This document shows positions 1 through 64,000 of a stretch of 64,000 bases of DNA, one piece after another; position 1 is the stretch's first letter; every line of letters begins with the position of its first letter. Both the position numbers and the translations under genes were made by a program. Below the pieces are notes generated by a model that did not search any database, was not told where the DNA came from, and saw only the letters and a program-made list of their open reading frames with translations. The DNA lies in IMG/VR virus record IMGVR_UViG_3300017700_000738, positions 6,466 to 70,465 of that record; one strand, given 5' to 3'. This DNA comes from a virus. Its lineage: Duplodnaviria; Caudoviricetes.

Positions 1-1
1 A

Positions 2-121
2 ACAGGTAATCGTCGGTCCGACTGTAGCGGGTTTGCTGGAACGCATTTCAATGACACCGGAATGGCCGCGTTGGCGACGGCGTCAGCAAACGCCATGCAT
101 GCGGCGGGGGCGCCGTTCTAG
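2..121 (+). CDS. 3' end of upstream gene (partial), possibly SGNH/GDSL esterase-containing tail protein
   Basis: Frame 2 is open to TAG at 119-121: TGNRRSDCSGFAGTHFNDTGMAALATASANAMHAAGAPF*; HFNDxG resembles SGNH block V; lies just before the adaptor gene. Confidence 0.45.
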   Translation, partial: TGNRRSDCSGFAGTHFNDTGMAALATASANAMHAAGAPF

Positions 122-136
122 CGGCGGGGGGATCGA

Positions 137-850
137 ATGGCGCTGACATACTCGACGTTCACGACTTCGCTGGCGAATATGATCGTCGTACCGGTCGATG
201 ATGGCGGCTACGTGCAGGCGTTGCCGAATATCATCGACGACGCCGAACAGCGCCTGTATCGAGAGCTGGACCTGCTCTCGACGCGAGTAAGAGCGACGGC
301 ACCGTTGATCGCCGGAAACAGAAACTTCACGCTGCCGACCGGCTCAGGCACCTTCGTGGTCGTCGAGCAGCTGAATGTGATCACTCCATCCAGTGTGACC
401 GCCCCAGATGAAGGTACCCGTGTTCCTATGCTGCCGGTGTCGAAGGAGTTTCTGGATGTCGCCTTCCCGAGCGCATCGCCGGCCGGGGTACCTACACGAT
501 TCGCACCGATCAGCCAGCAGGAATGGATCGTCGGTCTATGGCCGGATCAGTCCTACACCGTCGAGGTTGTCGGAACGATCCGCCCGGCACCGCTATCGGC
601 ATCCAATCAGACGACGTTCCTGACGCAATTCCTGCCGGACGTGTTCATGGCTGCCGCACTCGTGATGGCTGCCGGATACCAGCTGAACTTCTCTGCGGCA
701 GGCGATAATCCGCAGGCCGGTGTGACGTGGGAGACGCACGTCACGAAGCTGCTGACGTCCGCCAAGATTGAGGAGACCCGAAAGAAGTTCGGCTCCGAAG
801 GATGGTCGTCGAAGGAGCCGGACCCTCTCGCAACTCCACCGAGGACATAA
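137..850 (+). CDS. Putative head-tail adaptor/neck protein
   Basis: 237 aa; IDDAEQRLYRELDL and PDVFMAAALV motifs typical of podophage adaptor proteins; position in tail module. Confidence 0.65.
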   Translation: MALTYSTFTTSLANMIVVPVDDGGYVQALPNIIDDAEQRLYRELDLLSTRVRATAPLIAGNRNFTLPTGSGTFVVVEQLNVITPSSVTAPDEGTRVPMLPVSKEFLDVAFPSASPAGVPTRFAPISQQEWIVGLWPDQSYTVEVVGTIRPAPLSASNQTTFLTQFLPDVFMAAALVMAAGYQLNFSAAGDNPQAGVTWETHVTKLLTSAKIEETRKKFGSEGWSSKEPDPLATPPRT

Positions 851-853
851 GCC

Positions 854-1864
854 GTGCCGAATACAGTCAACACGGGACTCATCGTCCCGAACACCGGCGA
901 CCTCGTCGATACGTGGGGATCGGCCGCCCTGAACCCAGACTTCGTGGCTATCGATGGCATGCTCGCCGGTGTGGCGACGATTGGCGTCACCAATGCGCCG
1001 GTGACGCTCACGGCGCCTGCCGGTGCGATCACGCCGAGCCCGGGGCCGGTGCAGTCACAGAATAAGGTGCTGCGGTTCACGGGAACGCTTACGGGCGATG
1101 TGCGTGTCACGCTGCCGCTACCCGGTAGCTACATCATCGAGAACCTCACCTTCGGTGCTTTCGTGCTGTCGTTTCAGGGCGTCACCGCCACCGAGGTCAT
1201 CGCCACCGAGCAGGGTTCTCGCGTTGAGGTCTACAACGACGGCGCCAATGTGCGTTTCGTCAATCTCGGCCGCGTCGGCGCGCTGGAGTTCTGGGGCGGC
1301 GAGCAGGCGATTCCGGCATGGGTGACGGCCTGCACGGTCAAGCCATACCTGCTTGCCGATGGCGTCGTGTTCAACTGGTCCGACTATCCCTATCTGGGTC
1401 GGAAATATCTGGCCAAGTTCGGCGGAAACGGGACGACGACGTCGGCGACGCCTGACCTTCGCGGGCGCGTTCCGCTCGCATATGACGGCACCGGAACACG
1501 CATCACGGTGGCGGGTTCAGGCATCGACGGGCAGGTGGTGGGTGCGGCCGGCGGCCAGCAAAGCTATCTGTTTGCACAGAATCAATTGCCGAATGCGATC
1601 CTTCCGCTGGGCGGTATTGCGCCGGGCACACCAATCGCGCTGGATACAATCCCAGGCATTGATCTTCTTTACAATAACGGAAGTATAGGCGTTCAGGCCG
1701 GAGGCAATTTCATTATTGCGCCGGCAACTATTGCTATCACCCAACTTAAAGTTACGCTGCCAGCTCCAAGCGGTAACACGCGCCTCAACGGAAACGTGAC
1801 GCAAGTGGTGACACCTATCGTACAGCCGTCGCAGGTGACTGGCATCTGGGTCGTGAAGACGTAA
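854..1864 (+). CDS. Tail fibre protein with tail-collar domain
   Basis: 336 aa; TPDLRGRVPLA collar motif, Gly/Thr-rich. Confidence 0.7.
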   Translation: MPNTVNTGLIVPNTGDLVDTWGSAALNPDFVAIDGMLAGVATIGVTNAPVTLTAPAGAITPSPGPVQSQNKVLRFTGTLTGDVRVTLPLPGSYIIENLTFGAFVLSFQGVTATEVIATEQGSRVEVYNDGANVRFVNLGRVGALEFWGGEQAIPAWVTACTVKPYLLADGVVFNWSDYPYLGRKYLAKFGGNGTTTSATPDLRGRVPLAYDGTGTRITVAGSGIDGQVVGAAGGQQSYLFAQNQLPNAILPLGGIAPGTPIALDTIPGIDLLYNNGSIGVQAGGNFIIAPATIAITQLKVTLPAPSGNTRLNGNVTQVVTPIVQPSQVTGIWVVKT

Positions 1865-1872
1865 GGTGAGAA

Positions 1873-3921
1873 ATGCCCTTCAGCGCCGTTAAACTGATCC
1901 CGGGCGTCAATGTCGAGCGCACCCCGACATTGAACGAGGCCGGCTATTCGGCCAGCCAGTTGATCCGATTCCGGGATGGTCTGGCGCAGAAGTATGGTGG
2001 CTGGGATCAGTTCTATCCGCTGGCCGTTGGCGGGGTGCCGCGCGATCTCCATGCGTGGCAGGACCTCAATCAGACGAACCATCTGGCGGTCGGCACCACC
2101 TCGGAGCTGGGGGTTATCACCGAGGGCAGCTTCATCGACATCACGCCGCAGCAATTTCTGTCTGACTTCTCGCCTGACTTCTCGACAACCATCGGCAGTC
2201 CGCTTGTCGAGGTGAATGACCCCAACATCCTGAACGTAACCGCGTTCGACTCGGTCTATTTCAACACCCCGGTGTCGGTTGGCGGCATCATCCTGTCTGG
2301 CCTTTACCCTATTGAGACGATTGTCGGCGCTTCGTCGTACACGATCCGAGCTGTGATGGATGCAACCGCCACGGTGGCGAACGGCGGCGCGGTGCCGGAG
2401 TTCACGACGACGCTCGATAGCGCAAACGTGTCGGCGGCGCTGGATGACCATGGTCTGCTGGTGACGGCGCCGGACAACACAATCGTGTTTCCGATTCCGA
2501 CAACCGGGAACGGCATTACGATTGATGGACTGTACGTCGCTACGACCATCACGGACACGGATAATTTCTTCATTCAGGTGAACAGGCAGGCGACCGCCTC
2601 GGGCTCGTTCGACATGAACGGCGGCGATGCGCAGTTGGTCTATTACATCGCGCTCGGGCCTCCGGCGGGCGGCATAGGATATGGCCTCGGTGGTTATGGC
2701 CTTGGCGGCTACGGCACCGGCGTGGTGCAGCCTGTCCAGACCGGATCGCCGATCTCTGCCTCGGATTGGACGACCGACAATTGGGGGCAAATCCTTCTGG
2801 CGTGCCCGAAAGATGGCGGCATCTATTACTGGGACCCGACCGGTGGATTCCTCAACGCGTCGCTGATCTCCTCCGGGCCTCTATTCAACACCGGGATGTT
2901 CGTCTCGACGTCGGCGCAAATTCTGATCGCGTTCGGGTCGACGATCTCGGAAGTGATCGGGGTGCTGCAAGACCCCATGCTGGTGCAGTGGTCCGACAGT
3001 GGAAACTTTTTCGACTGGGTTCCAAGCGATACCAATTTGGCCCGCAACTTCCGCATCCCCATCGGGTCGCGGATTGTCGCCGGTATGGCGGTGTCGAACC
3101 AGAATCTGATCTGGACCGATCTCGACCTCTGGATCATGAATTTCATCGGATTCCCGAACGTCTACGGCTTCAACAAGATCGGCGCCGGTGCCGGCGCGGC
3201 CAGCCTGCATGCAGTTCAGCAGCTGCGCGGCGGCGTGCACTGGATGGGACAGTCGAACTTCTATCGTTATGCCGGCAGCGGTTGCGAGGTGGTGCCGTGC
3301 CCGGTCTGGGACTTCGTTTTCCAGAACCTCAACCTCGATTTCATCGATAATGTCCGTGCTATGCCGAACACGGCCTTCAATGAGGTCGGGTATCTTTTTC
3401 CGACGATGGCGAGCGCCAACGGCGAGAACGATGCTTATGTCAAATACAACATCTCCGAGCCGGGCTCGCCGTGGGACTACGGGTACCTGCCACGTTCGGC
3501 GTGGATTGATCAGAACGTGTTTGGGGCACCGCTGGCCTGCATCCCGGGCGGCGTGATCTATCAGCACGAGACCGGCTTCGACGCTGCCGGTCAGCCGATG
3601 TCGTGGTCTTACACGACCGGTTATTTCAAGATCGCGGAGGGCGAGGAATACCCGGCTATCGATCAGGTGCGGCCGGACTTCAAGTTCGGATTGTTCGGGC
3701 AGGCGCAGAACGCGCAAATCCAGATCACGTTCAACGTGGTGAAGTTTCCGGGTGACACCCCGATTCAGTACGGACCTTATGTGGTGACGCAGACCACCGA
3801 GTATATCTCGACGCGCTTCCGTGGCGGGCTGGTCAGCATCACGGTCTCGGGGAATGACATTGGCAGCTTCTCCCGTTTGGGCTATGTCAGGTTCAGGTAT
3901 TCCCCGACCGGGAGACGGTAA
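1873..3921 (+). CDS. Tail tube/nozzle (packaged-DNA stabilisation, P22 gp10-like) protein
   Basis: 682 aa; size, QWSD...W beta-propeller-like motifs and position before ejection genes. Confidence 0.65.
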   Translation: MPFSAVKLIPGVNVERTPTLNEAGYSASQLIRFRDGLAQKYGGWDQFYPLAVGGVPRDLHAWQDLNQTNHLAVGTTSELGVITEGSFIDITPQQFLSDFSPDFSTTIGSPLVEVNDPNILNVTAFDSVYFNTPVSVGGIILSGLYPIETIVGASSYTIRAVMDATATVANGGAVPEFTTTLDSANVSAALDDHGLLVTAPDNTIVFPIPTTGNGITIDGLYVATTITDTDNFFIQVNRQATASGSFDMNGGDAQLVYYIALGPPAGGIGYGLGGYGLGGYGTGVVQPVQTGSPISASDWTTDNWGQILLACPKDGGIYYWDPTGGFLNASLISSGPLFNTGMFVSTSAQILIAFGSTISEVIGVLQDPMLVQWSDSGNFFDWVPSDTNLARNFRIPIGSRIVAGMAVSNQNLIWTDLDLWIMNFIGFPNVYGFNKIGAGAGAASLHAVQQLRGGVHWMGQSNFYRYAGSGCEVVPCPVWDFVFQNLNLDFIDNVRAMPNTAFNEVGYLFPTMASANGENDAYVKYNISEPGSPWDYGYLPRSAWIDQNVFGAPLACIPGGVIYQHETGFDAAGQPMSWSYTTGYFKIAEGEEYPAIDQVRPDFKFGLFGQAQNAQIQITFNVVKFPGDTPIQYGPYVVTQTTEYISTRFRGGLVSITVSGNDIGSFSRLGYVRFRYSPTGRR

Positions 3922-4148
3922 TGGCCTCGGCAGACCTCGACACGATCAACACCACGCAGGCGCAGGGTGTTCAGTATCTCGGTCTGATCTATCAGGCGCT
4001 GCTCGCACAGCATTCGTTGAACTTGGTGCCGGTGCCGGCGACCTCCACCTCGCCCGGGACGGCGGGGCAGGTCGCGGCAGATGCGGGGTTCCTATACCTC
4101 TGCGTGGCGAGTGCTACTTGGCGTCGTGTAGCCGTGGCGGCGTTCTGA
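3921..4148 (+). CDS. Small virion protein
   Basis: 75 aa; coupled TAATG junction; PGTAGQVAADAGFLYLCVASATWRR motif common in phage tail proteins. Confidence 0.6.
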   Translation: MASADLDTINTTQAQGVQYLGLIYQALLAQHSLNLVPVPATSTSPGTAGQVAADAGFLYLCVASATWRRVAVAAF

Positions 4149-4597
4149 TGCCGATCAACTCATCCAGCATCCCAGCCCTCACCATCGCTCGCCAGCTGAA
4201 GCGTAAGAAGCGCGCTGCCGGCGGCAAGGTGCATGTGGGGCCGATCACTGGGCACACCGGCGGTCGCGCAGATAAGGTGCCGATGGAGGTGCCGGACGGC
4301 GCCTATGTGCTCACGGCGGACCACTGCAGCGGCATGGGAGAAGGCAACACCATGGCCGGCTTCCAGAAGCTGGCGAGGATGTTCCCCAAGAGCAAGCCGT
4401 CCTTGATGCGCCAGCTAAAGGCGAGTCCGGTACCGATCCACGCCGCCGATGGTGAGTTCGTGGTGAGCCCGGCCGACATCCTCGACCGCTGGGATAGCCT
4501 TGATGTCGGCCACAAGGTGTTGGACAACTGGCAGACCACCGAGCGAAAGAAGCTGATAGAAACTCTCAAGGGGCTCGCCCCTCCAGCACAGGATTAA
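4148..4597 (+). CDS. Putative virion protein (RAAGG motif; GGRADKVP...DGEFVV domain)
   Basis: True start is ATG 4148 (TGATG coupling) within the track ORF 3821-4597. Confidence 0.65.
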   Translation: MPINSSSIPALTIARQLKRKKRAAGGKVHVGPITGHTGGRADKVPMEVPDGAYVLTADHCSGMGEGNTMAGFQKLARMFPKSKPSLMRQLKASPVPIHAADGEFVVSPADILDRWDSLDVGHKVLDNWQTTERKKLIETLKGLAPPAQD

Positions 4598-4600
4598 CCC

Positions 4601-4873
4601 ATGTCCGATCTCACGCGTCCTCCGGTTATCTTCGTGACCGGCGTTGCCGTCCAAGGTTTTTTGAATGGCGTCGTCAACATCGCATTCACGACAGCGAACT
4701 TCCTGCCGGCCGCTCTCGTCGAGGGCGACCCCGAAAACGGCGGTGTCGTGATCGACGAGCAGTTGAGCGCCAACCTGCGCATGGACCTACACTGCGCCCA
4801 GCTGGTGCGCGATGCGCTCGATACCATCATCGAGCAGAACACCAAGGCGAAGCCTGCCTCAGAGGTGAACTGA
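4601..4873 (+). CDS. Hypothetical protein
   Basis: 90 aa, in operon, coupled to next gene. Confidence 0.6.
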   Translation: MSDLTRPPVIFVTGVAVQGFLNGVVNIAFTTANFLPAALVEGDPENGGVVIDEQLSANLRMDLHCAQLVRDALDTIIEQNTKAKPASEVN

Positions 4874-5343
4874 TGCTGACGACACTTCCCGTGCGCAAGG
4901 CCGTGCCGGCCGACAGGGCCACCATCCTTGAAGTCTGTCGCCAGAACCACGAGGAGAACGGCCAATTCTCTCTCGCGCCCAACAAGGTCGAGGCGATGGT
5001 GGACCGGGCGTTCAACCGGGACGGCGTGATCATCGGTGCTGTCGGCAATGGCCGGATCGAGGGCATCATCATGCTGCTGATCGCCCAGTTCTGGTACACG
5101 GACGACTGGTGCCTTGAAGAAATTTTGAATTTCGTGCGGCCGGATTATCGCCGGTCGACCCACGCCAAGGACCTGATCCGGTTTGCCGTACGCTGCTCGG
5201 ACGAGATCAAGATTCCGTTGTGCATCGGCGTGGTGGCCAACGAGCGCACCAAGGCCAAATTAGAGTTGTATCGCAGGCAGCTTGGTGAACCGGTCGGTGG
5301 GTACTTTTTGCATCAGCCAAAAACTCTAATGGTACCGGTGTGA
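4873..5343 (+). CDS. GNAT-family acetyltransferase-like protein
   Basis: 156 aa; FVRPDYRRSTHAKDLI resembles GNAT motif A. Confidence 0.65.
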   Translation: MLTTLPVRKAVPADRATILEVCRQNHEENGQFSLAPNKVEAMVDRAFNRDGVIIGAVGNGRIEGIIMLLIAQFWYTDDWCLEEILNFVRPDYRRSTHAKDLIRFAVRCSDEIKIPLCIGVVANERTKAKLELYRRQLGEPVGGYFLHQPKTLMVPV

Positions 5344-5843
5344 CGGCAACATGTTCTCTTACGCCGGAGAGGCTTCGCGAAGTTCTGCTGTATTGTCCCG
5401 CGACGGGCATCTTTACATGGCGCGCTCGTATGGGGCAACGTGGAGTTGTTGGCGCTCGGGCAGGAGGGGTAAGGCCAAAGGAATATCGATCTATTGGGAT
5501 CGATGGGGTGCTTTATCTGGAACACCGCCTAGCTTGGCTGTACGTTCATGGCGTGTGGCCTGAGGATGACTTGGATCATAAGAACCTGATTAAATCAGAC
5601 AATCGAATAGAGAATTTGAGGCCAGCGACGCGTTCTCAAAATAAGATGAACACCCCTGTCCGAGTCGACAACGTCTTAAAAACCAAGGGGGTGTCGTTCG
5701 ATGCGAAATGCGGGAAATATCGAGCCCGGATTTGCCGAGATGGTAAAACTGAGGTGCTGGGGTTTTTCGATGATCTGGCTGCCGCCGCTCTGGCGTATGA
5801 GACAGCGGCCAAACTGATGTTTGGTGATTTCGCCAGAACGTAG
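5340..5843 (+). CDS. HNH endonuclease with AP2 DNA-binding domain
   Basis: EHRLAW...DHKNLIKSDNRIENLR HNH; KGVSFD...YRARI...GFFDD AP2. Confidence 0.9.
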   Translation: MTATCSLTPERLREVLLYCPATGIFTWRARMGQRGVVGARAGGVRPKEYRSIGIDGVLYLEHRLAWLYVHGVWPEDDLDHKNLIKSDNRIENLRPATRSQNKMNTPVRVDNVLKTKGVSFDAKCGKYRARICRDGKTEVLGFFDDLAAAALAYETAAKLMFGDFART

Positions 5844-5919
5844 TAAGGGTGGCTCGGTAAACGTCCGAGCGCGCCGCTGGGTCTTAACATTTGGTCACGC
5901 TGATCGATGAAAGAGACCC

Positions 5920-8883
5920 ATGGGCAAAGGCTCCAACACCACTTCCACATCCAGTTCCACCTCGGCTGATCCGCAGGCCATGCAGGTCTATCGTGACTTG
6001 CTCTCCCGCGCGCAAGGCGTGGCATCGACGCCCTATCAGGCGTATTCCGGCGATCTGACGGCCGGCATCAATTCGCAGCAGCAGGCAGGAATCGGCGGCA
6101 TCAACGCTAATGCCGGCTATGCGTCGCCCTACATTCAGCAGGCGGCCGGTCAGGCTACCTCGTCCTCGGCGCCGATCACCGGCGGCCAAATCCAGAACTA
6201 CATGAACCCGTACCAGCAGTCCGTCATCGACGCGACGCTGGCGCAGATGGGTCACGAGAATCAGACCGCGCAGGCGTCGCTGACCGGAAACCAGATCGCG
6301 CAGGGTGCGCTGGGCGGCAATGCGACGGGCGTGGCGCGCGGCATTCTGGCCGGTCAGCAGGGCCGCACCATGGCCTCGACGGTCGCCGGCCTCAATCAGC
6401 AGAACTACCAGCAGGCACTGTCGGCCGCGCAGGCCCAGCAGCAGACCGGCATCGCGGGCGCAAACGCTCTGGCGAATTACGGCGTGGCCGGGCAGTCGGC
6501 CGCTCTGCAGGGGGCCGGCGCGCAACTCTCGGCCGGTACGCTGCAGCAGCAGACCGAGCAGGCGAACCTCAACGCGCTTTATGGGCAGTATCAGCAGCAG
6601 CAGGCCTACCCGTATCAGCAGGCCCAGTGGCTGGCCGGCATCGGTACCGGCGTCGGCGGAGCGCTCGGCGGGACCTCGTCTGGCAGCACGACGGCGCCGC
6701 CGCCCAATCAGGCCGCGCAGTGGGCGGGCCTCGGGCTCTCGGCAGCCGGCATGTTCCTGTCGGATCGCCGCGCCAAGGAAGACATCGAGCATATCGGCGA
6801 GACGAACGACGGCCAGAAAATCTACCGGTACCGCTACAAGGGATCGCCGCAGCTGCACATCGGCCTGATGGCGCAGGATGTCGAGAAGGATCAGCCCGAG
6901 CACGTCCAGCACGGCGTGGACGGCATGCGCTATATTGATCTTGAGGGCGCGACTGACGATTCGGTGCGCCGCGCATCGGGCGGCGGCGTGGCCGGGACGC
7001 CATGGGCCGGCGGTGTGGGCTGGATTCCCGAGATGGCGATCCATGCATCGGCGCCGCGCACCGGAAGTGCCCCCAGCGCTCCGCGCGATCAGGGCGCCAG
7101 CTTCGACCCCACCAAGATGGCGCAGGGTATCGTCGGCGTCGGCAAGGGGTTGATGGACCGATTCGGATCGACGCCGGATTACGGCCAGACCTCCAACATG
7201 GATATCGGCGGCTATTCGATGCCGCAGTTCGGCAACTCGGTAGGCGTGGGCAATTACCAGATGCCGACCATCGGCTTCGCGCGCGGCGGGGTGGTGCGCA
7301 ATTGGGACGAGCCGGTCGGTATGTTCGGCGAGGGCGAGGAGCAGCTGGCGCCCAGCGCCTCGTTCGAGGACCGGATCGCGCCGGCACGTTTCGCCGTACA
7401 GGACGGCACCTTCGACCCGCAGGGCTCCAATTACACGCCACTGGCCGCGACCGAGCAGATGGAGGCCTCAAACCGTGGCGTTGTGCCGCTTCCGATGGGG
7501 CGTCCAGAGGGCGCCGGGGCGCCTGTGGTGGCCGATGACGATGACGACGAGGCGCCGGCTCCCGTGGGCGTCGCTGGCCGCTCCAAGGGCGTTGCTGCGC
7601 CCGTCATGGCGTTCGCGCCAGAGGGTGAGGGGTCGTATCGCGATCTCCCGGACGCCATCACGCGTCCGAAGTCGTCCGGCCTTGGGCTGGGTCTCATCTC
7701 GCCGAATGCGCAGACTGGCCTGATCGCCGCCGGGCTCGGCATGCTGTCGTCGCGTTCCCCGAATCTCGGCAACGCGGTCGGTGACGGCGGGATCGCAGGC
7801 TTCAGCGCGTACGGCTCGGCCGAGGAGCGTGATCGCAAAATCGAGGCCGAGGCGGCGAAGCTGCAGCGCGAAGCGGCCGAGAAGTCGCAGAAGTTCGGGT
7901 TGGATATCCGCAAGCAGACCGAGACCGAGCGTCACAACAAGGCGAGCGAGAAGGACACGGCGGCGAATCGCGCCCCGATGGGGATGCGCTTCAACGCCAA
8001 GGGCGAGCTGGAAGACATCCCGGGTTGGCTGCCGACGCTGGAGAAGGCCGCCAAGGCCCGCAAGGGACCGGAAGGCGAGTTGATGGACGATCAGACCGCC
8101 CAGTTCATGGCGGACCGGATCATCGCGGGCGACACCAAGGTGCTGACAGGCCTCGGTCGCGGTGCTCAGGGCGCGGCCAACATCATGAAGGTGCAGAAGC
8201 TGGTGGCCGAGCGCGCCGCCAGTGGCCAGCCCGTCAGCCCGGCCGCTCGTGAACTACTCACCAACGCCGCACAGTTCGAGGGTCTCAAGACCGCCGAGCG
8301 TACGCAGGCTGCCATCATGGCGAAGCTGTCGGTCTATGGTCGTACGGCGTTCAACGCGACGGACATCGCCGAGAACCTGTCCAAGGAAGTGCCGCGCACG
8401 CAGTGGCAGCCGGTCAACCGCGTCCTGCTGGCGGCTCGCACCAATACCGGCGATCCGAAGGTCGTGGCTCTCGGTCAGGCGCTGATGACCCTGACGAACG
8501 AATACGCGCGCGCAATCGGCGGCGGCCACGGCACCGTCCACGACAAGGAGGCTGCCGAGAAGCGTCTCTCGGCCGCGCAATCGCCCGAGCAGCTGTCGGC
8601 GGTCATCAATGTCATGCGTCAGGAAATCCTCGCCGAGGAGCGTGCCATGCCGGCGGCTCGTCAGCACATCCGGGACATCTACAACCCGGACCCGAACAAG
8701 CCGCGCGGCAGGTCCATCGCGGGTGAGCACGGTGCCGAGCCTCCTGCGGGACCGGTGGCCGGCGCCAGCGGGTTTAGGCCGCCTGCAGATGCCATCTCGC
8801 GCGTCTACAACGGCAAGACCTATTATTACAATCCCAAGGCGCTGGACGCCAAGGGCAACCCAACGCCGTACCCGGGTCAGTGA
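5920..8883 (+). CDS. DNA ejection/internal virion protein with internal peptidase S74-like domain
   Basis: 987 aa, Gln/Ala/Gly-rich N-terminus; SDRRAKEDI...YRYRYK...GLMAQDVE. Confidence 0.7.
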   Translation: MGKGSNTTSTSSSTSADPQAMQVYRDLLSRAQGVASTPYQAYSGDLTAGINSQQQAGIGGINANAGYASPYIQQAAGQATSSSAPITGGQIQNYMNPYQQSVIDATLAQMGHENQTAQASLTGNQIAQGALGGNATGVARGILAGQQGRTMASTVAGLNQQNYQQALSAAQAQQQTGIAGANALANYGVAGQSAALQGAGAQLSAGTLQQQTEQANLNALYGQYQQQQAYPYQQAQWLAGIGTGVGGALGGTSSGSTTAPPPNQAAQWAGLGLSAAGMFLSDRRAKEDIEHIGETNDGQKIYRYRYKGSPQLHIGLMAQDVEKDQPEHVQHGVDGMRYIDLEGATDDSVRRASGGGVAGTPWAGGVGWIPEMAIHASAPRTGSAPSAPRDQGASFDPTKMAQGIVGVGKGLMDRFGSTPDYGQTSNMDIGGYSMPQFGNSVGVGNYQMPTIGFARGGVVRNWDEPVGMFGEGEEQLAPSASFEDRIAPARFAVQDGTFDPQGSNYTPLAATEQMEASNRGVVPLPMGRPEGAGAPVVADDDDDEAPAPVGVAGRSKGVAAPVMAFAPEGEGSYRDLPDAITRPKSSGLGLGLISPNAQTGLIAAGLGMLSSRSPNLGNAVGDGGIAGFSAYGSAEERDRKIEAEAAKLQREAAEKSQKFGLDIRKQTETERHNKASEKDTAANRAPMGMRFNAKGELEDIPGWLPTLEKAAKARKGPEGELMDDQTAQFMADRIIAGDTKVLTGLGRGAQGAANIMKVQKLVAERAASGQPVSPAARELLTNAAQFEGLKTAERTQAAIMAKLSVYGRTAFNATDIAENLSKEVPRTQWQPVNRVLLAARTNTGDPKVVALGQALMTLTNEYARAIGGGHGTVHDKEAAEKRLSAAQSPEQLSAVINVMRQEILAEERAMPAARQHIRDIYNPDPNKPRGRSIAGEHGAEPPAGPVAGASGFRPPADAISRVYNGKTYYYNPKALDAKGNPTPYPGQ

Positions 8884-11800
8884 TGAATCTCGCCGCGCAC
8901 ATCCACGAGCAGGCCCGCTCCGTCAACGTGAAACCCACGGACGGTCAGAAGGAGGCGGGCAACTACAAGAAGGGGCATGTGCGCGTGCAGGGGCTCGATA
9001 TCACCATCGAGAACCCGCGCGGCTCGTACCGTTCCGGCAAGGACGCAAGCGGCAAGCCGTGGCGCTCGCAGCTTCCCCACCACTATGGCTACATCAAGCG
9101 CACGGTCGGCGCCGATGACGATCACGTTGATGTCTATCTCGGGCCGCACCTCAAGAGCCCGCACGTCTTCGCTGTCGATCAGCACGACCTGCATGGCGGG
9201 ACGTTCGACGAGCACAAGATTTTCATCGGCTTCGGCAGCAAGAAGCAGGCGCGCGACGCCTACATCAAAGCATTCTCGGATGGGCGCGGTGCGGATCGCA
9301 TCGGCCATATGGACACGCTGACCGTCGACCAGTTCAAGGCATGGCTGCGTAGCGGCAAGACCAAGAAGCCGATCCGGCATCGCGCGGCCGGTGGTTCGGT
9401 GTCGGAAGTGCCGTCGTTTGATCAGACCTCCGAGGTGCCGGCGTTCGATCAGACCGAAGATGCAGCCAAGCCGAAGTCATGGACGGACCGTATCTCCAAT
9501 GCTTGGGACAAGGCGACGCCGGGCGGACCTCTCTGGATGGCCAAGCAGGTCGCGCAGGGCGTACGCGGTGCCGTCGAGGGCTCGGTGGCCTCGACAGAGC
9601 CTGACGCCGTGACCGAGGAGGATATGCACCTTCAGAACCTGCGCCGCGATCAGGGACCGGAGCGCGCCATGCAGGCGGCCCAGTTCCTGACCCCGGGGGC
9701 GCCGGGCGGCGGCATGCTGGCGGTGCCGCGCGTGGCGCCGAAGTCGGTACCGGTCGCGCCGGAGGTGATGGCCAACAAGGAGATCGCTGGCGAGTTCGGC
9801 ATTCCGCTTTCCAAGGGGCAAGCCACGCAGGACCTCGACGCCATCCGATACGAGGACCTGTCGGCGCGCGGCGCGTACGGCAAGCCGGCGCAGGATCGTG
9901 CCGCGACGTTCTTCGACGATCAGTACGGCGCCACCCAGCAGGCCGGGCGCGACATTTCCGGCGGCATGGCGGGCCAGCGCGGCCCCGTGGAGAGCCCGGG
10001 ACAGGCGGCCGAGGTTGTGGCTGGTGATGTCGGCGAGCGCGCCACGCTGGCCCGCAGCCTCATGGAGGCGGCACGGCTCCGCGCCGAGGCCGAGGCGACG
10101 GCACAGCGCGGTATGGTGCAGGACAGCGGCCGGGTGGTCGACGATGTCGTGCGTCAGGGCAACCCCGCCGTAGAGAACCCTCTCGATGTCGCGGCCGGCG
10201 TGCGAAATTCTGTGCAGGAAGCCGCTGCCGCCAACCGGCAGGACTTCAAGAGCAAGTACGACGAGTTCGGGCGCCTACCGGGCGAGTTCGACGCCAGTGC
10301 GGTGCGCGGCATGGGCAATCGCATCAAGAACGATCTGTCGTTCCGTGACGAACCGGTGGTGATCGACGACCAGCTCACGCCGCTTGCGTCGCGGGCGATT
10401 CAGGAGATCGACAATATGTCGGCTCCTCGTATCCAGAACAGGGCGGACCCGCGTGCTGCCCCTGATCCAGAGGAAATCACCTCGGTGTCCCTCAAGGGCG
10501 TCGACCAGATGCGAAAGAAGCTGGTCGCCTACTATCAGGGGGCACGCAACGCTGGACCGAATGGCGAGTCCGACCGGCGCGCGATGCAGGCCGTTATGGA
10601 GGCCTTCGACAACAATATCGAAAGGTCGATCACGGAAGACCTATTCTCCGGTGATCCGCGAGCGCTTCAGGCGCTGCAGGAGGCCCGTGCGTCGTATTCC
10701 CGGTACCGAAATACGTTCGGTCCGCAGCGGAAGGGCGATGACGTCGGTGATGCGATGCGTCGTATCGTCGAGCAGAATCGTACCCCGGAAGAAGTCGCGA
10801 ACTACATTATCGGTAGCGGCAAGCTGGGGAGTTCCGGTCTCCCGGTTCGTATCGCGGACCGCCTGCAGGAGGTGCTTCCTCCCGAGCAGTTCAACGCCGT
10901 GCGGCAGGCGATCTGGCAGCGGGCATCGCAGGTTCGCGGTCAGGATGGCGGCATTGATCCGATCAAGTCGGCGCGCAGCACTCTCGACTTCTTGGGCACT
11001 ACGTTGGCGCAGCGCCACTTCAACGCACAAGAGCGTGCGGCTATGCGCGAGCATGCGCAGGGCGTGATGGCGCTGGAGCGCGCTATCGAGACGCACCCGG
11101 CCACGCAGGCCTATCAGGCGGCCCAGCGCATCTTCAATGGCGCGTTCGGCGGCGAGGGCATCGGCGGCGCGCAGCAGGCGGTGTTCCGGCGCATCATCGA
11201 CGGTACCGCGCTCCCCGAGGAGGCGGCCGGCGCGATCTTCAACGCCATCGGCAGCGGCAATCCCGGCAACGTGTCGCGCATGATCGGCGCTATCGAGCGC
11301 ATCACCGGCAACAAGAGCGAGACCATGGCGGCAATCCGTCAGGGCGTGTGGCAGAAGGTGACGCAGAACGCTGATGGTCGTTCGCAGCCCGGCATGCAGA
11401 AGATCGTCAACAACATCAGCGACCTCCTGAACGGCAAGGGCGCCAGCATCGCGAAGGCGCTCTACACCGAGGAGCAGCGCCAGATGATGGAGCGGTACGC
11501 GCATGCGCTGCGGCTGACGATCATCCCGAAATATGCGCGGACGAACTCGGATACGGCGCCGGCCATGATGGGTGCGTTGCGCAAGTACGGTTCGGCTATT
11601 CTCGGCAGCATCGGCGCGATCTTCACCGGCGGCGCCGAGGGCGGCCTCGCAGGTGTTGGCGTCAAGCATCTGCTGGAGAAGGGCGGAACGAAGTTCACCG
11701 AGTCGCGTGCGGCGTCTAAGGTCGGAAAGTCACTCGATAACCTCGAAGATGCGCCGCGTCCGTTACTGCCGCCAAAGAAGCCCCTGCCGGCGTACCTCAT

Positions 11801-11885
11801 GAGGCAACCCACCATCGGCGGGCAACTCTCGCGCCTTCAGGGGCCGTCGATAGGTCGCGCCGAAGATGAAAAGCGCAAGCCCTAA
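8880..11885 (+). CDS. Large internal virion/ejection protein with N-terminal inorganic pyrophosphatase-like (InPase) domain
   Basis: 1001 aa; QKEAGNYKKGH...IENPRGS...HYGYI...GADDDHVDVY. Confidence 0.75.
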   Translation: MMNLAAHIHEQARSVNVKPTDGQKEAGNYKKGHVRVQGLDITIENPRGSYRSGKDASGKPWRSQLPHHYGYIKRTVGADDDHVDVYLGPHLKSPHVFAVDQHDLHGGTFDEHKIFIGFGSKKQARDAYIKAFSDGRGADRIGHMDTLTVDQFKAWLRSGKTKKPIRHRAAGGSVSEVPSFDQTSEVPAFDQTEDAAKPKSWTDRISNAWDKATPGGPLWMAKQVAQGVRGAVEGSVASTEPDAVTEEDMHLQNLRRDQGPERAMQAAQFLTPGAPGGGMLAVPRVAPKSVPVAPEVMANKEIAGEFGIPLSKGQATQDLDAIRYEDLSARGAYGKPAQDRAATFFDDQYGATQQAGRDISGGMAGQRGPVESPGQAAEVVAGDVGERATLARSLMEAARLRAEAEATAQRGMVQDSGRVVDDVVRQGNPAVENPLDVAAGVRNSVQEAAAANRQDFKSKYDEFGRLPGEFDASAVRGMGNRIKNDLSFRDEPVVIDDQLTPLASRAIQEIDNMSAPRIQNRADPRAAPDPEEITSVSLKGVDQMRKKLVAYYQGARNAGPNGESDRRAMQAVMEAFDNNIERSITEDLFSGDPRALQALQEARASYSRYRNTFGPQRKGDDVGDAMRRIVEQNRTPEEVANYIIGSGKLGSSGLPVRIADRLQEVLPPEQFNAVRQAIWQRASQVRGQDGGIDPIKSARSTLDFLGTTLAQRHFNAQERAAMREHAQGVMALERAIETHPATQAYQAAQRIFNGAFGGEGIGGAQQAVFRRIIDGTALPEEAAGAIFNAIGSGNPGNVSRMIGAIERITGNKSETMAAIRQGVWQKVTQNADGRSQPGMQKIVNNISDLLNGKGASIAKALYTEEQRQMMERYAHALRLTIIPKYARTNSDTAPAMMGALRKYGSAILGSIGAIFTGGAEGGLAGVGVKHLLEKGGTKFTESRAASKVGKSLDNLEDAPRPLLPPKKPLPAYLMRQPTIGGQLSRLQGPSIGRAEDEKRKP

Positions 11886-11931
11886 CGGGCCGGAGATGCA
11901 CATCCACACGAAAACGAGATAGGTCAGTCTG

Positions 11932-12810
11932 ATGATCAAATTATCCGCCGCAGATGTTCGAGCAATTCTCCCCCGTGCACCACAGGTGGTGGTGGATGCG
12001 TTCGCCTCCAAACAAAATGTGCTGGTCAAGGCCGATATTCTGGAGACGAAGGTGCGCGCCGGATATTTCTTCGCCAATATCGAGCACGAGAGCGGCGGCT
12101 TCTCGATCCCGGGCCTCACCGAGAATATCAACTACACGGCGGCGCGCATGGCGCAGGTGTGGCCGTCTCGATTCCCCGGCGGCGCCGCGCAGGTGCGCGC
12201 CAAGTACGGAACCTCCAAGGGCTGGCAGCTGCTCGCGTTCGATGACATCTACGGCAACCGCATGGGGAATCGCCCCGGCACCAGCGACGGCTCCATGTTT
12301 ATCGGGCGCGGGGGTCCGCAGTGGACCGGGCGTGACGGTTATGAGGCACTTCAGAAATTGACCGGCCTCCCGGTCGTGGCCGATCCAGAGTTGGCTTCCC
12401 GGCTCGATCTGCAGCCGGAAATCTGCGCCGCGTTCTGGACGTGGAAAGGCCTGAACCGATTCGCTGACGCCGGCAACTTCATCGGCTGCGTGACAGCATG
12501 GAACGGCGGTACCAATGGGCTCGCGGATCGCAAGGCGCTGATGGCCGGCAATGATCCGATCATCAAGCGACTGGAGAGCGTCTCGACCGTGATGCCGACA
12601 ATTCCGGCGGCACCGCTCGGCGCGCGCGTCGGCGTGACGATCTCGAACCTGAATGTTCGCGCCGGTACCGGCACCAATTACCCGGTGCTGCGTATCGTCC
12701 CAAAGGGCACCAAGGTCAACGCGCTGGAGCAGCTCCGCGTCGGTTCCGTTACTTGGCTCCGTATCGATGACGGATTTGTCTCTGCCCCTTACGTGAAGCT
12801 GGCCGCGTAG
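11932..12810 (+). CDS. Endolysin, glycoside hydrolase family 19 plus C-terminal SH3b
   Basis: HESGG, ENINY, FIGRGGPQWTGRDGY, NGGTNGLADR; LNVRAGTGTNYPV SH3b. Confidence 0.85.
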   Translation: MIKLSAADVRAILPRAPQVVVDAFASKQNVLVKADILETKVRAGYFFANIEHESGGFSIPGLTENINYTAARMAQVWPSRFPGGAAQVRAKYGTSKGWQLLAFDDIYGNRMGNRPGTSDGSMFIGRGGPQWTGRDGYEALQKLTGLPVVADPELASRLDLQPEICAAFWTWKGLNRFADAGNFIGCVTAWNGGTNGLADRKALMAGNDPIIKRLESVSTVMPTIPAAPLGARVGVTISNLNVRAGTGTNYPVLRIVPKGTKVNALEQLRVGSVTWLRIDDGFVSAPYVKLAA

Positions 12811-12857
12811 CCCACTCTGTGGTACCGCAATGGTATCAAGTCAACTGGATGTAGATC

Positions 12858-13202
12858 ATGAACCTTAATGGCAAGCAGATCATCTCCATTTCCATCGCGG
12901 TTCTCGGCGTGTTGATGGTCTCCACCACCCAGCTGACGGACCTGTTCGGAGCCGGCGTCGCACAGAAGATCGTGTCTCTCGCCGCGCTGCTGAATACGGG
13001 TCTCGGCTCCGTCATGGCCGTGATTTCCAGCACGTCCCAGCAGTTCAAGGACGTCAGCAACACTACCGGTGTGGAACCGCTCCGCGTGAACGCGCAGGCC
13101 AGCCCGCAGCTGGCCGCACTCGCCGTCGATCCAAAGGTCGACAACATCGCCCCGACGCGCGCCGATATGGAAGCGGTCGAGGCCATCGCAAAAGGAGTTT
13201 GA
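12858..13202 (+). CDS. Putative holin
   Basis: 114 aa, two hydrophobic segments, follows endolysin. Confidence 0.5.
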   Translation: MNLNGKQIISISIAVLGVLMVSTTQLTDLFGAGVAQKIVSLAALLNTGLGSVMAVISSTSQQFKDVSNTTGVEPLRVNAQASPQLAALAVDPKVDNIAPTRADMEAVEAIAKGV

Positions 13203-13203
13203 C

Positions 13204-13620
13204 GTGAAGAAGTTTAGCGTTCTCGTCGCCACCGTCGTTGTCTCGCTCTCACTTGGCGCATGCCAAGGGTTCAAAGCCCTTGAGACCCTCACCCAGCTCG
13301 GTACCGCCTCGATCTCGAACCCGGTGACGCCCGAGCGCCTTCTCACCATGGAGCGTGCGACCACCGTGGTATTTAAGGGCCTCAACGCATGGCGTGATAG
13401 CTGCGAGCAGGGCCTGATTAACACGGGCTGCAAGGAACAAATCCGCGCAGTGCAGGTCTATACTGTGCAAATCCCGCCGTATCTCACACAGCTGCGCAAG
13501 TTCGTCCGTTCCAATGATCAGGTGAACGCTGGTGTCGTGTGGGGGCAGCTCTCGGACCTGATCTCAATCGTCAAGGGTAAGGCCGCCGAGGGCGGCGTGA
13601 CTATCGGAGGTGCATCGTGA
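13204..13620 (+). CDS. Lipoprotein (lysis region)
   Basis: Signal peptide with lipobox LGAC. Confidence 0.6.
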   Translation: MKKFSVLVATVVVSLSLGACQGFKALETLTQLGTASISNPVTPERLLTMERATTVVFKGLNAWRDSCEQGLINTGCKEQIRAVQVYTVQIPPYLTQLRKFVRSNDQVNAGVVWGQLSDLISIVKGKAAEGGVTIGGAS

Positions 13621-13832
13621 GCCTGAACTACACAGAAGTCCTGAGTGTCCTCAATCGAGGACTCGAATATCTGCCGAAGGCGATCCAGTTGGGCAAGAAC
13701 GTGCTCCCGGTGATCACCGCCATGACCACCCTTGCGACGAGCGCGGCAAACGGTACCGCGACGCAGTCGGAGGCTGATGCCGTTGATCAGGAACTCGACG
13801 ACGAAATCGCCAAGTTCAACCGTCCGATCTGA
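13617..13832 (+). CDS. Hypothetical protein
   Basis: 71 aa; GTGA overlap, GGAGG SD. Confidence 0.6.
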   Translation: MSLNYTEVLSVLNRGLEYLPKAIQLGKNVLPVITAMTTLATSAANGTATQSEADAVDQELDDEIAKFNRPI

Positions 13833-13856
13833 CGGTTTTGAGAATGGAGCAGATGC

Positions 13857-14066
13857 GTGGGGCCAGAATATTGGTTCAGTCTGGCCAAGGAGGGCGGAGC
13901 GTATATGGCTCCCCTTCTTCTCGCCGGATTGCTCTGGATGAATACAGAGCGGAAGCGCCTGCTGATTATCTTGGAAGACAAGGACGAGAAGCTGTACGCG
14001 TTGGCAGTTCAGACGTCGGCCCTCGTGGCCGAGCTGAAGTCAATCGTTTTCGGAAGGGCTGCATGA
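13857..14066 (+). CDS. Small membrane protein
   Basis: 69 aa, one TM segment then coiled coil. Confidence 0.55.
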   Translation: MGPEYWFSLAKEGGAYMAPLLLAGLLWMNTERKRLLIILEDKDEKLYALAVQTSALVAELKSIVFGRAA

Positions 14067-14317
14067 GGATCATGAATATGATTCGAGGCGCATTCCAAAC
14101 TCGTCGTGCGACACCCGCCGACCGGGCCTATAACCACGCCATGGCGGTCAGCACTGACCTGATCGAGAAGATGCGTGAGCGTTCATCCGATCCCAGCCCG
14201 ATGCGCGCCATGATGGCCGATATCTGGGCGCAGAACCACAACGTCCCTTATGTGACTTCGGTGTTCGAAACCGTTCAAGAATTGAATGCCGCCATCGGTG
14301 ATCGAGACCGCAAGTGA
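14063..14317 (+). CDS. Hypothetical protein
   Basis: ATGA overlap at 14063; 3' part of track ORF 13838-14317. Confidence 0.55.
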   Translation: MRIMNMIRGAFQTRRATPADRAYNHAMAVSTDLIEKMRERSSDPSPMRAMMADIWAQNHNVPYVTSVFETVQELNAAIGDRDRK

Positions 14318-14745
14318 TAACGGCCTTCACTTCAAGCTTCTGGCTGGAGATGTCGAACGGCGCCAGCGGGCTCGTCGAGATGATGTTTATGGCCTTGATG
14401 GTCAGGTATCTTTATCTGGAGGCCAAGCGCCGCCGCCTGCGCCGCCGAGATTGGTTTTTCCGCATGCCGCCCAGCATGCACCTCGCCATAGCTATTCTTG
14501 TGTTCGATCTTGGAGTGTGGATGCGCTCGGCGCTGATCTGGGTATGGCGCAAGTTTTACGGAGCCGGTGAGTTCAGCACGATGCAGCTGATGGTGCTCGG
14601 CGTCGGAAGCCTCATCATCATTATCGGTTCGCTGTGCAAGATACGCGCAGTAACCAAGCCCGATCTCGGTAATTCCCCATGGCTCATCGCTCTCGGGGTC
14701 GTGGTTGTGTTTTGCGCCCTATCCGCCGCCATCGGGAACATCTGA
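14314..14745 (+). CDS. Multi-pass membrane protein
   Basis: 143 aa, about four hydrophobic segments. Confidence 0.65.
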   Translation: MITAFTSSFWLEMSNGASGLVEMMFMALMVRYLYLEAKRRRLRRRDWFFRMPPSMHLAIAILVFDLGVWMRSALIWVWRKFYGAGEFSTMQLMVLGVGSLIIIIGSLCKIRAVTKPDLGNSPWLIALGVVVVFCALSAAIGNI

Positions 14746-14782
14746 CGACCTGCCACGTTGCCGCCACACACAGGAGGCTGCC

Positions 14783-14956
14783 ATGCTGATAACCGTGTTG
14801 GTCGTGTTACTCGTTCTCATGCTGATCGGTGGCCTCACGCCCTTCGGCGCGCGTGCCGGCGGCGCTCCATATTGGGGTGCTGGCTACTACGGCGGCGGCG
14901 GAATCGGACTGATCCTCGTGATCCTGCTCGTGCTGTTGCTGGTCGGCCGCATCTGA
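14783..14956 (+). CDS. DUF3309-like small membrane protein
   Basis: AGGAGG SD; MLITVLVVLLVLMLIGG...YYGGGGIGLILVILLVLLLVGRI. Confidence 0.7.
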   Translation: MLITVLVVLLVLMLIGGLTPFGARAGGAPYWGAGYYGGGGIGLILVILLVLLLVGRI

Positions 14957-14973
14957 TATTTCTGGAATAGGTG

Positions 14974-15001
14974 TTGACGGCCCGCAAAATCGGGCGTACG
15001 T
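14974..15001 (+). promoter_or_regulatory. Probable sigma70 promoter for the tRNA array
   Basis: TTGACG...GCGTA; same architecture as 47140 and 58241. Confidence 0.6.
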
Positions 15002-15346
15002 GCCTATCCCACATTCTGGAGCTACACTCGTGCAATCCATACGGTCATATCGCAGACACGCCGGCCAGCCGCTATTTCAGCGCTGCTGGACGATTGCGTC
15101 TGTCGTCATGACAGCACCAGAAGCGAATAGCCCCAAGGGGCGCAAAGACTAAACCGGCAGCGAGCCTCCGCTCTCTGCCACCCCGGCAGAGAAAACCTCG
15201 CACACCTTCCCACTCGACGTGCACCCTCTGCCAGAAGACCCGACGACCGTCACCGCGTACGCGCGTTCCGGCGTCTAGGACCGAGCTGTAGGAGTGGCGC
15301 CATCGCGCGCTGCAAACTGGTTTCGGCGGTCCGAACTGTTCTTCGT

Positions 15347-15419
15347 GCTGGCTTAGGTCAGTGGGAGACCGCCGTCCTTGTAAGACGGATGTCGGGGGTT
15401 CGATTCCGCCCAGCCAGCA
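15347..15419 (+). tRNA. trnT: tRNA-Thr(UGU), no encoded CCA
   Basis: GCTGGCT/AGCCAGC acceptor; CCGTC-CTTGTAA-GACGG. Confidence 0.85.
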
Positions 15420-15432
15420 CAAAGCACAGATT

Positions 15433-15506
15433 GCCCTTGAAGCATTGAGGTGATGCACCGCTCTCGTAAAGCGGAGAGCCGGTTTCGATTCCCGGCATGG
15501 GCGCCA
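15433..15506 (+). tRNA. trnT: tRNA-Thr(CGU), imperfect T-stem
   Basis: CCGCT-CTCGTAA-AGCGG; ends GCCA. Confidence 0.75.
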
Positions 15507-15507
15507 A

Positions 15508-15588
15508 GTAGGGGGAAACATGGGTTCGAATCCCATCTGGAGCCACCGGTGCACCGGTCCAGTCGTCTAGTGGTTGGGACGCTCCCGC
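15508..15588 (+). ncRNA. Circularly permuted tRNA-like RNA 1 (YrlA-like core, no anticodon loop)
   Basis: Order T-arm (ATGGG-TTCGAAT-CCCAT), acceptor strands joined by linker, D-arm (GTCT-AGTGGTTG-GGAC); ends pair GGGGG/CTCCC. Confidence 0.7.
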
Positions 15589-15595
15589 AATTCAC

Positions 15596-15669
15596 GCTGC
15601 ATTCGTCCAGTGGTAGGGCACTGCTTTGGTAAGGCAGGAACCGGAGTTCGATCCTCCGATGTAGCACCA
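15596..15669 (+). tRNA. trnT: tRNA-Thr(GGU)
   Basis: CTGCT-TTGGTAA-GGCAG; ACCA end. Confidence 0.9.
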
Positions 15670-15670
15670 T

Positions 15671-15746
15671 GCGTGACTAGCCCAACGGTAGAGGCAGCGG
15701 TTTCAGAAGCCGTCCAGTCGGGGTTCGAATCTCCGGTCACGCACCA
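15671..15746 (+). tRNA. trnL: tRNA-Leu(CAG), short variable loop
   Basis: GCGGT-TTCAGAA-GCCGT; 5-nt variable loop. Confidence 0.85.
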
Positions 15747-15751
15747 TTCAC

Positions 15752-15828
15752 GCCCGTGTAGCCAAACGGTAAAGGCCGCTCGTTCAAAGCGAGTTCATCT
15801 GCGGGTTCGAATCCTGCCACGGGCACCA
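15752..15828 (+). tRNA. trnL: tRNA-Leu(CAA), short variable loop
   Basis: GCTCG-TTCAAAG-CGAGT. Confidence 0.85.
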
Positions 15829-15834
15829 CTTCAT

Positions 15835-15909
15835 GATCCGCGAGCCAGATGGGACGGCACCGGGCCTACACCCCGGCAAGACTGCGTTCGATTCGTAGGC
15901 GGGTTACCA
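15835..15909 (+). tRNA. trnV: tRNA-Val(UAC)
   Basis: CCGGG-CCTACAC-CCCGG. Confidence 0.85.
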
Positions 15910-15913
15910 TCAT

Positions 15914-15987
15914 GGTCCTATAGCTCAAAGGTAGAGCACGCGGCTGATAACCGCGCGACGTCGGATCGTTACCGGCTAGGACTACCA
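15914..15987 (+). tRNA. trnI: tRNA-Ile(GAU)
   Basis: CGCGG-CTGATAA-CCGCG; T-loop ATCGTTA. Confidence 0.9.
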
Positions 15988-16016
15988 ATTCACCGGCCTA
16001 ACTTAGGGAGCCGAAA

Positions 16017-16142
16017 ATGAAGTGCATTCACTGCCAGTTCGGGCTCGACCCGGTTCGGCTGAAGCGCCAGTGGGTCCACCACTTCCGCGACACCGGTCAG
16101 ATCGTCGTGTGCGAAGACAAGAACCTGAAACCGGCGTCCTAA
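16017..16142 (+). CDS. Small Cys/His protein inside the tRNA array
   Basis: AGGGAG SD; MKCIHCQFGLDPVRLKRQWVHHFRDTGQIVVCEDKNLKPAS*; below ORF-track size cut-off. Confidence 0.65.
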   Translation: MKCIHCQFGLDPVRLKRQWVHHFRDTGQIVVCEDKNLKPAS

Positions 16143-16144
16143 TT

Positions 16145-16219
16145 GGACCCGGAGTAGGAAAGTAGCACGCTGGCCTTTTAACCCATGCGAACTCGGGGCA
16201 GTACCGAGCGGGTTCACCA
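16145..16219 (+). tRNA. trnK: tRNA-Lys(UUU), divergent
   Basis: GGACCCG/CGGGTTC acceptor; loop CTTTTAA; T-loop GGCAGTA. Confidence 0.7.
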
Positions 16220-16224
16220 ATCAT

Positions 16225-16298
16225 CGACCGCAAGCATTAAGGTGATGCACGGGCCTCTTAACCCCGGGAACACGGATCGTTACCGTGGCGGTTGACCA
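16225..16298 (+). tRNA. trnK: tRNA-Lys(CUU)
   Basis: CGGGC-CTCTTAA-CCCCG. Confidence 0.85.
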
Positions 16299-16303
16299 AT
16301 CAT

Positions 16304-16379
16304 GTGTTCGTACCCCAACGGCAGAGGGACGGCGTTGAGAACGCCCTCAGTGGGAGTTCAAATCTCCCCGGACACACCA
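16304..16379 (+). tRNA. trnL: tRNA-Leu(GAG), short variable loop
   Basis: GGCG-TTGAGAA-CGCC. Confidence 0.85.
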
Positions 16380-16380
16380 T

Positions 16381-16454
16381 GCTGCTATAGCTCAAAGGCA
16401 GAGCGCCCGGTTGTCAACCGGAGGACCGGGGATCGATACCCCGTAGCAGCGCCA
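16381..16454 (+). tRNA. trnD: tRNA-Asp(GUC)
   Basis: CCGG-TTGTCAA-CCGG; G73. Confidence 0.9.
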
Positions 16455-16460
16455 TTTCAT

Positions 16461-16534
16461 CTGGGTGAAAGATTACGGTAGTCGGTGGGCTTTGGAAGCT
16501 CGCAGCGCGTGTTCGACTCACGCCACCCAGACCA
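16461..16534 (+). tRNA. trnP: tRNA-Pro(UGG)
   Basis: C1:G72, A73; TGGGC-TTTGGAA-GCTCG. Confidence 0.85.
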
Positions 16535-16686
16535 TTTCGAGAGCCGGTGGGGTCTCGCAAGAGCTTGGAGATGGGCGGTTCGATTCCCCCTCGCGCGGTG
16601 TAAAAGCCAAGCGGTCGTCTAACGGCTAGGATACCAAGATGCACACCGGACTAGAACGAGGCGTCATGACCCACGCCTACTCGAAA
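16535..16686 (+). ncRNA. Circularly permuted tRNA-like RNA 2 with extended closing helices (YrlA/Y-RNA-like)
   Basis: TTTCGAG/CTCGAAA, CCGGTG/CACCGG and CTTGG/CCAAG enclose T-arm, looped acceptor stem and D-arm. Confidence 0.7.
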
Positions 16687-16692
16687 CACTTA

Positions 16693-16768
16693 GCGCGTTG
16701 AGCCAGATGGGACGGCCCGCCGCTCATAACGGTAAGAGGACGGGGTTCGATCCCCCGAGCGCGCACCA
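16693..16768 (+). tRNA. tRNA-Met or Ile2 (CAU)
   Basis: GCCG-CTCATAA-CGGT; GCGCGTT/AGCGCGC. Confidence 0.85.
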
Positions 16769-17115
16769 TGAAGATCATCGCGAAGTATCTGCCGATGAAG
16801 GAGCCGCAGACGCCGTTGCTGCAGCTTTACATCCACGACGCGCCGCATCGGCGCATGCACATCAAGGTGATCCAGCAATACCGGGTCTTCCTGCATACGG
16901 CGATAGCGAAGGTCGGCGTCGCGCTGCCGATACAGCATGAAATCGATCTGGATGTCCTGTTCGTCAATCCGTCCACTCCCGACCTTGGCAATGCCTATCT
17001 GGCATTGGAGCAGGCGCTGGACGACAAGACGTTGACCAAGCCGGGCATCGTGCTCGACGACAGTCTTATCCAGAAGGTCACCATGTCGAAGTTCTTCCCG
17101 AACCCGAAAAAGTAA
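16768..17115 (+). CDS. RusA-like protein inside the tRNA array
   Basis: 115 aa; PDLGNAYLALEQALDD...GIVLDDSLI resembles RusA PDxDN...DD. Confidence 0.6.
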   Translation: MKIIAKYLPMKEPQTPLLQLYIHDAPHRRMHIKVIQQYRVFLHTAIAKVGVALPIQHEIDLDVLFVNPSTPDLGNAYLALEQALDDKTLTKPGIVLDDSLIQKVTMSKFFPNPKK

Positions 17116-17116
17116 C

Positions 17117-17192
17117 GGTCCCCGAGCCGGATGGACAAGGCACCGCCCTCCGAAGGCGGAGATACGGCGTTCGAATCGCCGGGGGATCACCA
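17117..17192 (+). tRNA. trnR: tRNA-Arg(CCG)
   Basis: CCGCC-CTCCGAA-GGCGG. Confidence 0.9.
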
Positions 17193-17196
17193 ATAC

Positions 17197-17287
17197 GGAG
17201 GAGAGAAGCGGTCGGGGTACCGTCGCGGTCTCGAAAACCGAGGGTGGGCGCAAGTCCATGGAGTTCGAATCTACCCCTCCTCCGCCA
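17197..17287 (+). tRNA. trnS: tRNA-Ser(CGA), long variable arm
   Basis: CGGT-CTCGAAA-ACCG; G73. Confidence 0.85.
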
Positions 17288-17289
17288 CC

Positions 17290-17318
17290 TTGGCAGCCGG
17301 CTCCCGGTTTGCTATATG
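17290..17318 (+). promoter_or_regulatory. Possible internal promoter in the tRNA array
   Basis: TTGGCA-N17-TATATG preceded by GC (alphaproteobacterial-type -10). Confidence 0.35.
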
Positions 17319-17457
17319 CACGAATGTCGCGTCGGGGCTACGCTTTAGCCAAGCCTATGGTCCGGTGCAGGCTGGCTTCCTGTCGGCGCGGCGCTCACTT
17401 CTCTATCGATCACGGATGTACTGACGATACGCGCACGAGTTCAAGCGGCGCACCAAT

Positions 17458-17534
17458 TGCGGGATGGAGCAGTGGTCAGCTCGGCAGTCTCATAAACTGC
17501 AGGTCGTCGGTTCGAATCCGGCTCTCCGCAACCA
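17458..17534 (+). tRNA. Initiator-like tRNA-Met(CAU), atypical
   Basis: fMet-like D-arm GAGC-AGTGGTCA-GCTC (A11:U24); GCAGT-CTCATAA-ACTGC. Confidence 0.8.
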
Positions 17535-17610
17535 TGTCACCGAAAAGTCGCCGCCCTTTAAGGCGTGTGGCCTGCGAACGGGCTCGCGAGATCGAGAGAT
17601 AGGGGCACCA
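17535..17610 (+). pseudogene. Degenerate type II tRNA-like element
   Basis: CGCC-CTTTAA-GGCG, GCCTG-CGAA-CGGGC variable arm, ends GCACCA; D- and T-arms do not fold. Confidence 0.45.
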
Positions 17611-17617
17611 TTTTTTT

Positions 17618-17703
17618 CCCTCAGTATCCCGCTAAGGACGCGGAGCCGACTGTAAATCGGAGGCCTGCGGGCTGGCGAGGATCGTTACCTCGATGGGGGA
17701 CCA
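17618..17703 (+). tRNA. trnY: tRNA-Tyr(GUA)
   Basis: CCGA-CTGTAAA-TCGG, variable arm, A73. Confidence 0.8.
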
Positions 17704-17704
17704 T

Positions 17705-17778
17705 GCGGACATAGGTTAATGGTAGACTTGGAGTGTGCCACACTTCGTGCGGGAGTTCGATTCTCCCTGTCCGCGCCA
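17705..17778 (+). tRNA. trnG: tRNA-Gly(GCC), G73
   Basis: GGAGT-GTGCCAC-ACTTC; GCGGACA/TGTCCGC. Confidence 0.8.
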
Positions 17779-17796
17779 ATTAAGAGGTTTGATCGC

Positions 17797-17943
17797 ATGA
17801 GATGCTTTTATGGCCCCGGAAACGATGATGATCGTACTTGCGGTCCTTGCGAGGCATGCGGCCGAGAGGCCGTCTTGGATCAATCCTATTCCGGTAAGAA
17901 TCGCGGGAAATTTGTCTGCGATGAATGCCGTGACGCCCAGTAA
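17797..17943 (+). CDS. Small zinc-finger-like protein
   Basis: AAGAGGT SD; MRCFYGPGNDDDRTCGPCEACGREAVLDQSYSGKNRGKFVCDECRDAQ (two CxxC). Confidence 0.7.
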   Translation: MRCFYGPGNDDDRTCGPCEACGREAVLDQSYSGKNRGKFVCDECRDAQ

Positions 17944-18010
17944 GCTAATCTATTGAAAGCGCCGAGCTGAAGCCTCGGAGAGCGTGGGGAGGAACCACGA
18001 CTGGGCACCA
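17935..18010 (+). tRNA. trnF: tRNA-Phe(GAA), divergent loops
   Basis: GCCCAGT/ACTGGGC; CCGAG-CTGAAGC-CTCGG; CGTGG-GGAGGAA-CCACG. Confidence 0.75.
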
Positions 18011-18081
18011 TTTTCGGAGGTTCTATGGAAAAGGGGACCTTCAGCGATCACCGGTGCTATTGCTGCGCACCGGAGCCAATT

Positions 18082-18153
18082 GGGGAGCGCGCCGGGGCGC
18101 TGCCGAACCTTGCAAGTTTGGCCGGGAGGGATCAACACCCTCGCTCTCCACCA
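18082..18153 (+). tRNA. trnA: tRNA-Ala(UGC), reduced D-arm
   Basis: G3:U70; GCCGAAC-CTTGCAA-GTTTGGC. Confidence 0.75.
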
Positions 18154-18155
18154 AG

Positions 18156-18234
18156 TTCGGTCAAGCCAAGCAAGGTGCAAGGACCCGCCTGTTAAGCGGT
18201 GATTAGCCCGGTTCGATTCCGGGGACCGGAGCCA
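18156..18234 (+). tRNA. trnN: tRNA-Asn(GUU)
   Basis: CCGC-CTGTTAA-GCGG; U1, G73. Confidence 0.9.
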
Positions 18235-18238
18235 ATAT

Positions 18239-18313
18239 GCTGTCGTCGTCTACTGGCTAGGATGCTGGGTTCTCAACCCGGTGAAGCGGGATCGAAACCC
18301 GCCGACAGCGCCA
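18239..18313 (+). tRNA. trnE: tRNA-Glu(CUC)
   Basis: CTGGG-TTCTCAA-CCCGG. Confidence 0.9.
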
Positions 18314-18314
18314 T

Positions 18315-18396
18315 GCACGCGTATCCCCCCTGATTACGAATCAGGACAAAGGTAACCGGAAGGCAGATGCGGGTTCGAATCCTGCCGCGTGCTCCA
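18315..18396 (+). tRNA. trnR: tRNA-Arg(ACG) with non-canonical topology
   Basis: Perfect acceptor, CCTGA-TTACGAA-TCAGG and T-arm; only 7 nt between acceptor and anticodon arm. Confidence 0.7.
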
Positions 18397-18401
18397 ATCA
18401 T

Positions 18402-18479
18402 CTGCGTGTAGCTCAGTCTGGTCAGAGTACGTCGTTCGGAACGACGGGGTCGCAGGATCGAAGCCTGCCACGCAGACCA
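18402..18479 (+). tRNA. trnP: tRNA-Pro(CGG)
   Basis: CGTCG-TTCGGAA-CGACG; C1:G72. Confidence 0.9.
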
Positions 18480-18483
18480 TTAC

Positions 18484-18557
18484 GCCCGCTTCGTATAACG
18501 GCAGTACACCGCTCTCTGAAAGCGGTAGCGTTGGATCGACACCAGCAGCGGGTGCCA
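18484..18557 (+). tRNA. trnQ: tRNA-Gln(CUG)
   Basis: CCGCT-CTCTGAA-AGCGG. Confidence 0.9.
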
Positions 18558-18562
18558 TTTAC

Positions 18563-18636
18563 CACGGTGTGGCCGAGTGACTAGGCAGCGGATTGCAACC
18601 CCGCGTAGGCCAGTTAAAATCTGGCCACCGTGTCCA
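18563..18636 (+). tRNA. trnC: tRNA-Cys(GCA)
   Basis: Loop TTGCAAC; U73. Confidence 0.85.
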
Positions 18637-18637
18637 T

Positions 18638-18714
18638 GCTTCCGTAGCTCAGTGGACAGAGCGCCGGTCTTCTACACCGGGTCGTCGGGTGTTCGAATCA
18701 TCCCGGAAGCGCCA
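18638..18714 (+). tRNA. trnR: tRNA-Arg(UCU)
   Basis: CCGGT-CTTCTAC-ACCGG. Confidence 0.9.
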
Positions 18715-18717
18715 TTT

Positions 18718-18794
18718 CTCGCCGTAGCTCAACTGGACAGAGCCACCGCCTCCTAAGCGGTTGCGTGGGCGTTCGAGTCGTCCCGGTGAGGCCA
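18718..18794 (+). tRNA. trnR: tRNA-Arg(CCU)
   Basis: ACCGC-CTCCTAA-GCGGT. Confidence 0.9.
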
Positions 18795-18799
18795 ACCAT

Positions 18800-18887
18800 G
18801 GAAGGTCAACCAGCAAGGCGCTGGCGGCCCCTGCTAAGGGCATGGCGCCGGCAACGGCGTGGTGATCGTGTCTCCGGCCTTCCGCCA
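18800..18887 (+). tRNA. trnS: tRNA-Ser(GCU), long variable arm
   Basis: GCCC-CTGCTAA-GGGC; GCGCCG-GCAA-CGGCGT. Confidence 0.85.
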
Positions 18888-18891
18888 TTTC

Positions 18892-18965
18892 GCGTGCTTA
18901 GTTTAGAGGTAAAATTCTGCGCTTCCAACGCAGCGTCCCGGGTTCGATTCCCGGAGCCCGCGCCA
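18892..18965 (+). tRNA. trnG: tRNA-Gly(UCC), G73
   Basis: CTGCG-CTTCCAA-CGCAG. Confidence 0.85.
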
Positions 18966-18966
18966 T

Positions 18967-19041
18967 CCTGTGTTCGTCTACTGGCTAGGATCACGCTCTT
19001 TCACAGCGTAGAAGCGGGATCGATACCCGCACACAGGGCCA
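18967..19041 (+). tRNA. trnE: tRNA-Glu(UUC)
   Basis: ACGCT-CTTTCAC-AGCGT. Confidence 0.9.
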
Positions 19042-19046
19042 ATTGA

Positions 19047-19117
19047 TGCGGCACCTCCGGTGAGGGGTGGGGCCTTTGAAGCCCTGCAGCTCGGTTCGAC
19101 ACCGAGTGCCGCTGCCA
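19047..19117 (+). tRNA. trnQ: tRNA-Gln(UUG)
   Basis: GGGGC-CTTTGAA-GCCCT; 1-72 mismatch. Confidence 0.8.
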
Positions 19118-19137
19118 GCATCTCCGCTGGTACGCGA

Positions 19138-19208
19138 CCCGATGCCTCCGGCGAGGACACCGCTCTCATAAGGCGGTCAGGGTGCGTCGGCAGCACCCTT
19201 CGGGACCA
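19138..19208 (+). tRNA. tRNA-Met or Ile2 (CAU), divergent T-loop
   Basis: CCGCT-CTCATAA-GGCGG; T-loop GTCGGCA. Confidence 0.75.
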
Positions 19209-19213
19209 TTCAT

Positions 19214-19289
19214 GCCAACTAGGCCGATCAGGTGATGGCGCGGGTTTGTGGAGCCCGAGAGGCTGGATCGATACCAGCAGTTGGTACCA
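19214..19289 (+). tRNA. trnH: tRNA-His(GUG), A73, no G-1
   Basis: CGGGT-TTGTGGA-GCCCG. Confidence 0.9.
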
Positions 19290-19293
19290 ATAT

Positions 19294-19368
19294 GCGAGCG
19301 AGGTGTTACGGCAGCATCCCGGTCTCCAAAACCGTGGGGAGCAAGTTCAATTCTTGCCGCTCGTGCCA
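19294..19368 (+). tRNA. trnW: tRNA-Trp(CCA)
   Basis: CGGT-CTCCAAA-ACCG; G73. Confidence 0.9.
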
Positions 19369-19369
19369 A

Positions 19370-19609
19370 TCAGTCGAAGCCGTACATGATCTTGCGCGCG
19401 TCTTGCATCGTTGTGGCCTCAAAATCGGTTCCGTCATCGAACGCGAATCCGAATACGATGTTTTCTTTGCCGTCCGCGATCCGATTGCTGACGCGATGTC
19501 TTTGGTGGGCGCTCATGCCGTCAAATGCGGCCTTGATCGCATCCATGTGGCGAGGGCTCCCCACATAGACCTTCCTTCTGAACAAAACAGCAGGCTGCTT
19601 GGCCATCAC
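19370..19609 (-). CDS. Hypothetical protein
   Basis: 79 aa, last gene of the leftward operon. Confidence 0.55.
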   Translation of the reverse strand: MMAKQPAVLFRRKVYVGSPRHMDAIKAAFDGMSAHQRHRVSNRIADGKENIVFGFAFDDGTDFEATTMQDARKIMYGFD

Positions 19610-19785
19610 AGGCGCGACGGCTTGACCGACTCGACTTCCCAGTCCACGACCTCGCCGCCGGTCTCGTCGTCCTGCACATCGTCGGTGAACTCAGTCAGCT
19701 TCTGGCGTGCCTCCTCGGCATCCTTGGCCTCGACAGACCAAGTCTCCATGTGGACGACGCGCACAAGGGCATCAAACATCGGCAT
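19606..19785 (-). CDS. Small acidic hypothetical protein
   Basis: MPMFDALV... with AGAGGAGA SD; 3' part of track ORF 19606-20076. Confidence 0.65.
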   Translation of the reverse strand: MPMFDALVRVVHMETWSVEAKDAEEARQKLTEFTDDVQDDETGGEVVDWEVESVKPSRL

Positions 19786-19801
19786 ATCGATCTCCTCTAT
19801 G

Positions 19802-19831
19802 AGCCGCCCGGCATCCCCGGGCGGCTTTTTT
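19802..19831 (+). terminator. Rho-independent terminator (plus strand)
   Basis: AGCCGCCCGG-CATCC-CCGGGCGGCT followed by T-run. Confidence 0.75.
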
Positions 19832-19835
19832 CGTT

Positions 19836-20057
19836 TCAGGACCTCTGCCGGATGAACTCTTGGGCAGCGGAGACATATTCGCGCCAGTGTCGATCCACGT
19901 ACCGGTCGACCTCGTGCGCCCATCCGGTGCGATTCCCCCGGGAGTTGGCGACGGTGATCAGGTTGCCGCCCGGTTCCCGATAGAGCGGCTGCTGGCCGTG
20001 CCAGAACGCGAGGAGCCGCGCGAAGTGCTCCTCGGCGATTGTGGGGTCGTCCATCAC
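19836..20057 (-). CDS. Hypothetical protein
   Basis: 73 aa, coupled to upstream gene. Confidence 0.55.
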   Translation of the reverse strand: MMDDPTIAEEHFARLLAFWHGQQPLYREPGGNLITVANSRGNRTGWAHEVDRYVDRHWREYVSAAQEFIRQRS

Positions 20058-20545
20058 CGGGTGACGATGTTGCCACGGTGCGGATCGCGTCCCCAGTCCA
20101 CAGCGGGGGGCACCTGAGAGCCTATCCCGGCCCCGGAGCCTCCGGTGCCCAGAACCGGTTCGACGCGCTGTAGGATGTCCTGCGCGGCCTCTCCGGCGGC
20201 TTCCAGCTCCTGACGCTCCTCGGCCTTGTCCGCCGGCTCGACCGCGCGGGTGGCCTCTATGCCGTTCTGGATCGACTGTTTGACGGCGCCGGCAATCACA
20301 TCGTTGATCGAGAGCAACCGTCCGAGGAGCGTGGAGGCAATGGAACTGAGGCGCACGCGCTCGGCCTCGGATCGCTCCAGTGCCTCACGAAGCATCCCGG
20401 CCTCGGCCGTGAGGCCGGCGTTCTGGGCACGGAGAACTTCACCCTCCACCCGGGAGAGGCGAACGACCTCCTCCATGCGCTGGTAATCAGCAAATGCTTT
20501 CTGGAGCGGATTCTGCTCCATGGACGGAACTGGGGTATTGCTCAT
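20054..20545 (-). CDS. Coiled-coil hypothetical protein
   Basis: Start MSNTP at 20545 after GAAGG. Confidence 0.65.
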   Translation of the reverse strand: MSNTPVPSMEQNPLQKAFADYQRMEEVVRLSRVEGEVLRAQNAGLTAEAGMLREALERSEAERVRLSSIASTLLGRLLSINDVIAGAVKQSIQNGIEATRAVEPADKAEERQELEAAGEAAQDILQRVEPVLGTGGSGAGIGSQVPPAVDWGRDPHRGNIVTR

Positions 20546-20835
20546 TTGGTCATCACCTTCTTGAATGCTGAGTGGAGTTCGAGCATCACCGTCGTCGACC
20601 ACTCATCGAGCGGGGTGATGTTGGTATAGACCACCGAGGCCGTGGCCAAGCGGACGTAGAGGGGGCGCGTCGCGTCGCCGCATTTGCGAACGAAGCCGCG
20701 TTCACATAGCCACTTCAGCGCATCCTCGATGTTCTTCTGGGAGAACTTGTGCACCATGGAGTGCAGCAGGTCGCGCTCATAGCGACCGTTGCGCGGGATG
20801 TTTTCGAATACGGCTTTGGTGGCCTGTTGATTCAC
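20542..20835 (-). CDS. Hypothetical winged-helix-like protein
   Basis: 97 aa; IEDALKWLCERGFVRK. Confidence 0.55.
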   Translation of the reverse strand: MNQQATKAVFENIPRNGRYERDLLHSMVHKFSQKNIEDALKWLCERGFVRKCGDATRPLYVRLATASVVYTNITPLDEWSTTVMLELHSAFKKVMTK

Positions 20836-21422
20836 TTGAACTTCTCCAATGCCTCGTCTCGGGCTCGCACGAGAGCACCCATATCTGTCGGCATGCCGCG
20901 ATGGTCTAGCAGTTCGGCCGCGCGTGCCTTGAAATGGCGTCTAATGACCTCGACTGTCACAGTCTCGCGTCGGCCATCTACGCCGAGGACCGTCCAGCAA
21001 TCGTCCGGTGCTGGAAGTGCCGTGAAGCCGTCGAACGCGCGCTCCAGCATGGTGGCGCCGCCATGGCGTTCCATCTGGCGCAGACCCTCGATAGCCATGG
21101 TGAGGGAGCGCATGTTGCCTAGCACCGTCCAGAACCGATCCTGCGCCATCACCAGCGACTTGCCGTTGCGGGTGAAGTAGACCGCCACCCCGACGTCCGG
21201 GATCGACCGCTCCTGTGCGTACGGATAACCGTCCTTGCGCACCGGCTGATTGGTCGAGACCACGATGTTTTTGGCCCCGATTCGGCGCAGCTCGTCGACC
21301 AGTCCGCCGAACACGCGATCCCACCGATAGGTCGGCCCCTTGAATCGGGTGTCGCTGTCGCGTTCGCCCTTGTGGCGGGGCCACCCGGGAGGCCAGTTAA
21401 GTGGATATGCGTCGGCCGACAT
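20832..21422 (-). CDS. Phage J-domain-associated protein (degenerate J domain)
   Basis: YPLNWPPGWPR N-terminus, AFDGFTALPAP, CWTVLGV C-terminal J-like helices without HPD. Confidence 0.65.
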   Translation of the reverse strand: MSADAYPLNWPPGWPRHKGERDSDTRFKGPTYRWDRVFGGLVDELRRIGAKNIVVSTNQPVRKDGYPYAQERSIPDVGVAVYFTRNGKSLVMAQDRFWTVLGNMRSLTMAIEGLRQMERHGGATMLERAFDGFTALPAPDDCWTVLGVDGRRETVTVEVIRRHFKARAAELLDHRGMPTDMGALVRARDEALEKFK

Positions 21423-22033
21423 CAGTCTTTTCCTCGCTCATAGGGGTCCTTCACGGCCGGAAACTCGTCGGCGTCGCGCAGTCGCCGCAGAATCTCCAGA
21501 GCGCTGCGGGCATCGCCGATGGCGGTATGTCCATCACCACCCTGCTCGATGCCGTAATAGGCGCACGCCTCGGCCAGCTTCGGGGCCTTCTTCTTCCCGG
21601 CCTCGGTGCGGGCGTCGACCGTCTTCCGGCACCCCTGCATGCAGCAGATATAGCGGGACTGCATGTAGCGATCCGGGAGACCGGCGTGGCGCAGTTCGGC
21701 GCGCAGGCTCTTGAGATCGTGGAGCACATTGAAGCCGACGATAATGCGCCGGTCGTCGATGGCGCCGCCATAGATGCGCAGTGCTTCCTCGATACCGACA
21801 CCCTCGTCCATCAGGCGCTCGTGCGTGAGGCCATTGACCTTGGCTGCGTCCGAGTTGTTGTCGAACGTCCAGCCGTTCGGCTTGATCAGGAAGCTGTGCT
21901 CCTGCTGGACCTCCAGATTGCCGTCCGTCAGGATCAGGCCGACCGCCGCGACGCGGGGTTGTCCCGGCGCATCGGCTGGCTTGGTGTAATCAAAAAGGCC
22001 ACTGCCCTCGGTGTCTGCGATGATGTAGTTCAT
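21422..22033 (-). CDS. DEDDh 3'-5' exonuclease (Pol III epsilon-like)
   Basis: ADTEGSG, GFNVLHD, HTAIGDA motifs. Confidence 0.85.
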   Translation of the reverse strand: MNYIIADTEGSGLFDYTKPADAPGQPRVAAVGLILTDGNLEVQQEHSFLIKPNGWTFDNNSDAAKVNGLTHERLMDEGVGIEEALRIYGGAIDDRRIIVGFNVLHDLKSLRAELRHAGLPDRYMQSRYICCMQGCRKTVDARTEAGKKKAPKLAEACAYYGIEQGGDGHTAIGDARSALEILRRLRDADEFPAVKDPYERGKD

Positions 22034-22548
22034 GATGCCCTCCCGGCATTTTGCTCAAGTCGTTTACGGGTCACCGCCAATAATTCGGCGATGGTATCGA
22101 GGACGTCGGTCTTCGACCGCTGGAAGTCGTCCTTGCCCATAGCTTTCACGGACTGGGACTTCGCCGTGTACTTCTTTATGACGTTCTCCTTGACCACGAT
22201 GATCGTGCCCTCGGAGTTTCCCATAAACGCCGCGATGGTGCGGGCCTGCTCTGGGCTATCGCAGACGACGTGGTTCTCGGTGTGCCACCCGGATCGGATC
22301 AGCGCCCAATGGCGCAGCGCCTCGGGTGTCTGGAAACGGGTTTCCCCCTCCGGCAGATTGTCGAAGGCGGTCTTAATGGCCGCGAAATAGTGGCGGTGGC
22401 TGGCGTCCGAGCGCTCCTCGTGACGCTCGAACGTGACGATCTCACCCTCACCGAACGTCTCGTGGCAATACGGCACGATTCGGTTGTGAGGGAGGAACAC
22501 GCCTTCACGCCACTGCATCTGGAAGTGTTTCGGGGCCGGATGGGTCAT
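22030..22548 (-). CDS. NinB/DUF1367-like recombination accessory protein
   Basis: RSDASHRHYFA...EALRHWALIRSG. Confidence 0.5.
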   Translation of the reverse strand: MTHPAPKHFQMQWREGVFLPHNRIVPYCHETFGEGEIVTFERHEERSDASHRHYFAAIKTAFDNLPEGETRFQTPEALRHWALIRSGWHTENHVVCDSPEQARTIAAFMGNSEGTIIVVKENVIKKYTAKSQSVKAMGKDDFQRSKTDVLDTIAELLAVTRKRLEQNAGRAS

Positions 22549-22964
22549 CGGGGATCGCTCGTTGTCGCGCGAGCGTTGCGCTCATACTCGGCCTTCATCC
22601 GATTCTCTTGCTCATTGAACAAGCGGGAGCGCTCATTCCCAGCCTTGACGTCCGCAAGGCGGTAATTCTTGTCTCCACATTGATTATCGCGGTATCGCGT
22701 GGAAACCGAGCGGTTGCTTTCGCATATTTCCCGCTTCTCCAACGTCCACGCGATGCAATGTTCAAGCCCCCCGCTGAACAGTTGGAAGGTCTTTAGGCCG
22801 TCCGGCCTATCCCGCCCAAAAGGCATCTGGCAAATCTCGGTTGCCTCTGATTCGCCGCTGATGTTCATCATCAACGATGAACCGGCTTGAAGAGACAGGC
22901 ACAGAATTAACACCCCTGCTGCCATTAAGGCGGCGCCCGCAATCATGTCCCGATTGGCCTTCAT
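22545..22964 (-). CDS. Hypothetical membrane-anchored protein
   Basis: N-terminal TM, Cys-containing; ATGA overlaps. Confidence 0.55.
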   Translation of the reverse strand: MKANRDMIAGAALMAAGVLILCLSLQAGSSLMMNISGESEATEICQMPFGRDRPDGLKTFQLFSGGLEHCIAWTLEKREICESNRSVSTRYRDNQCGDKNYRLADVKAGNERSRLFNEQENRMKAEYERNARATTSDPR

Positions 22965-23200
22965 TATTCCATCACCTTCTTCATCGCTGCATCATTGGCT
23001 TCGAGCCACTCCCGCACATGCTTCGACCGACCGGATAGGAAATTCAGGATGTCCTGTGCATCATAGTGGCAGTCACCCAGAACATCCGCGAGAGCATCCC
23101 GCAGGTCGTTGTTGAGGACGTACGCGTTGGCCGCCTCTTGCGAGGGGTGCTTCTCGCCGTCGCTGGTCTCCCAGACCGTGATCATTCTGACCGTCATCAT
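22964..23200 (-). CDS. Hypothetical protein
   Basis: 78 aa; VWETSDGEKH motif, coupled. Confidence 0.65.
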   Translation of the reverse strand: MMTVRMITVWETSDGEKHPSQEAANAYVLNNDLRDALADVLGDCHYDAQDILNFLSGRSKHVREWLEANDAAMKKVME

Positions 23201-23442
23201 TTCTTTCGAGTCTCCAGCATAGCGTCGGCGAGCGCGTAGCTCGCTCCCACCACGAACTTCCCACCCTTAATCCCAACCGCAAGCTCGGTGATTTCTTGTG
23301 GAGAAAGGGTTGTGGCGATGCCAGCGAGCGCCTGCCCGGCGAAGTAGTCCCGGAGGGTCATCCCGGGACAGCTTAATGTGCTCCCATCCGAGTGCTCGAA
23401 TGTGAATGGGAATGCGGATTCCGGCATATCTGAAAATGTCAC
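23197..23442 (-). CDS. Hypothetical phage protein
   Basis: GMTLRDYFAGQALAG...AYALADAML widespread phage motif. Confidence 0.75.
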   Translation of the reverse strand: MTFSDMPESAFPFTFEHSDGSTLSCPGMTLRDYFAGQALAGIATTLSPQEITELAVGIKGGKFVVGASYALADAMLETRKK

Positions 23443-24101
23443 GACATCGCCTCCACCTTGGCCACCAGTTCGCGTAGCTCGGCATTGAAGGCCGAGACCT
23501 CGCGCGCCATCGCTGCTATGTAGGGTTCATCGCGATAGATACGCTCTCGATAGAGCGGCATCGGGCGCCCGCCTTCCTTGCGCCAGCCGACGCAGATATC
23601 GATCCACTCGCGCTCGGCCACCCAGAGGGCGCCCTGACACTGTGGCTTGTGCTCCGGCGGGTAGCGTCCGGCCATCAGGATATCGATCAGGATATCGGGC
23701 AGGGCCGACTTGATCTCCAACATCCCGGCATTACCCAGCAGCGAGTCCGGGCTGACGCCCTTGTTGCCGTTCTTGATGAAGCCGACGCGCTTGATCTCGA
23801 ACTCGTCGTGCTCGAACGCATATTGCGCGCGGATCGCGTCCTCCATCACCTTGCCGCGCTCCATGTGGGCGTTGGTATAGCTCTCCATGGGCTGGCCGGT
23901 GATGATCTCGCCGGCCAGCTCGCGCATATACTTCGCCCGGGTCTTGCTCTCGCCGCCGCCACGGCCCGTCGCCATGACGGTGCCGAACTTCGAAGCGGTT
24001 ACGAGTCCGCGACGCACCTCGAACCACTCGGGTGTGCCCTGCTCGATATCTTCGAAGACCTCGATCTTCGACGCCTTCGGTTTTACTGCGGCCTTAGCCA
24101 T
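23439..24101 (-). CDS. YqaJ/lambda-exonuclease family recombination nuclease
   Basis: EQGTPEWFEVRRGLVTASKF, SPDSL, LEIK, QCQGALW. Confidence 0.9.
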   Translation of the reverse strand: MAKAAVKPKASKIEVFEDIEQGTPEWFEVRRGLVTASKFGTVMATGRGGGESKTRAKYMRELAGEIITGQPMESYTNAHMERGKVMEDAIRAQYAFEHDEFEIKRVGFIKNGNKGVSPDSLLGNAGMLEIKSALPDILIDILMAGRYPPEHKPQCQGALWVAEREWIDICVGWRKEGGRPMPLYRERIYRDEPYIAAMAREVSAFNAELRELVAKVEAMS

Positions 24102-24940
24102 TATCGATCTCCCGGAAAGTCGGATTGTGCGGCCTTCTTAGCCTTCGCCTTCAGCTTGCGCTCCAGCTGGGTCTTGGCCTCGGCGAATCGAGTGGCGGGG
24201 ATTGCAGCCATGCTCTCGACGCTCATCAAGGCGCAGAACTTGGCCTTATCGGCCCCGGAATCGTCGGCCAGCTTGATCAGCGCCTTCAGCTGATCGGCGC
24301 TGACATTGGTGCCAACCTCGACGCCGTTCGTGTCGGCATCTTCCTTCGCCTCACTGATCAGGTTCAACAGCGCGATGGTGCAATACCGCTTGCCGTAGGA
24401 CATCGACGATCCCCAGCCTTGCACGTTGTTCTTGGACCCGGACGTCTCCGCCGGCAGCGGAAAAGCGGTGGTGCGCTGGTGGCCGTGGCCATCGAGAAAC
24501 CCACGCACCATGATGCGTTCCCCGGCGGGCTCGGTGGCAAATGAAAGCGAGAACCCGTGCCGCGTCAGCAGCGGCTGGATCGTCTTCATGATGTTGTTGA
24601 ACGTCGCGTACGGCGTCGCCTGCCCGGCGCGCCCCTCCTTCGCCGGGATGACGATCTTGCCGTCCTGCCGAATCGTCGGGAGAACCTCCTGCAGCGCGAT
24701 GAAGTTGCGGTTAAACTCCTTCACCGCGTCCCGGTCCTCGATCTGGCGCTGCATGTCGAGCAGGGCCTGCATCTTACCGACGTCGCACGCCGGGTTCAGT
24801 GTCGCCTCTGCGATCACCGCCAGCAGGTTACGTGGTGCCGGTGGCGCCGGCTGGTGGACGACCGTCGACACGGCCTTGGACGGCTTCTTCGGCTTGGGTT
24901 TTACCGTCTTCTTCTTCACGGCAGTGCTGGTCTGTTCCAC
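24101..24940 (-). CDS. erf: ERF-family ssDNA annealing protein
   Basis: YATFNNIMKTIQPLL...QGWGSSMSYGKRY. Confidence 0.85.
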   Translation of the reverse strand: MEQTSTAVKKKTVKPKPKKPSKAVSTVVHQPAPPAPRNLLAVIAEATLNPACDVGKMQALLDMQRQIEDRDAVKEFNRNFIALQEVLPTIRQDGKIVIPAKEGRAGQATPYATFNNIMKTIQPLLTRHGFSLSFATEPAGERIMVRGFLDGHGHQRTTAFPLPAETSGSKNNVQGWGSSMSYGKRYCTIALLNLISEAKEDADTNGVEVGTNVSADQLKALIKLADDSGADKAKFCALMSVESMAAIPATRFAEAKTQLERKLKAKAKKAAQSDFPGDR

Positions 24941-24952
24941 GGGAACCTCCTG

Positions 24953-25774
24953 TTAAATGACGACGCTTTCCTCGCACTCGCCAACCGAAACGCCCGGCAT
25001 GGTGGCGCCGTAGCTGGTGAACTTGGCCCATGCCTTCACGGCAGCCTCGATATGCTCGGGCTTCATGTACGGGCGCAGCTTATCCAGTGGGATCGCGTCG
25101 ATGTCGACGATATCCGCATACTTGATCGTCTTCATCGTCACCATGGAGCCGCTGTCGAAGCGCTGGCGCGTCATGCCGGCGGCATTGACCTTGGTGGCCT
25201 CGGCCGCGTCCTCGGCTCGCTTGGCAGCCAGTGCGGCGGCCTCTGCGGCGGCCTCTGCGGCGGCTTCCGTGGCGGCCTTGGTGTTCTCCGACCGAGCCCG
25301 CGCAGCCTTACGGGCGGCCTCCTCTGCGGCTTCGCGAGCTATCCGCTCCTCATCGGCGCGCAGCTTCTCCTGACGTGCCCGCTCGGCCCGCTCGGCGATC
25401 AGCTTGGCCTGCTGGAAGTCGTTGATGCGGCGCCCAAGGATGTCGGCGGTCTTGGACAGCTTGCCCAACACCTTCTCCTTGAAGAATCCATCCACAGCGC
25501 GCCCCGCGACAAGATACGGAGCCTTCTCGCCCTCACGGTGCGATTCGGTGGTCTTCTCCAGCTTGCGGATGTCGCTCGCCACCGTGGCGTATTCGCCGAG
25601 GCCGGCGTCATCGGCCACCGCGTCCGGGAGCGCTCGGGCACGTTCGAGCAGCTGACTGGTGGAGGTCAGCAGGTCCGCGTAGCGCATCGAGAGCGAATCG
25701 TTGATCTGCTGCGGCGTCGCCACCTCGCTGTTGTGGCCGATGCCGGGTTCGGCGGTCTTTGCTGATTTAGCCAT
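24953..25774 (-). CDS. Coiled-coil phage protein of the recombination operon
   Basis: Start MAKSAK at 25774; GIGHNS motif. Confidence 0.7.
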   Translation of the reverse strand: MAKSAKTAEPGIGHNSEVATPQQINDSLSMRYADLLTSTSQLLERARALPDAVADDAGLGEYATVASDIRKLEKTTESHREGEKAPYLVAGRAVDGFFKEKVLGKLSKTADILGRRINDFQQAKLIAERAERARQEKLRADEERIAREAAEEAARKAARARSENTKAATEAAAEAAAEAAALAAKRAEDAAEATKVNAAGMTRQRFDSGSMVTMKTIKYADIVDIDAIPLDKLRPYMKPEHIEAAVKAWAKFTSYGATMPGVSVGECEESVVI

Positions 25775-26175
25775 TACTTGATCTTCCTCTGCTTCTTGGG
25801 GAAACCCCGGTTTGCGATCTTGGCCTTGGGGCCGGTCTTTGTGCGTCCCTCCAGCCGGTCGAACTTCTTCTTGAGCCAGACGTCTGACCCCTTGGTGGTG
25901 ACGGTCTTCTCGGCGCCGGGCTGGCGGCCGACCGTGCGTTTCAGGTGACAAGGCGTCTTGTGGACAGCCTCGATGAAATTCGGGTCGTTCTGCGGCGGAT
26001 CGTAATCGGTGCCGGCAGCGTTCACTGGGCGCATGATCAGCGCAGGCCGGTGGTCGAACTCGACCTTGTCGCCCACGATGAAGATCACGCGGCATTCGTC
26101 GCAGTGGTGAATCTGCCGGTCGAGGACCTGCCGCTTCACGGCGGCAGGTATGGCTTTGCGCTTCGGCCGAATCAT
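25774..26175 (-). CDS. HNH-type endonuclease (NinG-like)
   Basis: CDEC...EFDHRPAL...N...CHLKRT. Confidence 0.75.
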   Translation of the reverse strand: MIRPKRKAIPAAVKRQVLDRQIHHCDECRVIFIVGDKVEFDHRPALIMRPVNAAGTDYDPPQNDPNFIEAVHKTPCHLKRTVGRQPGAEKTVTTKGSDVWLKKKFDRLEGRTKTGPKAKIANRGFPKKQRKIK

Positions 26176-26297
26176 GCCGGCACCACGAACCATGCGGCGA
26201 CCATGACGGCGATGAAGAAGACGAACCCAACGCCCTCCAGAATGGTGACGAGTGTCTCGCGTTGGGCGTCGAGTTCGGTATAGGAATGATCGTTCAT
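26172..26297 (-). CDS. Small membrane peptide
   Basis: MNDHSYTELDAQRETLVTILEGVGFVFFIAVMVAAWFVVPA; GGAGG SD; ATGA overlap. Confidence 0.55.
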   Translation of the reverse strand: MNDHSYTELDAQRETLVTILEGVGFVFFIAVMVAAWFVVPA

Positions 26298-26300
26298 GGC

Positions 26301-26570
26301 TTATGCCTCCCCGCCATCGTAGCTGCCAAGCGAGCAATAGACCTTGCGGCCGTAGTATTCGCCGACCGAGTTCCAATCGAAGGTCTCCCCTTGGGCTGGA
26401 AGTTTCTGCCGTTCGGTGGGGCAGCAATAATAATCGTCCCCCCAGCTATAAACGTACGGGTTGCGGTATCGCGTCGGCTGGTAGACGCCGTCGCGAACCT
26501 CGGAAATGTCGGAGGAAAAATGAAAAGCAATCAGTTCAGCGCCTGATCTGCGAATTGTCTTTGTGGTCAT
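26301..26570 (-). CDS. Hypothetical protein, first gene of the leftward operon
   Basis: 89 aa; GGAGGA SD. Confidence 0.65.
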   Translation of the reverse strand: MTTKTIRRSGAELIAFHFSSDISEVRDGVYQPTRYRNPYVYSWGDDYYCCPTERQKLPAQGETFDWNSVGEYYGRKVYCSLGSYDGGEA

Positions 26571-26583
26571 CCAATCCTCCAGC

Positions 26584-26598
26584 GAGCCCCAATGGCTC
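26584..26598 (-). repeat. Leader hairpin GAGCCATTGGGGCTC, copy 1
   Basis: Exact 15-mer on the minus strand between promoter and first gene. Confidence 0.9.
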
Positions 26599-26606
26599 GG
26601 TTGCGG

Positions 26607-26623
26607 GTAAACATGGCGTAGAC
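26607..26623. promoter_or_regulatory. 17-bp operator-like site, copy 1
   Basis: GTAAACATGGCGTAGAC. Confidence 0.55.
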
Positions 26624-26643
26624 GATTTCCGATGCCGGTGCAA
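26615..26643 (-). promoter_or_regulatory. Probable leftward promoter
   Basis: TTGCAC-N17-TACGCC on the minus strand upstream of the leader hairpin. Confidence 0.5.
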
Positions 26644-26650
26644 GCGCAAA

Positions 26651-26667
26651 ATAAACATCATGTTGAC
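26651..26667. promoter_or_regulatory. 17-bp operator-like site, copy 2, overlapping -35 (TTGACT) of the cro-like promoter
   Basis: ATAAACATCATGTTGAC. Confidence 0.65.
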
Positions 26668-26697
26668 TATTCGCCAAGTCGCGCATATTTTCCCCAA

Positions 26698-26895
26698 ATG
26701 GCAAAAATCAAAACAGACGAGGACGGCTTCGCGCTGGTCCTCACCAAGACCACCCGGGCCGAGATCGCCCGGCACCTTGGCATCGCGAAGCAAAATCTGT
26801 CCCGGTGGAAAAAGGTCCCTCCCCACCACGTCAAGCGCGTGGCGGAGTTGACCGGGCTCTCCCGAGAGCAGATTCTGCCGTCACAGTTTTCGTAA
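26698..26895 (+). CDS. Cro/YdaS-like HTH transcriptional regulator
   Basis: TRAEIARHLGIAKQNLSRWKKVP...LTGLSREQILP. Confidence 0.85.
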   Translation: MAKIKTDEDGFALVLTKTTRAEIARHLGIAKQNLSRWKKVPPHHVKRVAELTGLSREQILPSQFS

Positions 26896-27002
26896 GAGAT
26901 CGGCCGCCCTTCGTCCCAACCCGGGGCGGCTGTATGGTGCCGGGAGCGTTTGGTGATGCGTCGCTCCCGGCATTTCCTTTTCCCATAACCATTGGAGCCG
27001 AT

Positions 27003-27800
27003 ATGGCCAAGAAACCAGCCGCAGAGAAGAAGCCGCGCGAGCCAAAGGCCGCGAAGCCAAAGACCACCAAGGATAAGGCCGCGAAGCCGGCTGGGAAGAA
27101 GTTCAACAGCCCGGTGAACGAGACCGACAAGGCGCTGTTCCTGCAGACCCTGCCGAAGATCGCGAAGGCACGCGACGATATCGCCAAGGCCACCAACCAC
27201 CTCCGCACCCTCTACAAGGTCGCCAAGAAGGACGGCTTCCTCAAGAGCGACTTCGACACCGCATTCGCCATTCAGGGCGCCGAGGGTGAGAAAAACAAGA
27301 AGGCAGCGATTGCGCGCGATCTCACGATTGCGAAGTGGCTGGGCTGCGATCTGGGCTCCCAGCTCGACCTGTTCGTGCAGGACGAGCGCGTGCCGGCGGC
27401 TGATCGTGCGTGGGAGGAAGGTCAGGCGGCGTCCATGAAGGGCGAGACGGCCAAGCCGAACTATGCGCCCTCGACCGAGCAGTACCGCAAGTACATGGAG
27501 GGTTACCACCACGATCAGGAAAACCGGATCAAGAAGGGCATCAAGCCGACGCCAGAAGGTGAAACCACTTCGCCCGGCCTGATCACCAAGGCGCAGAAGG
27601 ATGCGGCAGCGAAGGCCGAGGCCGAGAAGAAGGCCAGTGCCGGTGCTGGACGTGGTCCGGGGCCTCGCCCTGACGCTCCCACGTCGGGCGTCTCCATGAG
27701 CCGTGCGGACTTCAAGAAACAGCAGGCGGACGCTGCAGCCAAGGCCAAGGCGGATGCCGAGAAGCTGTTCGACAAGACTGGCGCCGGCAAACCGAACTGA
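27003..27800 (+). CDS. Lys/Ala-rich DNA-binding protein with GapR (DUF2312)-like segment
   Basis: ATG 27003 after GGAG; LRTLYKVAKKDGFLKSDF. Confidence 0.6.
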   Translation: MAKKPAAEKKPREPKAAKPKTTKDKAAKPAGKKFNSPVNETDKALFLQTLPKIAKARDDIAKATNHLRTLYKVAKKDGFLKSDFDTAFAIQGAEGEKNKKAAIARDLTIAKWLGCDLGSQLDLFVQDERVPAADRAWEEGQAASMKGETAKPNYAPSTEQYRKYMEGYHHDQENRIKKGIKPTPEGETTSPGLITKAQKDAAAKAEAEKKASAGAGRGPGPRPDAPTSGVSMSRADFKKQQADAAAKAKADAEKLFDKTGAGKPN

Positions 27801-28300
27801 TGTCGGCGCTGTTGCCTGAAGGTGAGGGCTCCGTTTCGGCGGAGCCCTTTGTCGTGATCCAGCTGATGGGTGTTCCGCGCGGAAAGGGTCGCCCGCGCTT
27901 CGGTACCATCGGCGGTTTCGTGCGCGTGTTCACCGACAAGGAAACGGTGAAATACGAGAAGGCGCTGAAGGCCGCCGGCATTGAGGCCATGGAGGGCCGA
28001 GAGGTCCTCGACGAGGCCGTGAGTGTGATCATCCGCGCCTATATGCCGATCCCGGAAAGCTGGTCGAAGAAGAAAAAACAGATGGCGCTGGAGGGCGATC
28101 TTGCGCCGACCACGATGCCCGACCTCGACAACATCACGAAGATGATCGACGGGCTGAATTATCATCCGCCACGGTTCAAGGGCGACAAGGAAAAGCGGCC
28201 AATTGTGTGGAAGAACGATTCGTTGATCGTCAGTATGCAGGCGATGAAACTCTATGATGCGGAGCCGCGTCTGGAGATCGTGGTGTTCCGATGGGGCTGA
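27800..28300 (+). CDS. rusA: RusA Holliday junction resolvase
   Basis: PRGKGRPRF; MPDLDNITKMIDGLN; WKNDSLIV. Confidence 0.9.
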   Translation: MSALLPEGEGSVSAEPFVVIQLMGVPRGKGRPRFGTIGGFVRVFTDKETVKYEKALKAAGIEAMEGREVLDEAVSVIIRAYMPIPESWSKKKKQMALEGDLAPTTMPDLDNITKMIDGLNYHPPRFKGDKEKRPIVWKNDSLIVSMQAMKLYDAEPRLEIVVFRWG

Positions 28301-28902
28301 AGCGTCCCGGGCTGCTGGATGGCCTGCCGTACCGACACTTCGCGGTCGTGCACGCCGATGTGCCGTGGTCCTATGAGACCTATTCCGAGAACGGGCACGA
28401 GCGCTCGGCGGAGAACCACTACAAGACGATGACGGTGCAGGACATCGCGCGCTTCAACGTCGAGGCCCACATGAAGGAAGACAGCTATTGCTTCTTCTGG
28501 ACGACCGGGCCGCACCTCGCAATCGGGTCGCATATCCCGATCATGAAGGCGTGGGGGTTCGAGCCGGTCGCGATGGCATTCGTCTGGTTGAAGCTGAACC
28601 AGAAGTGGCATCCGCGCTGGCTCTGCTACATGGAGGACGCGATGTTCTTCATGGGGATGGGGCACACGACTCGACAAAACGCCGAATACGTCATCATCGG
28701 CCGCAAGGGTAATCCACCGGAAAGGCTGTCGAAGTCGATCCGGCAAATAATTCTGGCGCCGCTGCGCGAGCACTCGCGAAAACCAGATGAAGTATATCGG
28801 CGCGTCGAACAATACGCGCACGGCCCATATCTTGATTTGTTCGGACGTGAGCAGCGACCCGGCTGGGTGGTGCGCGGAAACGAGAGCACAAAATTCGGCT
28901 AG
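28291..28902 (+). CDS. MT-A70 family N6-adenine methyltransferase
   Basis: ADVPWSY, HYKTMT, EHSRKPDEVY, DLFGRE. Confidence 0.9.
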   Translation: MGLKRPGLLDGLPYRHFAVVHADVPWSYETYSENGHERSAENHYKTMTVQDIARFNVEAHMKEDSYCFFWTTGPHLAIGSHIPIMKAWGFEPVAMAFVWLKLNQKWHPRWLCYMEDAMFFMGMGHTTRQNAEYVIIGRKGNPPERLSKSIRQIILAPLREHSRKPDEVYRRVEQYAHGPYLDLFGREQRPGWVVRGNESTKFG

Positions 28903-29065
28903 ACTCCGGCGCGAGCCCGGACGTAGAAAAGGAAAGGCCCCGGCGGCGGCAAACCGTCCGGGGCCATAAAACCAATCGTGTGCGCGATTGGGGCGTTCTC
29001 ACGCGATTAAAATAGGGTTTACCCCTGATCGCGTCAACCGTCCCGATCCAAATTAGGAGAAGGAC

Positions 29066-30502
29066 GTGAACGAACAAATTCCCCCGTGGGATCAACCAGT
29101 TCCTTGGCAGGTTCATAACATCGAGGCCGAGCAGGCGCTATTGGGCGCCGTAATGGTGAACAACGACGCCTATGAGGTCGCCACCAAGTTCGTTCAGGCC
29201 GAGCATTTCTTCGAAGGAATCCATCAAGCGATCTTCGGAATGATGGGCCAGCTGATCGAGCAGGGGAAGCGCGCCGATCCGATCATCCTGAAGTCGTTTC
29301 TGTCAAACGACATGCTCGCCCCAGGCATGACGGTGTCGGTTTATCTCGCCCGGCTGATGGCCGAGGCCACCACGGTCATCAATGCGCGTGATTACGCGAT
29401 CACGATCCGGGAGCTGGCGGACCGCCGAGCCCTTGCGGAGGTCGCCAATGGCCTTGTGACCTCCGGCGCGGCGCATCCCGCCTCCGTGGCGTCCGAGGCT
29501 ATCAGCGCCCTCGACATGATCGTGGCGGCCAATACTGAGAGCGGCGCCCCATCGCTGACTATGGCGCAGGCGATGACGCGCGCGCTGGAGGCCAGCGCCA
29601 CCGCGTACCAGAACGATGGCGCCATCGTCGGTATCCCGACCACCCTGCACGATCTCGACCACAAGACCGGCGGCATGAGCCGGGGCGATCTCGTGGTGCT
29701 GGGCGGGCGCCCCGGCATGGGCAAGTCGGCGATGATCCTGACCATGCTGCGGCGCGAGGCCAAAATGGGGTATCGCTCCATGCTGGTCTCGCTGGAGATG
29801 TCGGACGTCCCGATGTCGCACCGCATGATCAGCGACCACATTTTCGATCTGCCGGGCGACAACGTCCCCTATGTGAACCTGCGCAACGGCCGATTCCACG
29901 AGCGCATGTTCGAGATCATCAAGTTCGCGGCCGAGCAGCTGTCGACCCTGCCGATCAAGATCGAGCAGCAGCCGGGCCTGACGGTGTCGCAGATCGGCGC
30001 CCGCGCGCGCCAGATGAAGCGCAAGGAGGGGCTCGATGTTCTGGCTATCGATCACCTCGACCTGATCAAGGCCTCGGGCCGCTATGCCGGCAACAAGGTC
30101 TATGAGCTGGGCGAGATCACGGCATCGCTCAAGGCCCTCGCCAAAGAACTCGACATCGTCGTGGTGTTGCTCGCGCAGCTGTCCCGGAATGTCGAGAGCC
30201 GGGACGACAAGCGGCCGATGCTGGCCGACCTGCGCAGCTCCGGCAGCATCGAGCAGGACGCCGACACGGTCATCTTCCTCTATCGCGAGGCCTATTACCT
30301 GTCGAGCCGGGAGCCGCCTGCAGGCACGCCGGAGCACGAGCTGTGGCAGAACGCGATGGCTGCCGCTCACAACGTCCTGCACGCCATCGTGGCCAAGCAG
30401 CGCATGGGGCCGACCGGGACCGTCGAGCTGTTCTGCGATATCGGCTCCAACGCCGTGCGCAACGCCAATCATGACAACGGAATGCCGGGAAGGGGTAACT
30501 AA
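29066..30502 (+). CDS. dnaB: DnaB-family replicative helicase
   Basis: EAEQALLGA; GGRPGMGKS; LAQLSR; DLRSSGSIEQDAD. Confidence 0.95.
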   Translation: MNEQIPPWDQPVPWQVHNIEAEQALLGAVMVNNDAYEVATKFVQAEHFFEGIHQAIFGMMGQLIEQGKRADPIILKSFLSNDMLAPGMTVSVYLARLMAEATTVINARDYAITIRELADRRALAEVANGLVTSGAAHPASVASEAISALDMIVAANTESGAPSLTMAQAMTRALEASATAYQNDGAIVGIPTTLHDLDHKTGGMSRGDLVVLGGRPGMGKSAMILTMLRREAKMGYRSMLVSLEMSDVPMSHRMISDHIFDLPGDNVPYVNLRNGRFHERMFEIIKFAAEQLSTLPIKIEQQPGLTVSQIGARARQMKRKEGLDVLAIDHLDLIKASGRYAGNKVYELGEITASLKALAKELDIVVVLLAQLSRNVESRDDKRPMLADLRSSGSIEQDADTVIFLYREAYYLSSREPPAGTPEHELWQNAMAAAHNVLHAIVAKQRMGPTGTVELFCDIGSNAVRNANHDNGMPGRGN

Positions 30503-30503
30503 G

Positions 30504-30821
30504 ATGGGTTTCAGGGAATTTATGTGGGCGTGGAATCTAAACGGATTAGCTCCATCTGACCGCCTCGTCGCTATGTGGATCGGTGACGGATACACGGTAT
30601 ATCCGACGCCGGCTGAATGTGAGCCGCTCCGACTCGATCTCGCGAAGTGCGCGCAGTGGGCAAATATCACTAAGGCCGACGTCGCGGAATCTCTACGGCG
30701 TATCCCTGATCTCGTATGGAAGCTCGATGAGAATGGCGAACTCCTTATCCACTATCTACCGCGACCGTGCTGGCATTTTGGTTTTGGGCGCGGCGGTGTG
30801 TTCCCGGGAGATGACCGATGA
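30504..30821 (+). CDS. Hypothetical HTH-like protein
   Basis: ATG 30504; LAPSDRLVAMWIGD. Confidence 0.55.
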   Translation: MGFREFMWAWNLNGLAPSDRLVAMWIGDGYTVYPTPAECEPLRLDLAKCAQWANITKADVAESLRRIPDLVWKLDENGELLIHYLPRPCWHFGFGRGGVFPGDDR

Positions 30822-31684
30822 CCGTGATTCGTAGGGTTCACTCGAATAACTTCACAATCATTGGGAACGACTGCCTGAAGGATAAATCGCTCGGCGCCGA
30901 AGCGCTGGGTGTGATCTGCTATCTTATCGGGTGTCCGCACGATTGGATCGTGCGCCCAAGTCAGCTGGCGGACAGGTTCGGGTGCGGTCGCGATAAGGTA
31001 CAGCGCATCCTTAACGACCTGATAGAGCTTGGTTATATTCGGCGCAGTCGGCTTCGAAACGCAGAGACAGGGTCATGGGAAGGTGTCGAGTATGTAGTGC
31101 TAGATACCAAGGACGAGCCGCAACCGGAAAATCAGGTTGTGGGTGCGGATTCACCGCAGCCGGAAAACCCGGCGCCGGAAAATCCAAAACTACTAAAGAC
31201 AGATTCTACAAAAAAGGATTCTACAAAACGTCCTGCCAAGCAGGACATCCCGTATTCCGAGGAGTTCGAGAACGAGGTGTGGAAGCCCTACCCTCGCAAA
31301 GCCAATACCTCGAAAAAGAAAGCGCACGACCTGTGGCGCATGCTGAACGTCGAGAATCAGGCGCGGGTGAAGGTGGCAATCCCGCTGTACGCGGCTGCGA
31401 TGGTCAGGGAAGGCCGCACAGAGGATAAAATCAAACACCTGCAGTTCTTCCTCAGTGAGCGCGTTTACGAGACCGTTGGGGCTCCGGCCGGGCCGGCGAA
31501 GCCTGCCGGCGGCGCGGCTCCTGCCGACCCAAACTGGTACAAGACCGCGACCCGGGACCAATGGGCGCGGTTGCTGCCGATCTGGCGCGGCGATATGAAC
31601 TGGCGGATCGCGTGGGGGCCGGCGCCGGGCAAGCCCGGATGCGCGGTGCCGCCCGATATGCTGACCGACGACGATCTTCGGTAA
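30818..31684 (+). CDS. Replication initiator protein (lambda O-like, N-terminal HTH)
   Basis: NFTIIGN...LADRFGCGRDKVQRILNDLIELGYI; FENEVWKPYPRK. Confidence 0.8.
   Translation: MTVIRRVHSNNFTIIGNDCLKDKSLGAEALGVICYLIGCPHDWIVRPSQLADRFGCGRDKVQRILNDLIELGYIRRSRLRNAETGSWEGVEYVVLDTKDEPQPENQVVGADSPQPENPAPENPKLLKTDSTKKDSTKRPAKQDIPYSEEFENEVWKPYPRKANTSKKKAHDLWRMLNVENQARVKVAIPLYAAAMVREGRTEDKIKHLQFFLSERVYETVGAPAGPAKPAGGAAPADPNWYKTATRDQWARLLPIWRGDMNWRIAWGPAPGKPGCAVPPDMLTDDDLR
31117..31229 (+). repeat. Putative replication origin iterons
   Basis: Three CCGGAAAA(T/C)C repeats followed by two GATTCTACAAAA inside the initiator gene. Confidence 0.6.
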
Positions 31685-31697
31685 ACATCCAGTTGAC
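31681..31697. promoter_or_regulatory. 17-bp operator-like site, copy 3, overlapping TTGACA promoter
   Basis: GTAAACATCCAGTTGAC. Confidence 0.7.
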
Positions 31698-31734
31698 ACG
31701 GGTTTCGGCCCGTGCTCTAACGATCCCACTGGCC

Positions 31735-31749
31735 GAGCCATTGGGGCTC
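31735..31749 (+). repeat. Leader hairpin GAGCCATTGGGGCTC, copy 2
   Basis: Exact 15-mer. Confidence 0.9.
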
Positions 31750-31774
31750 ACGGCAGTAACCAAGGAAAATCACC

Positions 31775-32872
31775 ATGAAGTCCGGCAAAACCCTTATTGA
31801 ACTCGCCACCGAAATTCAGCGCCGCTCCAACCACAAGTCCGACCTGATCGTCGGCACGCAGAACCTGCGATTTGACATCACGGGCAGCAGCGGCGGCGTC
31901 GCGCTCATCGCCGGTGGGGATCGCGAATTTGATGTGAACTCCATCGCCCACAGCCAGATCGGCCAGCACCTCGAAATCCCGACCAAGTATTACGACAAGA
32001 TGCTGCAGAACGCGCCGCAGCTTCTGGCCACCAACGTCAACGAGTGGTTCAACAAGTACCCGGTGCCCCGCATGGTCCGAACCCTCGACGGTACCGCCCG
32101 CGCGTTCCTGTCGGACAAGTTCTCGCCCGACATGGAGAACGAGGACCTCGCCGAGGCGGTGTTGCCGGTTCTGCTCGACATGGACCTCGCGATCATGTCC
32201 TGCGAAGTGACCGACCGCCGGCTCTACATCAAGGCGGTGGACAAGAAGGTCGAGCGCGAGCTGGCCAAGACCGGTGCCCGTTTCGGTGACGGCGGCCACA
32301 CCATCGTGCGCGTCAACTCTCCGGCGATCACGATCTCGAACAGCGAAGTCGGCATGGGCGCCCTATCCATTCAGGGTGGCGTATACGATCAGTTCTGCTC
32401 GAACCTAGCCTCGTTCGGTGAACGCTCGATGCGCCGCGCCCATGTCGGTCAGAAGCAGACCATCGCTGAGGGCGATCTGTACGCGATGCTGTCCGACAAG
32501 TCGAAGCGCCTGAACAATGCGGCTCTGTGGTCGACCGTCCGTGACGTCGTCCGCGCCGTGTTCGACCGCGCCAAGTTCGATAGCCTTTGCGACAAGATCG
32601 AGGGCAGCCACGCCGACAAGATCGAGGGCGACGTCGTCAAGGTCGTCGAACTGTCGACCCGCAAGCTGGGTCTGCTGGAGGCCGAGGGCAAGTCGGTCCT
32701 GAAGCACCTGATCGAGGGCTCTGATCTGTCGCGCTTCGGGCTCTACAACGCCATCACCCGCATGTCGCAGGATGTCGAATCCTACGACCGCGCCACCGAG
32801 CTGGAGCGTATCGGCGGGCAGGTGATCGAGCTGCCGAAGGCGGAATGGAAGGTCCTCGCCGAAGCAGCGTAA
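31775..32872 (+). CDS. DUF932-family protein
   Basis: 365 aa; ARAFLSDKF, ISNSEVGMGAL, CSNLA, RRAHVG. Confidence 0.75.
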   Translation: MKSGKTLIELATEIQRRSNHKSDLIVGTQNLRFDITGSSGGVALIAGGDREFDVNSIAHSQIGQHLEIPTKYYDKMLQNAPQLLATNVNEWFNKYPVPRMVRTLDGTARAFLSDKFSPDMENEDLAEAVLPVLLDMDLAIMSCEVTDRRLYIKAVDKKVERELAKTGARFGDGGHTIVRVNSPAITISNSEVGMGALSIQGGVYDQFCSNLASFGERSMRRAHVGQKQTIAEGDLYAMLSDKSKRLNNAALWSTVRDVVRAVFDRAKFDSLCDKIEGSHADKIEGDVVKVVELSTRKLGLLEAEGKSVLKHLIEGSDLSRFGLYNAITRMSQDVESYDRATELERIGGQVIELPKAEWKVLAEAA

Positions 32873-32911
32873 CCAAACCCCCGGCGGTTATGTTGTTGGC
32901 CGACCGGCAAC

Positions 32912-32947
32912 TCGGAGGGAGGGCGCAAATGCCTCCCTCCGCCTTTT
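32912..32947 (+). terminator. Rho-independent terminator
   Basis: CGGAGGGAGGGC-GCAA-ATGCCTCCCTCCG then CCTTTT. Confidence 0.6.
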
Positions 32948-33102
32948 CGAGGTTTGCTAGGCAAACGCACAACCCATAGATCGGCGAAACGGATCGCGCG
33001 GTCTGCGTCGCAAGAGATGGGGTCGCGTTGGGCTAGACCGGGAGATAGCTACCCGGCGCCGGGATCGTTCCCCGGAGCATTCCCCGAAAGGGCGTTAACC
33101 AA

Positions 33103-33849
33103 ATGGAGCATCACATGAAAATCCCATCAGAAGTTCTGGCCGTGCTGGCCGCCTGCACCATCAAGGGCAACTATGTCGTGCTCAATGGTCAGTTGGATCG
33201 TGCGCTCTACACCGCCGTCAACAAGGTGCTGGACGCTGCCGGCGGCAAGTGGGACCGGAAGGCCAAGGCGCATCTGTTTTCCGGTGACGCCGCCGAGGCG
33301 CTGGAGCCCATCATCCTGACTGGCGAGTACCGGCGCGAGAAGCAGGACTTTGGCGTGTTCTATACGCCCGCCCCGCTGGCTGCGCAGGCCGTGGAGGCGC
33401 TCGGGCCGATCAACCACGAGCACACCTTCCTTGAACCCAGCGCTGGCGCTGGAGCGCTCGCTATGGCGCTGCGCGGAGCAGGTGCCATCGACATCACCTG
33501 CGTCGAAATTCTGCCGCGCCATGTAGCGATCTTGAAGGACCTTGGCTTTGGTGTGTGGGAGATGGATTTTCTATCGGCATCCCCTCTGCCGAGGACCGAC
33601 CGCATCCTGATGAACCCGCCATTCGCCAAGATGGACGACGCGAAGCACTTCCTGCACGCGCTCGGCTTCCTGAAGCCCGGTGGGCGCATCGTCGCGATCA
33701 TGTCGGCGGCGGTGACGTTCCGGGATGCGGCGCCATATCGCCAAATCCGCGATCTTCCGGGCATCCAGATCGACCTGCTGCCCGAAAACTCATTCAAGGA
33801 ATCCGGCACCAGCGTGAACACCGCGCTCGTGATCTACGACAAACCGTAA
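33103..33849 (+). CDS. N6-adenine DNA methyltransferase (NPPF type)
   Basis: FYTP, LEPSAGAG, MNPPF, FKESGTSV. Confidence 0.9.
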   Translation: MEHHMKIPSEVLAVLAACTIKGNYVVLNGQLDRALYTAVNKVLDAAGGKWDRKAKAHLFSGDAAEALEPIILTGEYRREKQDFGVFYTPAPLAAQAVEALGPINHEHTFLEPSAGAGALAMALRGAGAIDITCVEILPRHVAILKDLGFGVWEMDFLSASPLPRTDRILMNPPFAKMDDAKHFLHALGFLKPGGRIVAIMSAAVTFRDAAPYRQIRDLPGIQIDLLPENSFKESGTSVNTALVIYDKP

Positions 33850-33862
33850 ACTCGGTGTTGAC
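33846..33862. promoter_or_regulatory. 17-bp operator-like site, copy 4, overlapping TTGACA promoter
   Basis: GTAAACTCGGTGTTGAC. Confidence 0.7.
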
Positions 33863-33893
33863 ACCCGGCCCCGGCCGTGAGACAACACGGTCA

Positions 33894-33908
33894 GAGCCAT
33901 TGGGGCTC
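33894..33908 (+). repeat. Leader hairpin GAGCCATTGGGGCTC, copy 3
   Basis: Exact 15-mer. Confidence 0.9.
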
Positions 33909-33923
33909 TTGGAGATCAGCGCC

Positions 33924-34313
33924 ATGACAAAATTCGTAAACCAGCTTCACGGCAGCTTCGACGACAAGTCCAACGAATATGCTACCGTGTGGTTCGATGG
34001 AGAGAGAGTGGCCGGATTCAAATTTCATTGCGTCATGGTCAACTCCGGGCGCGGCGACAAGCCGATTATGCACTCCATCCATGACGTGAGCGTTGGTGCC
34101 CGCCATGTTTGGCAATTCACCCGGGCGCATCACTGTGTAAGCAACGTCGAGGCAGTTAGGCCCGATGGCTCTACCTTTTACGTGACGTGGGTGGGCTTTC
34201 CGAATGGCGATCAGGAGTTCCGCGCGGGTGACAAGTGGGGGCGTCCGGTCGCTCGGTTTACGAAGCAGGCTGAATACGTTCAGGGCCTCTCCAGCAGTCT
34301 TGTGGAGGCCTGA
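33924..34313 (+). CDS. Hypothetical protein
   Basis: ATG 33924 after GGAG; 3' part of track ORF 33555-34313. Confidence 0.65.
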   Translation: MTKFVNQLHGSFDDKSNEYATVWFDGERVAGFKFHCVMVNSGRGDKPIMHSIHDVSVGARHVWQFTRAHHCVSNVEAVRPDGSTFYVTWVGFPNGDQEFRAGDKWGRPVARFTKQAEYVQGLSSSLVEA

Positions 34314-34316
34314 GTC

Positions 34317-34574
34317 ATGGCACTCGGATGGGACGACCTGATTGACGAGAACTCCGAGGTAAAACTCTGGGTTCTCAAGTCTCTGAGCCGACGCCGCTGC
34401 ATGCTGCGCGACGGCTGCATCACCCCGGCGGGCCTGCGTGAGGCCCTCCAGTTTCACAACGACCGCATCCCGATGCTGATCGACCGCAAGCGCCGTGAAC
34501 TCGGGATGCCGCGCGACATCGGTGCGCCGGTCAGCGGTCTTGTCATCGCCGATGGCTTCGGAAGGGAGGCGTAA
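34317..34574 (+). CDS. Hypothetical protein
   Basis: 85 aa, in operon. Confidence 0.65.
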   Translation: MALGWDDLIDENSEVKLWVLKSLSRRRCMLRDGCITPAGLREALQFHNDRIPMLIDRKRRELGMPRDIGAPVSGLVIADGFGREA

Positions 34575-34793
34575 ATGCCCACTCAGATAGCTGACCTGTA
34601 CGCTGACGCCATTGCGGCGGATCGTGCGTTCGATGCGGCTCTCAAGTCTGCCGGGTATCAGTCCCGGTGGGCTTGGAGCATCCCCAGCGGGCCTGCGCGC
34701 CTCACCGAGGCGTATAACGCCAAGATAGCCGCCGACGAGGCCCTGCACCGCGCTTATGTCGCGAAACGCGATCTGGTGAAGCCATGGCTGTAG
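34575..34793 (+). CDS. Hypothetical protein
   Basis: 72 aa; GGAGG SD. Confidence 0.65.
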   Translation: MPTQIADLYADAIAADRAFDAALKSAGYQSRWAWSIPSGPARLTEAYNAKIAADEALHRAYVAKRDLVKPWL

Positions 34794-35020
34794 GCAACCT
34801 GTCCCCGCTTTACCAGCAGCGCAACCATCGCATCGCGATCCTGCGCAGGCGCTACCGCGCGTGCCAGATCGACGAAGCCTCATTCAGAGCTGGGCTCTAT
34901 GGGCTCGGCTACGCGCCCGGCGAGGTGCAGCTGGAGGTCAACGAGAATCGCCCCGAGCCACGGCCCGTGAAACCGGACCTACCGGCGCACATCAGGAAAG
35001 CGGCAGGTCTCGATGATTGA
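34784..35020 (+). CDS. Hypothetical protein
   Basis: 78 aa, overlapping neighbours. Confidence 0.6.
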   Translation: MAVGNLSPLYQQRNHRIAILRRRYRACQIDEASFRAGLYGLGYAPGEVQLEVNENRPEPRPVKPDLPAHIRKAAGLDD

Positions 35021-35246
35021 GGTCAGCGCAACCCATGTCGGGCCTCTGCGGCTTCGGTTGATCGAGAAGCCGTCGCCGCTGCATCCCGACTTCTTCGCGC
35101 CGAGCTATTATCTCGGCATCGACCATGAGCGCGCTCCGGTGCTCTCGTGCATCAGCTATCTGGGCCATGACCTTGGCCACGCCAAGCGTAAGTTCGAGCG
35201 TCACGTTGATCTCGAAACCGCGAAAATGAAGGAATGCGAGTCGTGA
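35013..35246 (+). CDS. Hypothetical protein
   Basis: 77 aa. Confidence 0.55.
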   Translation: MIEVSATHVGPLRLRLIEKPSPLHPDFFAPSYYLGIDHERAPVLSCISYLGHDLGHAKRKFERHVDLETAKMKECES

Positions 35247-35530
35247 CTGGTGCAGAAATGAAAGCGCTGCGGCTGCGGCTCGGTCTGGGGCGGTTGGAGT
35301 TCGCCCGGCTTATCGGCTACACGGGCACCGACCGCAACGACGAGATGCGCGTCAAGCGCTATGAGGACGGCGAACTTGTGCCGCTCTATCTGGCCCGGTT
35401 GTTCTGGCTGATCGAGGAGTTCGTCCGCGCCCACGCGCGCCTTCCGGTCTTCCCGGAGTGGGGCGGATATGAGTTCGAACACTCGCCGGACCCGCAGCAC
35501 CGGCAGCAGGAAGACCATAAATTCTACTGA
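35234..35530 (+). CDS. XRE-type HTH protein
   Basis: MKALRLRLGLGRLEFARLIG...VKRYEDGE. Confidence 0.75.
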   Translation: MRVVTGAEMKALRLRLGLGRLEFARLIGYTGTDRNDEMRVKRYEDGELVPLYLARLFWLIEEFVRAHARLPVFPEWGGYEFEHSPDPQHRQQEDHKFY

Positions 35531-35578
35531 CGTGGTCAACGTAATGTTGTATCCCGTAGAGCCCACCGGAGTAGCGAA

Positions 35579-35854
35579 ATGGCCATCGATAACCCTGTTT
35601 CAGATACGGATCGCGCCATCCAGCATGACCCTGATCAGTCGTGGCCGCGCACACTCAAAATCCAGCTGATGTGGGAGGTCGACGGAAAGCCGGTGGTGCG
35701 CACCGAGACCATCACCGCTGACCAGTTCTTCGGCCGCGCGTCGTTCGGTGCTCCGATGGATGGCTCGGCCGTGATCGGCATGATCGAGAATATGCGTCGC
35801 GCCGGGCCGCCTCCGGTGGAGCGCCCGAGGAAGATTACGGGGAAGCAAAAATGA
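35579..35854 (+). CDS. Hypothetical protein
   Basis: 91 aa; ATGA overlap with next gene. Confidence 0.6.
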   Translation: MAIDNPVSDTDRAIQHDPDQSWPRTLKIQLMWEVDGKPVVRTETITADQFFGRASFGAPMDGSAVIGMIENMRRAGPPPVERPRKITGKQK

Positions 35855-36399
35855 AGAAGCCAGCCCTCAAGATCGAGCAGTGGGATATCGAGCGCGTGCT
35901 GCCATATGCGGCCAACGCCAAGGTGCACCCGGGGTCGCAGGTGCTGGAGCTGGCGGCCTCGATCACGCAGTTCGGATTCGTGAACCCCATCCTCGTCGAC
36001 ATCAACGGCGTGGTGGTCGCCGGCCATGGACGTCTGCTGGCCGCCGATCAGCTCGGCATGGAGAAGGTCCCGGTGATCAAGCTGGGCCACCTCACCGAGG
36101 TGCAGGCCAAGGCACTACGGCTGGCCGATAACACACTGCCGATGTCCGGGACGTCATGGAACACCGATCTGCTGGATGCCGAGCTGGCATCGCTCCGGGC
36201 CGTCAGTTTCGACCTTGCCTCCATCGGCCTCGACAACATCGATTTGCCCGAGATCGAGGATCAGGTGGCGGAGCCGCCGCCGCGCGCCCAACGCTCCAAG
36301 ACCACGATATTTCTCGCGGTCAAAAACGAGGACGCGGTGAAGGCTCGCAAGGCCGTGATCGCCGCGCTCGACAAGGTGAAAATAAGTCACAACCTTTAA
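35851..36399 (+). CDS. ParB/Srx N-terminal domain protein
   Basis: PYAANAKVH...SITQFGFVNPILVD...AGHGRLLAA...LRLADN. Confidence 0.85.
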   Translation: MKKPALKIEQWDIERVLPYAANAKVHPGSQVLELAASITQFGFVNPILVDINGVVVAGHGRLLAADQLGMEKVPVIKLGHLTEVQAKALRLADNTLPMSGTSWNTDLLDAELASLRAVSFDLASIGLDNIDLPEIEDQVAEPPPRAQRSKTTIFLAVKNEDAVKARKAVIAALDKVKISHNL

Positions 36400-36926
36400 A
36401 GTTTGAGAGAAAGCTGGATGCCCCCAAATTTCCTTCTCATCGCGTGCCCGCGTCTTATATTGGCAATATGGTCGGGACTTAGTGGACCGCGCTTGACCCC
36501 CTTCTGGAAGGCGCTCAGTTTTGCGCAATGTTCAGGGGAGAATACGCGGCGTGTACCTATCTTGGCCTTAGCCATTTTTGCTTTTGCTTCGGCACTCATT
36601 TTAAAGCCGAGTTGGCTCCCGGCCTTTGGTGTCATGTTATATCCACTGGGTCCAAATGAACATAAGCGGTCGATCCAATATTGCTCTCGGAAGATCAAAT
36701 TCTCCCGTTGCGCGACAATCTCGGTGACAGCAAAGAAGAAGCTGTCCTCGCCGTATTTGTTCCATGCGGATTGTAGGGCTTTGGTGGGGTGCACTCCGCG
36801 ACGAAGCATATTTATATGGTTATTCCAGCGCTTCTCGATGCGAACCGCTGATCCCACGTACACTCGACCATTTTCGGCATTTAGGATGACATATATGCCA
36901 GAACTTGTGAGGTCGCTCGAATCCAT
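36396..36926 (-). CDS. GIY-YIG homing endonuclease with NUMOD3-like repeats
   Basis: GIYVILN...VYVGSA; REQYWID; YNM; MSAEAKAKMA; opposite strand, AT-richer. Confidence 0.9.
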   Translation of the reverse strand: MDSSDLTSSGIYVILNAENGRVYVGSAVRIEKRWNNHINMLRRGVHPTKALQSAWNKYGEDSFFFAVTEIVAQRENLIFREQYWIDRLCSFGPSGYNMTPKAGSQLGFKMSAEAKAKMAKAKIGTRRVFSPEHCAKLSAFQKGVKRGPLSPDHIANIRRGHAMRRKFGGIQLSLKL

Positions 36927-37033
36927 GCTCGTTGGTCCAAAACGTGTGTGGCTAGGGGCGGGGTCGTGTTGAAGCGCGACCTCGTCCTGTTCACCTTATC
37001 GCAACGAACCTAAAAATCCAGAAGGGACGGACA

Positions 37034-37288
37034 ATGAAGGTTATCAAGAGAGATTCCCCAGAGATGGTGGGTTTCCTGTTCCAGCATATTATGGGCTCAT
37101 TGTGCGAAGTGCCGTTCACCTACACGCACGGTGATGCCATGAACGCGGCGCTCTATGCGGTGGCGGAGATCGAGGACCTCCGCAATCGTGCCAAGGCCAT
37201 GGAGCAGAACGCGGGCGCGCTGCGACGCGAGTCTGCCCGCAAATGGTTGGAGCGCCAGAACCTGATCCACGCGCAGGTGAAGTCATGA
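37034..37288 (+). CDS. Hypothetical protein
   Basis: 84 aa. Confidence 0.6.
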   Translation: MKVIKRDSPEMVGFLFQHIMGSLCEVPFTYTHGDAMNAALYAVAEIEDLRNRAKAMEQNAGALRRESARKWLERQNLIHAQVKS

Positions 37289-37560
37289 GTTTTATGGATT
37301 GGAAACGTCCATGGAAGGAGAGGCTGGCGCGCATCCGTGTGTATCCGCAGGCCTTCCTTGGAACGACCGAGATGGCGCTCGTTTACGGCATCACCAAAGC
37401 CGGCATCACCAACCGCATGAAGGCCGGAAGCTTGCCGGTGCCAACCCAGTTGGCGATGGGGCCGGTGTGGTCGAAGGAAGCCGTCGAGGCATATCTGGGC
37501 GTGAAGGCCGAGATGGAGCGCCTGAATACGGCGATCCATCAGCCAAGGGAGGACGCATGA
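37285..37560 (+). CDS. AlpA/excisionase-like HTH protein
   Basis: LGTTEMALVYGITKAGITNRMKAGSLPVPTQLAMGPVW. Confidence 0.7.
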   Translation: MSFMDWKRPWKERLARIRVYPQAFLGTTEMALVYGITKAGITNRMKAGSLPVPTQLAMGPVWSKEAVEAYLGVKAEMERLNTAIHQPREDA

Positions 37561-37721
37561 TCCGTCGCCTCGCCATCGAGCGCCTGTACTGGCACCACGC
37601 CCGGGAACGGTGGGACAGTTTCCAGATCAATCACCTGCGCCGAGTTGTGCCACATCCGTTTCCACGTCCCTATCCGATGTTCGGAGAGGGTTGGCTTTTT
37701 CCCTATTCGAGGCTGTCATGA
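37557..37721 (+). CDS. Hypothetical protein
   Basis: ATGA overlaps at both ends. Confidence 0.5.
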   Translation: MIRRLAIERLYWHHARERWDSFQINHLRRVVPHPFPRPYPMFGEGWLFPYSRLS

Positions 37722-38005
37722 AGGGTATCGAGAAAGCTCGGGCTGATCTGGATGCCGCAAATGCGCGCGGCGATGACGACGACTTCATGAAGCACTTCGG
37801 TCAGGTGCTCGATGCCGGCGTCAAGATGAAGAAGCTGATGGTCGACGGCAACAAGACCGCTGTCCGCGCGAGATGCCCCAAGTGCGAGAAGGAGACCTTG
37901 CACGGTCGCCTGATCACCGGGCAGGCCGCTGGCCGCCATCGTAAATCAGGCGGTGCCTTTCGCATGTGGTGCGACACCTGCCCGGACGTGAGGATGATGG
38001 AATGA
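37718..38005 (+). CDS. Zinc-ribbon hypothetical protein
   Basis: CPKC...CDTC. Confidence 0.65.
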   Translation: MKGIEKARADLDAANARGDDDDFMKHFGQVLDAGVKMKKLMVDGNKTAVRARCPKCEKETLHGRLITGQAAGRHRKSGGAFRMWCDTCPDVRMME

Positions 38006-38166
38006 CCGCCGATGAAGCACGCGCAAAGCTGGAGGTCGATCTGGTGGAGGGCCTAATCAAGAAAGGTGCCGCTCCGGCGCAGGCCCAGATCATCGCCGAG
38101 AAGGTCGCGGCCTCTCTTTCGGAGGGGATCGAGGAAATGCTGCAGGATGGAGCCTTCGATTCGTGA
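38002..38166 (+). CDS. Hypothetical protein
   Basis: ATGA overlap. Confidence 0.55.
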   Translation: MTADEARAKLEVDLVEGLIKKGAAPAQAQIIAEKVAASLSEGIEEMLQDGAFDS

Positions 38167-38435
38167 GCGACCGTATTCCCTGCGAGATCATCGGATGCCG
38201 GCGCACCGCCAACGCGGCCAAGTTCGCGCCGCATACCCGCATCATATGCGGGAAGTGCTTCCGGCAGGGAGACCCACGGGACGTGCTGCTCTATCGCCGT
38301 GCCCACCGCAAGATGAAGCGCCTGATGGCTCCCGAGGGTGCAGACGCAGGACGCAAAGCCCAGCTGGAATGGGTTGCGCACAAAGCATGGGATCGCATCC
38401 GCGTCACCGTCACAGAACTGAAGGTTGGAATATAG
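38163..38435 (+). CDS. Hypothetical Cys-containing protein
   Basis: CEIIGCRRT...ICGKC. Confidence 0.65.
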   Translation: MSDRIPCEIIGCRRTANAAKFAPHTRIICGKCFRQGDPRDVLLYRRAHRKMKRLMAPEGADAGRKAQLEWVAHKAWDRIRVTVTELKVGI

Positions 38436-38438
38436 ACC

Positions 38439-38663
38439 ATGGCTCTCATGAACCGCCCCATGACTGACGACGAAGCAGAGAACTTTCTCCGGTCCTGCCT
38501 CACCCAGTATTACCCGGCGCCATCGTTCAGCTCATTCTTCGAACCGGTTCCCCAGTACGTCAGGTACGATGCCAACAAGGACAGGATCGTGTACGAGAGA
38601 GCCGACACGCTTTACCTGTCCGACCCATCTCCCAGTGACTGCCGATGGATCGTGCCAGAATGA
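38439..38663 (+). CDS. Hypothetical protein
   Basis: 74 aa. Confidence 0.55.
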   Translation: MALMNRPMTDDEAENFLRSCLTQYYPAPSFSSFFEPVPQYVRYDANKDRIVYERADTLYLSDPSPSDCRWIVPE

Positions 38664-38827
38664 AGCCCAACGCGCCCTACCGAGACGAAGACGTCGCCTC
38701 CATGTCCAGATGGCTGGTAAAGCACGGCATGCGCGCCGCCACCTCGATCAAGGGAGACTTCACGATGTGGCGTAAATTGGCCCCAGAATCATTCCTGCCT
38801 GAACTCCAACCCGAAAGGAACGTCTAA
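38660..38827 (+). CDS. Hypothetical protein
   Basis: ATGA overlap. Confidence 0.5.
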   Translation: MKPNAPYRDEDVASMSRWLVKHGMRAATSIKGDFTMWRKLAPESFLPELQPERNV

Positions 38828-39102
38828 TGACCCTCCGAGACCTCGGCCTCACCTATGAGCAGGCAGCCCACGGCGTGCAGACCGCCATCGCGCACGGAAT
38901 TACCAAGGGAGATAGCGCGACCGTGCCCAAGCATATGCGTACCGCCATCGACATGAGCAAAGCCGATATGCTCGGCCTCGCCACCCTCCTGATCTCCAAA
39001 GGCCTGATAACCCAAGAGGAGTACATCGAGCACATGCGCCTCGGGGCCAATGAGGAACTAGCACGCCGTCAGGACGAAAACCCCGGCCTGACATACCGCT
39101 GA
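38827..39102 (+). CDS. Hypothetical protein
   Basis: 91 aa; TAATG coupling. Confidence 0.65.
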   Translation: MTLRDLGLTYEQAAHGVQTAIAHGITKGDSATVPKHMRTAIDMSKADMLGLATLLISKGLITQEEYIEHMRLGANEELARRQDENPGLTYR

Positions 39103-39133
39103 TCTCTACCCATAAGGAGCCCACCAGAAAGCC

Positions 39134-39697
39134 ATGCCTACTCTGAGTAATCCGAAATGGGAGATTTGCGCGCTGGCACGGGCTGGCGGCAACACGGTGC
39201 TGGAGAGCTACCGGGCCGGCGGATACGTGTCCTCGGACGTCAGTACGGCGGCGAAGCTGTTCAAGAAGCCGGCGGTAGCGGCTCGTGTGCTGGAGATACA
39301 GAACGAGCGGATTGCGACCGAGCGTACGGTGGCTGCCAAGGCCGCCGAGGAGGCCGGCGTGGATCGGGCGTGGGTTATCCGCCACCTGAAGCACAACGCG
39401 CTGGCGGCCATGCGTGGGTCTCCCATGTATAACAACAAGGGGGTGCCTCTGAAGGATGAGCACGGCAATCCCCGATTCGGGAAGCCGGACCATGCGGCAG
39501 CGGCGAAGTCGCTGGAGCTGATCGGCAGGGATCAGGGCATGTTCATCAATCGCCACGAGGTGGGTGGCCCGGGCGAGTTCGAGCGGATGTCCGACAAGGA
39601 GCTGAACAAGGAGCTGATCGAGCAGGCCATGAAGGTCGGCTTGACGCAGGAGGCCATCAAGCTGCTGACCTATCAACCGGAAGCCGAGGAGGAATAG
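39134..39697 (+). CDS. terS: Terminase small subunit
   Basis: LSNPKWEICA...AYRAGGY...KLFKKPAVAARV; AAAKSLELIGRDQGMF. Confidence 0.75.
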   Translation: MPTLSNPKWEICALARAGGNTVLESYRAGGYVSSDVSTAAKLFKKPAVAARVLEIQNERIATERTVAAKAAEEAGVDRAWVIRHLKHNALAAMRGSPMYNNKGVPLKDEHGNPRFGKPDHAAAAKSLELIGRDQGMFINRHEVGGPGEFERMSDKELNKELIEQAMKVGLTQEAIKLLTYQPEAEEE

Positions 39698-39699
39698 CC

Positions 39700-39816
39700 G
39701 TGGTGGTATTTGGCTGGATCGTGATCGGGTGCGTGGCGATGTTTCTGGCCGTGATCGTGTTGGGGTTGCGGGAGATGACCCGGGCGGATCGCCTCGTCGA
39801 GGACGATTACGAGTAA
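39700..39816 (+). CDS. Small membrane peptide
   Basis: GAGGAGG SD; MVVFGWIVIGCVAMFLAVIVLGLREMTRADRLVEDDYE. Confidence 0.5.
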   Translation: MVVFGWIVIGCVAMFLAVIVLGLREMTRADRLVEDDYE

Positions 39817-39829
39817 ACATCCCATTGAC
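39813..39829. promoter_or_regulatory. 17-bp operator-like site, copy 5, overlapping TTGACA promoter
   Basis: GTAAACATCCCATTGAC. Confidence 0.7.
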
Positions 39830-39860
39830 AGCGACGTAGCGCCGTGAGACAAGGATGCCA

Positions 39861-39875
39861 GAGCCATTGGGGCTC
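39861..39875 (+). repeat. Leader hairpin GAGCCATTGGGGCTC, copy 4
   Basis: Exact 15-mer. Confidence 0.9.
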
Positions 39876-39889
39876 GGGAGACCCGATCA

Positions 39890-40120
39890 ATGTCCGACGC
39901 AGCATTCAAGCAAGCCGCATATCCGGCTTACACCAAAGCCCAGTTGATCATCATGCTGGCGGGTAAGCCTTACAGTCTAAGCAACCCGCGCGGTCTGACC
40001 GGAGATCAGCGCCGCAAGATGGAGGCCGAAGTGTTGCGCCGCGACGCCGTCGAGGCTGGTGATCTGTCGGTTATGACGCCCGGCGAGCGCCTGCGCTACG
40101 CCCGCTCACAGGAGGCCTAA
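39890..40120 (+). CDS. Hypothetical protein
   Basis: 76 aa; GGGAG SD. Confidence 0.65.
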   Translation: MSDAAFKQAAYPAYTKAQLIIMLAGKPYSLSNPRGLTGDQRRKMEAEVLRRDAVEAGDLSVMTPGERLRYARSQEA

Positions 40121-40348
40121 ATGTCCGAACGTAAGGAATACGAGCTGACCCCCGAACAGTTCGAGAAGCTGCTGGAGGCGTGCCGCCCGGTGGCCGCCAT
40201 CATGCTCCAGTGCGGTCCGGTCGCCTCTCCGCAGGAGAACGCGAATCGTGCGTGGTGCGCGCTGGGTGATGAACTCGGATTCGATGGGATGAGCGTCGAG
40301 CCGTCGAGTAGAGGGCAGCGCTTCTTCACGGCGGTACCCAATGCCTAA
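40121..40348 (+). CDS. Hypothetical protein
   Basis: 75 aa; GGAGG SD. Confidence 0.7.
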   Translation: MSERKEYELTPEQFEKLLEACRPVAAIMLQCGPVASPQENANRAWCALGDELGFDGMSVEPSSRGQRFFTAVPNA

Positions 40349-40526
40349 GTTCTACGCCACTCTCTGTGGCACCATCGAGGTGGTGGTCGAGATCGATGCC
40401 TCGACCGTCAAGGACGCCCGGGCTCTGCTCAACGAGCACGGTCACGAGAGATCGATTCGCCAGTTCAAGGCCGTCAGGGAGACGATCACTGGTGCGAGCT
40501 TGCAGAAACTGGAGAAACGGCCATGA
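40341..40526 (+). CDS. Hypothetical protein
   Basis: 61 aa, overlapping neighbours. Confidence 0.55.
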   Translation: MPKFYATLCGTIEVVVEIDASTVKDARALLNEHGHERSIRQFKAVRETITGASLQKLEKRP

Positions 40527-40999
40527 ATGCGACCCCGTCAGATCAATTGGTCAAGGAGCTGGAATACTGGCTTCGCGTCATCGGAGACCGCCTCGGCGCC
40601 GACCGTCGTTTCAATGAGACGATCAACGACGTCATAGCGATAGTCAGCGCTCCTGCTCAAGGAGCGCCACGGCAGCTCTATGAACTGCCCGACGATGATT
40701 ATGAGAAGTTTGTAGAGGCGCTTGGAGGCAATAAGCCGCCGACGCAAGCGCTGATCGATCTGATGCGTGGCTACCGTGATAACCAGGCTCGCGCCGCTCA
40801 ATGTGCGCCGCAGCCAAGCGGGGAGCAATTGGCGAGCGAGGCCTCAAGCCTGTTGGACAAAATGAACGTGGTTTGCGCCTATGCGGATGCCTCGTATATC
40901 GCCGCTATCCACGCGCATCATGCACTATGGAACGGGCTGGTCGAATATGGGTGGGATGAGAAAACAGAAAAATTTGGGCTATCCGGCATCCGAGGTTGA
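40523..40999 (+). CDS. Hypothetical protein
   Basis: 158 aa; contains LPDDDYEKFVEAL...PTQALIDLM (DUF1778-like) segment. Confidence 0.55.
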   Translation: MNATPSDQLVKELEYWLRVIGDRLGADRRFNETINDVIAIVSAPAQGAPRQLYELPDDDYEKFVEALGGNKPPTQALIDLMRGYRDNQARAAQCAPQPSGEQLASEASSLLDKMNVVCAYADASYIAAIHAHHALWNGLVEYGWDEKTEKFGLSGIRG

Positions 41000-41002
41000 A
41001 GT

Positions 41003-42373
41003 TCACCAAAATGACTCCGTCCTCAAATCACGCACAAAGGTTGACAGGTCCACGCCATGACCAACCGTAGTCTTCAGAATGATATCGGTCTCCGGATCGT
41101 CGAGGCACAACGCGAAGTCGCGTTTGTCGATCAGCGGCGTGACCCGGCCATACTTCAACAGGGCTTTCGCGCGCAGCGTTTCGAGGTCGTAGCCCCGACC
41201 GGCACGGCTGATCTCGTCCAGCAGACCGTTGGCGGCTTCGATGTAACCGTTCGTGAAGCGGTGATCGAAGAAGTTGAAGATGAACTTCCGCCAGCGTTTC
41301 GTCCGCATGAAGGACAGGATCGGCTTGAAGTGCCGTTCCATCTCCGGCGGGACCAGCTCCAGCCAGGCGTCGAAAGCCTTCTCGGCCTCCGCACGGGTCT
41401 GGCATTCGTACAGGTCGTAGAACCATTCCTTGAGGGTGACAGCCTGCTCGATGGCAGGATGTTGCTTGAACAGGCGGTTCAGCTCCCATTTGCCGCTGTC
41501 GTTCAGCCGGTCTGGCCGAGCCTGCAGCAACGGAATCTTGTGCTTCATGGCAACCCGGTCCTCGTTGGTCATCTTGGACTGGAGAGCCTTCCGGACGGAC
41601 ATCACCGCCCAATCGGCGTATCGGGTGACGTGGAAGCGATCTACCACGATGGTAGCGCGCGGGAAGCACTCTTCGTTCAGCGTCTTATAGCCCCAGAACA
41701 TATCCTGGGTGACGACCTCGACGTGCTGTCGGCCAGACATGGCCTTGAAGTAAGGGATCAGGTCCGATTGCTTCCGGGACAGCAGGATGTCCAACAGGCA
41801 GCGCTGCTCAACGTCGCCAATGACAAAGCGCGCCGTGCCGCCCAGCACCTTCTCATCCATGCCGAGAACGCGTGGAAGTTCAAAGGTGTAATTGGACAGC
41901 CGCTCCTTGGCGTACTCCTTGAACACGCGCCGGACCATCGTTTCGTTGATGCCGTTGATGTTCGCCGCCGCGACGAACTTCATTTCGATGCCGTCTTTCT
42001 CGATCTGACGGCGGAAGCGGACGGTCATCACACGGTCGGCGTCGAGGCAGTCCAATTCCTGCAGCAGCACCGAGCTGCAAGCCCGGCATCGATAGCGTTG
42101 GCGCTTGATCCGGATGAACGTTTTCTGTCGCTGGAGCGGCAAGTCTCGGAAGTCGACGGTTCGTTTACCGTGTTTCACGACATCGGGCGCATCGCACCTG
42201 CAGGTCGGCGCTTCCGGATCGGTGAGATTGGCGTGGACGTAGACGACACCGTCTTCCTCCTCAATCCCTTCGGACCAAAGGCCCTCCAGCCGCAGCAAAT
42301 CCAGCTCGGTGATCACGCGCAGTTCCCCAACCCCAAACGCCGAGAACGTGCACCGACCCCGGTTAACGGTCAA
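41003..42373 (-). mobile_element. ISL3-family transposase (probable start GTG 42316)
   Basis: CRC...KRTVDFRDLP...RYRCRAC zinc finger; LGMDEK, VTQDM, VDRFHV, TNGYIEAANG, GRGYDLETLRAK. Confidence 0.9.
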
Positions 42374-42387
42374 TTGCGGGTGGCGGC

Positions 42388-43125
42388 ATGAACGTCTTGG
42401 ACCTGTTTAGCGGCATCGGCGGGTTCAGTCTCGGGCTTGAAAGAGCTGGAATGCGGACGGCGGCATTCTGCGAGATCGACCCGTTCAGACGGCGCGTCCT
42501 CGCCAAGCATTGGCCGGACGTGCCGTGCTTCGAGGACATCCAACATCTGTCTTCTCAACACCTTACACAGCGAGGAATTGCCGTTGACGTCATTGCCGGA
42601 GGATTTCCATGCCAAGACGTCAGCGTCTCAGGGAAACGAGCAGGAATTGAAGGCGCAAGGAGCGGTCTATGGCGGGAATACGCCCGTCTTATTGGCGAGC
42701 TTCGACCACGATACGTCATCGTGGAGAACGCAGCCGCCCTCAAAGCCAAAGGACACGGTTTCGGACGAGTTCTCGGAGACCTGGCCGCGCTCGGGTACGA
42801 TGCGTGGTGGGATTGCATACCAGCATCCGCCGTTGGTGCCGCTCACCCGCGCGATCGTATCTGGATTGTTGCCTACCCCTCAGAAGCACGACCAGATCAA
42901 GGGCTATCAGCACCGGGTCAACCGCTACGGTACGAAGCATGGCGGTCGGAATTTGAACGATACCGTTGCGAGCCTCGAAGGTTTGGACGGCTATCTGAAT
43001 CCGGAATTCCTCGAATTGCTGATGAACTATCCAAGGACGTGGACCGAGTTGCGGCCCTTGGAGACAGCGTCTTCGTGAAGATCCCGGAAGCGATAGGCAG
43101 GGCAATCATGGGGTCCGCGCCATGA
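42388..43125 (+). CDS. dcm: C5-cytosine DNA methyltransferase, alpha subunit
   Basis: LDLFSGIGG, AGGFPCQDVS, ENAAAL, WIVAY, RVAALGDSV; motif IX absent. Confidence 0.9.
   Translation: MNVLDLFSGIGGFSLGLERAGMRTAAFCEIDPFRRRVLAKHWPDVPCFEDIQHLSSQHLTQRGIAVDVIAGGFPCQDVSVSGKRAGIEGARSGLWREYARLIGELRPRYVIVENAAALKAKGHGFGRVLGDLAALGYDAWWDCIPASAVGAAHPRDRIWIVAYPSEARPDQGLSAPGQPLRYEAWRSEFERYRCEPRRFGRLSESGIPRIADELSKDVDRVAALGDSVFVKIPEAIGRAIMGSAP
42584..43078 (+). CDS. Nested out-of-frame C5-methyltransferase beta subunit (motif IX)
   Basis: GAGGA SD then TTG; FSETWPRSGTM, GLLPTP, YLNPEFLELLMNYPRTWTEL. Confidence 0.75.
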   Translation: MTSLPEDFHAKTSASQGNEQELKAQGAVYGGNTPVLLASFDHDTSSWRTQPPSKPKDTVSDEFSETWPRSGTMRGGIAYQHPPLVPLTRAIVSGLLPTPQKHDQIKGYQHRVNRYGTKHGGRNLNDTVASLEGLDGYLNPEFLELLMNYPRTWTELRPLETASS

Positions 43126-43501
43126 CAGGGCCTGCTTGCTTGCAATGTGGGCTAGCCGCTGCGCAGGCCCTGTCTTCCGTTTCTACAGAAATCAACCTCG
43201 GGTGTCGAAATGCAGATGGAGCCCTCGAATGCGAGTTCAACCCTCAAAGCCGGAAAGCCAAAATTTGGAATGGCTCTTGCCGACCGGATCAGCAAGGAAA
43301 TTGCTGCAAAGGCCAAGAAAATAGGCGTCACTTCTAGCCCGCTTCCTCCCGCCGTCTCATGCGCAGCGAGAGAGGCGCTGGCGGAAATGTCTGTACGCCT
43401 TCGTAATTATCGAAGTTGGAGCAGCCGTAGGCAAAACTTTGATCCGGTTCCTATTTGCGTTGAAGCAGCCGATTTAATCGACGCCCTCCCCGCAGATCGA
43501 C

Positions 43502-43723
43502 ATGATCGAGATCGATGATCTGGAGGAAGAGGTCGGCAAGCCTATGTTCCGGCCACACCGTCACATGGGAGCAAAAGGCATTCGAGAAGTGCTTAGGTGG
43601 GCACACAGCGACCGCGGCAAATACGAGGCACCGGAAGAACAGCAGGCGGCCTGCGACGCAGCGTGGTGCATCGTGGATGGCCGGCGGCGGCTGGGATGGC
43701 TTCGAATATTCGGAGAACGCTGA
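43502..43723 (+). CDS. Hypothetical protein
   Basis: 73 aa; phage-like FRPHRHMGAKGIREV segment. Confidence 0.5.
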   Translation: MIEIDDLEEEVGKPMFRPHRHMGAKGIREVLRWAHSDRGKYEAPEEQQAACDAAWCIVDGRRRLGWLRIFGER

Positions 43724-43753
43724 CCCCTCTCAATCACTGTCAGGAGACGCAAC

Positions 43754-44137
43754 GTGATCGACGTTCGCAATGCAATCATCGAGTCCGCCAGCATCACGAA
43801 CGATGACCATGGCCTGTTGTCGGCATGGCTTCACCTTGATTACGGCGGTAGCGGGCAAGGATTTGGAGGCTATGCACTTTACCTGCCGAAACCTTTCACA
43901 CATCACAAGCCCGAGGGGCCGAACTATGCCGGCCATTTTATCTGGCGGTGCATGGAGGTCGCGGGCGTTTCCAAGTGGGAGCAATTGAAGGGCCGAACGA
44001 TCCGTGTCCGCTGCGAACATTCAAAGGTCCACGCAATCGGCCACATCGTCAAAGATGACTGGTTTAGCCCGTCCGACGACTTCAAGCGCATGGAGGCTCT
44101 TGCGCTCGCCCCTCCTGACGGAAAGGTCGCGCCGTGA
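43754..44137 (+). CDS. Hypothetical phage protein
   Basis: 127 aa; AGGAG SD; DHGLLSAWLHLDYGGSGQGFGG. Confidence 0.75.
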   Translation: MIDVRNAIIESASITNDDHGLLSAWLHLDYGGSGQGFGGYALYLPKPFTHHKPEGPNYAGHFIWRCMEVAGVSKWEQLKGRTIRVRCEHSKVHAIGHIVKDDWFSPSDDFKRMEALALAPPDGKVAP

Positions 44138-44194
44138 TGGCAACGGTAGCGGATGACGTCTTGGAACTTTCATCGACTTGGTGTATTGAGCGCC

Positions 44195-44896
44195 ATGCGC
44201 CTTGACATTCACATTCACGACGAGCGATCTGCAGCGGACGCAAGGCGCGCCCATCTCGCCCTCGGCGACATCATGCAGACTTTGGAGAGAATCATGCACA
44301 CTCTGGAAGAAACCCTCGCGCTCGTCGAACGCCAGCGCACCTCGGAAGCATCCCTGATCGCGCTCATGACCAGCATCAAGCAGCGCCTCGACGCTGCGCT
44401 CGGTGGCGAGCTGACGCCATCCCAGCAGATGCGCGTGGACGCGATCTTCAACGGCGTCAACGCCAACATCGGCGATGTCGATGCTGCCGTGAAGGCCAAC
44501 ACCGAGGAAGCGCCGCCGGCTGAAGGCGATGGAACCTCGCAGGGCGGTGGCCAGCCGGCTGCCGACCTCGTCGAAACCCGCACCACGGTAACCTCCTCGC
44601 TCAATCCCATCGAGCCGGGCCAGACCATCACCCTGAGCGGTGGTGTCGAGGGCCGTCCCGGCGGCAGCGACAAGGCGCTCACCGGCTCCATCACGTTCAA
44701 GGACGGTGAAACGGTGCTGGGCACGGCCAACCTCGATTCGACCGGCGTTGCGGCGCTGTCCTCGACCGAGTTTGCCGGCGGCAACCTCGCGGCCGGAAAC
44801 CACAGCCTGACGGCGGAATACTCGGGTGATGCCGTCTACGCGGCCAGCACCTCCGATCCGCTCGATCAGACTGTTGCGGGACCGAACGCAGGCTGA
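44195..44896 (+). CDS. Coiled-coil plus bacterial Ig-like (group 3) domain protein
   Basis: TTVTSSLNP...GSITFKDGETVLGTANLD...GNHSLTAEYSGDAVYAASTS. Confidence 0.85.
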   Translation: MRLDIHIHDERSAADARRAHLALGDIMQTLERIMHTLEETLALVERQRTSEASLIALMTSIKQRLDAALGGELTPSQQMRVDAIFNGVNANIGDVDAAVKANTEEAPPAEGDGTSQGGGQPAADLVETRTTVTSSLNPIEPGQTITLSGGVEGRPGGSDKALTGSITFKDGETVLGTANLDSTGVAALSSTEFAGGNLAAGNHSLTAEYSGDAVYAASTSDPLDQTVAGPNAG

Positions 44897-44927
44897 TACA
44901 AACGCGCGATACCACGGACTGCCAAGG

Positions 44928-44959
44928 AAGACCTCGGGAAACCGGGGTCTTTTCTTTTT
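44928..44959 (+). terminator. Rho-independent terminator
   Basis: AAGACCTCGG-GAAA-CCGGGGTCTT then T-rich tail. Confidence 0.8.
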
Positions 44960-45212
44960 CCCGAACCGCATGTACGTTCCGGCCATACCCTGAGAGAGAG
45001 GGAGTGGGTACGGCCCGCAAGGCCCCCCGTGTTCGGTTATAGGGCCGGACCTTTCGAGAGATCAGTCGTTGGCTGTGGCGTTTCTAGGCCGCCATAGATT
45101 CTAGCGATGTTGGCTTGGTGCGCACCTTGTTGACGATCTCAGAGAGAAGCCATTGGCGCTCCCAAATTTCAGGATCGACGACCGCAGCCCGCCGCTGCTT
45201 TGGAGAAGTGCG

Positions 45213-45404
45213 ATGCCCGCAGATAACTACGCGCCCCGAGCTGGGGTGATGATGCAAGATGCGAGTTCCGAGACTAAGACCCCAGAGCTTCGCTGGTTTG
45301 ATGGGCGCCTTCAGCAATACGTCGCGATCACTACCTATCGGGGAGGTACGATCTCCGGTCAGCATGGCGAATGGCGTGAAATCCCGATAGTCGACGCCGA
45401 GTGA
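45213..45404 (+). CDS. Hypothetical protein
   Basis: GGAG SD, ATG 45213; GTGA overlap with terL. Confidence 0.55.
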   Translation: MPADNYAPRAGVMMQDASSETKTPELRWFDGRLQQYVAITTYRGGTISGQHGEWREIPIVDAE

Positions 45405-47131
45405 ACCAGCAAATCCCGAGAGCCGAGTTCGAGCGCTTTGCCGCGCTTGTCGCCGAGAAGAACCGGCGGCGAGCCAAGATCGAGCATTGCACACGAGGCT
45501 ACCGGGATGAGAACGGCGTCTGGCAGGGAGGCCTCCTAAGCTTCGTTCGGTTCTTCTGGCATGTTCTGGAGCCCGGGACGAAATTTCGCACTGGGTGGGC
45601 TCTGGAGGCGATGTGCGAGCATCTGGAGGCGGTCACCTTCGGTGAGATCACCAAGCTGCTGATCAACGTGCCGCCCGGCTTCATGAAATCCCTGCTGACG
45701 GACGTGTTCTGGCCGGCGTGGGAGTGGGGGCCGATGAAGATGCCCCATGTCCGATATGTGGCGTTCAGCTACTCGTCCAGCCTCACCGAGCGCGACAATC
45801 TGAAGTTCAAGGACCTGATCACCTCCAAGGATTACCAGTCGATGTACGGCGCCGCCGCGCACGACAAGGATGATCGGCAGGTCCTCCCCCGCAAGGTCGG
45901 CGAGAAGAAGGTTTCGAACTCCAAGCACGGCTGGAAGCTGGCCACCTCGGTCGGCGGTGTCGGTACCGGTGAGCGCGGTGATCGCATCATTCTCGACGAT
46001 CCGCACAACGTGAAGGAGTCCGAATCGCCCACGGTCCGCAAGGAGACGATCCGTTGGTTCCGGGAATCGATGTCGTCGCGTCTGAACGACATGCAGAACG
46101 GCGCCAAGGTCGTGATCATGCAGCGTGTCAACGAGGAGGACGTCTCCGGCACCATCATCGGGTTCGGCGATTGGTGTCACCTGCTGATCCCGATGGAATA
46201 CGTCTGGTCGGCGGACGAGAATGGCGATCCGTACGAGACTGATATCGGCTGGATCGACCCGCGCTGGCGCGAGACACCGCAGGAATGCGAAGGCGAGCTG
46301 GCATGGACCGAGCACTTCCCCGAGAGCGTCATCCCTAGCATGAAGAAGGACGCCGGCCCGTTCGCTTGGTCGTCCCAGTACCAGCAGACCCCCAAGATGC
46401 GCGGCAACGCGATATTCGAGGAGGATATGTGGCAGCCATGGGAGCCGGCGGACGGCAAATTCCCGATCTGCAGCTACATCGTGGCATCGCTGGACGGCGC
46501 CTATACGGAGGACGAGCAGAACGATCCCTCGGCCTTGGTGGTCGTGGGCGTGTTCGAGAACGAGTTCGGGCGCAACCGCGCCATCGTGATGCACGGCTGG
46601 CGCCGCCGGCTGCAGTTCTCGGGCCGCAAGTTGGTGCCGCATCCCGGCGAGGGCTCGATAGCGTTCCGACAGCGATCCCAGAAGGAATGGGGACTCGTCG
46701 AGTGGGTGGCGGACACCTGCAACCGCTTCCGCATCGACCGGCTCCTGATCGAGGCCAAGGCCACCGGCATATCGGCGGCCCAGAGCCTCGGCAATTCGCA
46801 CCCGGACGCCGGCTGGAGCATTCAGCTCTGCCCCGTGAAGGGCGACAAGGTCGCGCGCGCTATCGCGGTGCAACCGTCGTTCTCGCAGGAGATGATCTAC
46901 ATGCCGTACCCGCTGCGGCAATGGGGCGAGGATATGATCGACGAAATGTCCTACTTCCCCAAGGGCAAGCATGACGACTACACGGACGCGATGACGCAAT
47001 GCATCAAGCATCTGCGCGACATGGGGCTGCTGCGCAACGATGACGAGGTCAGGGTCTCGGAGACGGAGGCCGCCAAGCTGAAGCCGAAGCGCAAGAAGCT
47101 GTATCCCGGCACGCACGCCACCGGCGCGTAA
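45401..47131 (+). CDS. terL: Terminase large subunit
   Basis: NVPPGFMKS, ILDDPHN, QYQQTP, SLDGAY, IEAKATG, KHDDYTDAMTQ. Confidence 0.95.
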   Translation: MNQQIPRAEFERFAALVAEKNRRRAKIEHCTRGYRDENGVWQGGLLSFVRFFWHVLEPGTKFRTGWALEAMCEHLEAVTFGEITKLLINVPPGFMKSLLTDVFWPAWEWGPMKMPHVRYVAFSYSSSLTERDNLKFKDLITSKDYQSMYGAAAHDKDDRQVLPRKVGEKKVSNSKHGWKLATSVGGVGTGERGDRIILDDPHNVKESESPTVRKETIRWFRESMSSRLNDMQNGAKVVIMQRVNEEDVSGTIIGFGDWCHLLIPMEYVWSADENGDPYETDIGWIDPRWRETPQECEGELAWTEHFPESVIPSMKKDAGPFAWSSQYQQTPKMRGNAIFEEDMWQPWEPADGKFPICSYIVASLDGAYTEDEQNDPSALVVVGVFENEFGRNRAIVMHGWRRRLQFSGRKLVPHPGEGSIAFRQRSQKEWGLVEWVADTCNRFRIDRLLIEAKATGISAAQSLGNSHPDAGWSIQLCPVKGDKVARAIAVQPSFSQEMIYMPYPLRQWGEDMIDEMSYFPKGKHDDYTDAMTQCIKHLRDMGLLRNDDEVRVSETEAAKLKPKRKKLYPGTHATGA

Positions 47132-47144
47132 ACACTAGGTTGAC
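47128..47144. promoter_or_regulatory. 17-bp operator-like site, copy 6, overlapping TTGACA promoter
   Basis: GTAAACACTAGGTTGAC. Confidence 0.7.
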
Positions 47145-47241
47145 ATCTCACGAATTGCGGGCGTAGGCTGCCGGCACACGGAAAGCGACTTCCCGCCCCA
47201 CAAAGAGGAGGCTACCATGTGACCGCACTGGGGGATTCTAG

Positions 47242-47571
47242 ATGACGATCAAGGAGCCGATTCGTGTCACCGACCATGCTGTCCTCAGATTTATCGAACG
47301 CTTCATGGATTTCGACGTCGAGGTTGTTCGAGCCCATATCGCCTCAGTCTGTGCCGTTCCTGCGGCGATTGGGGCCGTTTGCGTCAGAGCGGACGGCGTC
47401 AAGTACGAGGTCCGAAACAACACTGTCATCACCGTCACGGCTGACGGGACCGAGCCCAGCCGAACCACCAAGCAACTGAACCAATCCATCATCGCAAGGA
47501 CGAAATCCAATGAAGGCTATGATTATTCTGACGACCGCGCTGCTGCTCGGCGCAAGCGTATGTCGCGCTGA
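47242..47571 (+). CDS. Hypothetical protein
   Basis: 109 aa; VTDHAVLRFIERF motif. Confidence 0.65.
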   Translation: MTIKEPIRVTDHAVLRFIERFMDFDVEVVRAHIASVCAVPAAIGAVCVRADGVKYEVRNNTVITVTADGTEPSRTTKQLNQSIIARTKSNEGYDYSDDRAAARRKRMSR

Positions 47572-47818
47572 AGATGCTCCGGCGACCCCGGCGCCGCAGG
47601 TAGAGGCAACGCCCGCCGCCGTACCGCCGGCCTCTCCGGCGAAGTTCTATCTGGAGGTCGATCAGGCCGACCTGCAGGCCATCAGCGCCGGCATCAATGA
47701 GCTGCCCAAGCGCGTCGCCGATCCCCTCGTCCTGAAGCTGAACGCCCAGTTGCAGGCACAGCAGACCATCGTGGCCGCCAAGGAGGCGGTCGAGAAGGCC
47801 AAGAAGGGCAAAAAGTAA
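47510..47818 (+). CDS. Secreted/periplasmic hypothetical protein
   Basis: Signal peptide MKAMIILTTALLLGASVCRA. Confidence 0.7.
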   Translation: MKAMIILTTALLLGASVCRAEDAPATPAPQVEATPAAVPPASPAKFYLEVDQADLQAISAGINELPKRVADPLVLKLNAQLQAQQTIVAAKEAVEKAKKGKK

Positions 47819-48240
47819 TGGCCTTCACGATGGAGATGCCGCGCTACCGCAGCCACAAGCTGGTCAGCGCGCTGGAGATCACGGCGGTGATCCTTCACGA
47901 GCATGTCGTGCATCTGAAGGGGCGGCAGGTGCCCTATCAGCTGGAGCCCGAGATGTTCTCGCGCTACAAGCCGTTCCCCGGCGACTATCTCGTCCAGTAC
48001 GAGAGCGGCTATCGCTCGTTCAGCCCCCGCAAGGAGTTCGTGGACGGCTACACGCCGGAAGGCGCACCCCCGCCCCCTGACGCGCGTGACACCGAGATCG
48101 AGCGGCTGCGCTTTATCCTGAAGATGTGCCAGCCGGGCGCCAGCGGCGTCGATCTCGGAAATGGCGAGACCATCGCGCTGTTCCTGAAGGTGGACGGTCA
48201 GTCGTTCGACGACATCAAGAAGGCGCTCAAGAATGGCTGA
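47818..48240 (+). CDS. Hypothetical phage protein
   Basis: MPRYRSHKLVSALEI...GDYLVQYESGYRSFSPRKEFVDGY. Confidence 0.8.
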   Translation: MAFTMEMPRYRSHKLVSALEITAVILHEHVVHLKGRQVPYQLEPEMFSRYKPFPGDYLVQYESGYRSFSPRKEFVDGYTPEGAPPPPDARDTEIERLRFILKMCQPGASGVDLGNGETIALFLKVDGQSFDDIKKALKNG

Positions 48241-49063
48241 TTATCGCAAGATCGCCGCGATGCACATGCCGGACATAACGCCCGGCGGCGCCGATATGGC
48301 GGAGCCGAGGTTCGAGCGTGCCAACCCGGCCGATCTGATGGTGGACGAGACCTATCAGCGCAATCTGTCGGAGCGGTCCGTCAAGCTGATCCGCAAGATC
48401 GTTGCCCAGTGGGACTGGCGTACCTTCATGCCTCCTGTCGTGGTCCGAGTGGGCGCCAGAATGCATGTGATCGACGGCCAGCACACCGCCATTGCGGCAG
48501 CCACCCATCCGTTGATCAAGACAATCCCGGTGATGGTGGTCGATGCCGCAGCGGTCTCGGACCGGGCCAAGACGTTCCTCGGGCGCAACCGGGATCGTAT
48601 TTCAGTCACGACGAATCAGCTGCATGTCGCCGCTGTGGCGGCCGGTGACGATGAAGCGATGACGATCCATCAGGTCTGCGAGCGCGCAGGCGTGACCATC
48701 CTGAAGCAGCCACCGAGCGCGTCCGGCTTCCGGGAGGGTGAGACGATGGCGGTCTCGACCATCTCGGGGCTCGTCAATCGGCGCGGTGCACTGCGCGCCC
48801 GTCAGGTGCTGGAGGTCATCACCAAGGCTAAGATCGCGCCGGTGCCGGCCGGCCTGATCAAGGCCGTCGAGGCGCTGATGACCAACAGCGAGTTCGCCGC
48901 GCATGTCGATCCTGCGGACATCACCACGGCCATCCGTGGCGATCTGGCGGACATCGAGAGCGAGGCCAAGATATTCGCCGCCACCCACAGCGTCCCAGTG
49001 TGGAAGGCCACCGCGTCCGTGATGTTCAAGAGGTGCAAACGTGGACGTCGACGCGCGGCTTGA
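48233..49063 (+). CDS. DUF6551/ParB-like protein
   Basis: LMVDETYQR...FMPPVV...VIDGQHTAIAA. Confidence 0.75.
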   Translation: MADYRKIAAMHMPDITPGGADMAEPRFERANPADLMVDETYQRNLSERSVKLIRKIVAQWDWRTFMPPVVVRVGARMHVIDGQHTAIAAATHPLIKTIPVMVVDAAAVSDRAKTFLGRNRDRISVTTNQLHVAAVAAGDDEAMTIHQVCERAGVTILKQPPSASGFREGETMAVSTISGLVNRRGALRARQVLEVITKAKIAPVPAGLIKAVEALMTNSEFAAHVDPADITTAIRGDLADIESEAKIFAATHSVPVWKATASVMFKRCKRGRRRAA

Positions 49064-49400
49064 GGCGGTGGAGAACGAGAACGAGATTCTCCGTTCTCGC
49101 ATCAGGGAGCTGGAGGCACAGCTGAACAAGGTCGACGTCGTCCCGATGTCGTTTGGCCTTACAGCTCACGAGGCGAAGGTGTTTATCACGCTGTTCAACA
49201 GCGGGATTTGCTCCAAAGAGTTCCTGCTGAATAGCGTCTATGAGGGCGCGTACGATCAACCTCAACTCAAGATCATCGACGTCTTCATCTGCAAGATGCG
49301 TAAGAAGATGAAGGCCTTCGGCGTCGAGATTCAAACCGTGTGGGGGCGCGGGTACCGGATGACCCCCGAAATGAAAGAAGCCGCGACCAAGTTCGCATAA
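49041..49400 (+). CDS. CtrA-like winged-helix DNA-binding protein lacking a receiver domain
   Basis: KIIDVFICKMRKK...IQTVWGRGY. Confidence 0.85.
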   Translation: MDVDARLEAVENENEILRSRIRELEAQLNKVDVVPMSFGLTAHEAKVFITLFNSGICSKEFLLNSVYEGAYDQPQLKIIDVFICKMRKKMKAFGVEIQTVWGRGYRMTPEMKEAATKFA

Positions 49401-49409
49401 GGAGCATTT

Positions 49410-49670
49410 ATGGCTAGACCCACCATCATCCGCCCCGGAGCCGCCGAGGGCCTTAATCCTACCCAGCGCGAGTGCGTGAAGCTGCTGGAGGACGCGCTGG
49501 AAAGCGCCAAGAAGGGCGAGGTGTGGTCGTGCATTCTGGTCGCCTGCGGCCCGAATGACTTCGGTACCGCGATGGCGGGCTCGGATGCGCCCCGGCTGAA
49601 CCTCGGGCTCGACGTCGCCAAGGCCTCGATCCTGAACCGCGTCACCGGCAAGACGGCGTTGCACCGGTGA
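49410..49670 (+). CDS. Hypothetical protein
   Basis: 86 aa; AAGGAG SD. Confidence 0.7.
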   Translation: MARPTIIRPGAAEGLNPTQRECVKLLEDALESAKKGEVWSCILVACGPNDFGTAMAGSDAPRLNLGLDVAKASILNRVTGKTALHR

Positions 49671-49903
49671 GTGACAGCGCCGTCAAAGGTCTCGATCTCG
49701 GCCGGCGCTGCCATTGCTGCGGAGACATCGGCTTGATGCCGATGGTTACGGACGAGATGTGGGCGCGTGTGATGGGGCCAGCCGAGTATTCCTGCATCGA
49801 GTGTTTCGAGGCCCGACTTGGGTGCAGGCTGACCATGGCGGACCTACTGCCTTGCGCTTGGACCGACACCATCATCGATATGGTCGAAAGGTCTAAGGTA
49901 TGA
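49667..49903 (+). CDS. Cys-containing hypothetical protein
   Basis: CHCC...MVTDEMW...CIECFEARLG. Confidence 0.7.
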   Translation: MSDSAVKGLDLGRRCHCCGDIGLMPMVTDEMWARVMGPAEYSCIECFEARLGCRLTMADLLPCAWTDTIIDMVERSKV

Positions 49904-50115
49904 ACGTCCGCACGCGTCTCACCGACAAGCGCACGCGAGCCATCCTCTCGCGTGAGGCGATTATCGAGCAATGCGCCCGGTCGGTGCCGACACACTGGCG
50001 GGATTCTCTGCTCTCGGACCCGGATGCGCCAAAGGTGCCGATGGACAATCGCGGTGTCGAGAAACTGTTGCTCGGAATACGGAACCGGATCAGGGCGCTG
50101 AAGGCGTCGCCATAA
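49900..50115 (+). CDS. Hypothetical protein
   Basis: 71 aa; ATGA overlap. Confidence 0.55.
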   Translation: MNVRTRLTDKRTRAILSREAIIEQCARSVPTHWRDSLLSDPDAPKVPMDNRGVEKLLLGIRNRIRALKASP

Positions 50116-50132
50116 CCAAGGAAATCTTCGTC

Positions 50133-50336
50133 ATGTGGTCATTCGCAGCTCAGAACCCCGGCACGTTCTTCTTCGTCGCCCTCGTCGCCGGATGGACGGT
50201 GACGCGCCCATTCCATTACGCGTTCATGGCGTATAACCGCACCCTGCGTTCCCGCAATATCGTCGCCCACGGATGGCCTACGGCCCCCGTCGACGCCGAT
50301 GGTGATGTTGTGTATCCAGAGAGCGACGACGAGTGA
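50133..50336 (+). CDS. Small membrane protein
   Basis: AAGGA SD; MWSFAAQNPGTFFFVALVAGW. Confidence 0.6.
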   Translation: MWSFAAQNPGTFFFVALVAGWTVTRPFHYAFMAYNRTLRSRNIVAHGWPTAPVDADGDVVYPESDDE

Positions 50337-50466
50337 AATGCGGAATTTCGGTATCGCGCGGGCGCGGCCTCCCCAGCCGCCGCGCTCTGATCGCTGGCTC
50401 TACTGGGTTATTGCCGCCGCTGTTTTTGTGATATGGCTGCTGTCGTTCCACCCATAGGGGGCGACT

Positions 50467-52803
50467 TTGGCCGACGCAGCACTCAATCAAGATATCCATG
50501 TCATCGTCGAGGACGACAATGATGCCGTCCAGACCCTCCCGGATGGGTCCATCGCGATAGACAGCGAGGACGGCGGCGTCGTCATCAAGCTGAACCCTCA
50601 GAACGAGGATGCGGTCAAGGACGCGAACGATCCGGCCAAGTTTTACGCCAACGTGGCGGACGCCATCGACGCCGGTCTTCTGGCGGTCATCTCCAACGAG
50701 CTGTTCGAGGCCGTCTCGGCCGACGATATGTCCCGCTCCGAATGGCTGGCGAATCGCGCCGCCGGCATGGCGCTGCTGGGCCTCAAGATGGAGGACCCGC
50801 GCTCCGGCGACGGCAACGCCGCTATTGACGGTCAGTCGGTCGTCACCAATCCGCTGCTGCTGGATGCCATCCTGAAGGGCTGGGCAAACGCACAGGCGGA
50901 GCTGTTGCCGGCCGAGGGACCATGCAAGGTCGTCAACTTCGCGGACCGCGCCGTAGAGGGGCAGGACGAGCTGGGGGAGGCATTCCAGCGGGACATGAAC
51001 TACTTCCTGACCAGCATCGCGACCGAATATGCGCCAGAGACATCGCACATGCTGCTGTGGGGCTGCTATTTCGGCGGCTCCGGCTTCAAGAAGGTCTACA
51101 CCCACCCGCTGAAGAACCGCCCGGCATCCGAGGCAGTGTCGCCCGAGCATCTGATCGTCTCGGACGCCACCAAGGATTTGGCCTCCTGCGAACGCATCAC
51201 CCACGTCATCACGATGCGCACTTCGGTGATGAAGCGGTATCAGGCCAAGAACATCTATCGCGATGTCGTGCTGCAGCCCCCGAACCCGTCGAATGACGCG
51301 GTCAGCGAGGAAATCGCCGCAACGCAGGGTATCGCGCCCAATAAATCCCGGCCCGAGGACACCCCGTACACGCTGTGGGAAATCCAGTGCGAGCTGGACC
51401 TCGAACAGTTCACGCCCACGCAGTTCAAGGGCAAGGGCGTCCCGCTTCCCTATCTTGTGACGATGGATAAGGATTCGCGCGAAATCCTGTCGGTGCGCCG
51501 CGACTGGAAGCCGGAGGACGAGGACTGCAATCGCAAGAAGATGTACGTCAAATATCCGTACGTCCCCGGCCCGGGCTTCTACGGCACCGGCCTGCTGAAC
51601 ATCCTCGGCAACTCGACTTCGGCGATGACGGCGGCGTGGCGCATCAGTCTCGATGCCGGCATGTATGCGAACTTCCCATCGTTCCTGACCGACAAGCTGG
51701 GCGGTCGCCAGATGTCGTCGGACTTCCGGCTCTCGCCCGGTACCGGCCAGCAGATCGAGACCAACAACCGGCCGATCAGCGACGTCGTGATGGCGCTGCC
51801 CTACAAGGACGTCACGGCCGGCTTCATGGCGCTGATCGACAAGATCACCCAGCAGGCCAAGGACGTCGGCGGATCGCCCGATATTCCGGTCGGCGAGGGG
51901 ATGCAGAACATCCCGGTCGGCACCATGATCGCCCACATCGAGCAGGCCACCAAGGTGATGGCGGCGGCTCACAAGGGCCAGCACACCGCGCAGGACGAGG
52001 AGCTGCAGCTGATCGCCGACCTATTCCGGGAGAACCCGGAATCGTTCTGGAAGGGCAACAAGAACGCGCAGGGATACTGGACGACACAGAACCTGATCGA
52101 GGCACTGGAAACCAAGACGCTGGTGCCGAAATCGGACCCGAACGTCCCGAGCCACATCCACCGCGTCATGAAGGCCGTCGCGCTGGTCGAGCTGCTGAAT
52201 GGGCCGCTGGGGCCGTTGCTTGAAAAGGAGGAGGTGCTGCGGCGCGTCCTCACCGCGATGCGCGAGGATATCAACGGCTTGCTGAAGAAGCCGGACCCGA
52301 ACGCCCCGCCGAGCCCGGAGATGATCGAGGCACAGGCCAAGGCCAAGGAGGCCGACAACAAGGCCAAGAAGATCGAGGTGGATGCCGCCGTCGCCGCGCA
52401 GAAGCCGGGACTGGAGCAGCTCAAGATCGACGGCTCCAACAAGGGCAAGACCATCGACCTCGCCAAGACGCTTATCGCGCACGGCGGCGAGCGCGAAGAC
52501 GCCGAGCACCAGCGCGCCAAGGATACGGCGGATCACGCCCGCAACCTCAACAAGGATGCGGCCGAGATCGGTCAGATGTCGCATGAGGCGCTGATGAACG
52601 AGGAGAAGCTGAAGCTGGAGCACCGCCAGACCGATCTGGCCGAGAATCAGCACGCGCATCAACGCGGCGTCGATAGCGGCAAGCTGGGGCTTGAAGGTCA
52701 GAAGATTGGCATCTCGCAGCAGCAGGCCGACACCCAGACCCACTCGGCGCTCAATCCACCTAAGCCGGCGGGCGCCGCGAAGAAGAAGCCGAAGAAGAAG
52801 TGA
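50467..52803 (+). CDS. Portal protein (P22-like, C-terminal coiled coil)
   Basis: 778 aa; RSEWL, PLLLDAI, GSGFKKVY, PGFYGTGL. Confidence 0.9.
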   Translation: MADAALNQDIHVIVEDDNDAVQTLPDGSIAIDSEDGGVVIKLNPQNEDAVKDANDPAKFYANVADAIDAGLLAVISNELFEAVSADDMSRSEWLANRAAGMALLGLKMEDPRSGDGNAAIDGQSVVTNPLLLDAILKGWANAQAELLPAEGPCKVVNFADRAVEGQDELGEAFQRDMNYFLTSIATEYAPETSHMLLWGCYFGGSGFKKVYTHPLKNRPASEAVSPEHLIVSDATKDLASCERITHVITMRTSVMKRYQAKNIYRDVVLQPPNPSNDAVSEEIAATQGIAPNKSRPEDTPYTLWEIQCELDLEQFTPTQFKGKGVPLPYLVTMDKDSREILSVRRDWKPEDEDCNRKKMYVKYPYVPGPGFYGTGLLNILGNSTSAMTAAWRISLDAGMYANFPSFLTDKLGGRQMSSDFRLSPGTGQQIETNNRPISDVVMALPYKDVTAGFMALIDKITQQAKDVGGSPDIPVGEGMQNIPVGTMIAHIEQATKVMAAAHKGQHTAQDEELQLIADLFRENPESFWKGNKNAQGYWTTQNLIEALETKTLVPKSDPNVPSHIHRVMKAVALVELLNGPLGPLLEKEEVLRRVLTAMREDINGLLKKPDPNAPPSPEMIEAQAKAKEADNKAKKIEVDAAVAAQKPGLEQLKIDGSNKGKTIDLAKTLIAHGGEREDAEHQRAKDTADHARNLNKDAAEIGQMSHEALMNEEKLKLEHRQTDLAENQHAHQRGVDSGKLGLEGQKIGISQQQADTQTHSALNPPKPAGAAKKKPKKK

Positions 52804-52879
52804 TATTGCTGAAAACCCAAATAGCGGGCATATAGGGGCATCGCACCCCCTGCCCGCGCCGGGCCATCGAGGACATCCT

Positions 52880-53542
52880 ATGTCTCACCCCTACAACAAA
52901 TTCCGGCAGAGCGCTGTAGAGCGCGCGCGCGTCAAGGGTCTCACTTCCGATTACGCCAAGGGCGGCGGAGTGCATGCCGACAAGCAACTGATGAAGGTGA
53001 AGGCGAAGAAGACCGCCATGCACCACATGGACGAGGACGAGCCGGCCAAGCGTAGGGCAGATCGCCCGCACCGCGCTCGGGGTGGCAGCGTGAAGAAGCC
53101 GAGCACCGTGGTCAACGTGATCACCGGCGGCCAGCAGCCACCGGCGCCTCCGCCGATGCCCCCAATGATGCCGCCCGGCCCGCCCCCGATGCCGCCGGGG
53201 CCTCCTCCGGGTCCGCCGCCGAGCGCCGGCCCGATGATGCCTCCTCCGGGCGCCGGAGGCCCTCCGATGCCGATGCGTGCCCGTGGCGGCAGTGTCAACA
53301 AGGGCACGGCGGTATTCAACAAGAGCCGGGCCGAGACCCCGGTGACCCACGACAAGGGCAAGAACGACCTTGACGAACTCAACCGGCCCCGTGTGGTGAC
53401 GTTCGCGGCCGGAGGCGGCGTTGTGTCGTTCAAGACCGGCGGACGCATCAGCAGCCCCGCCAAGGGCGGCATGGGGCCAAAGCTGCCCGGTGGGGCCGGC
53501 GGCGGGGAAGCGCGCCTCGCCAAGGCCGCAAGAGCCAAATAG
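52880..53542 (+). CDS. Basic Pro-rich virion protein with five xAxGG motifs
   Basis: GAGGA SD, ATG 52880. Confidence 0.7.
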   Translation: MSHPYNKFRQSAVERARVKGLTSDYAKGGGVHADKQLMKVKAKKTAMHHMDEDEPAKRRADRPHRARGGSVKKPSTVVNVITGGQQPPAPPPMPPMMPPGPPPMPPGPPPGPPPSAGPMMPPPGAGGPPMPMRARGGSVNKGTAVFNKSRAETPVTHDKGKNDLDELNRPRVVTFAAGGGVVSFKTGGRISSPAKGGMGPKLPGGAGGGEARLAKAARAK

Positions 53543-53769
53543 TGGCCATCCACGAACAAGAGCCCGTCAGAACGCTGCGCGAGGATGATCGTCGTCTTCC
53601 TCGCGCACTGTTGCAGCAGCTGAAAGATGCGCGCGCAACGCAGGCCGAGGCCATGGTGGCCGGCGCCTCCCAGACATTCGATCATTACCGCAATGCAGTC
53701 GGGGTCATACAGGGCCTCGACCTCGCTATCGCGCTCTGTGTGGCCGCGCAGGCCAAGCTGGACGCCTAG
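53542..53769 (+). CDS. Conserved head-module small protein
   Basis: FDHYRNAVGVIQGLDLA; typical gene preceding phage GroES. Confidence 0.65.
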   Translation: MAIHEQEPVRTLREDDRRLPRALLQQLKDARATQAEAMVAGASQTFDHYRNAVGVIQGLDLAIALCVAAQAKLDA

Positions 53770-53820
53770 AACGACCGAACCGCCCCATGCCGGGGCAGGA
53801 CTACGCAAGGGACGCCCCTA

Positions 53821-54171
53821 ATGATCGCCGTGCAGGCAATGGAATTAATCGCAAATCTCAAGGGATATTGCGAGGCCCGGTTTAAGGTGGGAGAACCCAC
53901 GTCTCATCGTCTTTCGGTGACCGGTGAGCCTTACGTTGAATTTACCCCAAGTTTGCAGCCGAGCGAAGTAGGCTCCCCCGGTCAGGTGTTCGAGACTCCT
54001 GACGCGGCTATCGACGCCGCGAAAGTAGCGTTTGATGCCTATGCGTCTGGCAGGTCTGGGGCGATCTATTGGCGTATAGAGCCAGAGTTGGCTCGCCATA
54101 AAAAGGGGTATGCGCTTTACATGCGTCTCCTCGTTTCAAACAAAGACCCCCTCCCCTCACAGGAAAAATAA
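53821..54171 (+). CDS. Hypothetical protein (AT-richer insert)
   Basis: 116 aa. Confidence 0.55.
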   Translation: MIAVQAMELIANLKGYCEARFKVGEPTSHRLSVTGEPYVEFTPSLQPSEVGSPGQVFETPDAAIDAAKVAFDAYASGRSGAIYWRIEPELARHKKGYALYMRLLVSNKDPLPSQEK

Positions 54172-54639
54172 ATGGCCCGCTCCAACGCTATCGGCAAAAT
54201 GCGCGAAATCTCCGAGGACAAGGTCAATGTGACCGATCCACGGTTGGCTCACCTGCGGGCTATCGCCCGGGAACCCAAGAAGTCCCTTGTTTGGCTCACC
54301 AAGAACGTCCTGAAGGACGAGATCAAGGTGCTGCACTCGCAGGTGCTGGTGATGGGCTACGTGGCCCCGGCGCGCACCAAGGGCGGCCTGTTCATGCCCG
54401 ACAAGGTGGTCGAGGAAGATCGCTTTCAGGGCAACGTCGGCATTGTGGTGGCGCTCGGCGCCGGTGCCTTCCGGGACGACCACATCGCCAAGTTCAACGG
54501 CGACAGTCTGGCGGTGGGCGATTGGGTGATGTATGTGGCCGCCGATGGCGTGTCGCTGTTCATCAACGAGATTCCGTGCCGCCTGTTCTCTGACACGCGC
54601 ATCCTGATGAAGGTGCAGGACCCGGGGATTTATTACTGA
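54172..54639 (+). CDS. GroES-like co-chaperonin
   Basis: QVLV...RTKGGLFMP...GIVVALG...GDWV. Confidence 0.85.
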   Translation: MARSNAIGKMREISEDKVNVTDPRLAHLRAIAREPKKSLVWLTKNVLKDEIKVLHSQVLVMGYVAPARTKGGLFMPDKVVEEDRFQGNVGIVVALGAGAFRDDHIAKFNGDSLAVGDWVMYVAADGVSLFINEIPCRLFSDTRILMKVQDPGIYY

Positions 54640-54941
54640 TGCGGTCGCTGGCCCTAATCATTAAGGATGCCGAGCGCGGCATTGCAACTGAGGAGGCTGG
54701 GTATCTCGCCGAGACCTTCTCCGAGGTTCTGCCGTTCCTCCGATTTCTGGCACGGCAAGATACAACGTCCGCTCAAAAGGTTCTCGATGTCATGTTCGAA
54801 GTATTGAGCCGCTGTCATGCTCGGCAGCATGTCCCGGAGGATCGTAGCGAATTGATGGAGTTCGCCCGCGACCAACTCCGTAAGAACGGGGTCAATGTTA
54901 TCCAAATGGGATCGTCCCACGCTGTAATTAAGGAAGACTGA
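54639..54941 (+). CDS. Hypothetical protein
   Basis: 100 aa; TGATG coupling. Confidence 0.55.
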   Translation: MRSLALIIKDAERGIATEEAGYLAETFSEVLPFLRFLARQDTTSAQKVLDVMFEVLSRCHARQHVPEDRSELMEFARDQLRKNGVNVIQMGSSHAVIKED

Positions 54942-54942
54942 C

Positions 54943-55917
54943 ATGGCTGACGACAACGACGAAATCATCGTATCCCTCCCGGGCTCAACCGATGGCGTGA
55001 CCATCACCGACCCCAAGGACGTCAAAGTGGCGAAGACGGCGGCCCACGCCGACGACGACCCGCTCAACGACCTGAAGGGCCAGTTTGCCAACATGCAGAG
55101 CCGTCTGACGGCCACGCAGGCGACCGCAGGCCAGACCGCCCGAGAGCTGGCGGATACGAAGCAGCGCCTTGCAGCCGCCGAGGAGCAGGTGATCGGCAGC
55201 CAGATGGATACGGTCGAGACCGGTCTGTCGGCGGCCAAGGCCGAGGCCGATTCCGCAGAGGCCGCCTATGTGACCGCCACGGAGGCGGGAGACTTCCTCG
55301 CTGCCGCACGGGCACAGCGCCGTATGGCGAGCGCAGAGGCCCGCGTCCTGCGCTTCACGGAGGCCAAGGACGATCTGGAGGACGCCACCAAGCGGCGCCC
55401 CGCCGCAGACAAGACACCGCACCAGCGGGCTGCCCCGACCCACACTGACCCCGTGGAGGAGTTCACCAAGCAGATGTCCCCGCGAAGTGCCGCGTGGATC
55501 AAGGCTCACCCGGATTGCGTCACTGATCCGAAGAAGAACGCCCGCATGCTGGCAGCCCACAACCTCGCCATGGCCGATGATATCCCGGTCGACACCGACG
55601 AGTATTTCCAGCGGATCGAGGCCGGCATCGGCGCTGCGCCGGCTGCCAAGGTCGAGAAGAAGACAGGGGACGGTACCCGGCCCAGTTCTGCGGCTGCTTC
55701 GGCGGCTGGTGCGCAGGGTCCTCTCAACGGCGGTATCGACGTTCGCCTGACGCGCGGAGAGGCCACGTCGGCGACGGACGGAACCCTCGTCTGGAACTAC
55801 GACGATCCGAGCGGCAAGAACCTGTTCAAGAAGGGTGACCCCATCGGTCTCGCCGAAATGGCGCGTCGCAAGCATGAGGGCATGAAGGCCGGTCTGTACG
55901 ACCGCGCTGTGACCTAA
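54943..55917 (+). CDS. Capsid scaffolding protein
   Basis: 324 aa, acidic coiled coil, before capsid genes. Confidence 0.7.
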   Translation: MADDNDEIIVSLPGSTDGVTITDPKDVKVAKTAAHADDDPLNDLKGQFANMQSRLTATQATAGQTARELADTKQRLAAAEEQVIGSQMDTVETGLSAAKAEADSAEAAYVTATEAGDFLAAARAQRRMASAEARVLRFTEAKDDLEDATKRRPAADKTPHQRAAPTHTDPVEEFTKQMSPRSAAWIKAHPDCVTDPKKNARMLAAHNLAMADDIPVDTDEYFQRIEAGIGAAPAAKVEKKTGDGTRPSSAAASAAGAQGPLNGGIDVRLTRGEATSATDGTLVWNYDDPSGKNLFKKGDPIGLAEMARRKHEGMKAGLYDRAVT

Positions 55918-56639
55918 TGGCGTCCGTCCGCGATTACCTCTCCGCTCAGTCGATTGATGATCTCTGGGCGGCCGGGTTCACGGTAGTGGCGCGGCAGCGC
56001 GGCGCCGATCCATTCGAGGTTGACCCGCGCATCATCCCGCAGGGCCGTGGATATCAGTGGATGCACCTCGTGCATGATCGCGCAATGTTCGAAAACGGGA
56101 GTGGTGGCTGGGCTCCGGTGCCGGCATCTCGTCACGATGGACTGTTCATGCCGGCCGGTCATGTCGGTGACATCGAGGTCAGCGGACTCGGGCTATTCGA
56201 GAAGCCGAAGCACGAGATTGACGCCGAGCGCGCCTCCCAAGTCTCTGCCGCTCACAAGATGGTCGACGACTGGAAGGAAAAGGTGTCCGGCGGTGGTTTC
56301 ACGGGCCATGTCGTCGAGGCCACGCAGACCTCGATCGGCAAGCTGGATACCGCCAAGGTCACCGAGTTCGGTCACAACAAGACCATCGAGAACACGTCTT
56401 CTGTCCCGATGGATATGCTGCACCTCATGTCGGATGTTTTCGCCGAGCGCGACAGGCTGAAGGACGCCGTGGTGTTGCCGGATCGGACATTGGTCCCCGG
56501 TGAGATCGCGGATGAGCTGTACCGGAAGATGCAGGAGCCCGGCCGGGAGTGGTGGCCGACGCTAAACGCCATCCTGCTCCCCATCGCTGTCAGGAACGTA
56601 CGTTCCAAGAACCTGTCCACAGGAGAGAAAAATGACTGA
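55917..56639 (+). CDS. Head-module protein, paralog A
   Basis: IPQGRGYQW...GWAPVPASRH. Confidence 0.7.
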   Translation: MASVRDYLSAQSIDDLWAAGFTVVARQRGADPFEVDPRIIPQGRGYQWMHLVHDRAMFENGSGGWAPVPASRHDGLFMPAGHVGDIEVSGLGLFEKPKHEIDAERASQVSAAHKMVDDWKEKVSGGGFTGHVVEATQTSIGKLDTAKVTEFGHNKTIENTSSVPMDMLHLMSDVFAERDRLKDAVVLPDRTLVPGEIADELYRKMQEPGREWWPTLNAILLPIAVRNVRSKNLSTGEKND

Positions 56640-57348
56640 CCACGACGACGCGCCGGAAATCCGCCGTTCCACCCCTCGGGGTGCCGCTGCCGCGAAACCG
56701 AAGCCGAAGCCGAAAAATGCACCGGGGCGCCGCCCGCCTATCGTGCCGCGCCCGGCCGAAGCGCAGGTGATGCGCACCAACCCGCGCCCGGCGCCGCCGC
56801 GCGCCGAGGGCGTTCGTGAGGCCGCCCGTGAACCGACACGAGAGGCGGCACGTCGCGGTGCTGCGGTCGCGCAGGGACACGGCGGCGAGGTGCTGACGCG
56901 TCGTCGCACCACGCAGGGCGACAACTTTGCCGTCCCGCCGAATGAAATCCCGATGGGCTGGGATTACCAGTGGAACACCGTCACGGTGCTCAATCAGGAC
57001 GTCGAGCGCGGGGACCTCCAGATGCACGAGAACGGGTGGCGCCCAGTGCCGGCATCGCGTCACGCGGGCCGCTGGACGCCTCATGGTTTCGAGGGCTCGA
57101 TCATCATCGAGGGCATGCGGCTGGAGGAACGTCCGTCGAGCCTGTCCAAGGAGGCCCGCGAGGAGGATACGGCGCGCGCTCGTGCGCAGGTTCGTGATCG
57201 CACCGACGCACTCCGCATGACCCAGAAGCAGCTGCCGGGCGCCGATGTCGCCAGCCAGCGCAAGGTTGCGGGCGGATTCCGCGTGAGTATGGACGAAGGT
57301 GCCGATATTCCGCGTCCGCAGCATCAGGTCGAAGGCGAGGACTTCTGA
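56632..57348 (+). CDS. Head-module protein, paralog B
   Basis: IPMGWDYQW...GWRPVPASRH. Confidence 0.75.
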   Translation: MTDHDDAPEIRRSTPRGAAAAKPKPKPKNAPGRRPPIVPRPAEAQVMRTNPRPAPPRAEGVREAAREPTREAARRGAAVAQGHGGEVLTRRRTTQGDNFAVPPNEIPMGWDYQWNTVTVLNQDVERGDLQMHENGWRPVPASRHAGRWTPHGFEGSIIIEGMRLEERPSSLSKEAREEDTARARAQVRDRTDALRMTQKQLPGADVASQRKVAGGFRVSMDEGADIPRPQHQVEGEDF

Positions 57349-58067
57349 TGACGAACGTCTTTGTGTTCATGCCCTCATTCCGGGGGCAAATCACCGCGAC
57401 GGCGTTCGAATCCAGTCACGCGCTGATGTCGGCATTTATGTCCAAGGGCATCCATGCCGGCATCTCGACCTATTCGTGGCCCGACATCGCGGAAATCCGC
57501 AATGTGGTGCTGTCGATCTGGTACGACACCATGCCGAACTCGACGCATCTGCTGATGTTGGACGACGACATGGGATATTCGCCCCAGATGGTCCTCGACA
57601 TGCTGGCCTTCGGCGAGCCCATGGTCGGCGCCGCCTATCCGAAGCGCACGCTTCCCATCGTCTGGGCTGGCAGCGGCCTTGGCGGACCGGACAAGGCGCA
57701 GGTGCGCGGCGGCTTCATGGAGGTCGAGGCCCTCGGGATGGGCTGCTTCCTGATCCGCCGGGATGCCGTGACGGCCATGATCGAGAAATTCCCCGAGCTG
57801 ATCGCCGATCACATTCTGCTGGAGGATTTCAAGCAGCACGGCGCCCATCGCACCCTGTGCTTCTTCGACGAGATGCGCGCGGAGAAGGGGAAGGTCTCGG
57901 AGGACATCTCGTTCTGCCGGCGCTACCGCCAGACCGGCGGCAACGTGTGGGCGTCCATCGCGTATGAGATGACGCATGTGGGCGCATATGCCTATCAGGC
58001 TTGTTTTGCGAAGTGGAGCGAGCAGGCCCAGAAGGACTTCGACGCTAGTGGCAAAAGCGCCGCCTGA
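57348..58067 (+). CDS. GT-A fold glycosyltransferase-like protein
   Basis: VFMPS, IAEIRN, HLLMLDDDM, VGAAYPKR, GMGCFLIRR, SEDISFCRR. Confidence 0.85.
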   Translation: MTNVFVFMPSFRGQITATAFESSHALMSAFMSKGIHAGISTYSWPDIAEIRNVVLSIWYDTMPNSTHLLMLDDDMGYSPQMVLDMLAFGEPMVGAAYPKRTLPIVWAGSGLGGPDKAQVRGGFMEVEALGMGCFLIRRDAVTAMIEKFPELIADHILLEDFKQHGAHRTLCFFDEMRAEKGKVSEDISFCRRYRQTGGNVWASIAYEMTHVGAYAYQACFAKWSEQAQKDFDASGKSAA

Positions 58068-58240
58068 TACCCCCGCTGTCGGCGACATCGTCAGGCAGCG
58101 CGGGAGGGATAACGCCGGCTCGCTATACTTCGTCCGAGAGATGGAGATAGCGGGCCGGAAATCGTTCTGGGCACTGGTGCGCTGGGAGCACGGCGACGGA
58201 CCACGGGTGTGCCATCTATTCGAGTTAGAGCGCGTTTCTC

Positions 58241-58270
58241 TTGACGGTCACAGAAAAGTCTGCGTATAGA
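58241..58270 (+). promoter_or_regulatory. Probable promoter for capsid genes
   Basis: TTGACG-N17-GTATAG. Confidence 0.65.
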
Positions 58271-58435
58271 CAATTCCAGCGCTGATTAATTTCAGCATCC
58301 CGGCTCCAAGCAGGAGCTGAAGCGCCGCCAGAAGCTCTGGCATCTACCGCAAACGCGCAGGTTGCGGATCACAAATTCCCAAGGCGATGTCCCCGGCCAC
58401 GCGAGCTAGGAAGCCCCGAGCACCGGAGCACTTCT

Positions 58436-59032
58436 GTGGCTAACACCCAAGCGACTTTCGGCTTCCGCCACATCGGATACACCTCCGGTGGTGCGCCAGA
58501 CTTCCAGATGGCGACCGGAACGATCCTGTCGTCCAACACCACCAAGATTTTCCGTGGCGACCCGGTCAAGTTCGACCCGACCACAGGCTTCATCCAGCAG
58601 GGCGCCGATAACGTCTCGACCCTGCAGGGTGTGTTCGACGGCTGCATGTATACGCCAGTCGGCGGTACGCCTCAGTGGTCGCCCTTCTGGCCCGGCGCGG
58701 CCGGCCAGAACGCAACCGCCTACATCATCAACGCCCCGAACGCGCTTTTCCTCGCGGCGGCTCTCAACACCTCGCTCGTGACCGCCAATATCGGCGAGAA
58801 CGTCGGCTATGCCATCGGCACCGGCAACACCGCGACGGGTTATTCGGGTGCGACTGTCGATCAGTCGAGCCTCAACACCACCAACACGCTGCCGTTCCGC
58901 GTCGTGGCGGTCTGCACCACGGCTGGCAACTTCGGTGTTGTCGGTAACGGGGCTGACCCGACCACGCCATACGGCTGGGCCGTCGTGACATTCAACAACG
59001 TCGGCTACAAGCAGCTGACTGGCTTGGCATAA
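58436..59032 (+). CDS. Head decoration/minor capsid protein
   Basis: MANTQATFGFR...IFRGDPV...GVFDGCMY; directly upstream of MCP. Confidence 0.75.
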   Translation: MANTQATFGFRHIGYTSGGAPDFQMATGTILSSNTTKIFRGDPVKFDPTTGFIQQGADNVSTLQGVFDGCMYTPVGGTPQWSPFWPGAAGQNATAYIINAPNALFLAAALNTSLVTANIGENVGYAIGTGNTATGYSGATVDQSSLNTTNTLPFRVVAVCTTAGNFGVVGNGADPTTPYGWAVVTFNNVGYKQLTGLA

Positions 59033-59047
59033 GGGGAGTTCTGACAG

Positions 59048-59962
59048 ATGCCTATTGCACTCGCGAGCATCCGCTCCGAACTCCTCCCGGGACTGTTTGA
59101 CGTCCGGGGCTCCTATGAGATGATCCCGCGCCAGTGGGACAAGGTCTTCAAGACCCACAAGTCCGCGATGGCGGTTGAGCGTTCGACGCAGATGGCGTTC
59201 GTGGCTCTGCCGTTCCTGAAGGACGAAGGCGCGGCGACGCAGTTCGACAACAACGCAGGTGAGCGTTTCACTTGGGCGTTCGTGCACATCGAGGTCGCCC
59301 TCGGTTATGCGATCACCCGCAAGGCCATCGACGACAATCTCTACAAGGCCCAGTTCAACCCGACGAACCTGAAGCTGCAGGAAGCCTTCGCGCAGTTCAA
59401 GGAAATCCAAGGCGCGAACGTCCTGAACCTCGGCAACGTCTACAACCCCACCCAGATCGGTGACGGTCAGCCGCTGTTCTCCACGGCCCACCCGTGGGAT
59501 CAGGGAACGTGGGCGAATACCTCGGCGGTGCCGAAGTCGCTGAACGAATCGTCGCTGCTCGCCAATATGGCCAACGTCCGCAGCCAGTTCGTCAACGAGC
59601 GTGGTCTGAAGATTTTGGCCCGTGCGCGGCGCCTGATCGTCCCGGTCGCGCTGGAGCCCACCGCAATCCGTCTGATGAAGACTGAGCTGCGCCCGGGCAC
59701 TGCCAACAACGACGTGAACGCCATCCTGACGACGTCCGGCGGTCTGCCGGAAGGTCACATCGTGATGGACTTCCTCACCTCGAACTTTGCGTGGTTCCTG
59801 ACCACCAACATCGAGGGTCTGATCCACATGCTCCGTATACCGTACGAGAGCGATATGTGGGTTGACAACATCACGGACAACCTGCTGGTCAAGGCGTACG
59901 AGCGTTACAGCTTCGGCTACAACGATCCGCGCGCGGCTTGGGGCGAGTTTCCGACCTCATAG
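59048..59962 (+). CDS. Major capsid protein
   Basis: 304 aa; ELLPGL, EGAATQFD, ALGYAITRKAIDDNLY, KAYERYSFGYNDPRA. Confidence 0.9.
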   Translation: MPIALASIRSELLPGLFDVRGSYEMIPRQWDKVFKTHKSAMAVERSTQMAFVALPFLKDEGAATQFDNNAGERFTWAFVHIEVALGYAITRKAIDDNLYKAQFNPTNLKLQEAFAQFKEIQGANVLNLGNVYNPTQIGDGQPLFSTAHPWDQGTWANTSAVPKSLNESSLLANMANVRSQFVNERGLKILARARRLIVPVALEPTAIRLMKTELRPGTANNDVNAILTTSGGLPEGHIVMDFLTSNFAWFLTTNIEGLIHMLRIPYESDMWVDNITDNLLVKAYERYSFGYNDPRAAWGEFPTS

Positions 59963-60028
59963 GCTTGTATTTACAATTGTTATTCTCCCCGATAATCTGC
60001 ATGTGCGCAAGGTTACGGGGAGAAGTAG

Positions 60029-60553
60029 ATGCTCAAAGATTTAACCTATGATGATGTGAATGCGCTTTTCACATACGACAAAAGCGAAGGTCTTTTGCGG
60101 TGGAGAAATCCATCGGGGCGCTTCGGAAGAATACCAGCGGGTTCGATTGCTGGTGGGACGACGAACAAGGAAGGATACAGATACGTCACGATCAACGGCA
60201 AGCTGTACCGAGGATCGAGAATTATCTGGCTTCTGGTAACTGGAGAATGGCCGCCCTCTCAGGTGGATCATGCTGACACGGACACCGGTAACGACAAGTG
60301 GGATAATCTGCGGCTTGCCACCGGTTCTCAGAACAAGGCGAACTGCGGAAAGTATCGCAAGAGTGGTAATGCGTCTGCGCTTCCGAAGGGAGTTCAGGCA
60401 GTCCAAAAACGAAGGTCCATTCGCTACCGGGCCATCGCGACAAAAGACGGGGTGCGCGAGCACTTGGGATACTTCGATACTCCAGAACTGGCGCATGCCG
60501 CCTATCTGAGGCGTTCGGAGGAACTACACGGTGAGTTCGCTCGCAGCGGATAA
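60029..60553 (+). CDS. HNH endonuclease with AP2 domain
   Basis: VDHADTDTGNDKWDNLR; PKGV...YRA...LGYFDTPELAHAAY. Confidence 0.9.
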   Translation: MLKDLTYDDVNALFTYDKSEGLLRWRNPSGRFGRIPAGSIAGGTTNKEGYRYVTINGKLYRGSRIIWLLVTGEWPPSQVDHADTDTGNDKWDNLRLATGSQNKANCGKYRKSGNASALPKGVQAVQKRRSIRYRAIATKDGVREHLGYFDTPELAHAAYLRRSEELHGEFARSG

Positions 60554-60564
60554 AGGATAAGACG

Positions 60565-61248
60565 ATGGTCGCGACCAATTTCCCCGATGGCGTTACGAAT
60601 GCGGCGACCCCGGGTCCGTTGCAGACCTTCATCGATATGGACCCTTCGGCGGTCCATCAGTATTTCAACGATTTCGACGTCTACACGGCCGGTGACTTCA
60701 CAGTCTCCGCGACCGGCTCGCCGACCAACTCGATTGTCGCCGGCAATGGCGGCATCTTGTCGATGGTCAACACCGCCGGCAATGCCGATCTCGACGCGCT
60801 GCAGCTCAAGGCCGCTACCTTCAATCTCGTGGCTGGCAAGCAGCTGTGGATGAAGGCTCGCTTCAACATCTCGAACGCGACGCTATCGGCACTTCTGATC
60901 GGCCTGATCCAGACCACCGCGACCCCGCTGACGGTCGTGGACGGCGTCTACTTCCGCAAGGATTCGGCCTCGGCAGTCCTCACCGCCAAGGCCACCAAGG
61001 CGTCGACCACCAGCAGCTCGAACGTACTGACCATGGTGGCGGCGACTTATGTCGAGGTAGGTCTGCACTATGACGGCAGCGACACCATCATCGTGTATTC
61101 GGGCAGCGCCATTGTGGCGCGACTGCCGATCACCAATCTGCCGCTGGCGGCTACCGGCCTCAATATGACCATCGCGCTCACCAACGGTGCGAGCGGTGGA
61201 GCCCAGACCCTGCTGGTCGACTATGTGATGGTCGCGGCCCAGCGCTAA
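60565..61248 (+). CDS. Virion structural protein
   Basis: 227 aa; TNFPDGV N-terminus; lectin-like beta-rich. Confidence 0.65.
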   Translation: MVATNFPDGVTNAATPGPLQTFIDMDPSAVHQYFNDFDVYTAGDFTVSATGSPTNSIVAGNGGILSMVNTAGNADLDALQLKAATFNLVAGKQLWMKARFNISNATLSALLIGLIQTTATPLTVVDGVYFRKDSASAVLTAKATKASTTSSSNVLTMVAATYVEVGLHYDGSDTIIVYSGSAIVARLPITNLPLAATGLNMTIALTNGASGGAQTLLVDYVMVAAQR

Positions 61249-61312
61249 ACGAACTGATCGCGGTAGGCCGCGCCGAGCCCACGGACCCGGGTGCAAAGTA
61301 GAGGATGACGAC

Positions 61313-61573
61313 ATGAGCCGCGCACGCCATGAAATGAAGAAGACCTGCAAGGCATCCGGCGGCGGCATCGCGCCCGTTCAGGCCGGCGGCAACCCCCGCG
61401 TCTTTGAAGAAGCCAAGGCCCGCAAGAAGGGCGGTAAGGTCGTCGAGATGGGCGCAGAGCCGATGGCCAAGCGCCGTGCCGACAAGCCGCACCGTGCATC
61501 AGGTGGCCGTGTGGGCGCCGACAAGAACCCGTTCTCGTCGGCTCGTGCGACCACGTCAGCGCCGAAGCGCTAA
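61313..61573 (+). CDS. Small basic protein with three xAxGG motifs
   Basis: 86 aa; KRRADKPHRASGGRV. Confidence 0.7.
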   Translation: MSRARHEMKKTCKASGGGIAPVQAGGNPRVFEEAKARKKGGKVVEMGAEPMAKRRADKPHRASGGRVGADKNPFSSARATTSAPKR

Positions 61574-61575
61574 CA

Positions 61576-61776
61576 ATGGCGCGGCTGACGTCAAAGGAGC
61601 GTAACGATCTCCCCGGCAAGGACTTCGCCGGGCCGGATCGTTCATATCCGGTCAATGACATCAGCCACGCTCGCAATGCGTTATCCCGGGTGAGCCAAAA
61701 GGGTCTTCCCGATCTGAAGCGCAAAGTCAGGGAAGCAGTTTACCGCAAGTACCCAAGCATTGGCGAAGGCGACTAG
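61576..61776 (+). CDS. DUF6582-like small protein
   Basis: RNDLPGKDFAGPDRSYPVNDISHARNALSR. Confidence 0.7.
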   Translation: MARLTSKERNDLPGKDFAGPDRSYPVNDISHARNALSRVSQKGLPDLKRKVREAVYRKYPSIGEGD

Positions 61777-61796
61777 CGGTCTGAAACGAGGATCGC

Positions 61797-62135
61797 ATGC
61801 CGTACCAGCGCGCAGAAACCTACACCACGACCGGCACCAAGGCTTCGCTGGACCTCGACCCCTCAATTGCGCCATTCAACGCATCGGTGTCGGTTGCTCT
61901 TAACGGGGCGGCGGTTGCGAGCTACAGCCTCCAATACACATTCGACGATTTCTCCAGTCCAACGATGACTGACGCTGCGGCGACGTGGTTCACAAGCAGT
62001 GATATTCCTCTTGCAACAGCGGCCAGTGCGAACGCGGCATTTATCACCCCAGTCACGCGTGTTCGCTTGGTTATCGCCTCTCTCTCGGGCGGCTCGATGA
62101 CAATGCGGACAGTGCAGGGCATGTCCACCAACTGA
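61797..62135 (+). CDS. Putative virion protein
   Basis: 112 aa beta-rich. Confidence 0.65.
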   Translation: MPYQRAETYTTTGTKASLDLDPSIAPFNASVSVALNGAAVASYSLQYTFDDFSSPTMTDAAATWFTSSDIPLATAASANAAFITPVTRVRLVIASLSGGSMTMRTVQGMSTN

Positions 62136-62145
62136 CGAGGCGATT

Positions 62146-63312
62146 ATGCGCGTGCTGCAATCGATTATCGGCGGCCTGTTCGGCGCCATTCTATTTGGAG
62201 CGGCAGCTGTCGCCCAGAATCCTCCGACCTATAAACTGTGCGATGGCACGGTTGCCGGATGTCCATTGATCGGAGCCAATAATCCGTTGGCTACTACCGC
62301 AGGCGGAGGCGGTGGGGGAGGTCCTATCACGGCGGCCTTGGGCTCGTACGCAGCCGGCGCACTGTCGGCCGGCGCATTTGCGGCCGGCGCCGGCACCAAC
62401 GGTTGGGATATCGCGCAAGGAAATACCGCCGACGCGGCCTATGCTGGCTCGGGATCGGCTTCGGTAATCTCGCTGCTGAAGGGCGTCTATGCCAGCGTCA
62501 ATGGAGCGATTCCAGCCGGCACCAACACCATCGGGGCGGTGAACAGCGTCAACGTGGTGTCGACGACGAACTCATCCGCCGTTGCCCTCGGTGCCGCTGG
62601 CGTCTTCACCGGTACCGCCTATGACGGCCTGAATGCCTCGTCCTACAGCGTCAGCGTGATCTCAAACGTCGCATCGGCGACGGACGGTCTTTCCATTCAA
62701 CAGTCGAGCGATGGCACCAATTGGGATATCACCGACGTCTATACCGTCCCGGCAGCCACCGGCAAAGTCTTCGTCGTTCAGAAGGCCGCGCGCTATATGC
62801 GCGTCGTTTACACGAACGGGGGCACCCTGCAGACCAGCTTTCGCCTACAGGTGATCGCCAATGGTGTGATGCAGGTTTCGACGTCGCAGCGGCCGAGCGA
62901 CACGATCTCGAATGACAACGACTTCGCCATGACCATGGCGGCCAACATCCTTTGGGATGGCACGACGAATTGGGTGCGTCAGCGCGGCGATGTGACCAAC
63001 GGTGCCTTCGTGCAGATCAAGGCGATGCCTAATGGTGCTGGGACCATCACCACACCTGCAGTGACCCCCGGTACATTCGCTACGCTGCTCGCGGCCAACA
63101 CCGCTCGGAAGAGCTGTCTGATTCAGAACAACAGCACGACCATCGGATATGTTTACCCTGGCACGCTCGGATCGGCGACAACGTCGAACTCGTTTCAGGT
63201 CCAGCCGGGCGGCACATTCGGGTGCGCTGATTCTGTGTCTGTAGAAACCGGCGCTATCAATGCGACCTGTGGCACAGGCGGTACGTGCGCTTTTGTCGTC
63301 TCAACCAAGTAA
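62146..63312 (+). CDS. Putative virion/tail-associated protein with N-terminal signal peptide
   Basis: 388 aa, Gly/Ala/Thr-rich. Confidence 0.7.
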   Translation: MRVLQSIIGGLFGAILFGAAAVAQNPPTYKLCDGTVAGCPLIGANNPLATTAGGGGGGGPITAALGSYAAGALSAGAFAAGAGTNGWDIAQGNTADAAYAGSGSASVISLLKGVYASVNGAIPAGTNTIGAVNSVNVVSTTNSSAVALGAAGVFTGTAYDGLNASSYSVSVISNVASATDGLSIQQSSDGTNWDITDVYTVPAATGKVFVVQKAARYMRVVYTNGGTLQTSFRLQVIANGVMQVSTSQRPSDTISNDNDFAMTMAANILWDGTTNWVRQRGDVTNGAFVQIKAMPNGAGTITTPAVTPGTFATLLAANTARKSCLIQNNSTTIGYVYPGTLGSATTSNSFQVQPGGTFGCADSVSVETGAINATCGTGGTCAFVVSTK

Positions 63313-63326
63313 CACGGGGATCACCA

Positions 63327-64000
63327 GTGAAAATCTTCAGCCTGACCGGCGCCATCGTCGCCGCATTGTTGACAGCCTGCGTCAGCCCCATCGCGGCGCA
63401 GACTGTGACGAGCCCCGTCTTTCGCGCGCCGATCATGGTTCGCTTCACCACGGTCGGCGCGAACAACTTCGTTGTTCCGGCAGGCGTTACAGCCATCAAC
63501 GTTAACAAGGTTTGTGGCGGCGGCGGCGGTGGGGGCGGCGGCCAAGCATCGGCAGCGACCGCAGGCGGTGGCGGTGGTGGTGGCGCCGCCTGTGCATCTT
63601 CTGGATTCGTGCTTGCGGTTACGCCCGGAGCCACGCTTGTCGTGACTATTGGGGACGGTGGCGCGGGCGGCGCGCCGGGTGTCGTAGGCACTACTGGCGG
63701 TATTACTTCCATCACCGGCGGCCTCACCGCTGTTCTTCAAGGAACGCCGGGGCAAGGGGGAGCTGCGGGCGCTGCAGGCGTCGGCGGCACTGGCGGTACC
63801 AATGGTGCCAACACTACCGGCGGAACAGCCGGAAACCTCGGCGGATTTTGCGTCGGGACGGCACCCTATTATCTGGCTAGCGGTGGCGCGGGCGGCGGCG
63901 GCGGCAACACAGCCGGTGCGTCGGGCAACGGCGGCGGTTGCGGCATCTTCAGCTTCCTCGGCTCAACCGGCAACGGCGGCGGCGGCGGTGGCGGCGGCAC
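63327..64000 (+). CDS. Glycine-rich tail-fibre-like protein (partial)
   Basis: GTG 63327: MKIFSLTGAIVAALLTACVSPIAAQ...VPAGV...CGGGGGGGGG; open to window end; absent from ORF track. Confidence 0.75.
   Translation, partial: MKIFSLTGAIVAALLTACVSPIAAQTVTSPVFRAPIMVRFTTVGANNFVVPAGVTAINVNKVCGGGGGGGGGQASAATAGGGGGGGAACASSGFVLAVTPGATLVVTIGDGGAGGAPGVVGTTGGITSITGGLTAVLQGTPGQGGAAGAAGVGGTGGTNGANTTGGTAGNLGGFCVGTAPYYLASGGAGGGGGNTAGASGNGGGCGIFSFLGSTGNGGGGGGGG

What the first reader, a model, noticed from the sequence alone, without database searches (positions are those of the whole stretch)
15347..19368. Complete 20-amino-acid set of 35 tRNAs in a roughly 64-kb podovirus-like genome
Seen: 35 manually folded tRNAs, 34 with encoded CCA, covering all 20 amino acids, plus two permuted mimics and degenerate elements in 4 kb. 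Known: arrays this large are typical of much larger phages, and phage tRNAs can replace host tRNAs cut by anticodon-nuclease defences. Inference: a translation-rescue cassette combining toxin-resistant tRNA variants with anticodon-less decoys. This is the best candidate for a new system in the window.
Basis: partly seen in the sequence, partly recalled or inferred. Interest (0 to 1): 0.8.

Follow-up and report, generated by a model that had tools for sequence, protein, structure and literature searches.

The report
Conserved phage tRNA cassette with mimics
A 70-kb tailed phage carries a real 4-kb block of about 30-35 tRNA genes that turns out to be one copy of a conserved, horizontally shared cassette (tRNAs, tRNA look-alike RNAs and a small RusA-like protein) also found in other phages and in a Bradyrhizobium chromosome, most likely a back-up tRNA supply for stressed or attacked translation.

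Summary
The array is real. ARAGORN plus-strand tRNAs at 15347-19368, and Rfam plus a Ser. Relaxed ARAGORN adds Tyr, Ser(GCU) and Gln(UUG). Four hand-folded cloverleaves (Lys-UUU, Phe-GAA, Arg-ACG, a third CAU) bring the count to 35; 34 encode CCA. All 20 amino acids are covered only if sub-threshold Tyr and hand-folded Phe count. The genome is 70,465 bp, not 64 kb.

The array is not unique. The 115-aa ORF inside it marks the same syntenic cassette in 18 IMG/VR contigs, including complete 65-104 kb genomes with TerL 73%, 61%, 37% identical or undetectable. It also lies in a Bradyrhizobium chromosomal island that holds RtcB.

Family-wide oddities:
- A37 in 43 of 55 TrmD-type tRNAs
- non-U54/A58 T-loops in 24% of tRNAs
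- short-arm Leu tRNAs

Mimic 1 is conserved with compensatory changes in four relatives. Its topology is that of YrlA Y RNAs, but it fails YrlA membership tests. "Decoy" and "toxin-resistant" remain inference.

Verdict: an unusually dense member of the known phage tRNA-cluster / L-array kind, with undescribed accessory parts. This scan noted the RusA-fold gene and Y-RNA-like mimics in phage tRNA arrays before, on other DNA.

The parts
15347..15420 (+). tRNA-Thr(UGU); the only gene without an encoded CCA
   Evidence: ARAGORN 112.8, Rfam 45.6 bits. The first tRNA also lacks CCA in L014, L015 and L016.
15433..15506 (+). tRNA-Thr(CGU)
   Evidence: ARAGORN 104.3, Rfam 45.8
15507..15595 (+). Mimic 1: a tRNA-shaped four-way junction. 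The order is closing stem (GGGG/CUCC), T arm, capped acceptor-like hairpin, Glu-type D arm. It has no anticodon loop and no free acceptor end.
   Evidence: MFE fold. The same architecture occupies the same slot in L013, L015, L028 and the core of L021. 9 of 18 pairs carry compensatory changes. CM R1 scores 66-90 bits on these five. Rfam YrlA gives only 12.6 bits.
15596..15669 (+). tRNA-Thr(GGU)
   Evidence: ARAGORN 112.7, Rfam 55.4
15671..15746 (+). tRNA-Leu(CAG), 76 nt, short variable loop, A37
   Evidence: ARAGORN 116.9, Rfam 49.4; structure
15752..15828 (+). tRNA-Leu(CAA), 77 nt, short variable loop
   Evidence: ARAGORN 117.7, Rfam 54.2
15835..15909 (+). tRNA-Val(UAC); anticodon loop CCUACAC (C33)
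   Evidence: ARAGORN 103.2; no Rfam match
15914..15987 (+). tRNA-Ile(GAU); T loop AUCGUUA
   Evidence: ARAGORN 112.4, Rfam 59.6
16017..16142 (+). 41-aa Cys-containing ORF between tRNAs
   Evidence: ORF list; no Pfam or PHROG match
16145..16219 (+). tRNA-Lys(UUU)-like; hand fold; T loop GGCAGUA
   Evidence: 7/7 acceptor pairs followed by ACCA. The MFE fold does not give a clean cloverleaf. Lys(UUU) precedes Lys(CUU) in L020.
16225..16298 (+). tRNA-Lys(CUU); T loop AUCGUUA
   Evidence: ARAGORN 103.8; no Rfam match
16304..16379 (+). tRNA-Leu(GAG), 76 nt, short variable loop, A37
   Evidence: ARAGORN 114.0, Rfam 45.4
16381..16454 (+). tRNA-Asp(GUC); T loop AUCGAUA
   Evidence: ARAGORN 108.3, Rfam 60.3
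16461..16534 (+). tRNA-Pro(UGG), A37
   Evidence: ARAGORN 111.7, Rfam 40.9
16535..16692 (+). Mimic 2: a long Y-RNA-like element. It has an outer helix UUUCGAG/CUCGAAA, a second helix CCGGUG/CACCGG, a GNRA hairpin, a permuted tRNA-like core (Met-like T arm, Glu-like D arm) and a 3' hairpin GAGGCGUC..ACGCCUAC.
   Evidence: Sequence and fold. The 5' CGAGAGC and 3' ACGAGGCGYC..RCGCCUAC blocks are invariant in L012, L021, L025 and L026, and the outer helix covaries. CM R1 gives 22 bits on the core.
16693..16768 (+). tRNA-Met(CAU); the last A of its CCA is the A of the ORF's ATG
   Evidence: ARAGORN 104.7; no Rfam match; sequence
16768..17115 (+). 115-aa conserved ORF, a divergent RusA-like protein (HDAPHRRMH, PDLGN and DDSLI motifs). 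It marks the cassette.
   Evidence: GC3 0.82 against GC2 0.28. 50-84% identical homologues lie in 18 IMG/VR loci, always between tRNA-Met and tRNA-Arg(CCG). 445 protein clusters in metagenomes. RusA resemblance is weak: PDB profile E 0.2, 1 of 19 members hits Pfam RusA at E 0.0034, hhalign against the phage's own RusA E 0.015.
17117..17192 (+). tRNA-Arg(CCG), A37
   Evidence: ARAGORN 111.8, Rfam 48.9
17197..17287 (+). tRNA-Ser(CGA), long variable arm. In this register the acceptor is GGAGGAG/CUCCUCC followed by GCCA.
   Evidence: ARAGORN 104.2 at 17199-17283; Rfam tRNA-Sec model 45.8 bits at 17197-17283
17288..17457 (+). Degenerate stretch. It includes a 68-nt acceptor-plus-ACCA candidate at 17388-17455.
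   Evidence: 6/7 acceptor pairs; no cloverleaf. ARAGORN at -ps60 finds nothing credible.
17458..17534 (+). tRNA-Met(CAU)
   Evidence: ARAGORN 115.1, Rfam 54.5
17553..17610 (+). 58-nt mini-element ending in ACCA and followed by T7
   Evidence: z-score -1.2; not a tRNA by any caller
17618..17703 (+). tRNA-Tyr(GUA), long variable arm, T loop AUCGUUA
   Evidence: ARAGORN 99.6, only at the relaxed threshold. Syntenic with Tyr in L012, L014, L020, L022 and L028.
17705..17778 (+). tRNA-Gly(GCC)
   Evidence: ARAGORN 108.2, Rfam 53.2
17797..17943 (+). 48-aa Cys-rich ORF whose end overlaps the start of tRNA-Phe
   Evidence: weak PHROG 13157 match, E 0.003
17935..18010 (+). tRNA-Phe(GAA); hand fold; no GG in the D loop; T loop GGAGGAA; G37
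   Evidence: 7/7 acceptor pairs followed by ACCA. The MFE is a cloverleaf, z -2.7. It is the orthologue of canonical Phe in L027 and others, with stems kept by compensatory changes.
18013..18078 (+). Two hairpins followed by AGCCA (minihelix-like element)
18082..18153 (+). tRNA-Ala(UGC), short D arm, T loop AUCAACA
   Evidence: ARAGORN 103.6; no Rfam match. The same odd form occurs in L016, L036 and L037.
18156..18234 (+). tRNA-Asn(GUU)
   Evidence: ARAGORN 102.4; no Rfam match
18239..18313 (+). tRNA-Glu(CUC)
   Evidence: ARAGORN 111.8, Rfam 50.9
18315..18396 (+). tRNA-Arg(ACG)-like, rearranged. It has no normal D arm and an 18-nt insert after the anticodon arm.
   Evidence: 7/7 acceptor pairs followed by UCCA; canonical T arm. 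It occupies the slot of canonical Arg(ACG) in L015, L022, L023 and L028 but is not alignable with them outside the anticodon and T arms.
18402..18479 (+). tRNA-Pro(CGG), A37
   Evidence: ARAGORN 116.2, Rfam 56.9
18484..18557 (+). tRNA-Gln(CUG)
   Evidence: ARAGORN 107.6, Rfam 48.8
18563..18636 (+). tRNA-Cys(GCA), T loop UUAAAAU
   Evidence: ARAGORN 105.6, Rfam 44.1
18638..18714 (+). tRNA-Arg(UCU)
   Evidence: ARAGORN 119.7, Rfam 59.1
18718..18794 (+). tRNA-Arg(CCU)
   Evidence: ARAGORN 118.8, Rfam 50.0
18800..18887 (+). tRNA-Ser(GCU), long variable arm
   Evidence: ARAGORN 95.4, relaxed threshold only. Syntenic with Ser(GCU) in L022 and L023.
18892..18965 (+). tRNA-Gly(UCC)
   Evidence: ARAGORN 117.4, Rfam 60.4
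18967..19041 (+). tRNA-Glu(UUC)
   Evidence: ARAGORN 109.3, Rfam 44.8
19050..19117 (+). tRNA-Gln(UUG), 68 nt, truncated D arm
   Evidence: ARAGORN 92.1, relaxed threshold only. Syntenic with Gln(UUG) in L015, L016, L023 and L029.
19138..19208 (+). Third CAU tRNA (Met, fMet or Ile2); hand fold; 4-nt D loop; T loop GUCGGCA
   Evidence: 6/7 acceptor pairs followed by ACCA. The MFE is a cloverleaf, z -1.9. Met(CAU) precedes His in L016 and L029.
19214..19289 (+). tRNA-His(GUG), G37
   Evidence: ARAGORN 103.0, Rfam 46.2
19294..19368 (+). tRNA-Trp(CCA)
   Evidence: ARAGORN 107.3, Rfam 43.5

Best explanation
The region is a functional tRNA operon. It is one copy of a conserved cassette that moves horizontally between phages and bacterial chromosomes, so it belongs with phage tRNA gene clusters and bacterial L-arrays.

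Shown here:
- The array, its conserved gene order, and its presence in unrelated phages and in a Bradyrhizobium chromosome.
- The conserved tRNA-shaped RNAs and the embedded RusA-like ORF.
- The family-wide departures from bacterial tRNA norms.

Inferred mechanism:
- The array lies on the + strand just after the lysis genes, so it is probably transcribed with them. The polycistronic transcript would then be cut by host RNase P and 3' nucleases. The short, similar spacers and the encoded CCA mean no CCA addition is needed.
- The set could read about 87% of the phage's own codons. It would keep translation going when host tRNAs are depleted, cleaved or left unmodified, whether by host tRNA-targeting defences or by the phage's own takeover.
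- A37 in place of G37, the swapped 54/58 T-loop pairs and the arm-less Leu tRNAs would make these tRNAs independent of host modification or recognition at those sites.
- The two tRNA mimics are YrlA-like small RNAs released from the same transcript. They present a tRNA elbow without anticodon or acceptor end. They would bind a tRNA-recognising partner, such as a host Rsr/Ro60-type protein, a processing enzyme or a nuclease.
- The RusA-like protein probably serves maintenance or spread of the cassette, by analogy with the nuclease genes next to other tRNA arrays.
For: - 28 default ARAGORN calls, and 22 Rfam RF00005 matches plus Ser(CGA) on the tRNA-Sec model, lie in 4 kb on one strand.
- 34 of 35 genes encode CCA.
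- The 115-aa ORF finds 18 IMG/VR loci, and every one carries the same ordered array.
- Five of those records are complete genomes with terminal repeats. Their TerL is 73%, 61% or 37% identical to the window's, or undetectable, while the ORF stays 62-79% identical.
- The nearest array-less relative by TerL (55%, complete) has only 2 tRNAs.
- A homologous array lies in Bradyrhizobium sp. BR13661 between ordinary metabolic genes, with RtcB inside it.
- Ro60/TROVE directly follows the array in G008 and G020, and RNA ligase occurs in 2 of 16 viral records.
- Family-wide traits: A37 in 43 of 55 TrmD-type tRNAs, 54/58 not U/A in 95 of 391, CCA in 368 of 391, short-arm Leu in 23 of 38.
- Mimic 1 is conserved with compensatory changes.
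- The degenerate-looking Phe keeps all its stems by compensatory change relative to its orthologues.
- Codon cover is 87%, including both common and rare codons.
- Literature: L-arrays spread by HGT, neighbour nuclease and rtcB genes, and are induced under translational stress (PMC8421152). Phage tRNAs are predicted to be insensitive to anticodon nucleases (PMC10264068). A Ro60-like protein next to a phage tRNA block counters the Ppl defence (PMC11482910).
Against: - There are no expression, processing or charging data.
- The host is unknown, so 'differs from host tRNAs' rests on general knowledge of bacterial tRNAs and not on a comparison.
- The set is not self-sufficient. The commonest Ala (GCC) and Val (GUC) codons, and CCC, UCC and others (13% of codons), have no cognate or wobble tRNA in it.
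- The window phage has no RtcB, RNA ligase or Ro60 of its own.
- Several genes may be non-functional: Arg-ACG, Lys-UUU, Gln-UUG, and the stretches 17288-17457, 17553-17610 and 18013-18078.
- In a Felix O1-type phage most tRNA genes were dispensable on laboratory hosts (PMC11482910).
- The RusA assignment is weak, and the structure model was poor (pLDDT 60).
Confidence: 0.6

Rival explanations
1. This is plain codon or translation-capacity support. The array only raises the supply of tRNAs for the phage's highly expressed late genes, with no link to defence or repair. The odd positions are neutral drift that the translation machinery tolerates, and the mimics are leftovers.
For: - The array follows the structural and lysis genes on the same strand.
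- It covers the phage's most used codons CUG, GGC, AAG, CAG, GAG and AUC.
- Codon compensation is the classical explanation for phage tRNAs (cited in PMC10264068 and PMC11482910).
Against: - It also encodes tRNAs for very rare codons (AGA 5 uses, AGG 22, UUG 60), yet has none for the most used Ala and Val codons.
- The same gene order is kept in phages whose GC content runs from 45% to 61%. That does not fit tuning to one codon usage.
- A37 and the 54/58 changes recur across the family and are not scattered at random.
- Mimic 1 is conserved with compensatory changes.
- RNA-repair genes lie next to the array in relatives.
Confidence: 0.22
2. This is a selfish mobile cassette. The array with its RusA-like nuclease persists because it spreads between co-infecting phages and chromosomes, as the T4 tRNA region does with SegB. 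It gives the carrier little benefit.
For: - The cassette occurs in phages with unrelated terminases and in a bacterial chromosome. The embedded ORF is far better conserved than TerL.
- Presence and absence vary within one TerL clade.
- Nuclease genes next to tRNA arrays are linked to their spread (PMC8421152, citing T4 SegB).
Against: - RusA-type resolvases are not known homing enzymes.
- The second catalytic Asp is replaced in 17 of 19 members.
- About 5% of a 70-kb genome is kept with intact cloverleaves over deep divergence: 2258 of 2313 doubly changed stem pairs still pair, though this is biased because only callable tRNAs were compared.
Confidence: 0.12
3. This is mostly decaying debris. 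The array is a recent pick-up now eroding, and the mimics are accidental joins of tRNA halves left by deletions between tandem genes.
For: - Seven of the 35 genes fail default callers.
- Three further stretches are tRNA-like fragments.
- The 3' half of mimic 2 resembles the neighbouring tRNA-Met, and its acceptor-like stem pairs poorly.
- MFE z-scores of the mimics are near 0.
Against: - 22 genes pass Rfam's gathering score and 28 pass ARAGORN.
- Order and content are conserved across at least 20 divergent loci.
- Mimic 1 keeps all four helices in five phages with four different T-stem sequences.
- The scaffold of mimic 2 is conserved in four other arrays.
Confidence: 0.05

Closest known systems
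Phage tRNA gene clusters (Morgado & Vicente 2019, PMC6409571; e.g. Felix O1-, T5-, phiCbK-like and cluster M/C mycobacteriophages)
   Same: The array is dense and on one strand, at about 7-9 tRNAs per kb. It holds 28-35 genes covering 18-20 isotypes, with small ORFs and pseudo-tRNAs interspersed. All of this lies within the published ranges (15-37 genes, 2-10 per kb, eight clusters with all 20 isotypes).
   Different: The genome (70.5 kb) is just below the smallest carrier in that survey (72 kb), and the gene count is near the top of its range. I found no cultured phage with this cassette (no ORF match in 50,697 phage records).
Bacterial L-arrays / tRNA array units (Santamaria-Gomez et al. 2021, PMC8421152; Mycobacterium array units, PMC5966550, PMC12803027)
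   Same: The array is long, non-periodic and on one strand, and it is spread by horizontal transfer. It has a nuclease gene and rtcB as neighbours. A homologous copy forms a small island in a Bradyrhizobium chromosome with RtcB inside it. The proposed roles, back-up tRNAs or a sponge under translational stress, are the same.
   Different: Here the carrier is a lytic-looking phage. The embedded nuclease-like gene is RusA-fold, not a homing endonuclease. Regulation is unknown.
YrlA-type Y RNAs, tRNA mimics bound by Rsr/Ro60 (Chen et al. 2014, PMC4201824; Rfam RF02553)
   Same: The module order is the same: basal stem, variable region, T arm, capped acceptor-like stem-loop, D arm. T-loop and D-loop signatures are kept. 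Mimic 2 and its relatives carry a 5' GNCGAGAG that is one base off YrlA's GNCGAAN0-1G. Two cassette-bearing phages encode Ro60 right after the array.
   Different: This phage has no Ro60 gene. Rfam YrlA scores 12.6 bits against a threshold of 69. Mimic 1 has only a 5-bp basal stem and no Ro-binding helix or motif.
Nuclease-insensitive phage tRNAs (van den Berg et al. 2023, PMC10264068)
   Same: Phage tRNAs differ from bacterial norms in the anticodon loop. Here A37 replaces G37 in Leu-CAG, Leu-GAG, Pro-UGG, Pro-CGG and Arg-CCG, and G37 appears in Phe and His.
   Different: That work compared phage tRNAs with known host tRNAs and known cleavage sites. Here the host and any nuclease are unknown. 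The changes also extend to the T loop and the variable arm.

Membership tests
Viral tRNA gene cluster (criteria of PMC6409571) | At least 15 tRNA genes at a density of at least 2 tRNA per kb | tested here: met
   28 default ARAGORN calls in 4,022 bp, which is 7.0 per kb; 35 with relaxed and manual calls, which is 8.7 per kb.
Viral tRNA gene cluster (criteria of PMC6409571) | The carrier is a virus genome | tested here: met
   IMG/VR record, CheckV 100%. It encodes TerL, an SU10-type portal, ejection proteins, DnaB, Erf and an exonuclease.
L-array (PMC8421152) | A long array in one orientation, close enough to be co-transcribed, and not periodic | tested here: met
   All genes are on the + strand, and most spacers are 1-12 nt. 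No repeated isotype pattern is seen.
L-array (PMC8421152) | Spread by horizontal transfer (patchy distribution, foreign context) | tested here: met
   The same cassette occurs in phages with TerL at 73%, 61%, 37% identity or undetectable, and in a Bradyrhizobium chromosomal island. It is absent from a relative with 55% TerL identity.
L-array (PMC8421152) | Induced by translational stress | not testable with these tools
YrlA Y RNA (PMC4201824, RF02553) | A tRNA-like domain in the order V, T, acceptor-like stem-loop, D, on a stem formed by the two ends | tested here: met
   Folds of mimic 1 and its homologues. The core of mimic 2 is less regular: its acceptor-like stem is poor.
YrlA Y RNA (PMC4201824, RF02553) | A GNCGAAN0-1G motif near the 5' end | tested here: not met
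   The motif is absent from mimic 1. Mimic 2 and four homologues have (G)NCGAGAGC, one base off; the window reads UUCGAGAG.
YrlA Y RNA (PMC4201824, RF02553) | Encoded within about 4 kb of a Ro60/TROVE gene on the same strand | tested here: not met
   There is no TROVE match in the 70-kb genome. The feature is met in two cassette-bearing relatives, G008 and G020.
YrlA Y RNA (PMC4201824, RF02553) | Reaches the Rfam gathering score of 69 bits | tested here: not met
   12.6 bits, E 3.6, for mimic 1. Mimic 2 gave no match at E<=10 in the region search.
Circularly permuted tRNA gene (PMC3978253) | The 3' half is encoded upstream of the 5' half of one tRNA | tested here: met
   In mimic 1 the halves pair with each other in both the acceptor-like stem and the anticodon-stem equivalent.
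Circularly permuted tRNA gene (PMC3978253) | Processing can give a mature tRNA with an anticodon loop and a free CCA end | tested here: not met
   There is no anticodon loop. The ends would leave an 11-13-nt join. The acceptor strands are joined by a capped hairpin in all five homologues.
RusA Holliday-junction resolvase (PF05866) | Match to the family profile | tested here: not met
   The window ORF has no match at E<=10; 1 of 19 homologues matches at E 0.0034. The phage's true RusA at 27800-28300 scores 94.9 bits.
RusA Holliday-junction resolvase (PF05866) | Catalytic Asp residues (DxD ... D; the roles are from my memory of E. coli RusA) | tested here: inconclusive
   PD72 and D97-D98 are invariant. 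The second Asp of DLD is Gly in most members and is kept only in L017 and L024.
Anticodon-nuclease-insensitive phage tRNAs (PMC10264068) | The anticodon loop differs from the host's cognate tRNA at the nuclease's recognition site | tested here: inconclusive
   A37 is found in all five TrmD-type tRNAs of the window and in 43 of 55 across the family. The host tRNAs and any nuclease are unknown.

The most novel reading that the evidence does not exclude
The cassette is a self-contained counter-measure against attack on tRNAs, with three working parts.
1. A near-complete set of tRNAs re-engineered to need no host modification or recognition at position 37, at T-loop positions 54/58 and in the Leu variable arm.
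2. Anticodon-less, acceptor-capped tRNA mimics that act without a phage Ro60. They would titrate or mis-direct a tRNA-elbow-reading host factor, such as a nuclease, a sensor or host Rsr.
3. A RusA-fold protein that has lost a catalytic Asp and now binds or processes four-way-junction RNA (tRNA-shaped molecules) rather than DNA junctions.
Probability: 0.12. Interest if true: 0.8.

Novelty: new variant of a known kind. Interest (0 to 1): 0.55.

Why it matters
Why phages carry tRNAs is still debated: codon tuning, replacement of degraded host tRNAs, or escape from tRNA-cutting defences.

This cassette is a natural test case for that debate.
- One ordered set of about 25-35 tRNAs is kept across phages of 45-61% GC and across unrelated packaging lineages. 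That is hard to explain by codon tuning.
- It carries systematic changes at enzyme-read positions.
- It travels with tRNA look-alike RNAs and a conserved small protein.
- In relatives it sits beside RtcB, RNA ligase or Ro60.

A homologous copy lies in a cultured strain, Bradyrhizobium sp. BR13661. So expression, charging and the effect of translation stress or tRNases can be tested without first isolating the uncultured phages.

Tried and rejected
- DNA searches of the array against 50,697 phage records found nothing at megablast level. The blastn search found only single-tRNA matches.
- The ORF protein search of the same records found nothing.
- Rfam gave no meaningful non-tRNA family for either mimic. 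YrlA scored 12.6 bits and Twister-sister 14.4 bits, both noise. The L014 long-stem element also gave nothing.
- ARAGORN at -ps60 on each gap found no further credible tRNA.
- The motif CACCGGTG, which I thought might be a recurring signal, is not enriched: 3 copies against 1.5 expected.
- The promoter and terminator scan of the array gave fewer sites than shuffled sequence.
- The AlphaFold2 model of the 115-aa protein was poor (pLDDT 60), and the Foldseek search with it gave only noise. The RusA-like label therefore rests on weak sequence evidence.
- Pfam, PHROGs and NCBIfam gave nothing for the window ORF.
- The covariance model R1 also matches ordinary junctions between adjacent tRNAs (T arm of one, D arm of the next). 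Its hits below about 40 bits cannot be counted as mimics.
- The count of compensated stem pairs across orthologues is biased, because only sequences that ARAGORN already folds as tRNAs enter it. I do not use it as proof of selection.
- I considered that mimic 1 could be circularised into a real tRNA. I rejected this because no anticodon loop of normal size would result in any of the homologues.

Full report
**1. The observation**

ARAGORN with default settings finds 28 tRNA genes, all on the + strand, between 15347 and 19368. It finds only one other hit in the window, on the minus strand at 13057-13140. That hit lies inside a + strand ORF, has no Rfam support, and is probably false.

Rfam gives 20 tRNA matches at gathering threshold over the whole window. 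Searching the region alone gives 22 matches above the 29-bit cut-off, plus Ser(CGA) matched by the tRNA-Sec model at 45.8 bits. Five default ARAGORN calls get no Rfam match: Val-UAC, Lys-CUU, Met at 16693, Ala-UGC and Asn-GUU.

Lowering ARAGORN's threshold adds three + strand genes in gaps: Tyr-GUA (99.6), Ser-GCU (95.4) and Gln-UUG (92.1). I then searched for 7-nt acceptor strands followed by NCCA and folded the candidates. That recovers four more cloverleaf-like genes: Lys-UUU 16145-16219, Phe-GAA 17935-18010, Arg-ACG 18315-18396 and a third CAU gene at 19138-19208.

34 of these are followed by NCCA; the exception is the first gene, Thr-UGU. Default calls cover 18 amino acids. Tyr needs the relaxed threshold and Phe the hand fold. 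The window is part of a 70,465-bp IMG/VR record rated 100% complete, so the genome is 70.5 kb and not about 64 kb.

**2. The phage**

The genome encodes:
- a large terminase (45401-47131);
- a portal matching the SU10 portal family (50467-52803);
- large ejection-type virion proteins;
- DnaB, an Erf-type annealing protein and an exonuclease;
- a canonical RusA at 27800-28300.

The best TerL match among isolated phages is 40% identical. The array lies after the endolysin and membrane-protein genes, at the switch to a minus-strand gene block.

**3. The array is one copy of a conserved cassette**

The 115-aa ORF that starts at the last A of tRNA-Met's CCA (16768-17115) has strong coding statistics (GC3 0.82, GC2 0.28). 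It has 50-84% identical homologues in 18 IMG/VR contigs. Every one of those loci carries a + strand tRNA array with the same order:

Thr-Thr-Thr-Leu-Leu-Val-Ile ... Lys-Leu-Asp-Pro ... Met-[ORF]-Arg(CCG) ... Met-Tyr-Gly-Phe-Ala-Asn-Glu-Arg(ACG)-Pro-Gln-Cys-Arg-Arg ... Gly-Glu-Gln ... His-Trp.

Evidence that the cassette moves between lineages:
- Five carriers tested are complete genomes with terminal repeats, 65.6-103.6 kb. Their TerL is 73%, 61% or 37% identical to the window's, or not detectable. The ORF in the same genomes is 62-79% identical.
- The closest complete relative found by the first TerL search (55%) has only two tRNAs.
- The protein family has 445 clusters in metagenome collections, on contigs of up to 108 kb. 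No record among 50,697 deposited phage genomes encodes it.
- It also occurs on a 283-kb contig of an alphaproteobacterial MAG and on a 361-kb contig of Bradyrhizobium sp. BR13661.
- In Bradyrhizobium a 24-tRNA array of the same order is flanked on both sides by ordinary chromosomal genes. These are a sugar-kinase-like gene, PdxA and an Fe-alcohol dehydrogenase upstream. Downstream lie GST, a sulfatase, an AcrB/HlyD pump and TonB receptors. An RtcB RNA ligase gene sits inside the array, and a DUF4145 protein follows it.

The cassette is therefore shared horizontally between unrelated phages and a bacterial chromosome. That is the behaviour described for bacterial L-arrays, whose neighbourhoods are enriched in a nuclease gene and rtcB (PMC8421152).

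**4. The sub-threshold genes**

All seven genes that fail default callers occupy slots where relatives have a callable tRNA with the same anticodon.
- **Phe.** The window gene aligns with canonical orthologues such as L027. Acceptor, anticodon and T stems are all kept through compensatory changes. The D-loop GG and the T-loop consensus have both changed. That looks like a maintained cloverleaf without the usual elbow contact, not like decay.
- **Arg-ACG.** This gene is different. It shares the slot, the anticodon arm and a canonical T arm. It has no normal D arm and carries an 18-nt insert. Whether it works cannot be judged here.
- **Other stretches.** 17288-17457, 17553-17610 and 18013-18078 contain acceptor-like ends or hairpins but no tRNA.

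**5. Family-wide oddities**

In the window:
- All five tRNAs of the kinds that bacteria methylate at G37 with TrmD have A37: Leu-CAG, Leu-GAG, Pro-UGG, Pro-CGG and Arg-CCG. (That these are TrmD substrates is established knowledge and was not tested here.)
- Phe and His have G37.
- 14 of 35 T loops do not have U54/A58: 7 are A/A, 4 are A/U and 3 are G/G.
- The three Leu tRNAs are 76-77 nt with a 4-6-nt variable loop in place of the long arm. They keep a Leu-type D arm and A73.

Across 391 tRNAs in the 18 related viral arrays:
- A37 holds in 43 of 55 TrmD-type tRNAs, including 12 of 12 Arg-CCG.
- The 54/58 pair is U/A in 296, A/U in 44, A/A in 31 and G/G in 14.
- CCA is encoded in 368.
- Leu is short-armed in 23 of 38.

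A37 in Pro and Leu tRNAs and G37 in His also occur in the tRNA blocks of Caulobacter and Brevundimonas jumbo phages. Those keep UUC-type T loops and long-arm Leu. These traits belong to the cassette lineage and are not random damage in this phage. What selects for them is not shown. Escape from enzymes that read these positions, or independence from host modification, are inferences in line with PMC10264068.

**6. Codon cover**

I used 28 confidently coding genes (9,844 codons) and strict wobble rules. The 35 genes would read 87% of the phage's codons.
- Not covered: GCC and GCU, GUC and GUU, CCC and CCU, UCC, UCU and UCA, AUA, CUA and UUA.
- Covered: the rare AGA, AGG and UUG codons as well as the abundant ones.

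Together with conservation of the set across 45-61% GC genomes, this argues against simple codon tuning. It also argues against full autonomy.

**7. The mimics**

*Mimic 1 (15507-15595)* folds into a four-way junction with these parts:
- a closing stem GGGG/CUCC;
- a canonical T arm (AUGGG-UUCGAAU-CCCAU);
- an acceptor-like helix capped by a loop;
- a Glu-type D arm (GUCU-AGUGGUUG-GGAC).

The MFE z-score is 0, so energy alone says nothing. The same architecture sits in the same slot, directly before Thr-GGU, in L013, L015 and L028, and forms the core of a longer element in L021. In the RNAalifold consensus, 9 of 18 pairs show double changes that keep pairing. A covariance model built from the five scores 66-90 bits on them. 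It also picks up ordinary junctions between adjacent tRNAs at up to about 40 bits, so weaker hits are not informative.

*Mimic 2 (16535-16692)* is longer. It has an outer helix, a second helix, a GNRA hairpin, a less regular tRNA-like core and a 3' hairpin. Its 5' CGAGAGC and 3' ACGAGGCGYC...RCGCCUAC blocks are invariant in elements of L012, L021, L025 and L026, whose outer helices covary.

The module order (stem, V, T, capped acceptor, D) is that of YrlA Y RNAs (PMC4201824). The 5' block is one base off YrlA's GNCGAAN0-1G.

Membership of YrlA is not met:
- Rfam gives 12.6 bits against a threshold of 69.
- The phage has no Ro60/TROVE gene.
- Mimic 1 has no Ro-type helix.

Two of the 16 viral cassette records searched do encode Ro60 immediately after the array (G008 and G020). 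A weak YrlA-like match lies between the array and Ro60 in L016. In a Felix O1-type coliphage, a Ro60-like protein next to the tRNA block counters the Ppl defence, and the authors suspect that some of its 'tRNAs' are Y RNAs (PMC11482910).

'Anticodon-less decoy' is therefore a possible role, but 'YrlA-like tRNA mimic of unknown partner' is what the evidence supports. The mimics are not permuted tRNA genes of the algal or archaeal kind, because no anticodon loop could result from processing (PMC3978253).

**8. The embedded protein**

Invariant residues across 19 homologues include HDAPHRRMH, YR, PD, and DD followed by SLIQKV. The link to RusA is weak but consistent:
- The only PDB sequences matched by the family profile are E. 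coli RusA (E 0.2), aligned at DLDN against DLGN.
- One of the 19 members hits Pfam RusA at E 0.0034.
- hhalign against the phage's own RusA aligns PDLGN...DDSLI with PDLDN...NDSLI at E 0.015 but low probability.
- JGI names some family members 'RusA-like'.

The second Asp of the DxD motif is Gly in most members. The structure model was too poor to use. Its role is open: cassette maintenance or spread, or a new RNA-directed function.

**9. Comparison with what is known, and verdict**

A survey of virus genomes found tRNA clusters of 15-37 genes at 2-10 per kb in genomes of 72-617 kb. Eight of them had all 20 isotypes, about 4% were in podoviruses, and larger clusters tended to lie in smaller genomes (PMC6409571). 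This array fits that kind. It is at the small-genome, high-count edge.

I could not find the following described in the paper library:
- this particular cassette family, with its fixed order;
- its RusA-fold gene;
- its YrlA-like mimics in phages that lack Ro60;
- its family-wide position-37 and 54/58 changes and arm-less Leu tRNAs;
- its presence in both phages and a rhizobial chromosome.

Earlier notes of this scan recorded the same RusA-fold gene in tRNA arrays of two other genomes. They also recorded Y-RNA-like permuted tRNA mimics in several Felix O1-type and other phage arrays. My results agree with those notes. I tested only the parts named above.

I rate the finding as a new variant of a known kind, of moderate interest.

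Noticed in passing
L036:6513-7847 and L039:419-1078 (Bradyrhizobium sp. BR13661, contig C6 about 203.8-210.1 kb): The chromosomal copy of the cassette carries an RtcB RNA ligase gene between its tRNAs, and a DUF4145 protein directly after the array. Both flanks are ordinary metabolic and transport genes, so this is a small island and not a prophage.
   Followed up: partly
G008:C1:77169-78176 and G020:C1:65958-66854 (genomes of L016 and L027): Two cassette-bearing phages of about 103 kb encode a Ro60/TROVE protein (about 550 aa) directly downstream of the tRNA array on the same strand. L016:9145-9215 between them gives a weak YrlA match (22.8 bits), and L016:9330-9388 is a tRNA-like module without an acceptor stem.
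   Followed up: partly
L014:3512-3642: A 131-nt element between Thr genes has a closing stem of about 22 bp around a T arm and a GGUUGGGG D-like loop (MFE -67 kcal/mol, z -4.3). It is another Y-RNA-like form in the closest array-bearing relative. Rfam has no match for it.
   Followed up: partly
L008:1498-1573 (relative G001, TerL 55%, no array): One of this phage's two tRNAs has anticodon CUA, an amber-suppressor type that ARAGORN labels 'Pyl'. It lies next to a tRNA-Pro(CGG) with A37.
   Followed up: no
L015:4025-4100: ARAGORN calls a 76-nt tRNA with a four-base anticodon (UAAA) in the Leu block of a related array. It could be a frameshift-suppressor-like tRNA or a miscall.
   Followed up: no
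L010:1950-2036 and L011:2026-2115 (Brevundimonas phage Kikimora, Caulobacter phage CcrColossus): The tRNA-Lys(CUU) genes of these jumbo phages are 87-90 nt long, with a class II-like long variable arm. This is the reverse of the short-arm Leu tRNAs seen in the window's cassette.
   Followed up: no
window 27800-28300: A canonical RusA resolvase (Pfam 94.9 bits) lies in the replication/recombination block. The array-embedded RusA-like ORF is therefore a second, divergent copy.
   Followed up: yes
window 13057-13140 (minus strand): A lone ARAGORN 'tRNA-Arg(GCG)' hit lies inside a + strand ORF with no Rfam support. It is probably a false positive.
   Followed up: partly
G006:C1:15888-17612: The TerL homologue of the closest array-bearing relative (73% identity) is read through one in-frame TGA. 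This could be a sequencing error, a frameshift or recoding.
   Followed up: no
window 15421-19293, spacers: Most inter-tRNA spacers are 1-8 nt, and many end in CAU or CAC just before the next tRNA's +1 base (uuucau, auucac, aucau, ucau, accau). This may be a shared RNase P leader context.
   Followed up: no
L030:1249-1809 and G022:C1:64974-65408: A 186-203-aa RNA ligase (PF09414) occurs in two cassette-bearing records. In L030 and L031 it lies next to RecA, about 4 kb upstream of the array ORF.
   Followed up: partly

Follow-up and report, generated by a model that had tools for sequence, protein, structure and literature searches.

A permuted tRNA core in a phage tRNA array

The window, a stretch of 64,000 nt covering positions 6,466 to 70,465 of the virus record IMGVR_UViG_3300017700_000738, carries a phage tRNA gene cluster, and inside this cluster we located a small-RNA element at 15511-15586 on the + strand. 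Its parts, the flanking genes and a paralog in the same phage are listed below, with the basis of each assignment in brackets.

15433-15506, + strand: tRNA-Thr(CGU) with encoded CCA, the upstream neighbour (ARAGORN; Rfam tRNA, 45.8 bits)
15507-15510, + strand: leader AGTA, 4 nt, between the upstream CCA and the element (sequence)
15511-15515, + strand: closing stem, 5' strand GGGGG, corresponding to positions 39-43 of the tRNA anticodon stem (pairs with 15582-15586)
15516-15519, + strand: variable loop AAAC, 4 nt, with A46 and C48 and without residue 47 (sequence)
15520-15536, + strand: T-arm ATGGG-TTCGAAT-CCCAT with a canonical T-loop (sequence and fold)
15537-15544, + strand: acceptor 3' strand CTGGA(G)CC, in which a single G is bulged (pairs with 15556-15562)
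15545-15555, + strand: acceptor-sealing loop ACCGGTGCACC (sequence and fold)
15556-15562, + strand: acceptor 5' strand GGTCCAG (pairs with 15537-15544)
15563-15564, + strand: U8-C9 (TC) (sequence)
15565-15580, + strand: D-arm GTCT-AGTGGTTG-GGAC (sequence and fold)
15581, + strand: G26 (sequence)
15582-15586, + strand: closing stem, 3' strand CTCCC, corresponding to positions 27-31 of the anticodon stem (pairs with 15511-15515)
15587-15595, + strand: trailer GCAATTCAC, 9 nt, up to the RNase P site of the next tRNA (sequence, ARAGORN)
15596-15669, + strand: tRNA-Thr(GGU), the downstream neighbour (ARAGORN)
16535-16686, + strand: mimic 2, the paralog, with a permuted tRNA core at 16564-16638 on a three-way-junction scaffold (covariance-model matches)

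When the sequence was re-read, all parts named in the first-pass annotation were located where it had placed them, and the complementarity that it had claimed for the two halves, in both the acceptor and the anticodon-equivalent stems, was confirmed by sequence and predicted fold. The helices form a four-helix tRNA core, with the closing stem followed by the T-arm, the loop-capped acceptor stem and the D-arm, and the unconstrained minimum-free-energy fold gave the same four-way junction. The nucleotides that shape the tRNA L are in place (T-loop UUCGAAU, D-loop GG, U8 and G15:C48). The strand is fixed as + by G·U pairs, namely a G·T in the closing stem, U13·G22 and the acceptor wobbles of the ortholog L005. 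Shuffled sequence folded with an equally good energy (z about 0), so that thermodynamics alone are no proof of the element. Moreover, the closing stem has only 5 bp and no contiguous extension into the flanks in the window or in the orthologs L003, L005 and L015, which makes the stability of the free RNA uncertain. The acceptor loop ACCGGTGCACC starts with A-C-C, likely a relic of N73-CCA, and could also form a small hairpin, ACCGG/CCGGT.

Most tRNAs of the array are separated by spacers of 1-8 nt, and two ordinary tRNA-Glu genes were identified in the same phage by ARAGORN. Neither a promoter-like site nor a + strand terminator-like site adjoins the element; the sole nearby terminator-like site on this strand lies at 15322, ahead of the array. 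A scan of about 50 phage ORFs against Pfam or PHROGs identified no RNA-repair or tRNA-binding proteins, no gene for a candidate partner adjoins the element, and a PDB sequence search with the intra-array ORF at 16768-17115 and with a 473-aa ORF gave no match. The protein of the intra-array ORF is 73-83% identical in four related arrays and 50% identical in the most distant one, L007. A reading of the tRNA 3' half as an integration site (attP) was rejected, since the phage lacks a tyrosine integrase and the 3' half is followed by a 5' half complementary to it.

Covariation maintains the core in related and unrelated phages

In L003, L005, L015 and L017, the slot that immediately precedes tRNA-Thr(GGU) is likewise occupied by an ortholog, and the position directly 5' of this gene is held in all five syntenic orthologs. 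The first-pass annotation had named two intact adjacent tRNAs in relatives as the case that would speak against its reading; the relatives carry the same permuted element instead. Core boundaries are identical in all minimal copies (window, L003, L005 and L015). The leader reads AGTA in L003, CTCA in L005 and AGCA in L015, and the ortholog trailers are 7-9 nt long, every one starting with GC. The acceptor loops range from 3 to 24 nt, among them CTA, GCCA (L017), GTCA (L015), GTAA (L018), CTGATCA (L005) and a 24-nt loop ending in TCCA (L003). The palindromic linker noted at first pass is present in the window copy but is peculiar to this phage.

Copies were searched for with the pattern GGGAGCG-N30-60-GAWTYGAA..., which also returned two false positives without a T-stem (L013 and L016). 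Additional copies were found in L009, L010, L018 and L138. L009 is an unrelated phage of 37% GC without tRNAs, in which the closing stem is lengthened by 17 contiguous bp, and L010 is an unrelated 239-kb phage whose terminal stem adds 10 pairs past a 2x2 internal loop. Against cultured phages, megablast of the whole array gave no match, and sensitive blastn of the element gave a single 24-nt match; this led to L138, the cultured and unrelated Tunturiibacter phage Tunturi_5 (PP885688.1), in which the element lies at about 250148-250214 and whose host is Tunturiibacter psychrotolerans X4BP1. The same sensitive blastn with mimic 2 gave no match. In the related arrays L002, L004, L006 and L007 the slot is without the element, which is therefore dispensable for that phage group.

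In a 9-sequence alignment, 98.4% of cells were paired, and both partners had changed in 17 of the 21 pairs. This level of pairing and double change was not attained by any of 500 shuffles, and controls with slid positions were 33-56% paired. This alignment was fitted to the model, and an independent MAFFT alignment of 7 sequences served as the unbiased check: RNAalifold recovered the same four helices from it, with compensatory changes at 13 of 20 pairs. The closing stem reads GGGRG/CTCCC in 8 family members, and its pairs 1-4 covary in the outliers. The T-stem takes covarying forms (GGCAG/CTGCC, GGTGG/CCACC, ACGGG/CCCGT and AGCGG/CCGCT), in each of the 7 acceptor pairs both partners have changed within the family, and the variable loop is kept as NRRC. 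L015 scored 70.7 bits against a covariance model built without it. With model R2, all 16 matches of at least 43 bits avoided called tRNAs, and tandem-tRNA junctions reached at most 41 bits.

These data bear on the idea that the element is evolutionary debris, functionless though still foldable, left by the decay of tandemly duplicated tRNAs or of a scaffold-borne RNA whose scaffold was lost. The slot is indeed variable, with L002, L004 and L006 holding other things in it; L017 has a full scaffold where the window has only the core; the acceptor loops resemble relics of NCCA plus spacer; and the D-arm of L003 has been replaced. However, the four minimal orthologs have diverged at most stem positions while nearly every pair was kept by compensatory change, the nucleotides of the tertiary interactions are all intact, and the same core with the same boundaries recurs, the former in unrelated phages of very different GC content and the latter in all minimal copies. 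We consider debris rather unlikely, and the alignments argue that the element is the product neither of chance nor of decay.

A paralog and relatives carry the core on a larger scaffold

Mimic 2 reached covariance-model scores of 32.9 and 52.9 bits. Its scaffold is common to L017, where the larger RNA occupies the element's slot upstream of tRNA-Thr(GGU), and to L018. All three contain the same permuted tRNA core as the element, and L017 and L018 further have GGGAG/CTCCC, AAAC and the Glu-type D-arm in common with it. In contrast to the element, the scaffold members have an outer helix P1, a helix P2, a hairpin with a GCA(A) loop, a 3' hairpin AGGCGT/ACGCCT and the junction string AAGAACGAGGCGTC...ACGCCTAC. 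The string GAACGAGGCGTC-N4-10-ACGCCTAC follows the cores of mimic 2, L017 and L018 and is absent from the 130 nt downstream of 15586. The element is a stripped-down paralog of mimic 2.

The conserved 3' junction motif of the scaffold had matches in 91 viral contigs. In a scan of 15 bacterial loci, it was not matched by any Rfam family, nor did the scaffold-borne RNAs have an Rfam match in the stretches scanned. Several of the bacterial matches lie inside coding sequence and are due to chance. We also looked for a partner protein near the motif by all-against-all clustering of 2,491 neighbouring ORFs, and no cluster occurred in more than 10 of the 121 loci; the largest were HNH endonuclease (10 loci), RtcB (8) and large terminase (6).

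The element has the order of YrlA RNAs and lacks their hallmarks

YrlA (RF02553) is a tRNA-like Y RNA bound by bacterial and mycobacteriophage Ro60/Rsr (PMC4201824; 10.1101/312249). Its tRNA-like domain has the T-acceptor-D topology and is modified by TruB and DusA (PMC4201824; 10.1101/312249), and a GNCGAAN0-1G motif near its 5' end is a putative Ro60 contact (PMC4201824). In M. smegmatis, where the acceptor stem of YrlA has 7 bp, RNase P cleaves the RNA and a CCA is added (PMC4201824).

The first-pass annotation had proposed an elbow mimic with this permuted T-acceptor-D order and no anticodon loop, and the fold, the covariation and the RNAalifold result bear this out. As in YrlA, the chain opens at the anticodon-stem equivalent, the T-arm, a loop-closed acceptor-like stem and the D-arm follow in the same order, and the tRNA tertiary nucleotides are kept; an acceptor stem of 7 bp, which RNase P is able to open, also occurs in some YrlA members, and a tRNA dimer junction is the probable origin in both cases. 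For the element, this would be a head-to-tail junction. However, YrlA has a long terminal stem, whereas the element has 5 bp only (long stems are present in L009 and L010). The YrlA gene shares its strand with a Ro60/TROVE gene no more than about 4 kb away, which the element does not, and the element is wedged between tRNAs with spacers of 4 and 9 nt. The D-arm also differs, being of the Glu type GTCT..GGAC rather than the YrlA consensus GCUC..GAGC.

The search with the Rfam YrlA model that the first-pass annotation had suggested did not place the element in the family: Infernal gave 12.6 bits against a gathering score of 69, with model positions 30-81 aligned to 15519-15580, and found no match on the L005 ortholog (E<=10) or on L009 (E<=1). 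The GNCGAAN0-1G motif is absent from 15490-15520, where the 5' flank consists of the tRNA-Thr(CGU) 3' end and AGTA. Searches with positive controls found no TROVE/Ro60 gene (PF05731) in the 70,465-bp phage record, nor in 5 further records from relatives or other carriers. The element is thus not a member of Rfam YrlA.

Could the element nevertheless be a true Y RNA, which binds host Ro60/Rsr via unrecognised sequences and tethers it to an effector as YrlA does? The permuted topology and the aligned T-acceptor-D part would fit, the 5' strand GACGAGAG of the scaffold-bearing relatives is one mismatch away from GNCGAANG, and the scaffold 3' junction motif occurs near RtcB in 9 loci. The subthreshold model score, the lack of both a GNCGAA-like motif and a closing stem longer than 5 bp, and the lack of a TROVE gene in the 6 phage records tested make this quite unlikely.

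The core is a Glu-type tRNA body

In its native order, the element received no tRNA call from ARAGORN or from the Rfam tRNA model (RF00005). After the halves were re-joined via an artificial 7-nt loop, ARAGORN called a tRNA for the window, L005, L015 and L017. The D-helix is of the augmented glutamate type (U11-A24 and U13·G22, with A46 present and residue 47 absent), and the closest D-arms within the array are those of tRNA-Glu(CUC), tRNA-Thr(GGU) and tRNA-Glu(UUC). These D-helix and variable-loop positions are body determinants for GluRS (PMC9976931). Across the family, the Glu-type D-helix and the 4-nt variable loop are conserved, whereas the T and acceptor stems vary freely; conservation of the D-helix and the closing stem amid variable stems points to a sequence-specific reader. 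L003 has a D-arm of the GCTC/GAGC type in place of the Glu type, and because of this swap the likeness to tRNA-Glu may reflect ancestry rather than function.

The first-pass annotation had offered, as another possibility, a permuted tRNA that needs ligation. Such genes, known from Cyanidioschyzon merolae, other algae and archaea, likewise place the 3' half upstream of the 5' half, join the acceptor ends by an intervening sequence and have termini that pair as the anticodon stem. According to Soma et al. 2007, as cited in 10.1101/312249, the C. merolae-type RNAs are ligated and opened into working tRNAs, and no bacterial splicing endonuclease is known (10.1101/312249). If the element were a genuine gene of this kind, its ends would be joined into an anticodon loop and its acceptor loop opened; the complementarity of the halves in both stems agrees with this, and in L017, where the loop is exactly GCCA, one RNase P cut would leave a mature N73-CCA end. 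However, permuted tRNA genes have anticodon-loop residues and a bulge-helix-bulge at the termini, and the element has neither. The nucleotides flanking it are not conserved apart from the GC that follows CTCCC in the window, L003, L005 and L015, so that no U33-type loop can form. The ends run into scaffold helices in L017 and L018 and into terminal stems in L009 (17 contiguous pairs) and L010 (10 past the internal loop). The phage already has two normal tRNA-Glu genes and encodes no ligase: the statement at first pass that RtcB is missing holds for the whole phage record, and RtcB was also not found in the near relatives L003, L005 and L015 or in L009. We regard a ligated permuted tRNA as very unlikely.

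Other tRNA-like RNAs match the element in part. The two-piece (permuted) tmRNA of alpha-proteobacteria and cyanobacteria, reportedly described by Keiler, Shapiro and Williams in 2000, has a gene in which the T-arm and the 3' strand of the acceptor likewise precede the acceptor 5' strand. Unlike the element, tmRNA includes a tag reading frame and pseudoknots, its acceptor is of the alanine type and it lacks a D-stem; no tmRNA was reported by ARAGORN, and the Rfam tmRNA model matched the T-arm only, with 10.4 bits. The mascRNA (RF01684) is tRNA-shaped, non-decoding and freed from a longer transcript by tRNA-processing enzymes, and has been reported to act, itself uncharged, by binding the synthetase GlnRS (PMC9976931). 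It differs in being eukaryotic, cut from MALAT1 by RNase P and RNase Z, in normal order and with a free CCA end, and its Rfam match on the element was at chance level (13.9 bits). Rfam returned nothing above threshold besides tRNAs; the weak matches to Plastid-ycf2, Twister-sister, mascRNA and tmRNA were rejected as chance or T-arm matches.

Release from the tRNA operon and proposed role

The structure of the element is well supported; its function we infer from that structure and from the array. We propose, as the probable explanation, that the element is a non-decoding mimic of the tRNA body, excised from the transcript of the tRNA operon. It would encode a small non-coding RNA about 80 nt long, a complete Glu-type tRNA body in circular permutation, which begins and ends in the anticodon-stem equivalent, has its acceptor end sealed by a loop and has no anticodon loop. 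Transcribed as part of the operon, the RNA may be released by the maturation enzymes of its neighbours: RNase P at the 5' end of tRNA-Thr(GGU), 9 nt downstream, would free one end, and 3' maturation of tRNA-Thr(CGU), 4 nt upstream, the other. By analogy with M. smegmatis YrlA, RNase P may also cut 5' of G15556 (PMC4201824).

The same arrangement could be read as a cis-acting processing element, in which the fold only recruits RNase P or other tRNA-maturation enzymes, for example as an entry point for 3' trimming of tRNA-Thr(CGU), and the excised piece has no role of its own. The close spacing on both sides is in line with this, as are the 7-bp acceptor and 5-bp T stems, which have the geometry of an RNase P minihelix, the cleavage of M. 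smegmatis YrlA at a 7-bp stem (PMC4201824), and the lack of any downstream RNase P site belonging to tRNA-Thr(CGU) itself other than the putative one of the element. However, most tRNAs of the array lie 1-8 nt apart and need no such helper, and a full D-arm, the Levitt pair and a conserved closing-stem sequence are superfluous in an RNase P minihelix. Copies also occur in a phage without any tRNAs (L009) and on autonomous scaffolds (L017 and L018), and acceptor loops of 3-4 nt (L138 and L015) look like poor RNase P leaders. We therefore consider a purely cis-acting role unlikely.

As a released tRNA-body mimic, the RNA would adopt the tRNA L-shape and pass for a tRNA with any factor that recognises the elbow, the 12-bp acceptor/T-arm helix and the Glu-type D-helix, while being unusable by the ribosome and having no anticodon loop to be cut. 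Most likely it mimics the tRNA body for some host factor, in the manner of the tRNA-like half of bacterial Y RNAs. As decoy or adaptor, it may engage a host factor that binds tRNAs in the arena of tRNA damage, repair or quality control, and would then be the functional equivalent of the effector-binding (tRNA-like) half of YrlA without the Ro60-binding half. Well-studied anticodon nucleases mainly read the anticodon stem-loop. A decoy for such nucleases is unlikely as stated, as this stem-loop is missing from the element.

A bolder version, which we also hold to be unlikely, takes the RNase P-opened form as the active one, namely a two-piece, CCA-ended, Ro60-independent tRNA-Glu body that the phage uses as a weapon to titrate or trigger a host reader of the tRNA-Glu body. 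The GCCA loop of L017 would suit it, and it would act through the conserved Glu-type D-helix; candidate readers are GluRS, a sensor of broken tRNAs, and a kinase or toxin that targets the GluRS-tRNA complex. If true, such a body would be immune to anticodon nucleases.

Taken together, the putative tRNA-body mimic described here is the smallest form so far of a YrlA-type permuted tRNA mimic, lacking a Ro60 handle, a Ro60 gene and a scaffold. It therefore isolates the tRNA-like 'effector' domain, the least-understood half of bacterial Y RNAs. With a family member in a cultured phage-host pair (Tunturi_5 and Tunturiibacter psychrotolerans), and with a conserved D-helix and closing stem, its role is directly testable. 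Phage tRNA arrays are usually read as codon supply or as back-up against nucleases; a conserved, non-decoding array member with a perfect tRNA body suggests that phages may also deploy the tRNA shape alone.

A permuted tRNA core between two tRNA-Thr genes

The element, a permuted tRNA-core RNA, occupies the 89-nt gap between tRNA-Thr(CGU) (15433-15506) and tRNA-Thr(GGU) (15596-15669).

Parts of the element and the ORF within its tRNA array (window coordinates)
15507 on, + strand: 5′ part, AGTA; GGGGG (15511); AAAC; T-arm ATGGG-TTCGAAT-CCCAT; acceptor CTGGA(G)CC
Middle, + strand: loop ACCGGTGCACC, acceptor GGTCCAG, then TC
To 15586, + strand: 3′ part, D-arm GTCT-AGTGGTTG-GGAC; G; CTCCC (ends 15586); trailer GCAATTCAC
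16768-17115, + strand: ORF of 115 aa, mid-array, directly after tRNA-Met

Unconstrained RNA folding reproduced the four-way junction proposed in the first-pass annotation. The fold energy was average for the composition of the element (z about 0), and support for the structure therefore comes from cross-sequence comparison and not from stability. The T-loop is canonical (UUCGAAU), U8 is present, and the D-loop holds A14, G15 and GG. The variable loop has 4 nt and ends in C48, and thus the G15:C48 Levitt pair can form. The D-helix consists of U11-A24, C12-G23 and U13·G22, with A46 present and residue 47 missing, features that make up the body part of the E. coli glutamate identity set (PMC9976931). 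Within the array, the nearest D-arms were those of both tRNA-Glu genes and tRNA-Thr(GGU). When the halves were re-joined in normal order, ARAGORN called a tRNA for the window and for the same-slot orthologs on contigs L005, L015 and L017, and made no call in native order; its 'Glu' label stems from the artificial 7-nt loop of these constructs and is not evidence. Neither a promoter-like site nor a + strand terminator-like site was found next to the element. The element is shown here to be a full tRNA body under selection, closed at its acceptor end and devoid of an anticodon loop, within a tRNA operon.

Conservation and covariation of the element

Using the array ORF as the query, we obtained six related phage arrays. 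The ORF is kept in all six (identity 50-83%) and had no match in Pfam, PHROG or PDB sequence searches. The same element was found on L003 and L005 in the gap directly upstream of tRNA-Thr(GGU). Pattern scans added L015 and L017, both in the same slot, L018, and copies in two unrelated phages, L009, with 37% GC and without tRNA genes, and L010, of 239 kb.

The T stems vary yet pair (ATGGG/CCCAT, GGCAG/CTGCC, GGTGG/CCACC, ACGGG/CCCGT, AGCGG/CCGCT), as do the acceptor stems (CTGGA(G)CC/GGTCCAG, TCGTGGA/TCTACGG, ACGGGCC/GGCCTGT, ACTGGCC/GGCCGGT). A covariance model trained on three other copies gave L015 70.7 bits. In a nine-sequence alignment 98.4% of cells were paired and 17 of 21 pairs had changes on both sides; none of 500 shuffles was as good, and slid partners were only 33-56% paired. 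RNAalifold recovered the same four helices when given seven copies aligned independently with MAFFT, with compensatory changes at 13 of 20 pairs. Whereas the T and acceptor stems varied freely across the family, the closing stem GGGRG/CTCCC, the D-helix and G26 were near-invariant; L003 departs from the family D-helix with the D-arm GCTC/GAGC. A second covariance model, R2, was searched against about 1 Mb of phage DNA. All 16 matches of at least 43 bits were clear of called tRNAs and tRNA-tRNA junctions reached at most 41 bits, showing that R2 tells real modules from such junctions. This comparison indicates that the element is a conserved, selected structure.

Alternative identities of the element

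Three features define the YrlA family of bacterial Y RNAs (PMC4201824): a GNCGAAN0-1G motif on the 5′ side, a tRNA-like domain in T-AS-D order, and Ro60 no more than 4 kb away. The element shares only the T-AS-D domain; it has neither the motif nor a nearby Ro60, and the Ro60 domain TROVE was absent from the window's phage and five other phages. The likeness to YrlA drawn in the first-pass annotation did not extend to membership, as the element scored 12.6 bits with the Rfam model, whose cut-off is 69, and the L005 ortholog gave no match. With the YrlA model, the array's best matches fell at a tRNA-tRNA junction (21.9 bits) and across an uncalled tRNA-like gene and tRNA-Pro (21.2 bits).

A permuted tRNA precursor, the other earlier suggestion, did not hold: the flanks lack anticodon-loop residues and the orthologs run on into helices. 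The absence of an RtcB gene was borne out, and none was found in the window's phage clade. An attP site was ruled out, the phage having no tyrosine integrase, and a tmRNA was rejected with ARAGORN and Rfam.

The parent IMG/VR record (70,465 bp, judged complete; window, bases 6466-70465, GC about 61%) is a podovirus-like phage, as judged from about 50 ORFs searched against Pfam or PHROGs. These include tail fibres, endolysin, Erf, exonuclease, DnaB, large terminase, SU10-type portal, ISL3 transposase and C5 methylase; no RNA-repair gene was found among them. The ISL3-family transposase (DDE_Tnp_ISL3, E 5e-51; 41003-42373, - strand) adjoins the C5 cytosine methylase ORF (42388-43125, + strand). 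Since the latter covers only positions 1-165 of the 324 of its Pfam profile, the first half, it may have been broken by the insertion.

ARAGORN called 28 + strand tRNA genes within 15347-19368. A further tRNA-like gene at 18314-18401 (acceptor GCACGCG/CGCGTGC, loop TTACGAA with anticodon ACG, no normal D-arm) was called by neither ARAGORN nor Rfam tRNA, and a weak YrlA match (18366-18428) overlaps it. At the matching position in the related array L005, flanked by Glu(CUC) and Pro(CGG), lies a regular tRNA-Arg(ACG).

Scaffold-borne and stand-alone relatives

On L017, in the element's slot, and L018, in the slot of the window's larger mimic 2, the same core lies within a scaffold.

Scaffold RNA carrying the permuted tRNA core (about 150 nt)
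Locations: window 16535-16686 (mimic 2, + strand); L017:830-978; L018:2955-3120 (- strand)
Outer helix P1: GACGAG/CTCGTC, CCGACG/CGTCGG, TTTCGAG/CTCGAAA
Second helix P2: CCGTAA/TTACGG, CCGGTG/CACCGG
Further parts: small GCA(A)-loop hairpin; 3′ hairpin AGGCGT/ACGCCT
Junction string: AAGAACGAGGCGTC...ACGCCTAC

In mimic 2 the scaffold is present and the core diverged (52.9 bits, R2). The element is thus a paralog of mimic 2 that lacks the scaffold. An Rfam scan of the array at E<=10 returned nothing over 16535-16686, and no family covered the junction motif in 15 bacterial loci scanned at the gathering threshold. The junction string was found in 91 viral and 27 bacterial contigs, several bacterial matches being chance ones inside coding sequence. 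No universal partner was seen among neighbouring genes; the most frequent were HNH endonuclease at 10 loci, RtcB at 8 viral loci and at L120, and large terminase at 6. On L120, a Solirubrobacterales MAG contig, a tRNA-like T-arm and a scaffold RNA (7480-7640) with the same 3′ junction string come after an RtcB gene (5851-7173), an order reminiscent of the rsr-yrlBA-rtcBA operon.

Scaffold-less permuted modules were common, the exact junction string being missing from 13 of the 16 strong R2 matches. Some copies have long terminal stems of their own (L009, 17 more contiguous pairs; L010, 5+10 bp).

Stand-alone permuted modules (43-67 bits, R2)
L006:7667-7734
L093:9221-9319 and 9470-9537
L076:1623-1691
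L079:6682-6752
L025:1467-1543
L070:5376-5489

Closing stems and D-arms differ in these modules, which lie on other phage contigs. In two of them another conserved string, AGTCGAGAGTCRTAGGGTCCGG, follows and may mark a further scaffold type.

Two further loci were also noted. L012:~640-720 (= L011, - strand), which opens a phage array of 36 tRNAs, is a normal-order tRNA look-alike without an ARAGORN call; it agrees with the element in D-arm, stem (CTCCC/GGGGG) and variable loop (AAAC), has only a 6-nt loop GTTAAG in place of the anticodon loop, and looks like an un-permuted counterpart of the element. In the slot upstream of tRNA-Thr(GGU) in a related phage, L004:4512-4640 is a different RNA whose T-arm is enclosed by terminal inverted repeats of ~23 bp (GAGCATCCGCCAGCAACATCC / GGATGTTGCTGGCGAATGCTC); next comes a tRNA-Thr(CGU)-like gene missed by ARAGORN.

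Proposed function and origin

We propose that the element would be co-transcribed with the neighbouring tRNAs, released by their maturation and folded into an L-shape, and that it is probably modified like tRNA, by analogy with YrlA (PMC4201824). It could then serve as a tRNA-body mimic for a factor reading the elbow and the Glu-type D-helix. We consider it fairly probable that the element is functional, as a non-decoding RNA that mimics a tRNA body.

The 7-bp acceptor stem is retained in the window, L005, L015, L017 and L138, and the acceptor loops resemble N73-CCA relics (GCCA, GTCA, ACC...). These features suggest that the element arose from the junction of a tRNA dimer, the origin proposed for YrlA (10.1101/312249), and that RNase P may open the acceptor end, a reaction shown with M. 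smegmatis YrlA (PMC4201824); acceptor loops of 3-4 nt argue that such opening is not universal.

The permuted topology and the idea of tRNA mimicry were already published for YrlA. What distinguishes the element from YrlA is its minimal form, independent of Ro60 and free of a scaffold, with a Glu-type body and a place within a tRNA array. An unannotated family member was identified in Tunturiibacter phage Tunturi_5 (PP885688.1, 308,711 bp; L138) at about 250148-250214 (55.7 bits). Its AAAC-ATGGG-TTCGAAT-CCCAT is identical to that of the element, its 7-bp acceptor stem is capped by CTA, and RtcB is encoded about 5 kb away. Just upstream (L138:1430-1500; PP885688.1 about 250080-250150) are a second hairpin resembling a T-arm, GACCGG-TTCGATT-CCGGC, and another of the form GCGGATGGTG/CATCACCGC; all of these lie in unannotated DNA between gp304 and gp305. 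Tunturi_5 provides a cultured handle on the element family.
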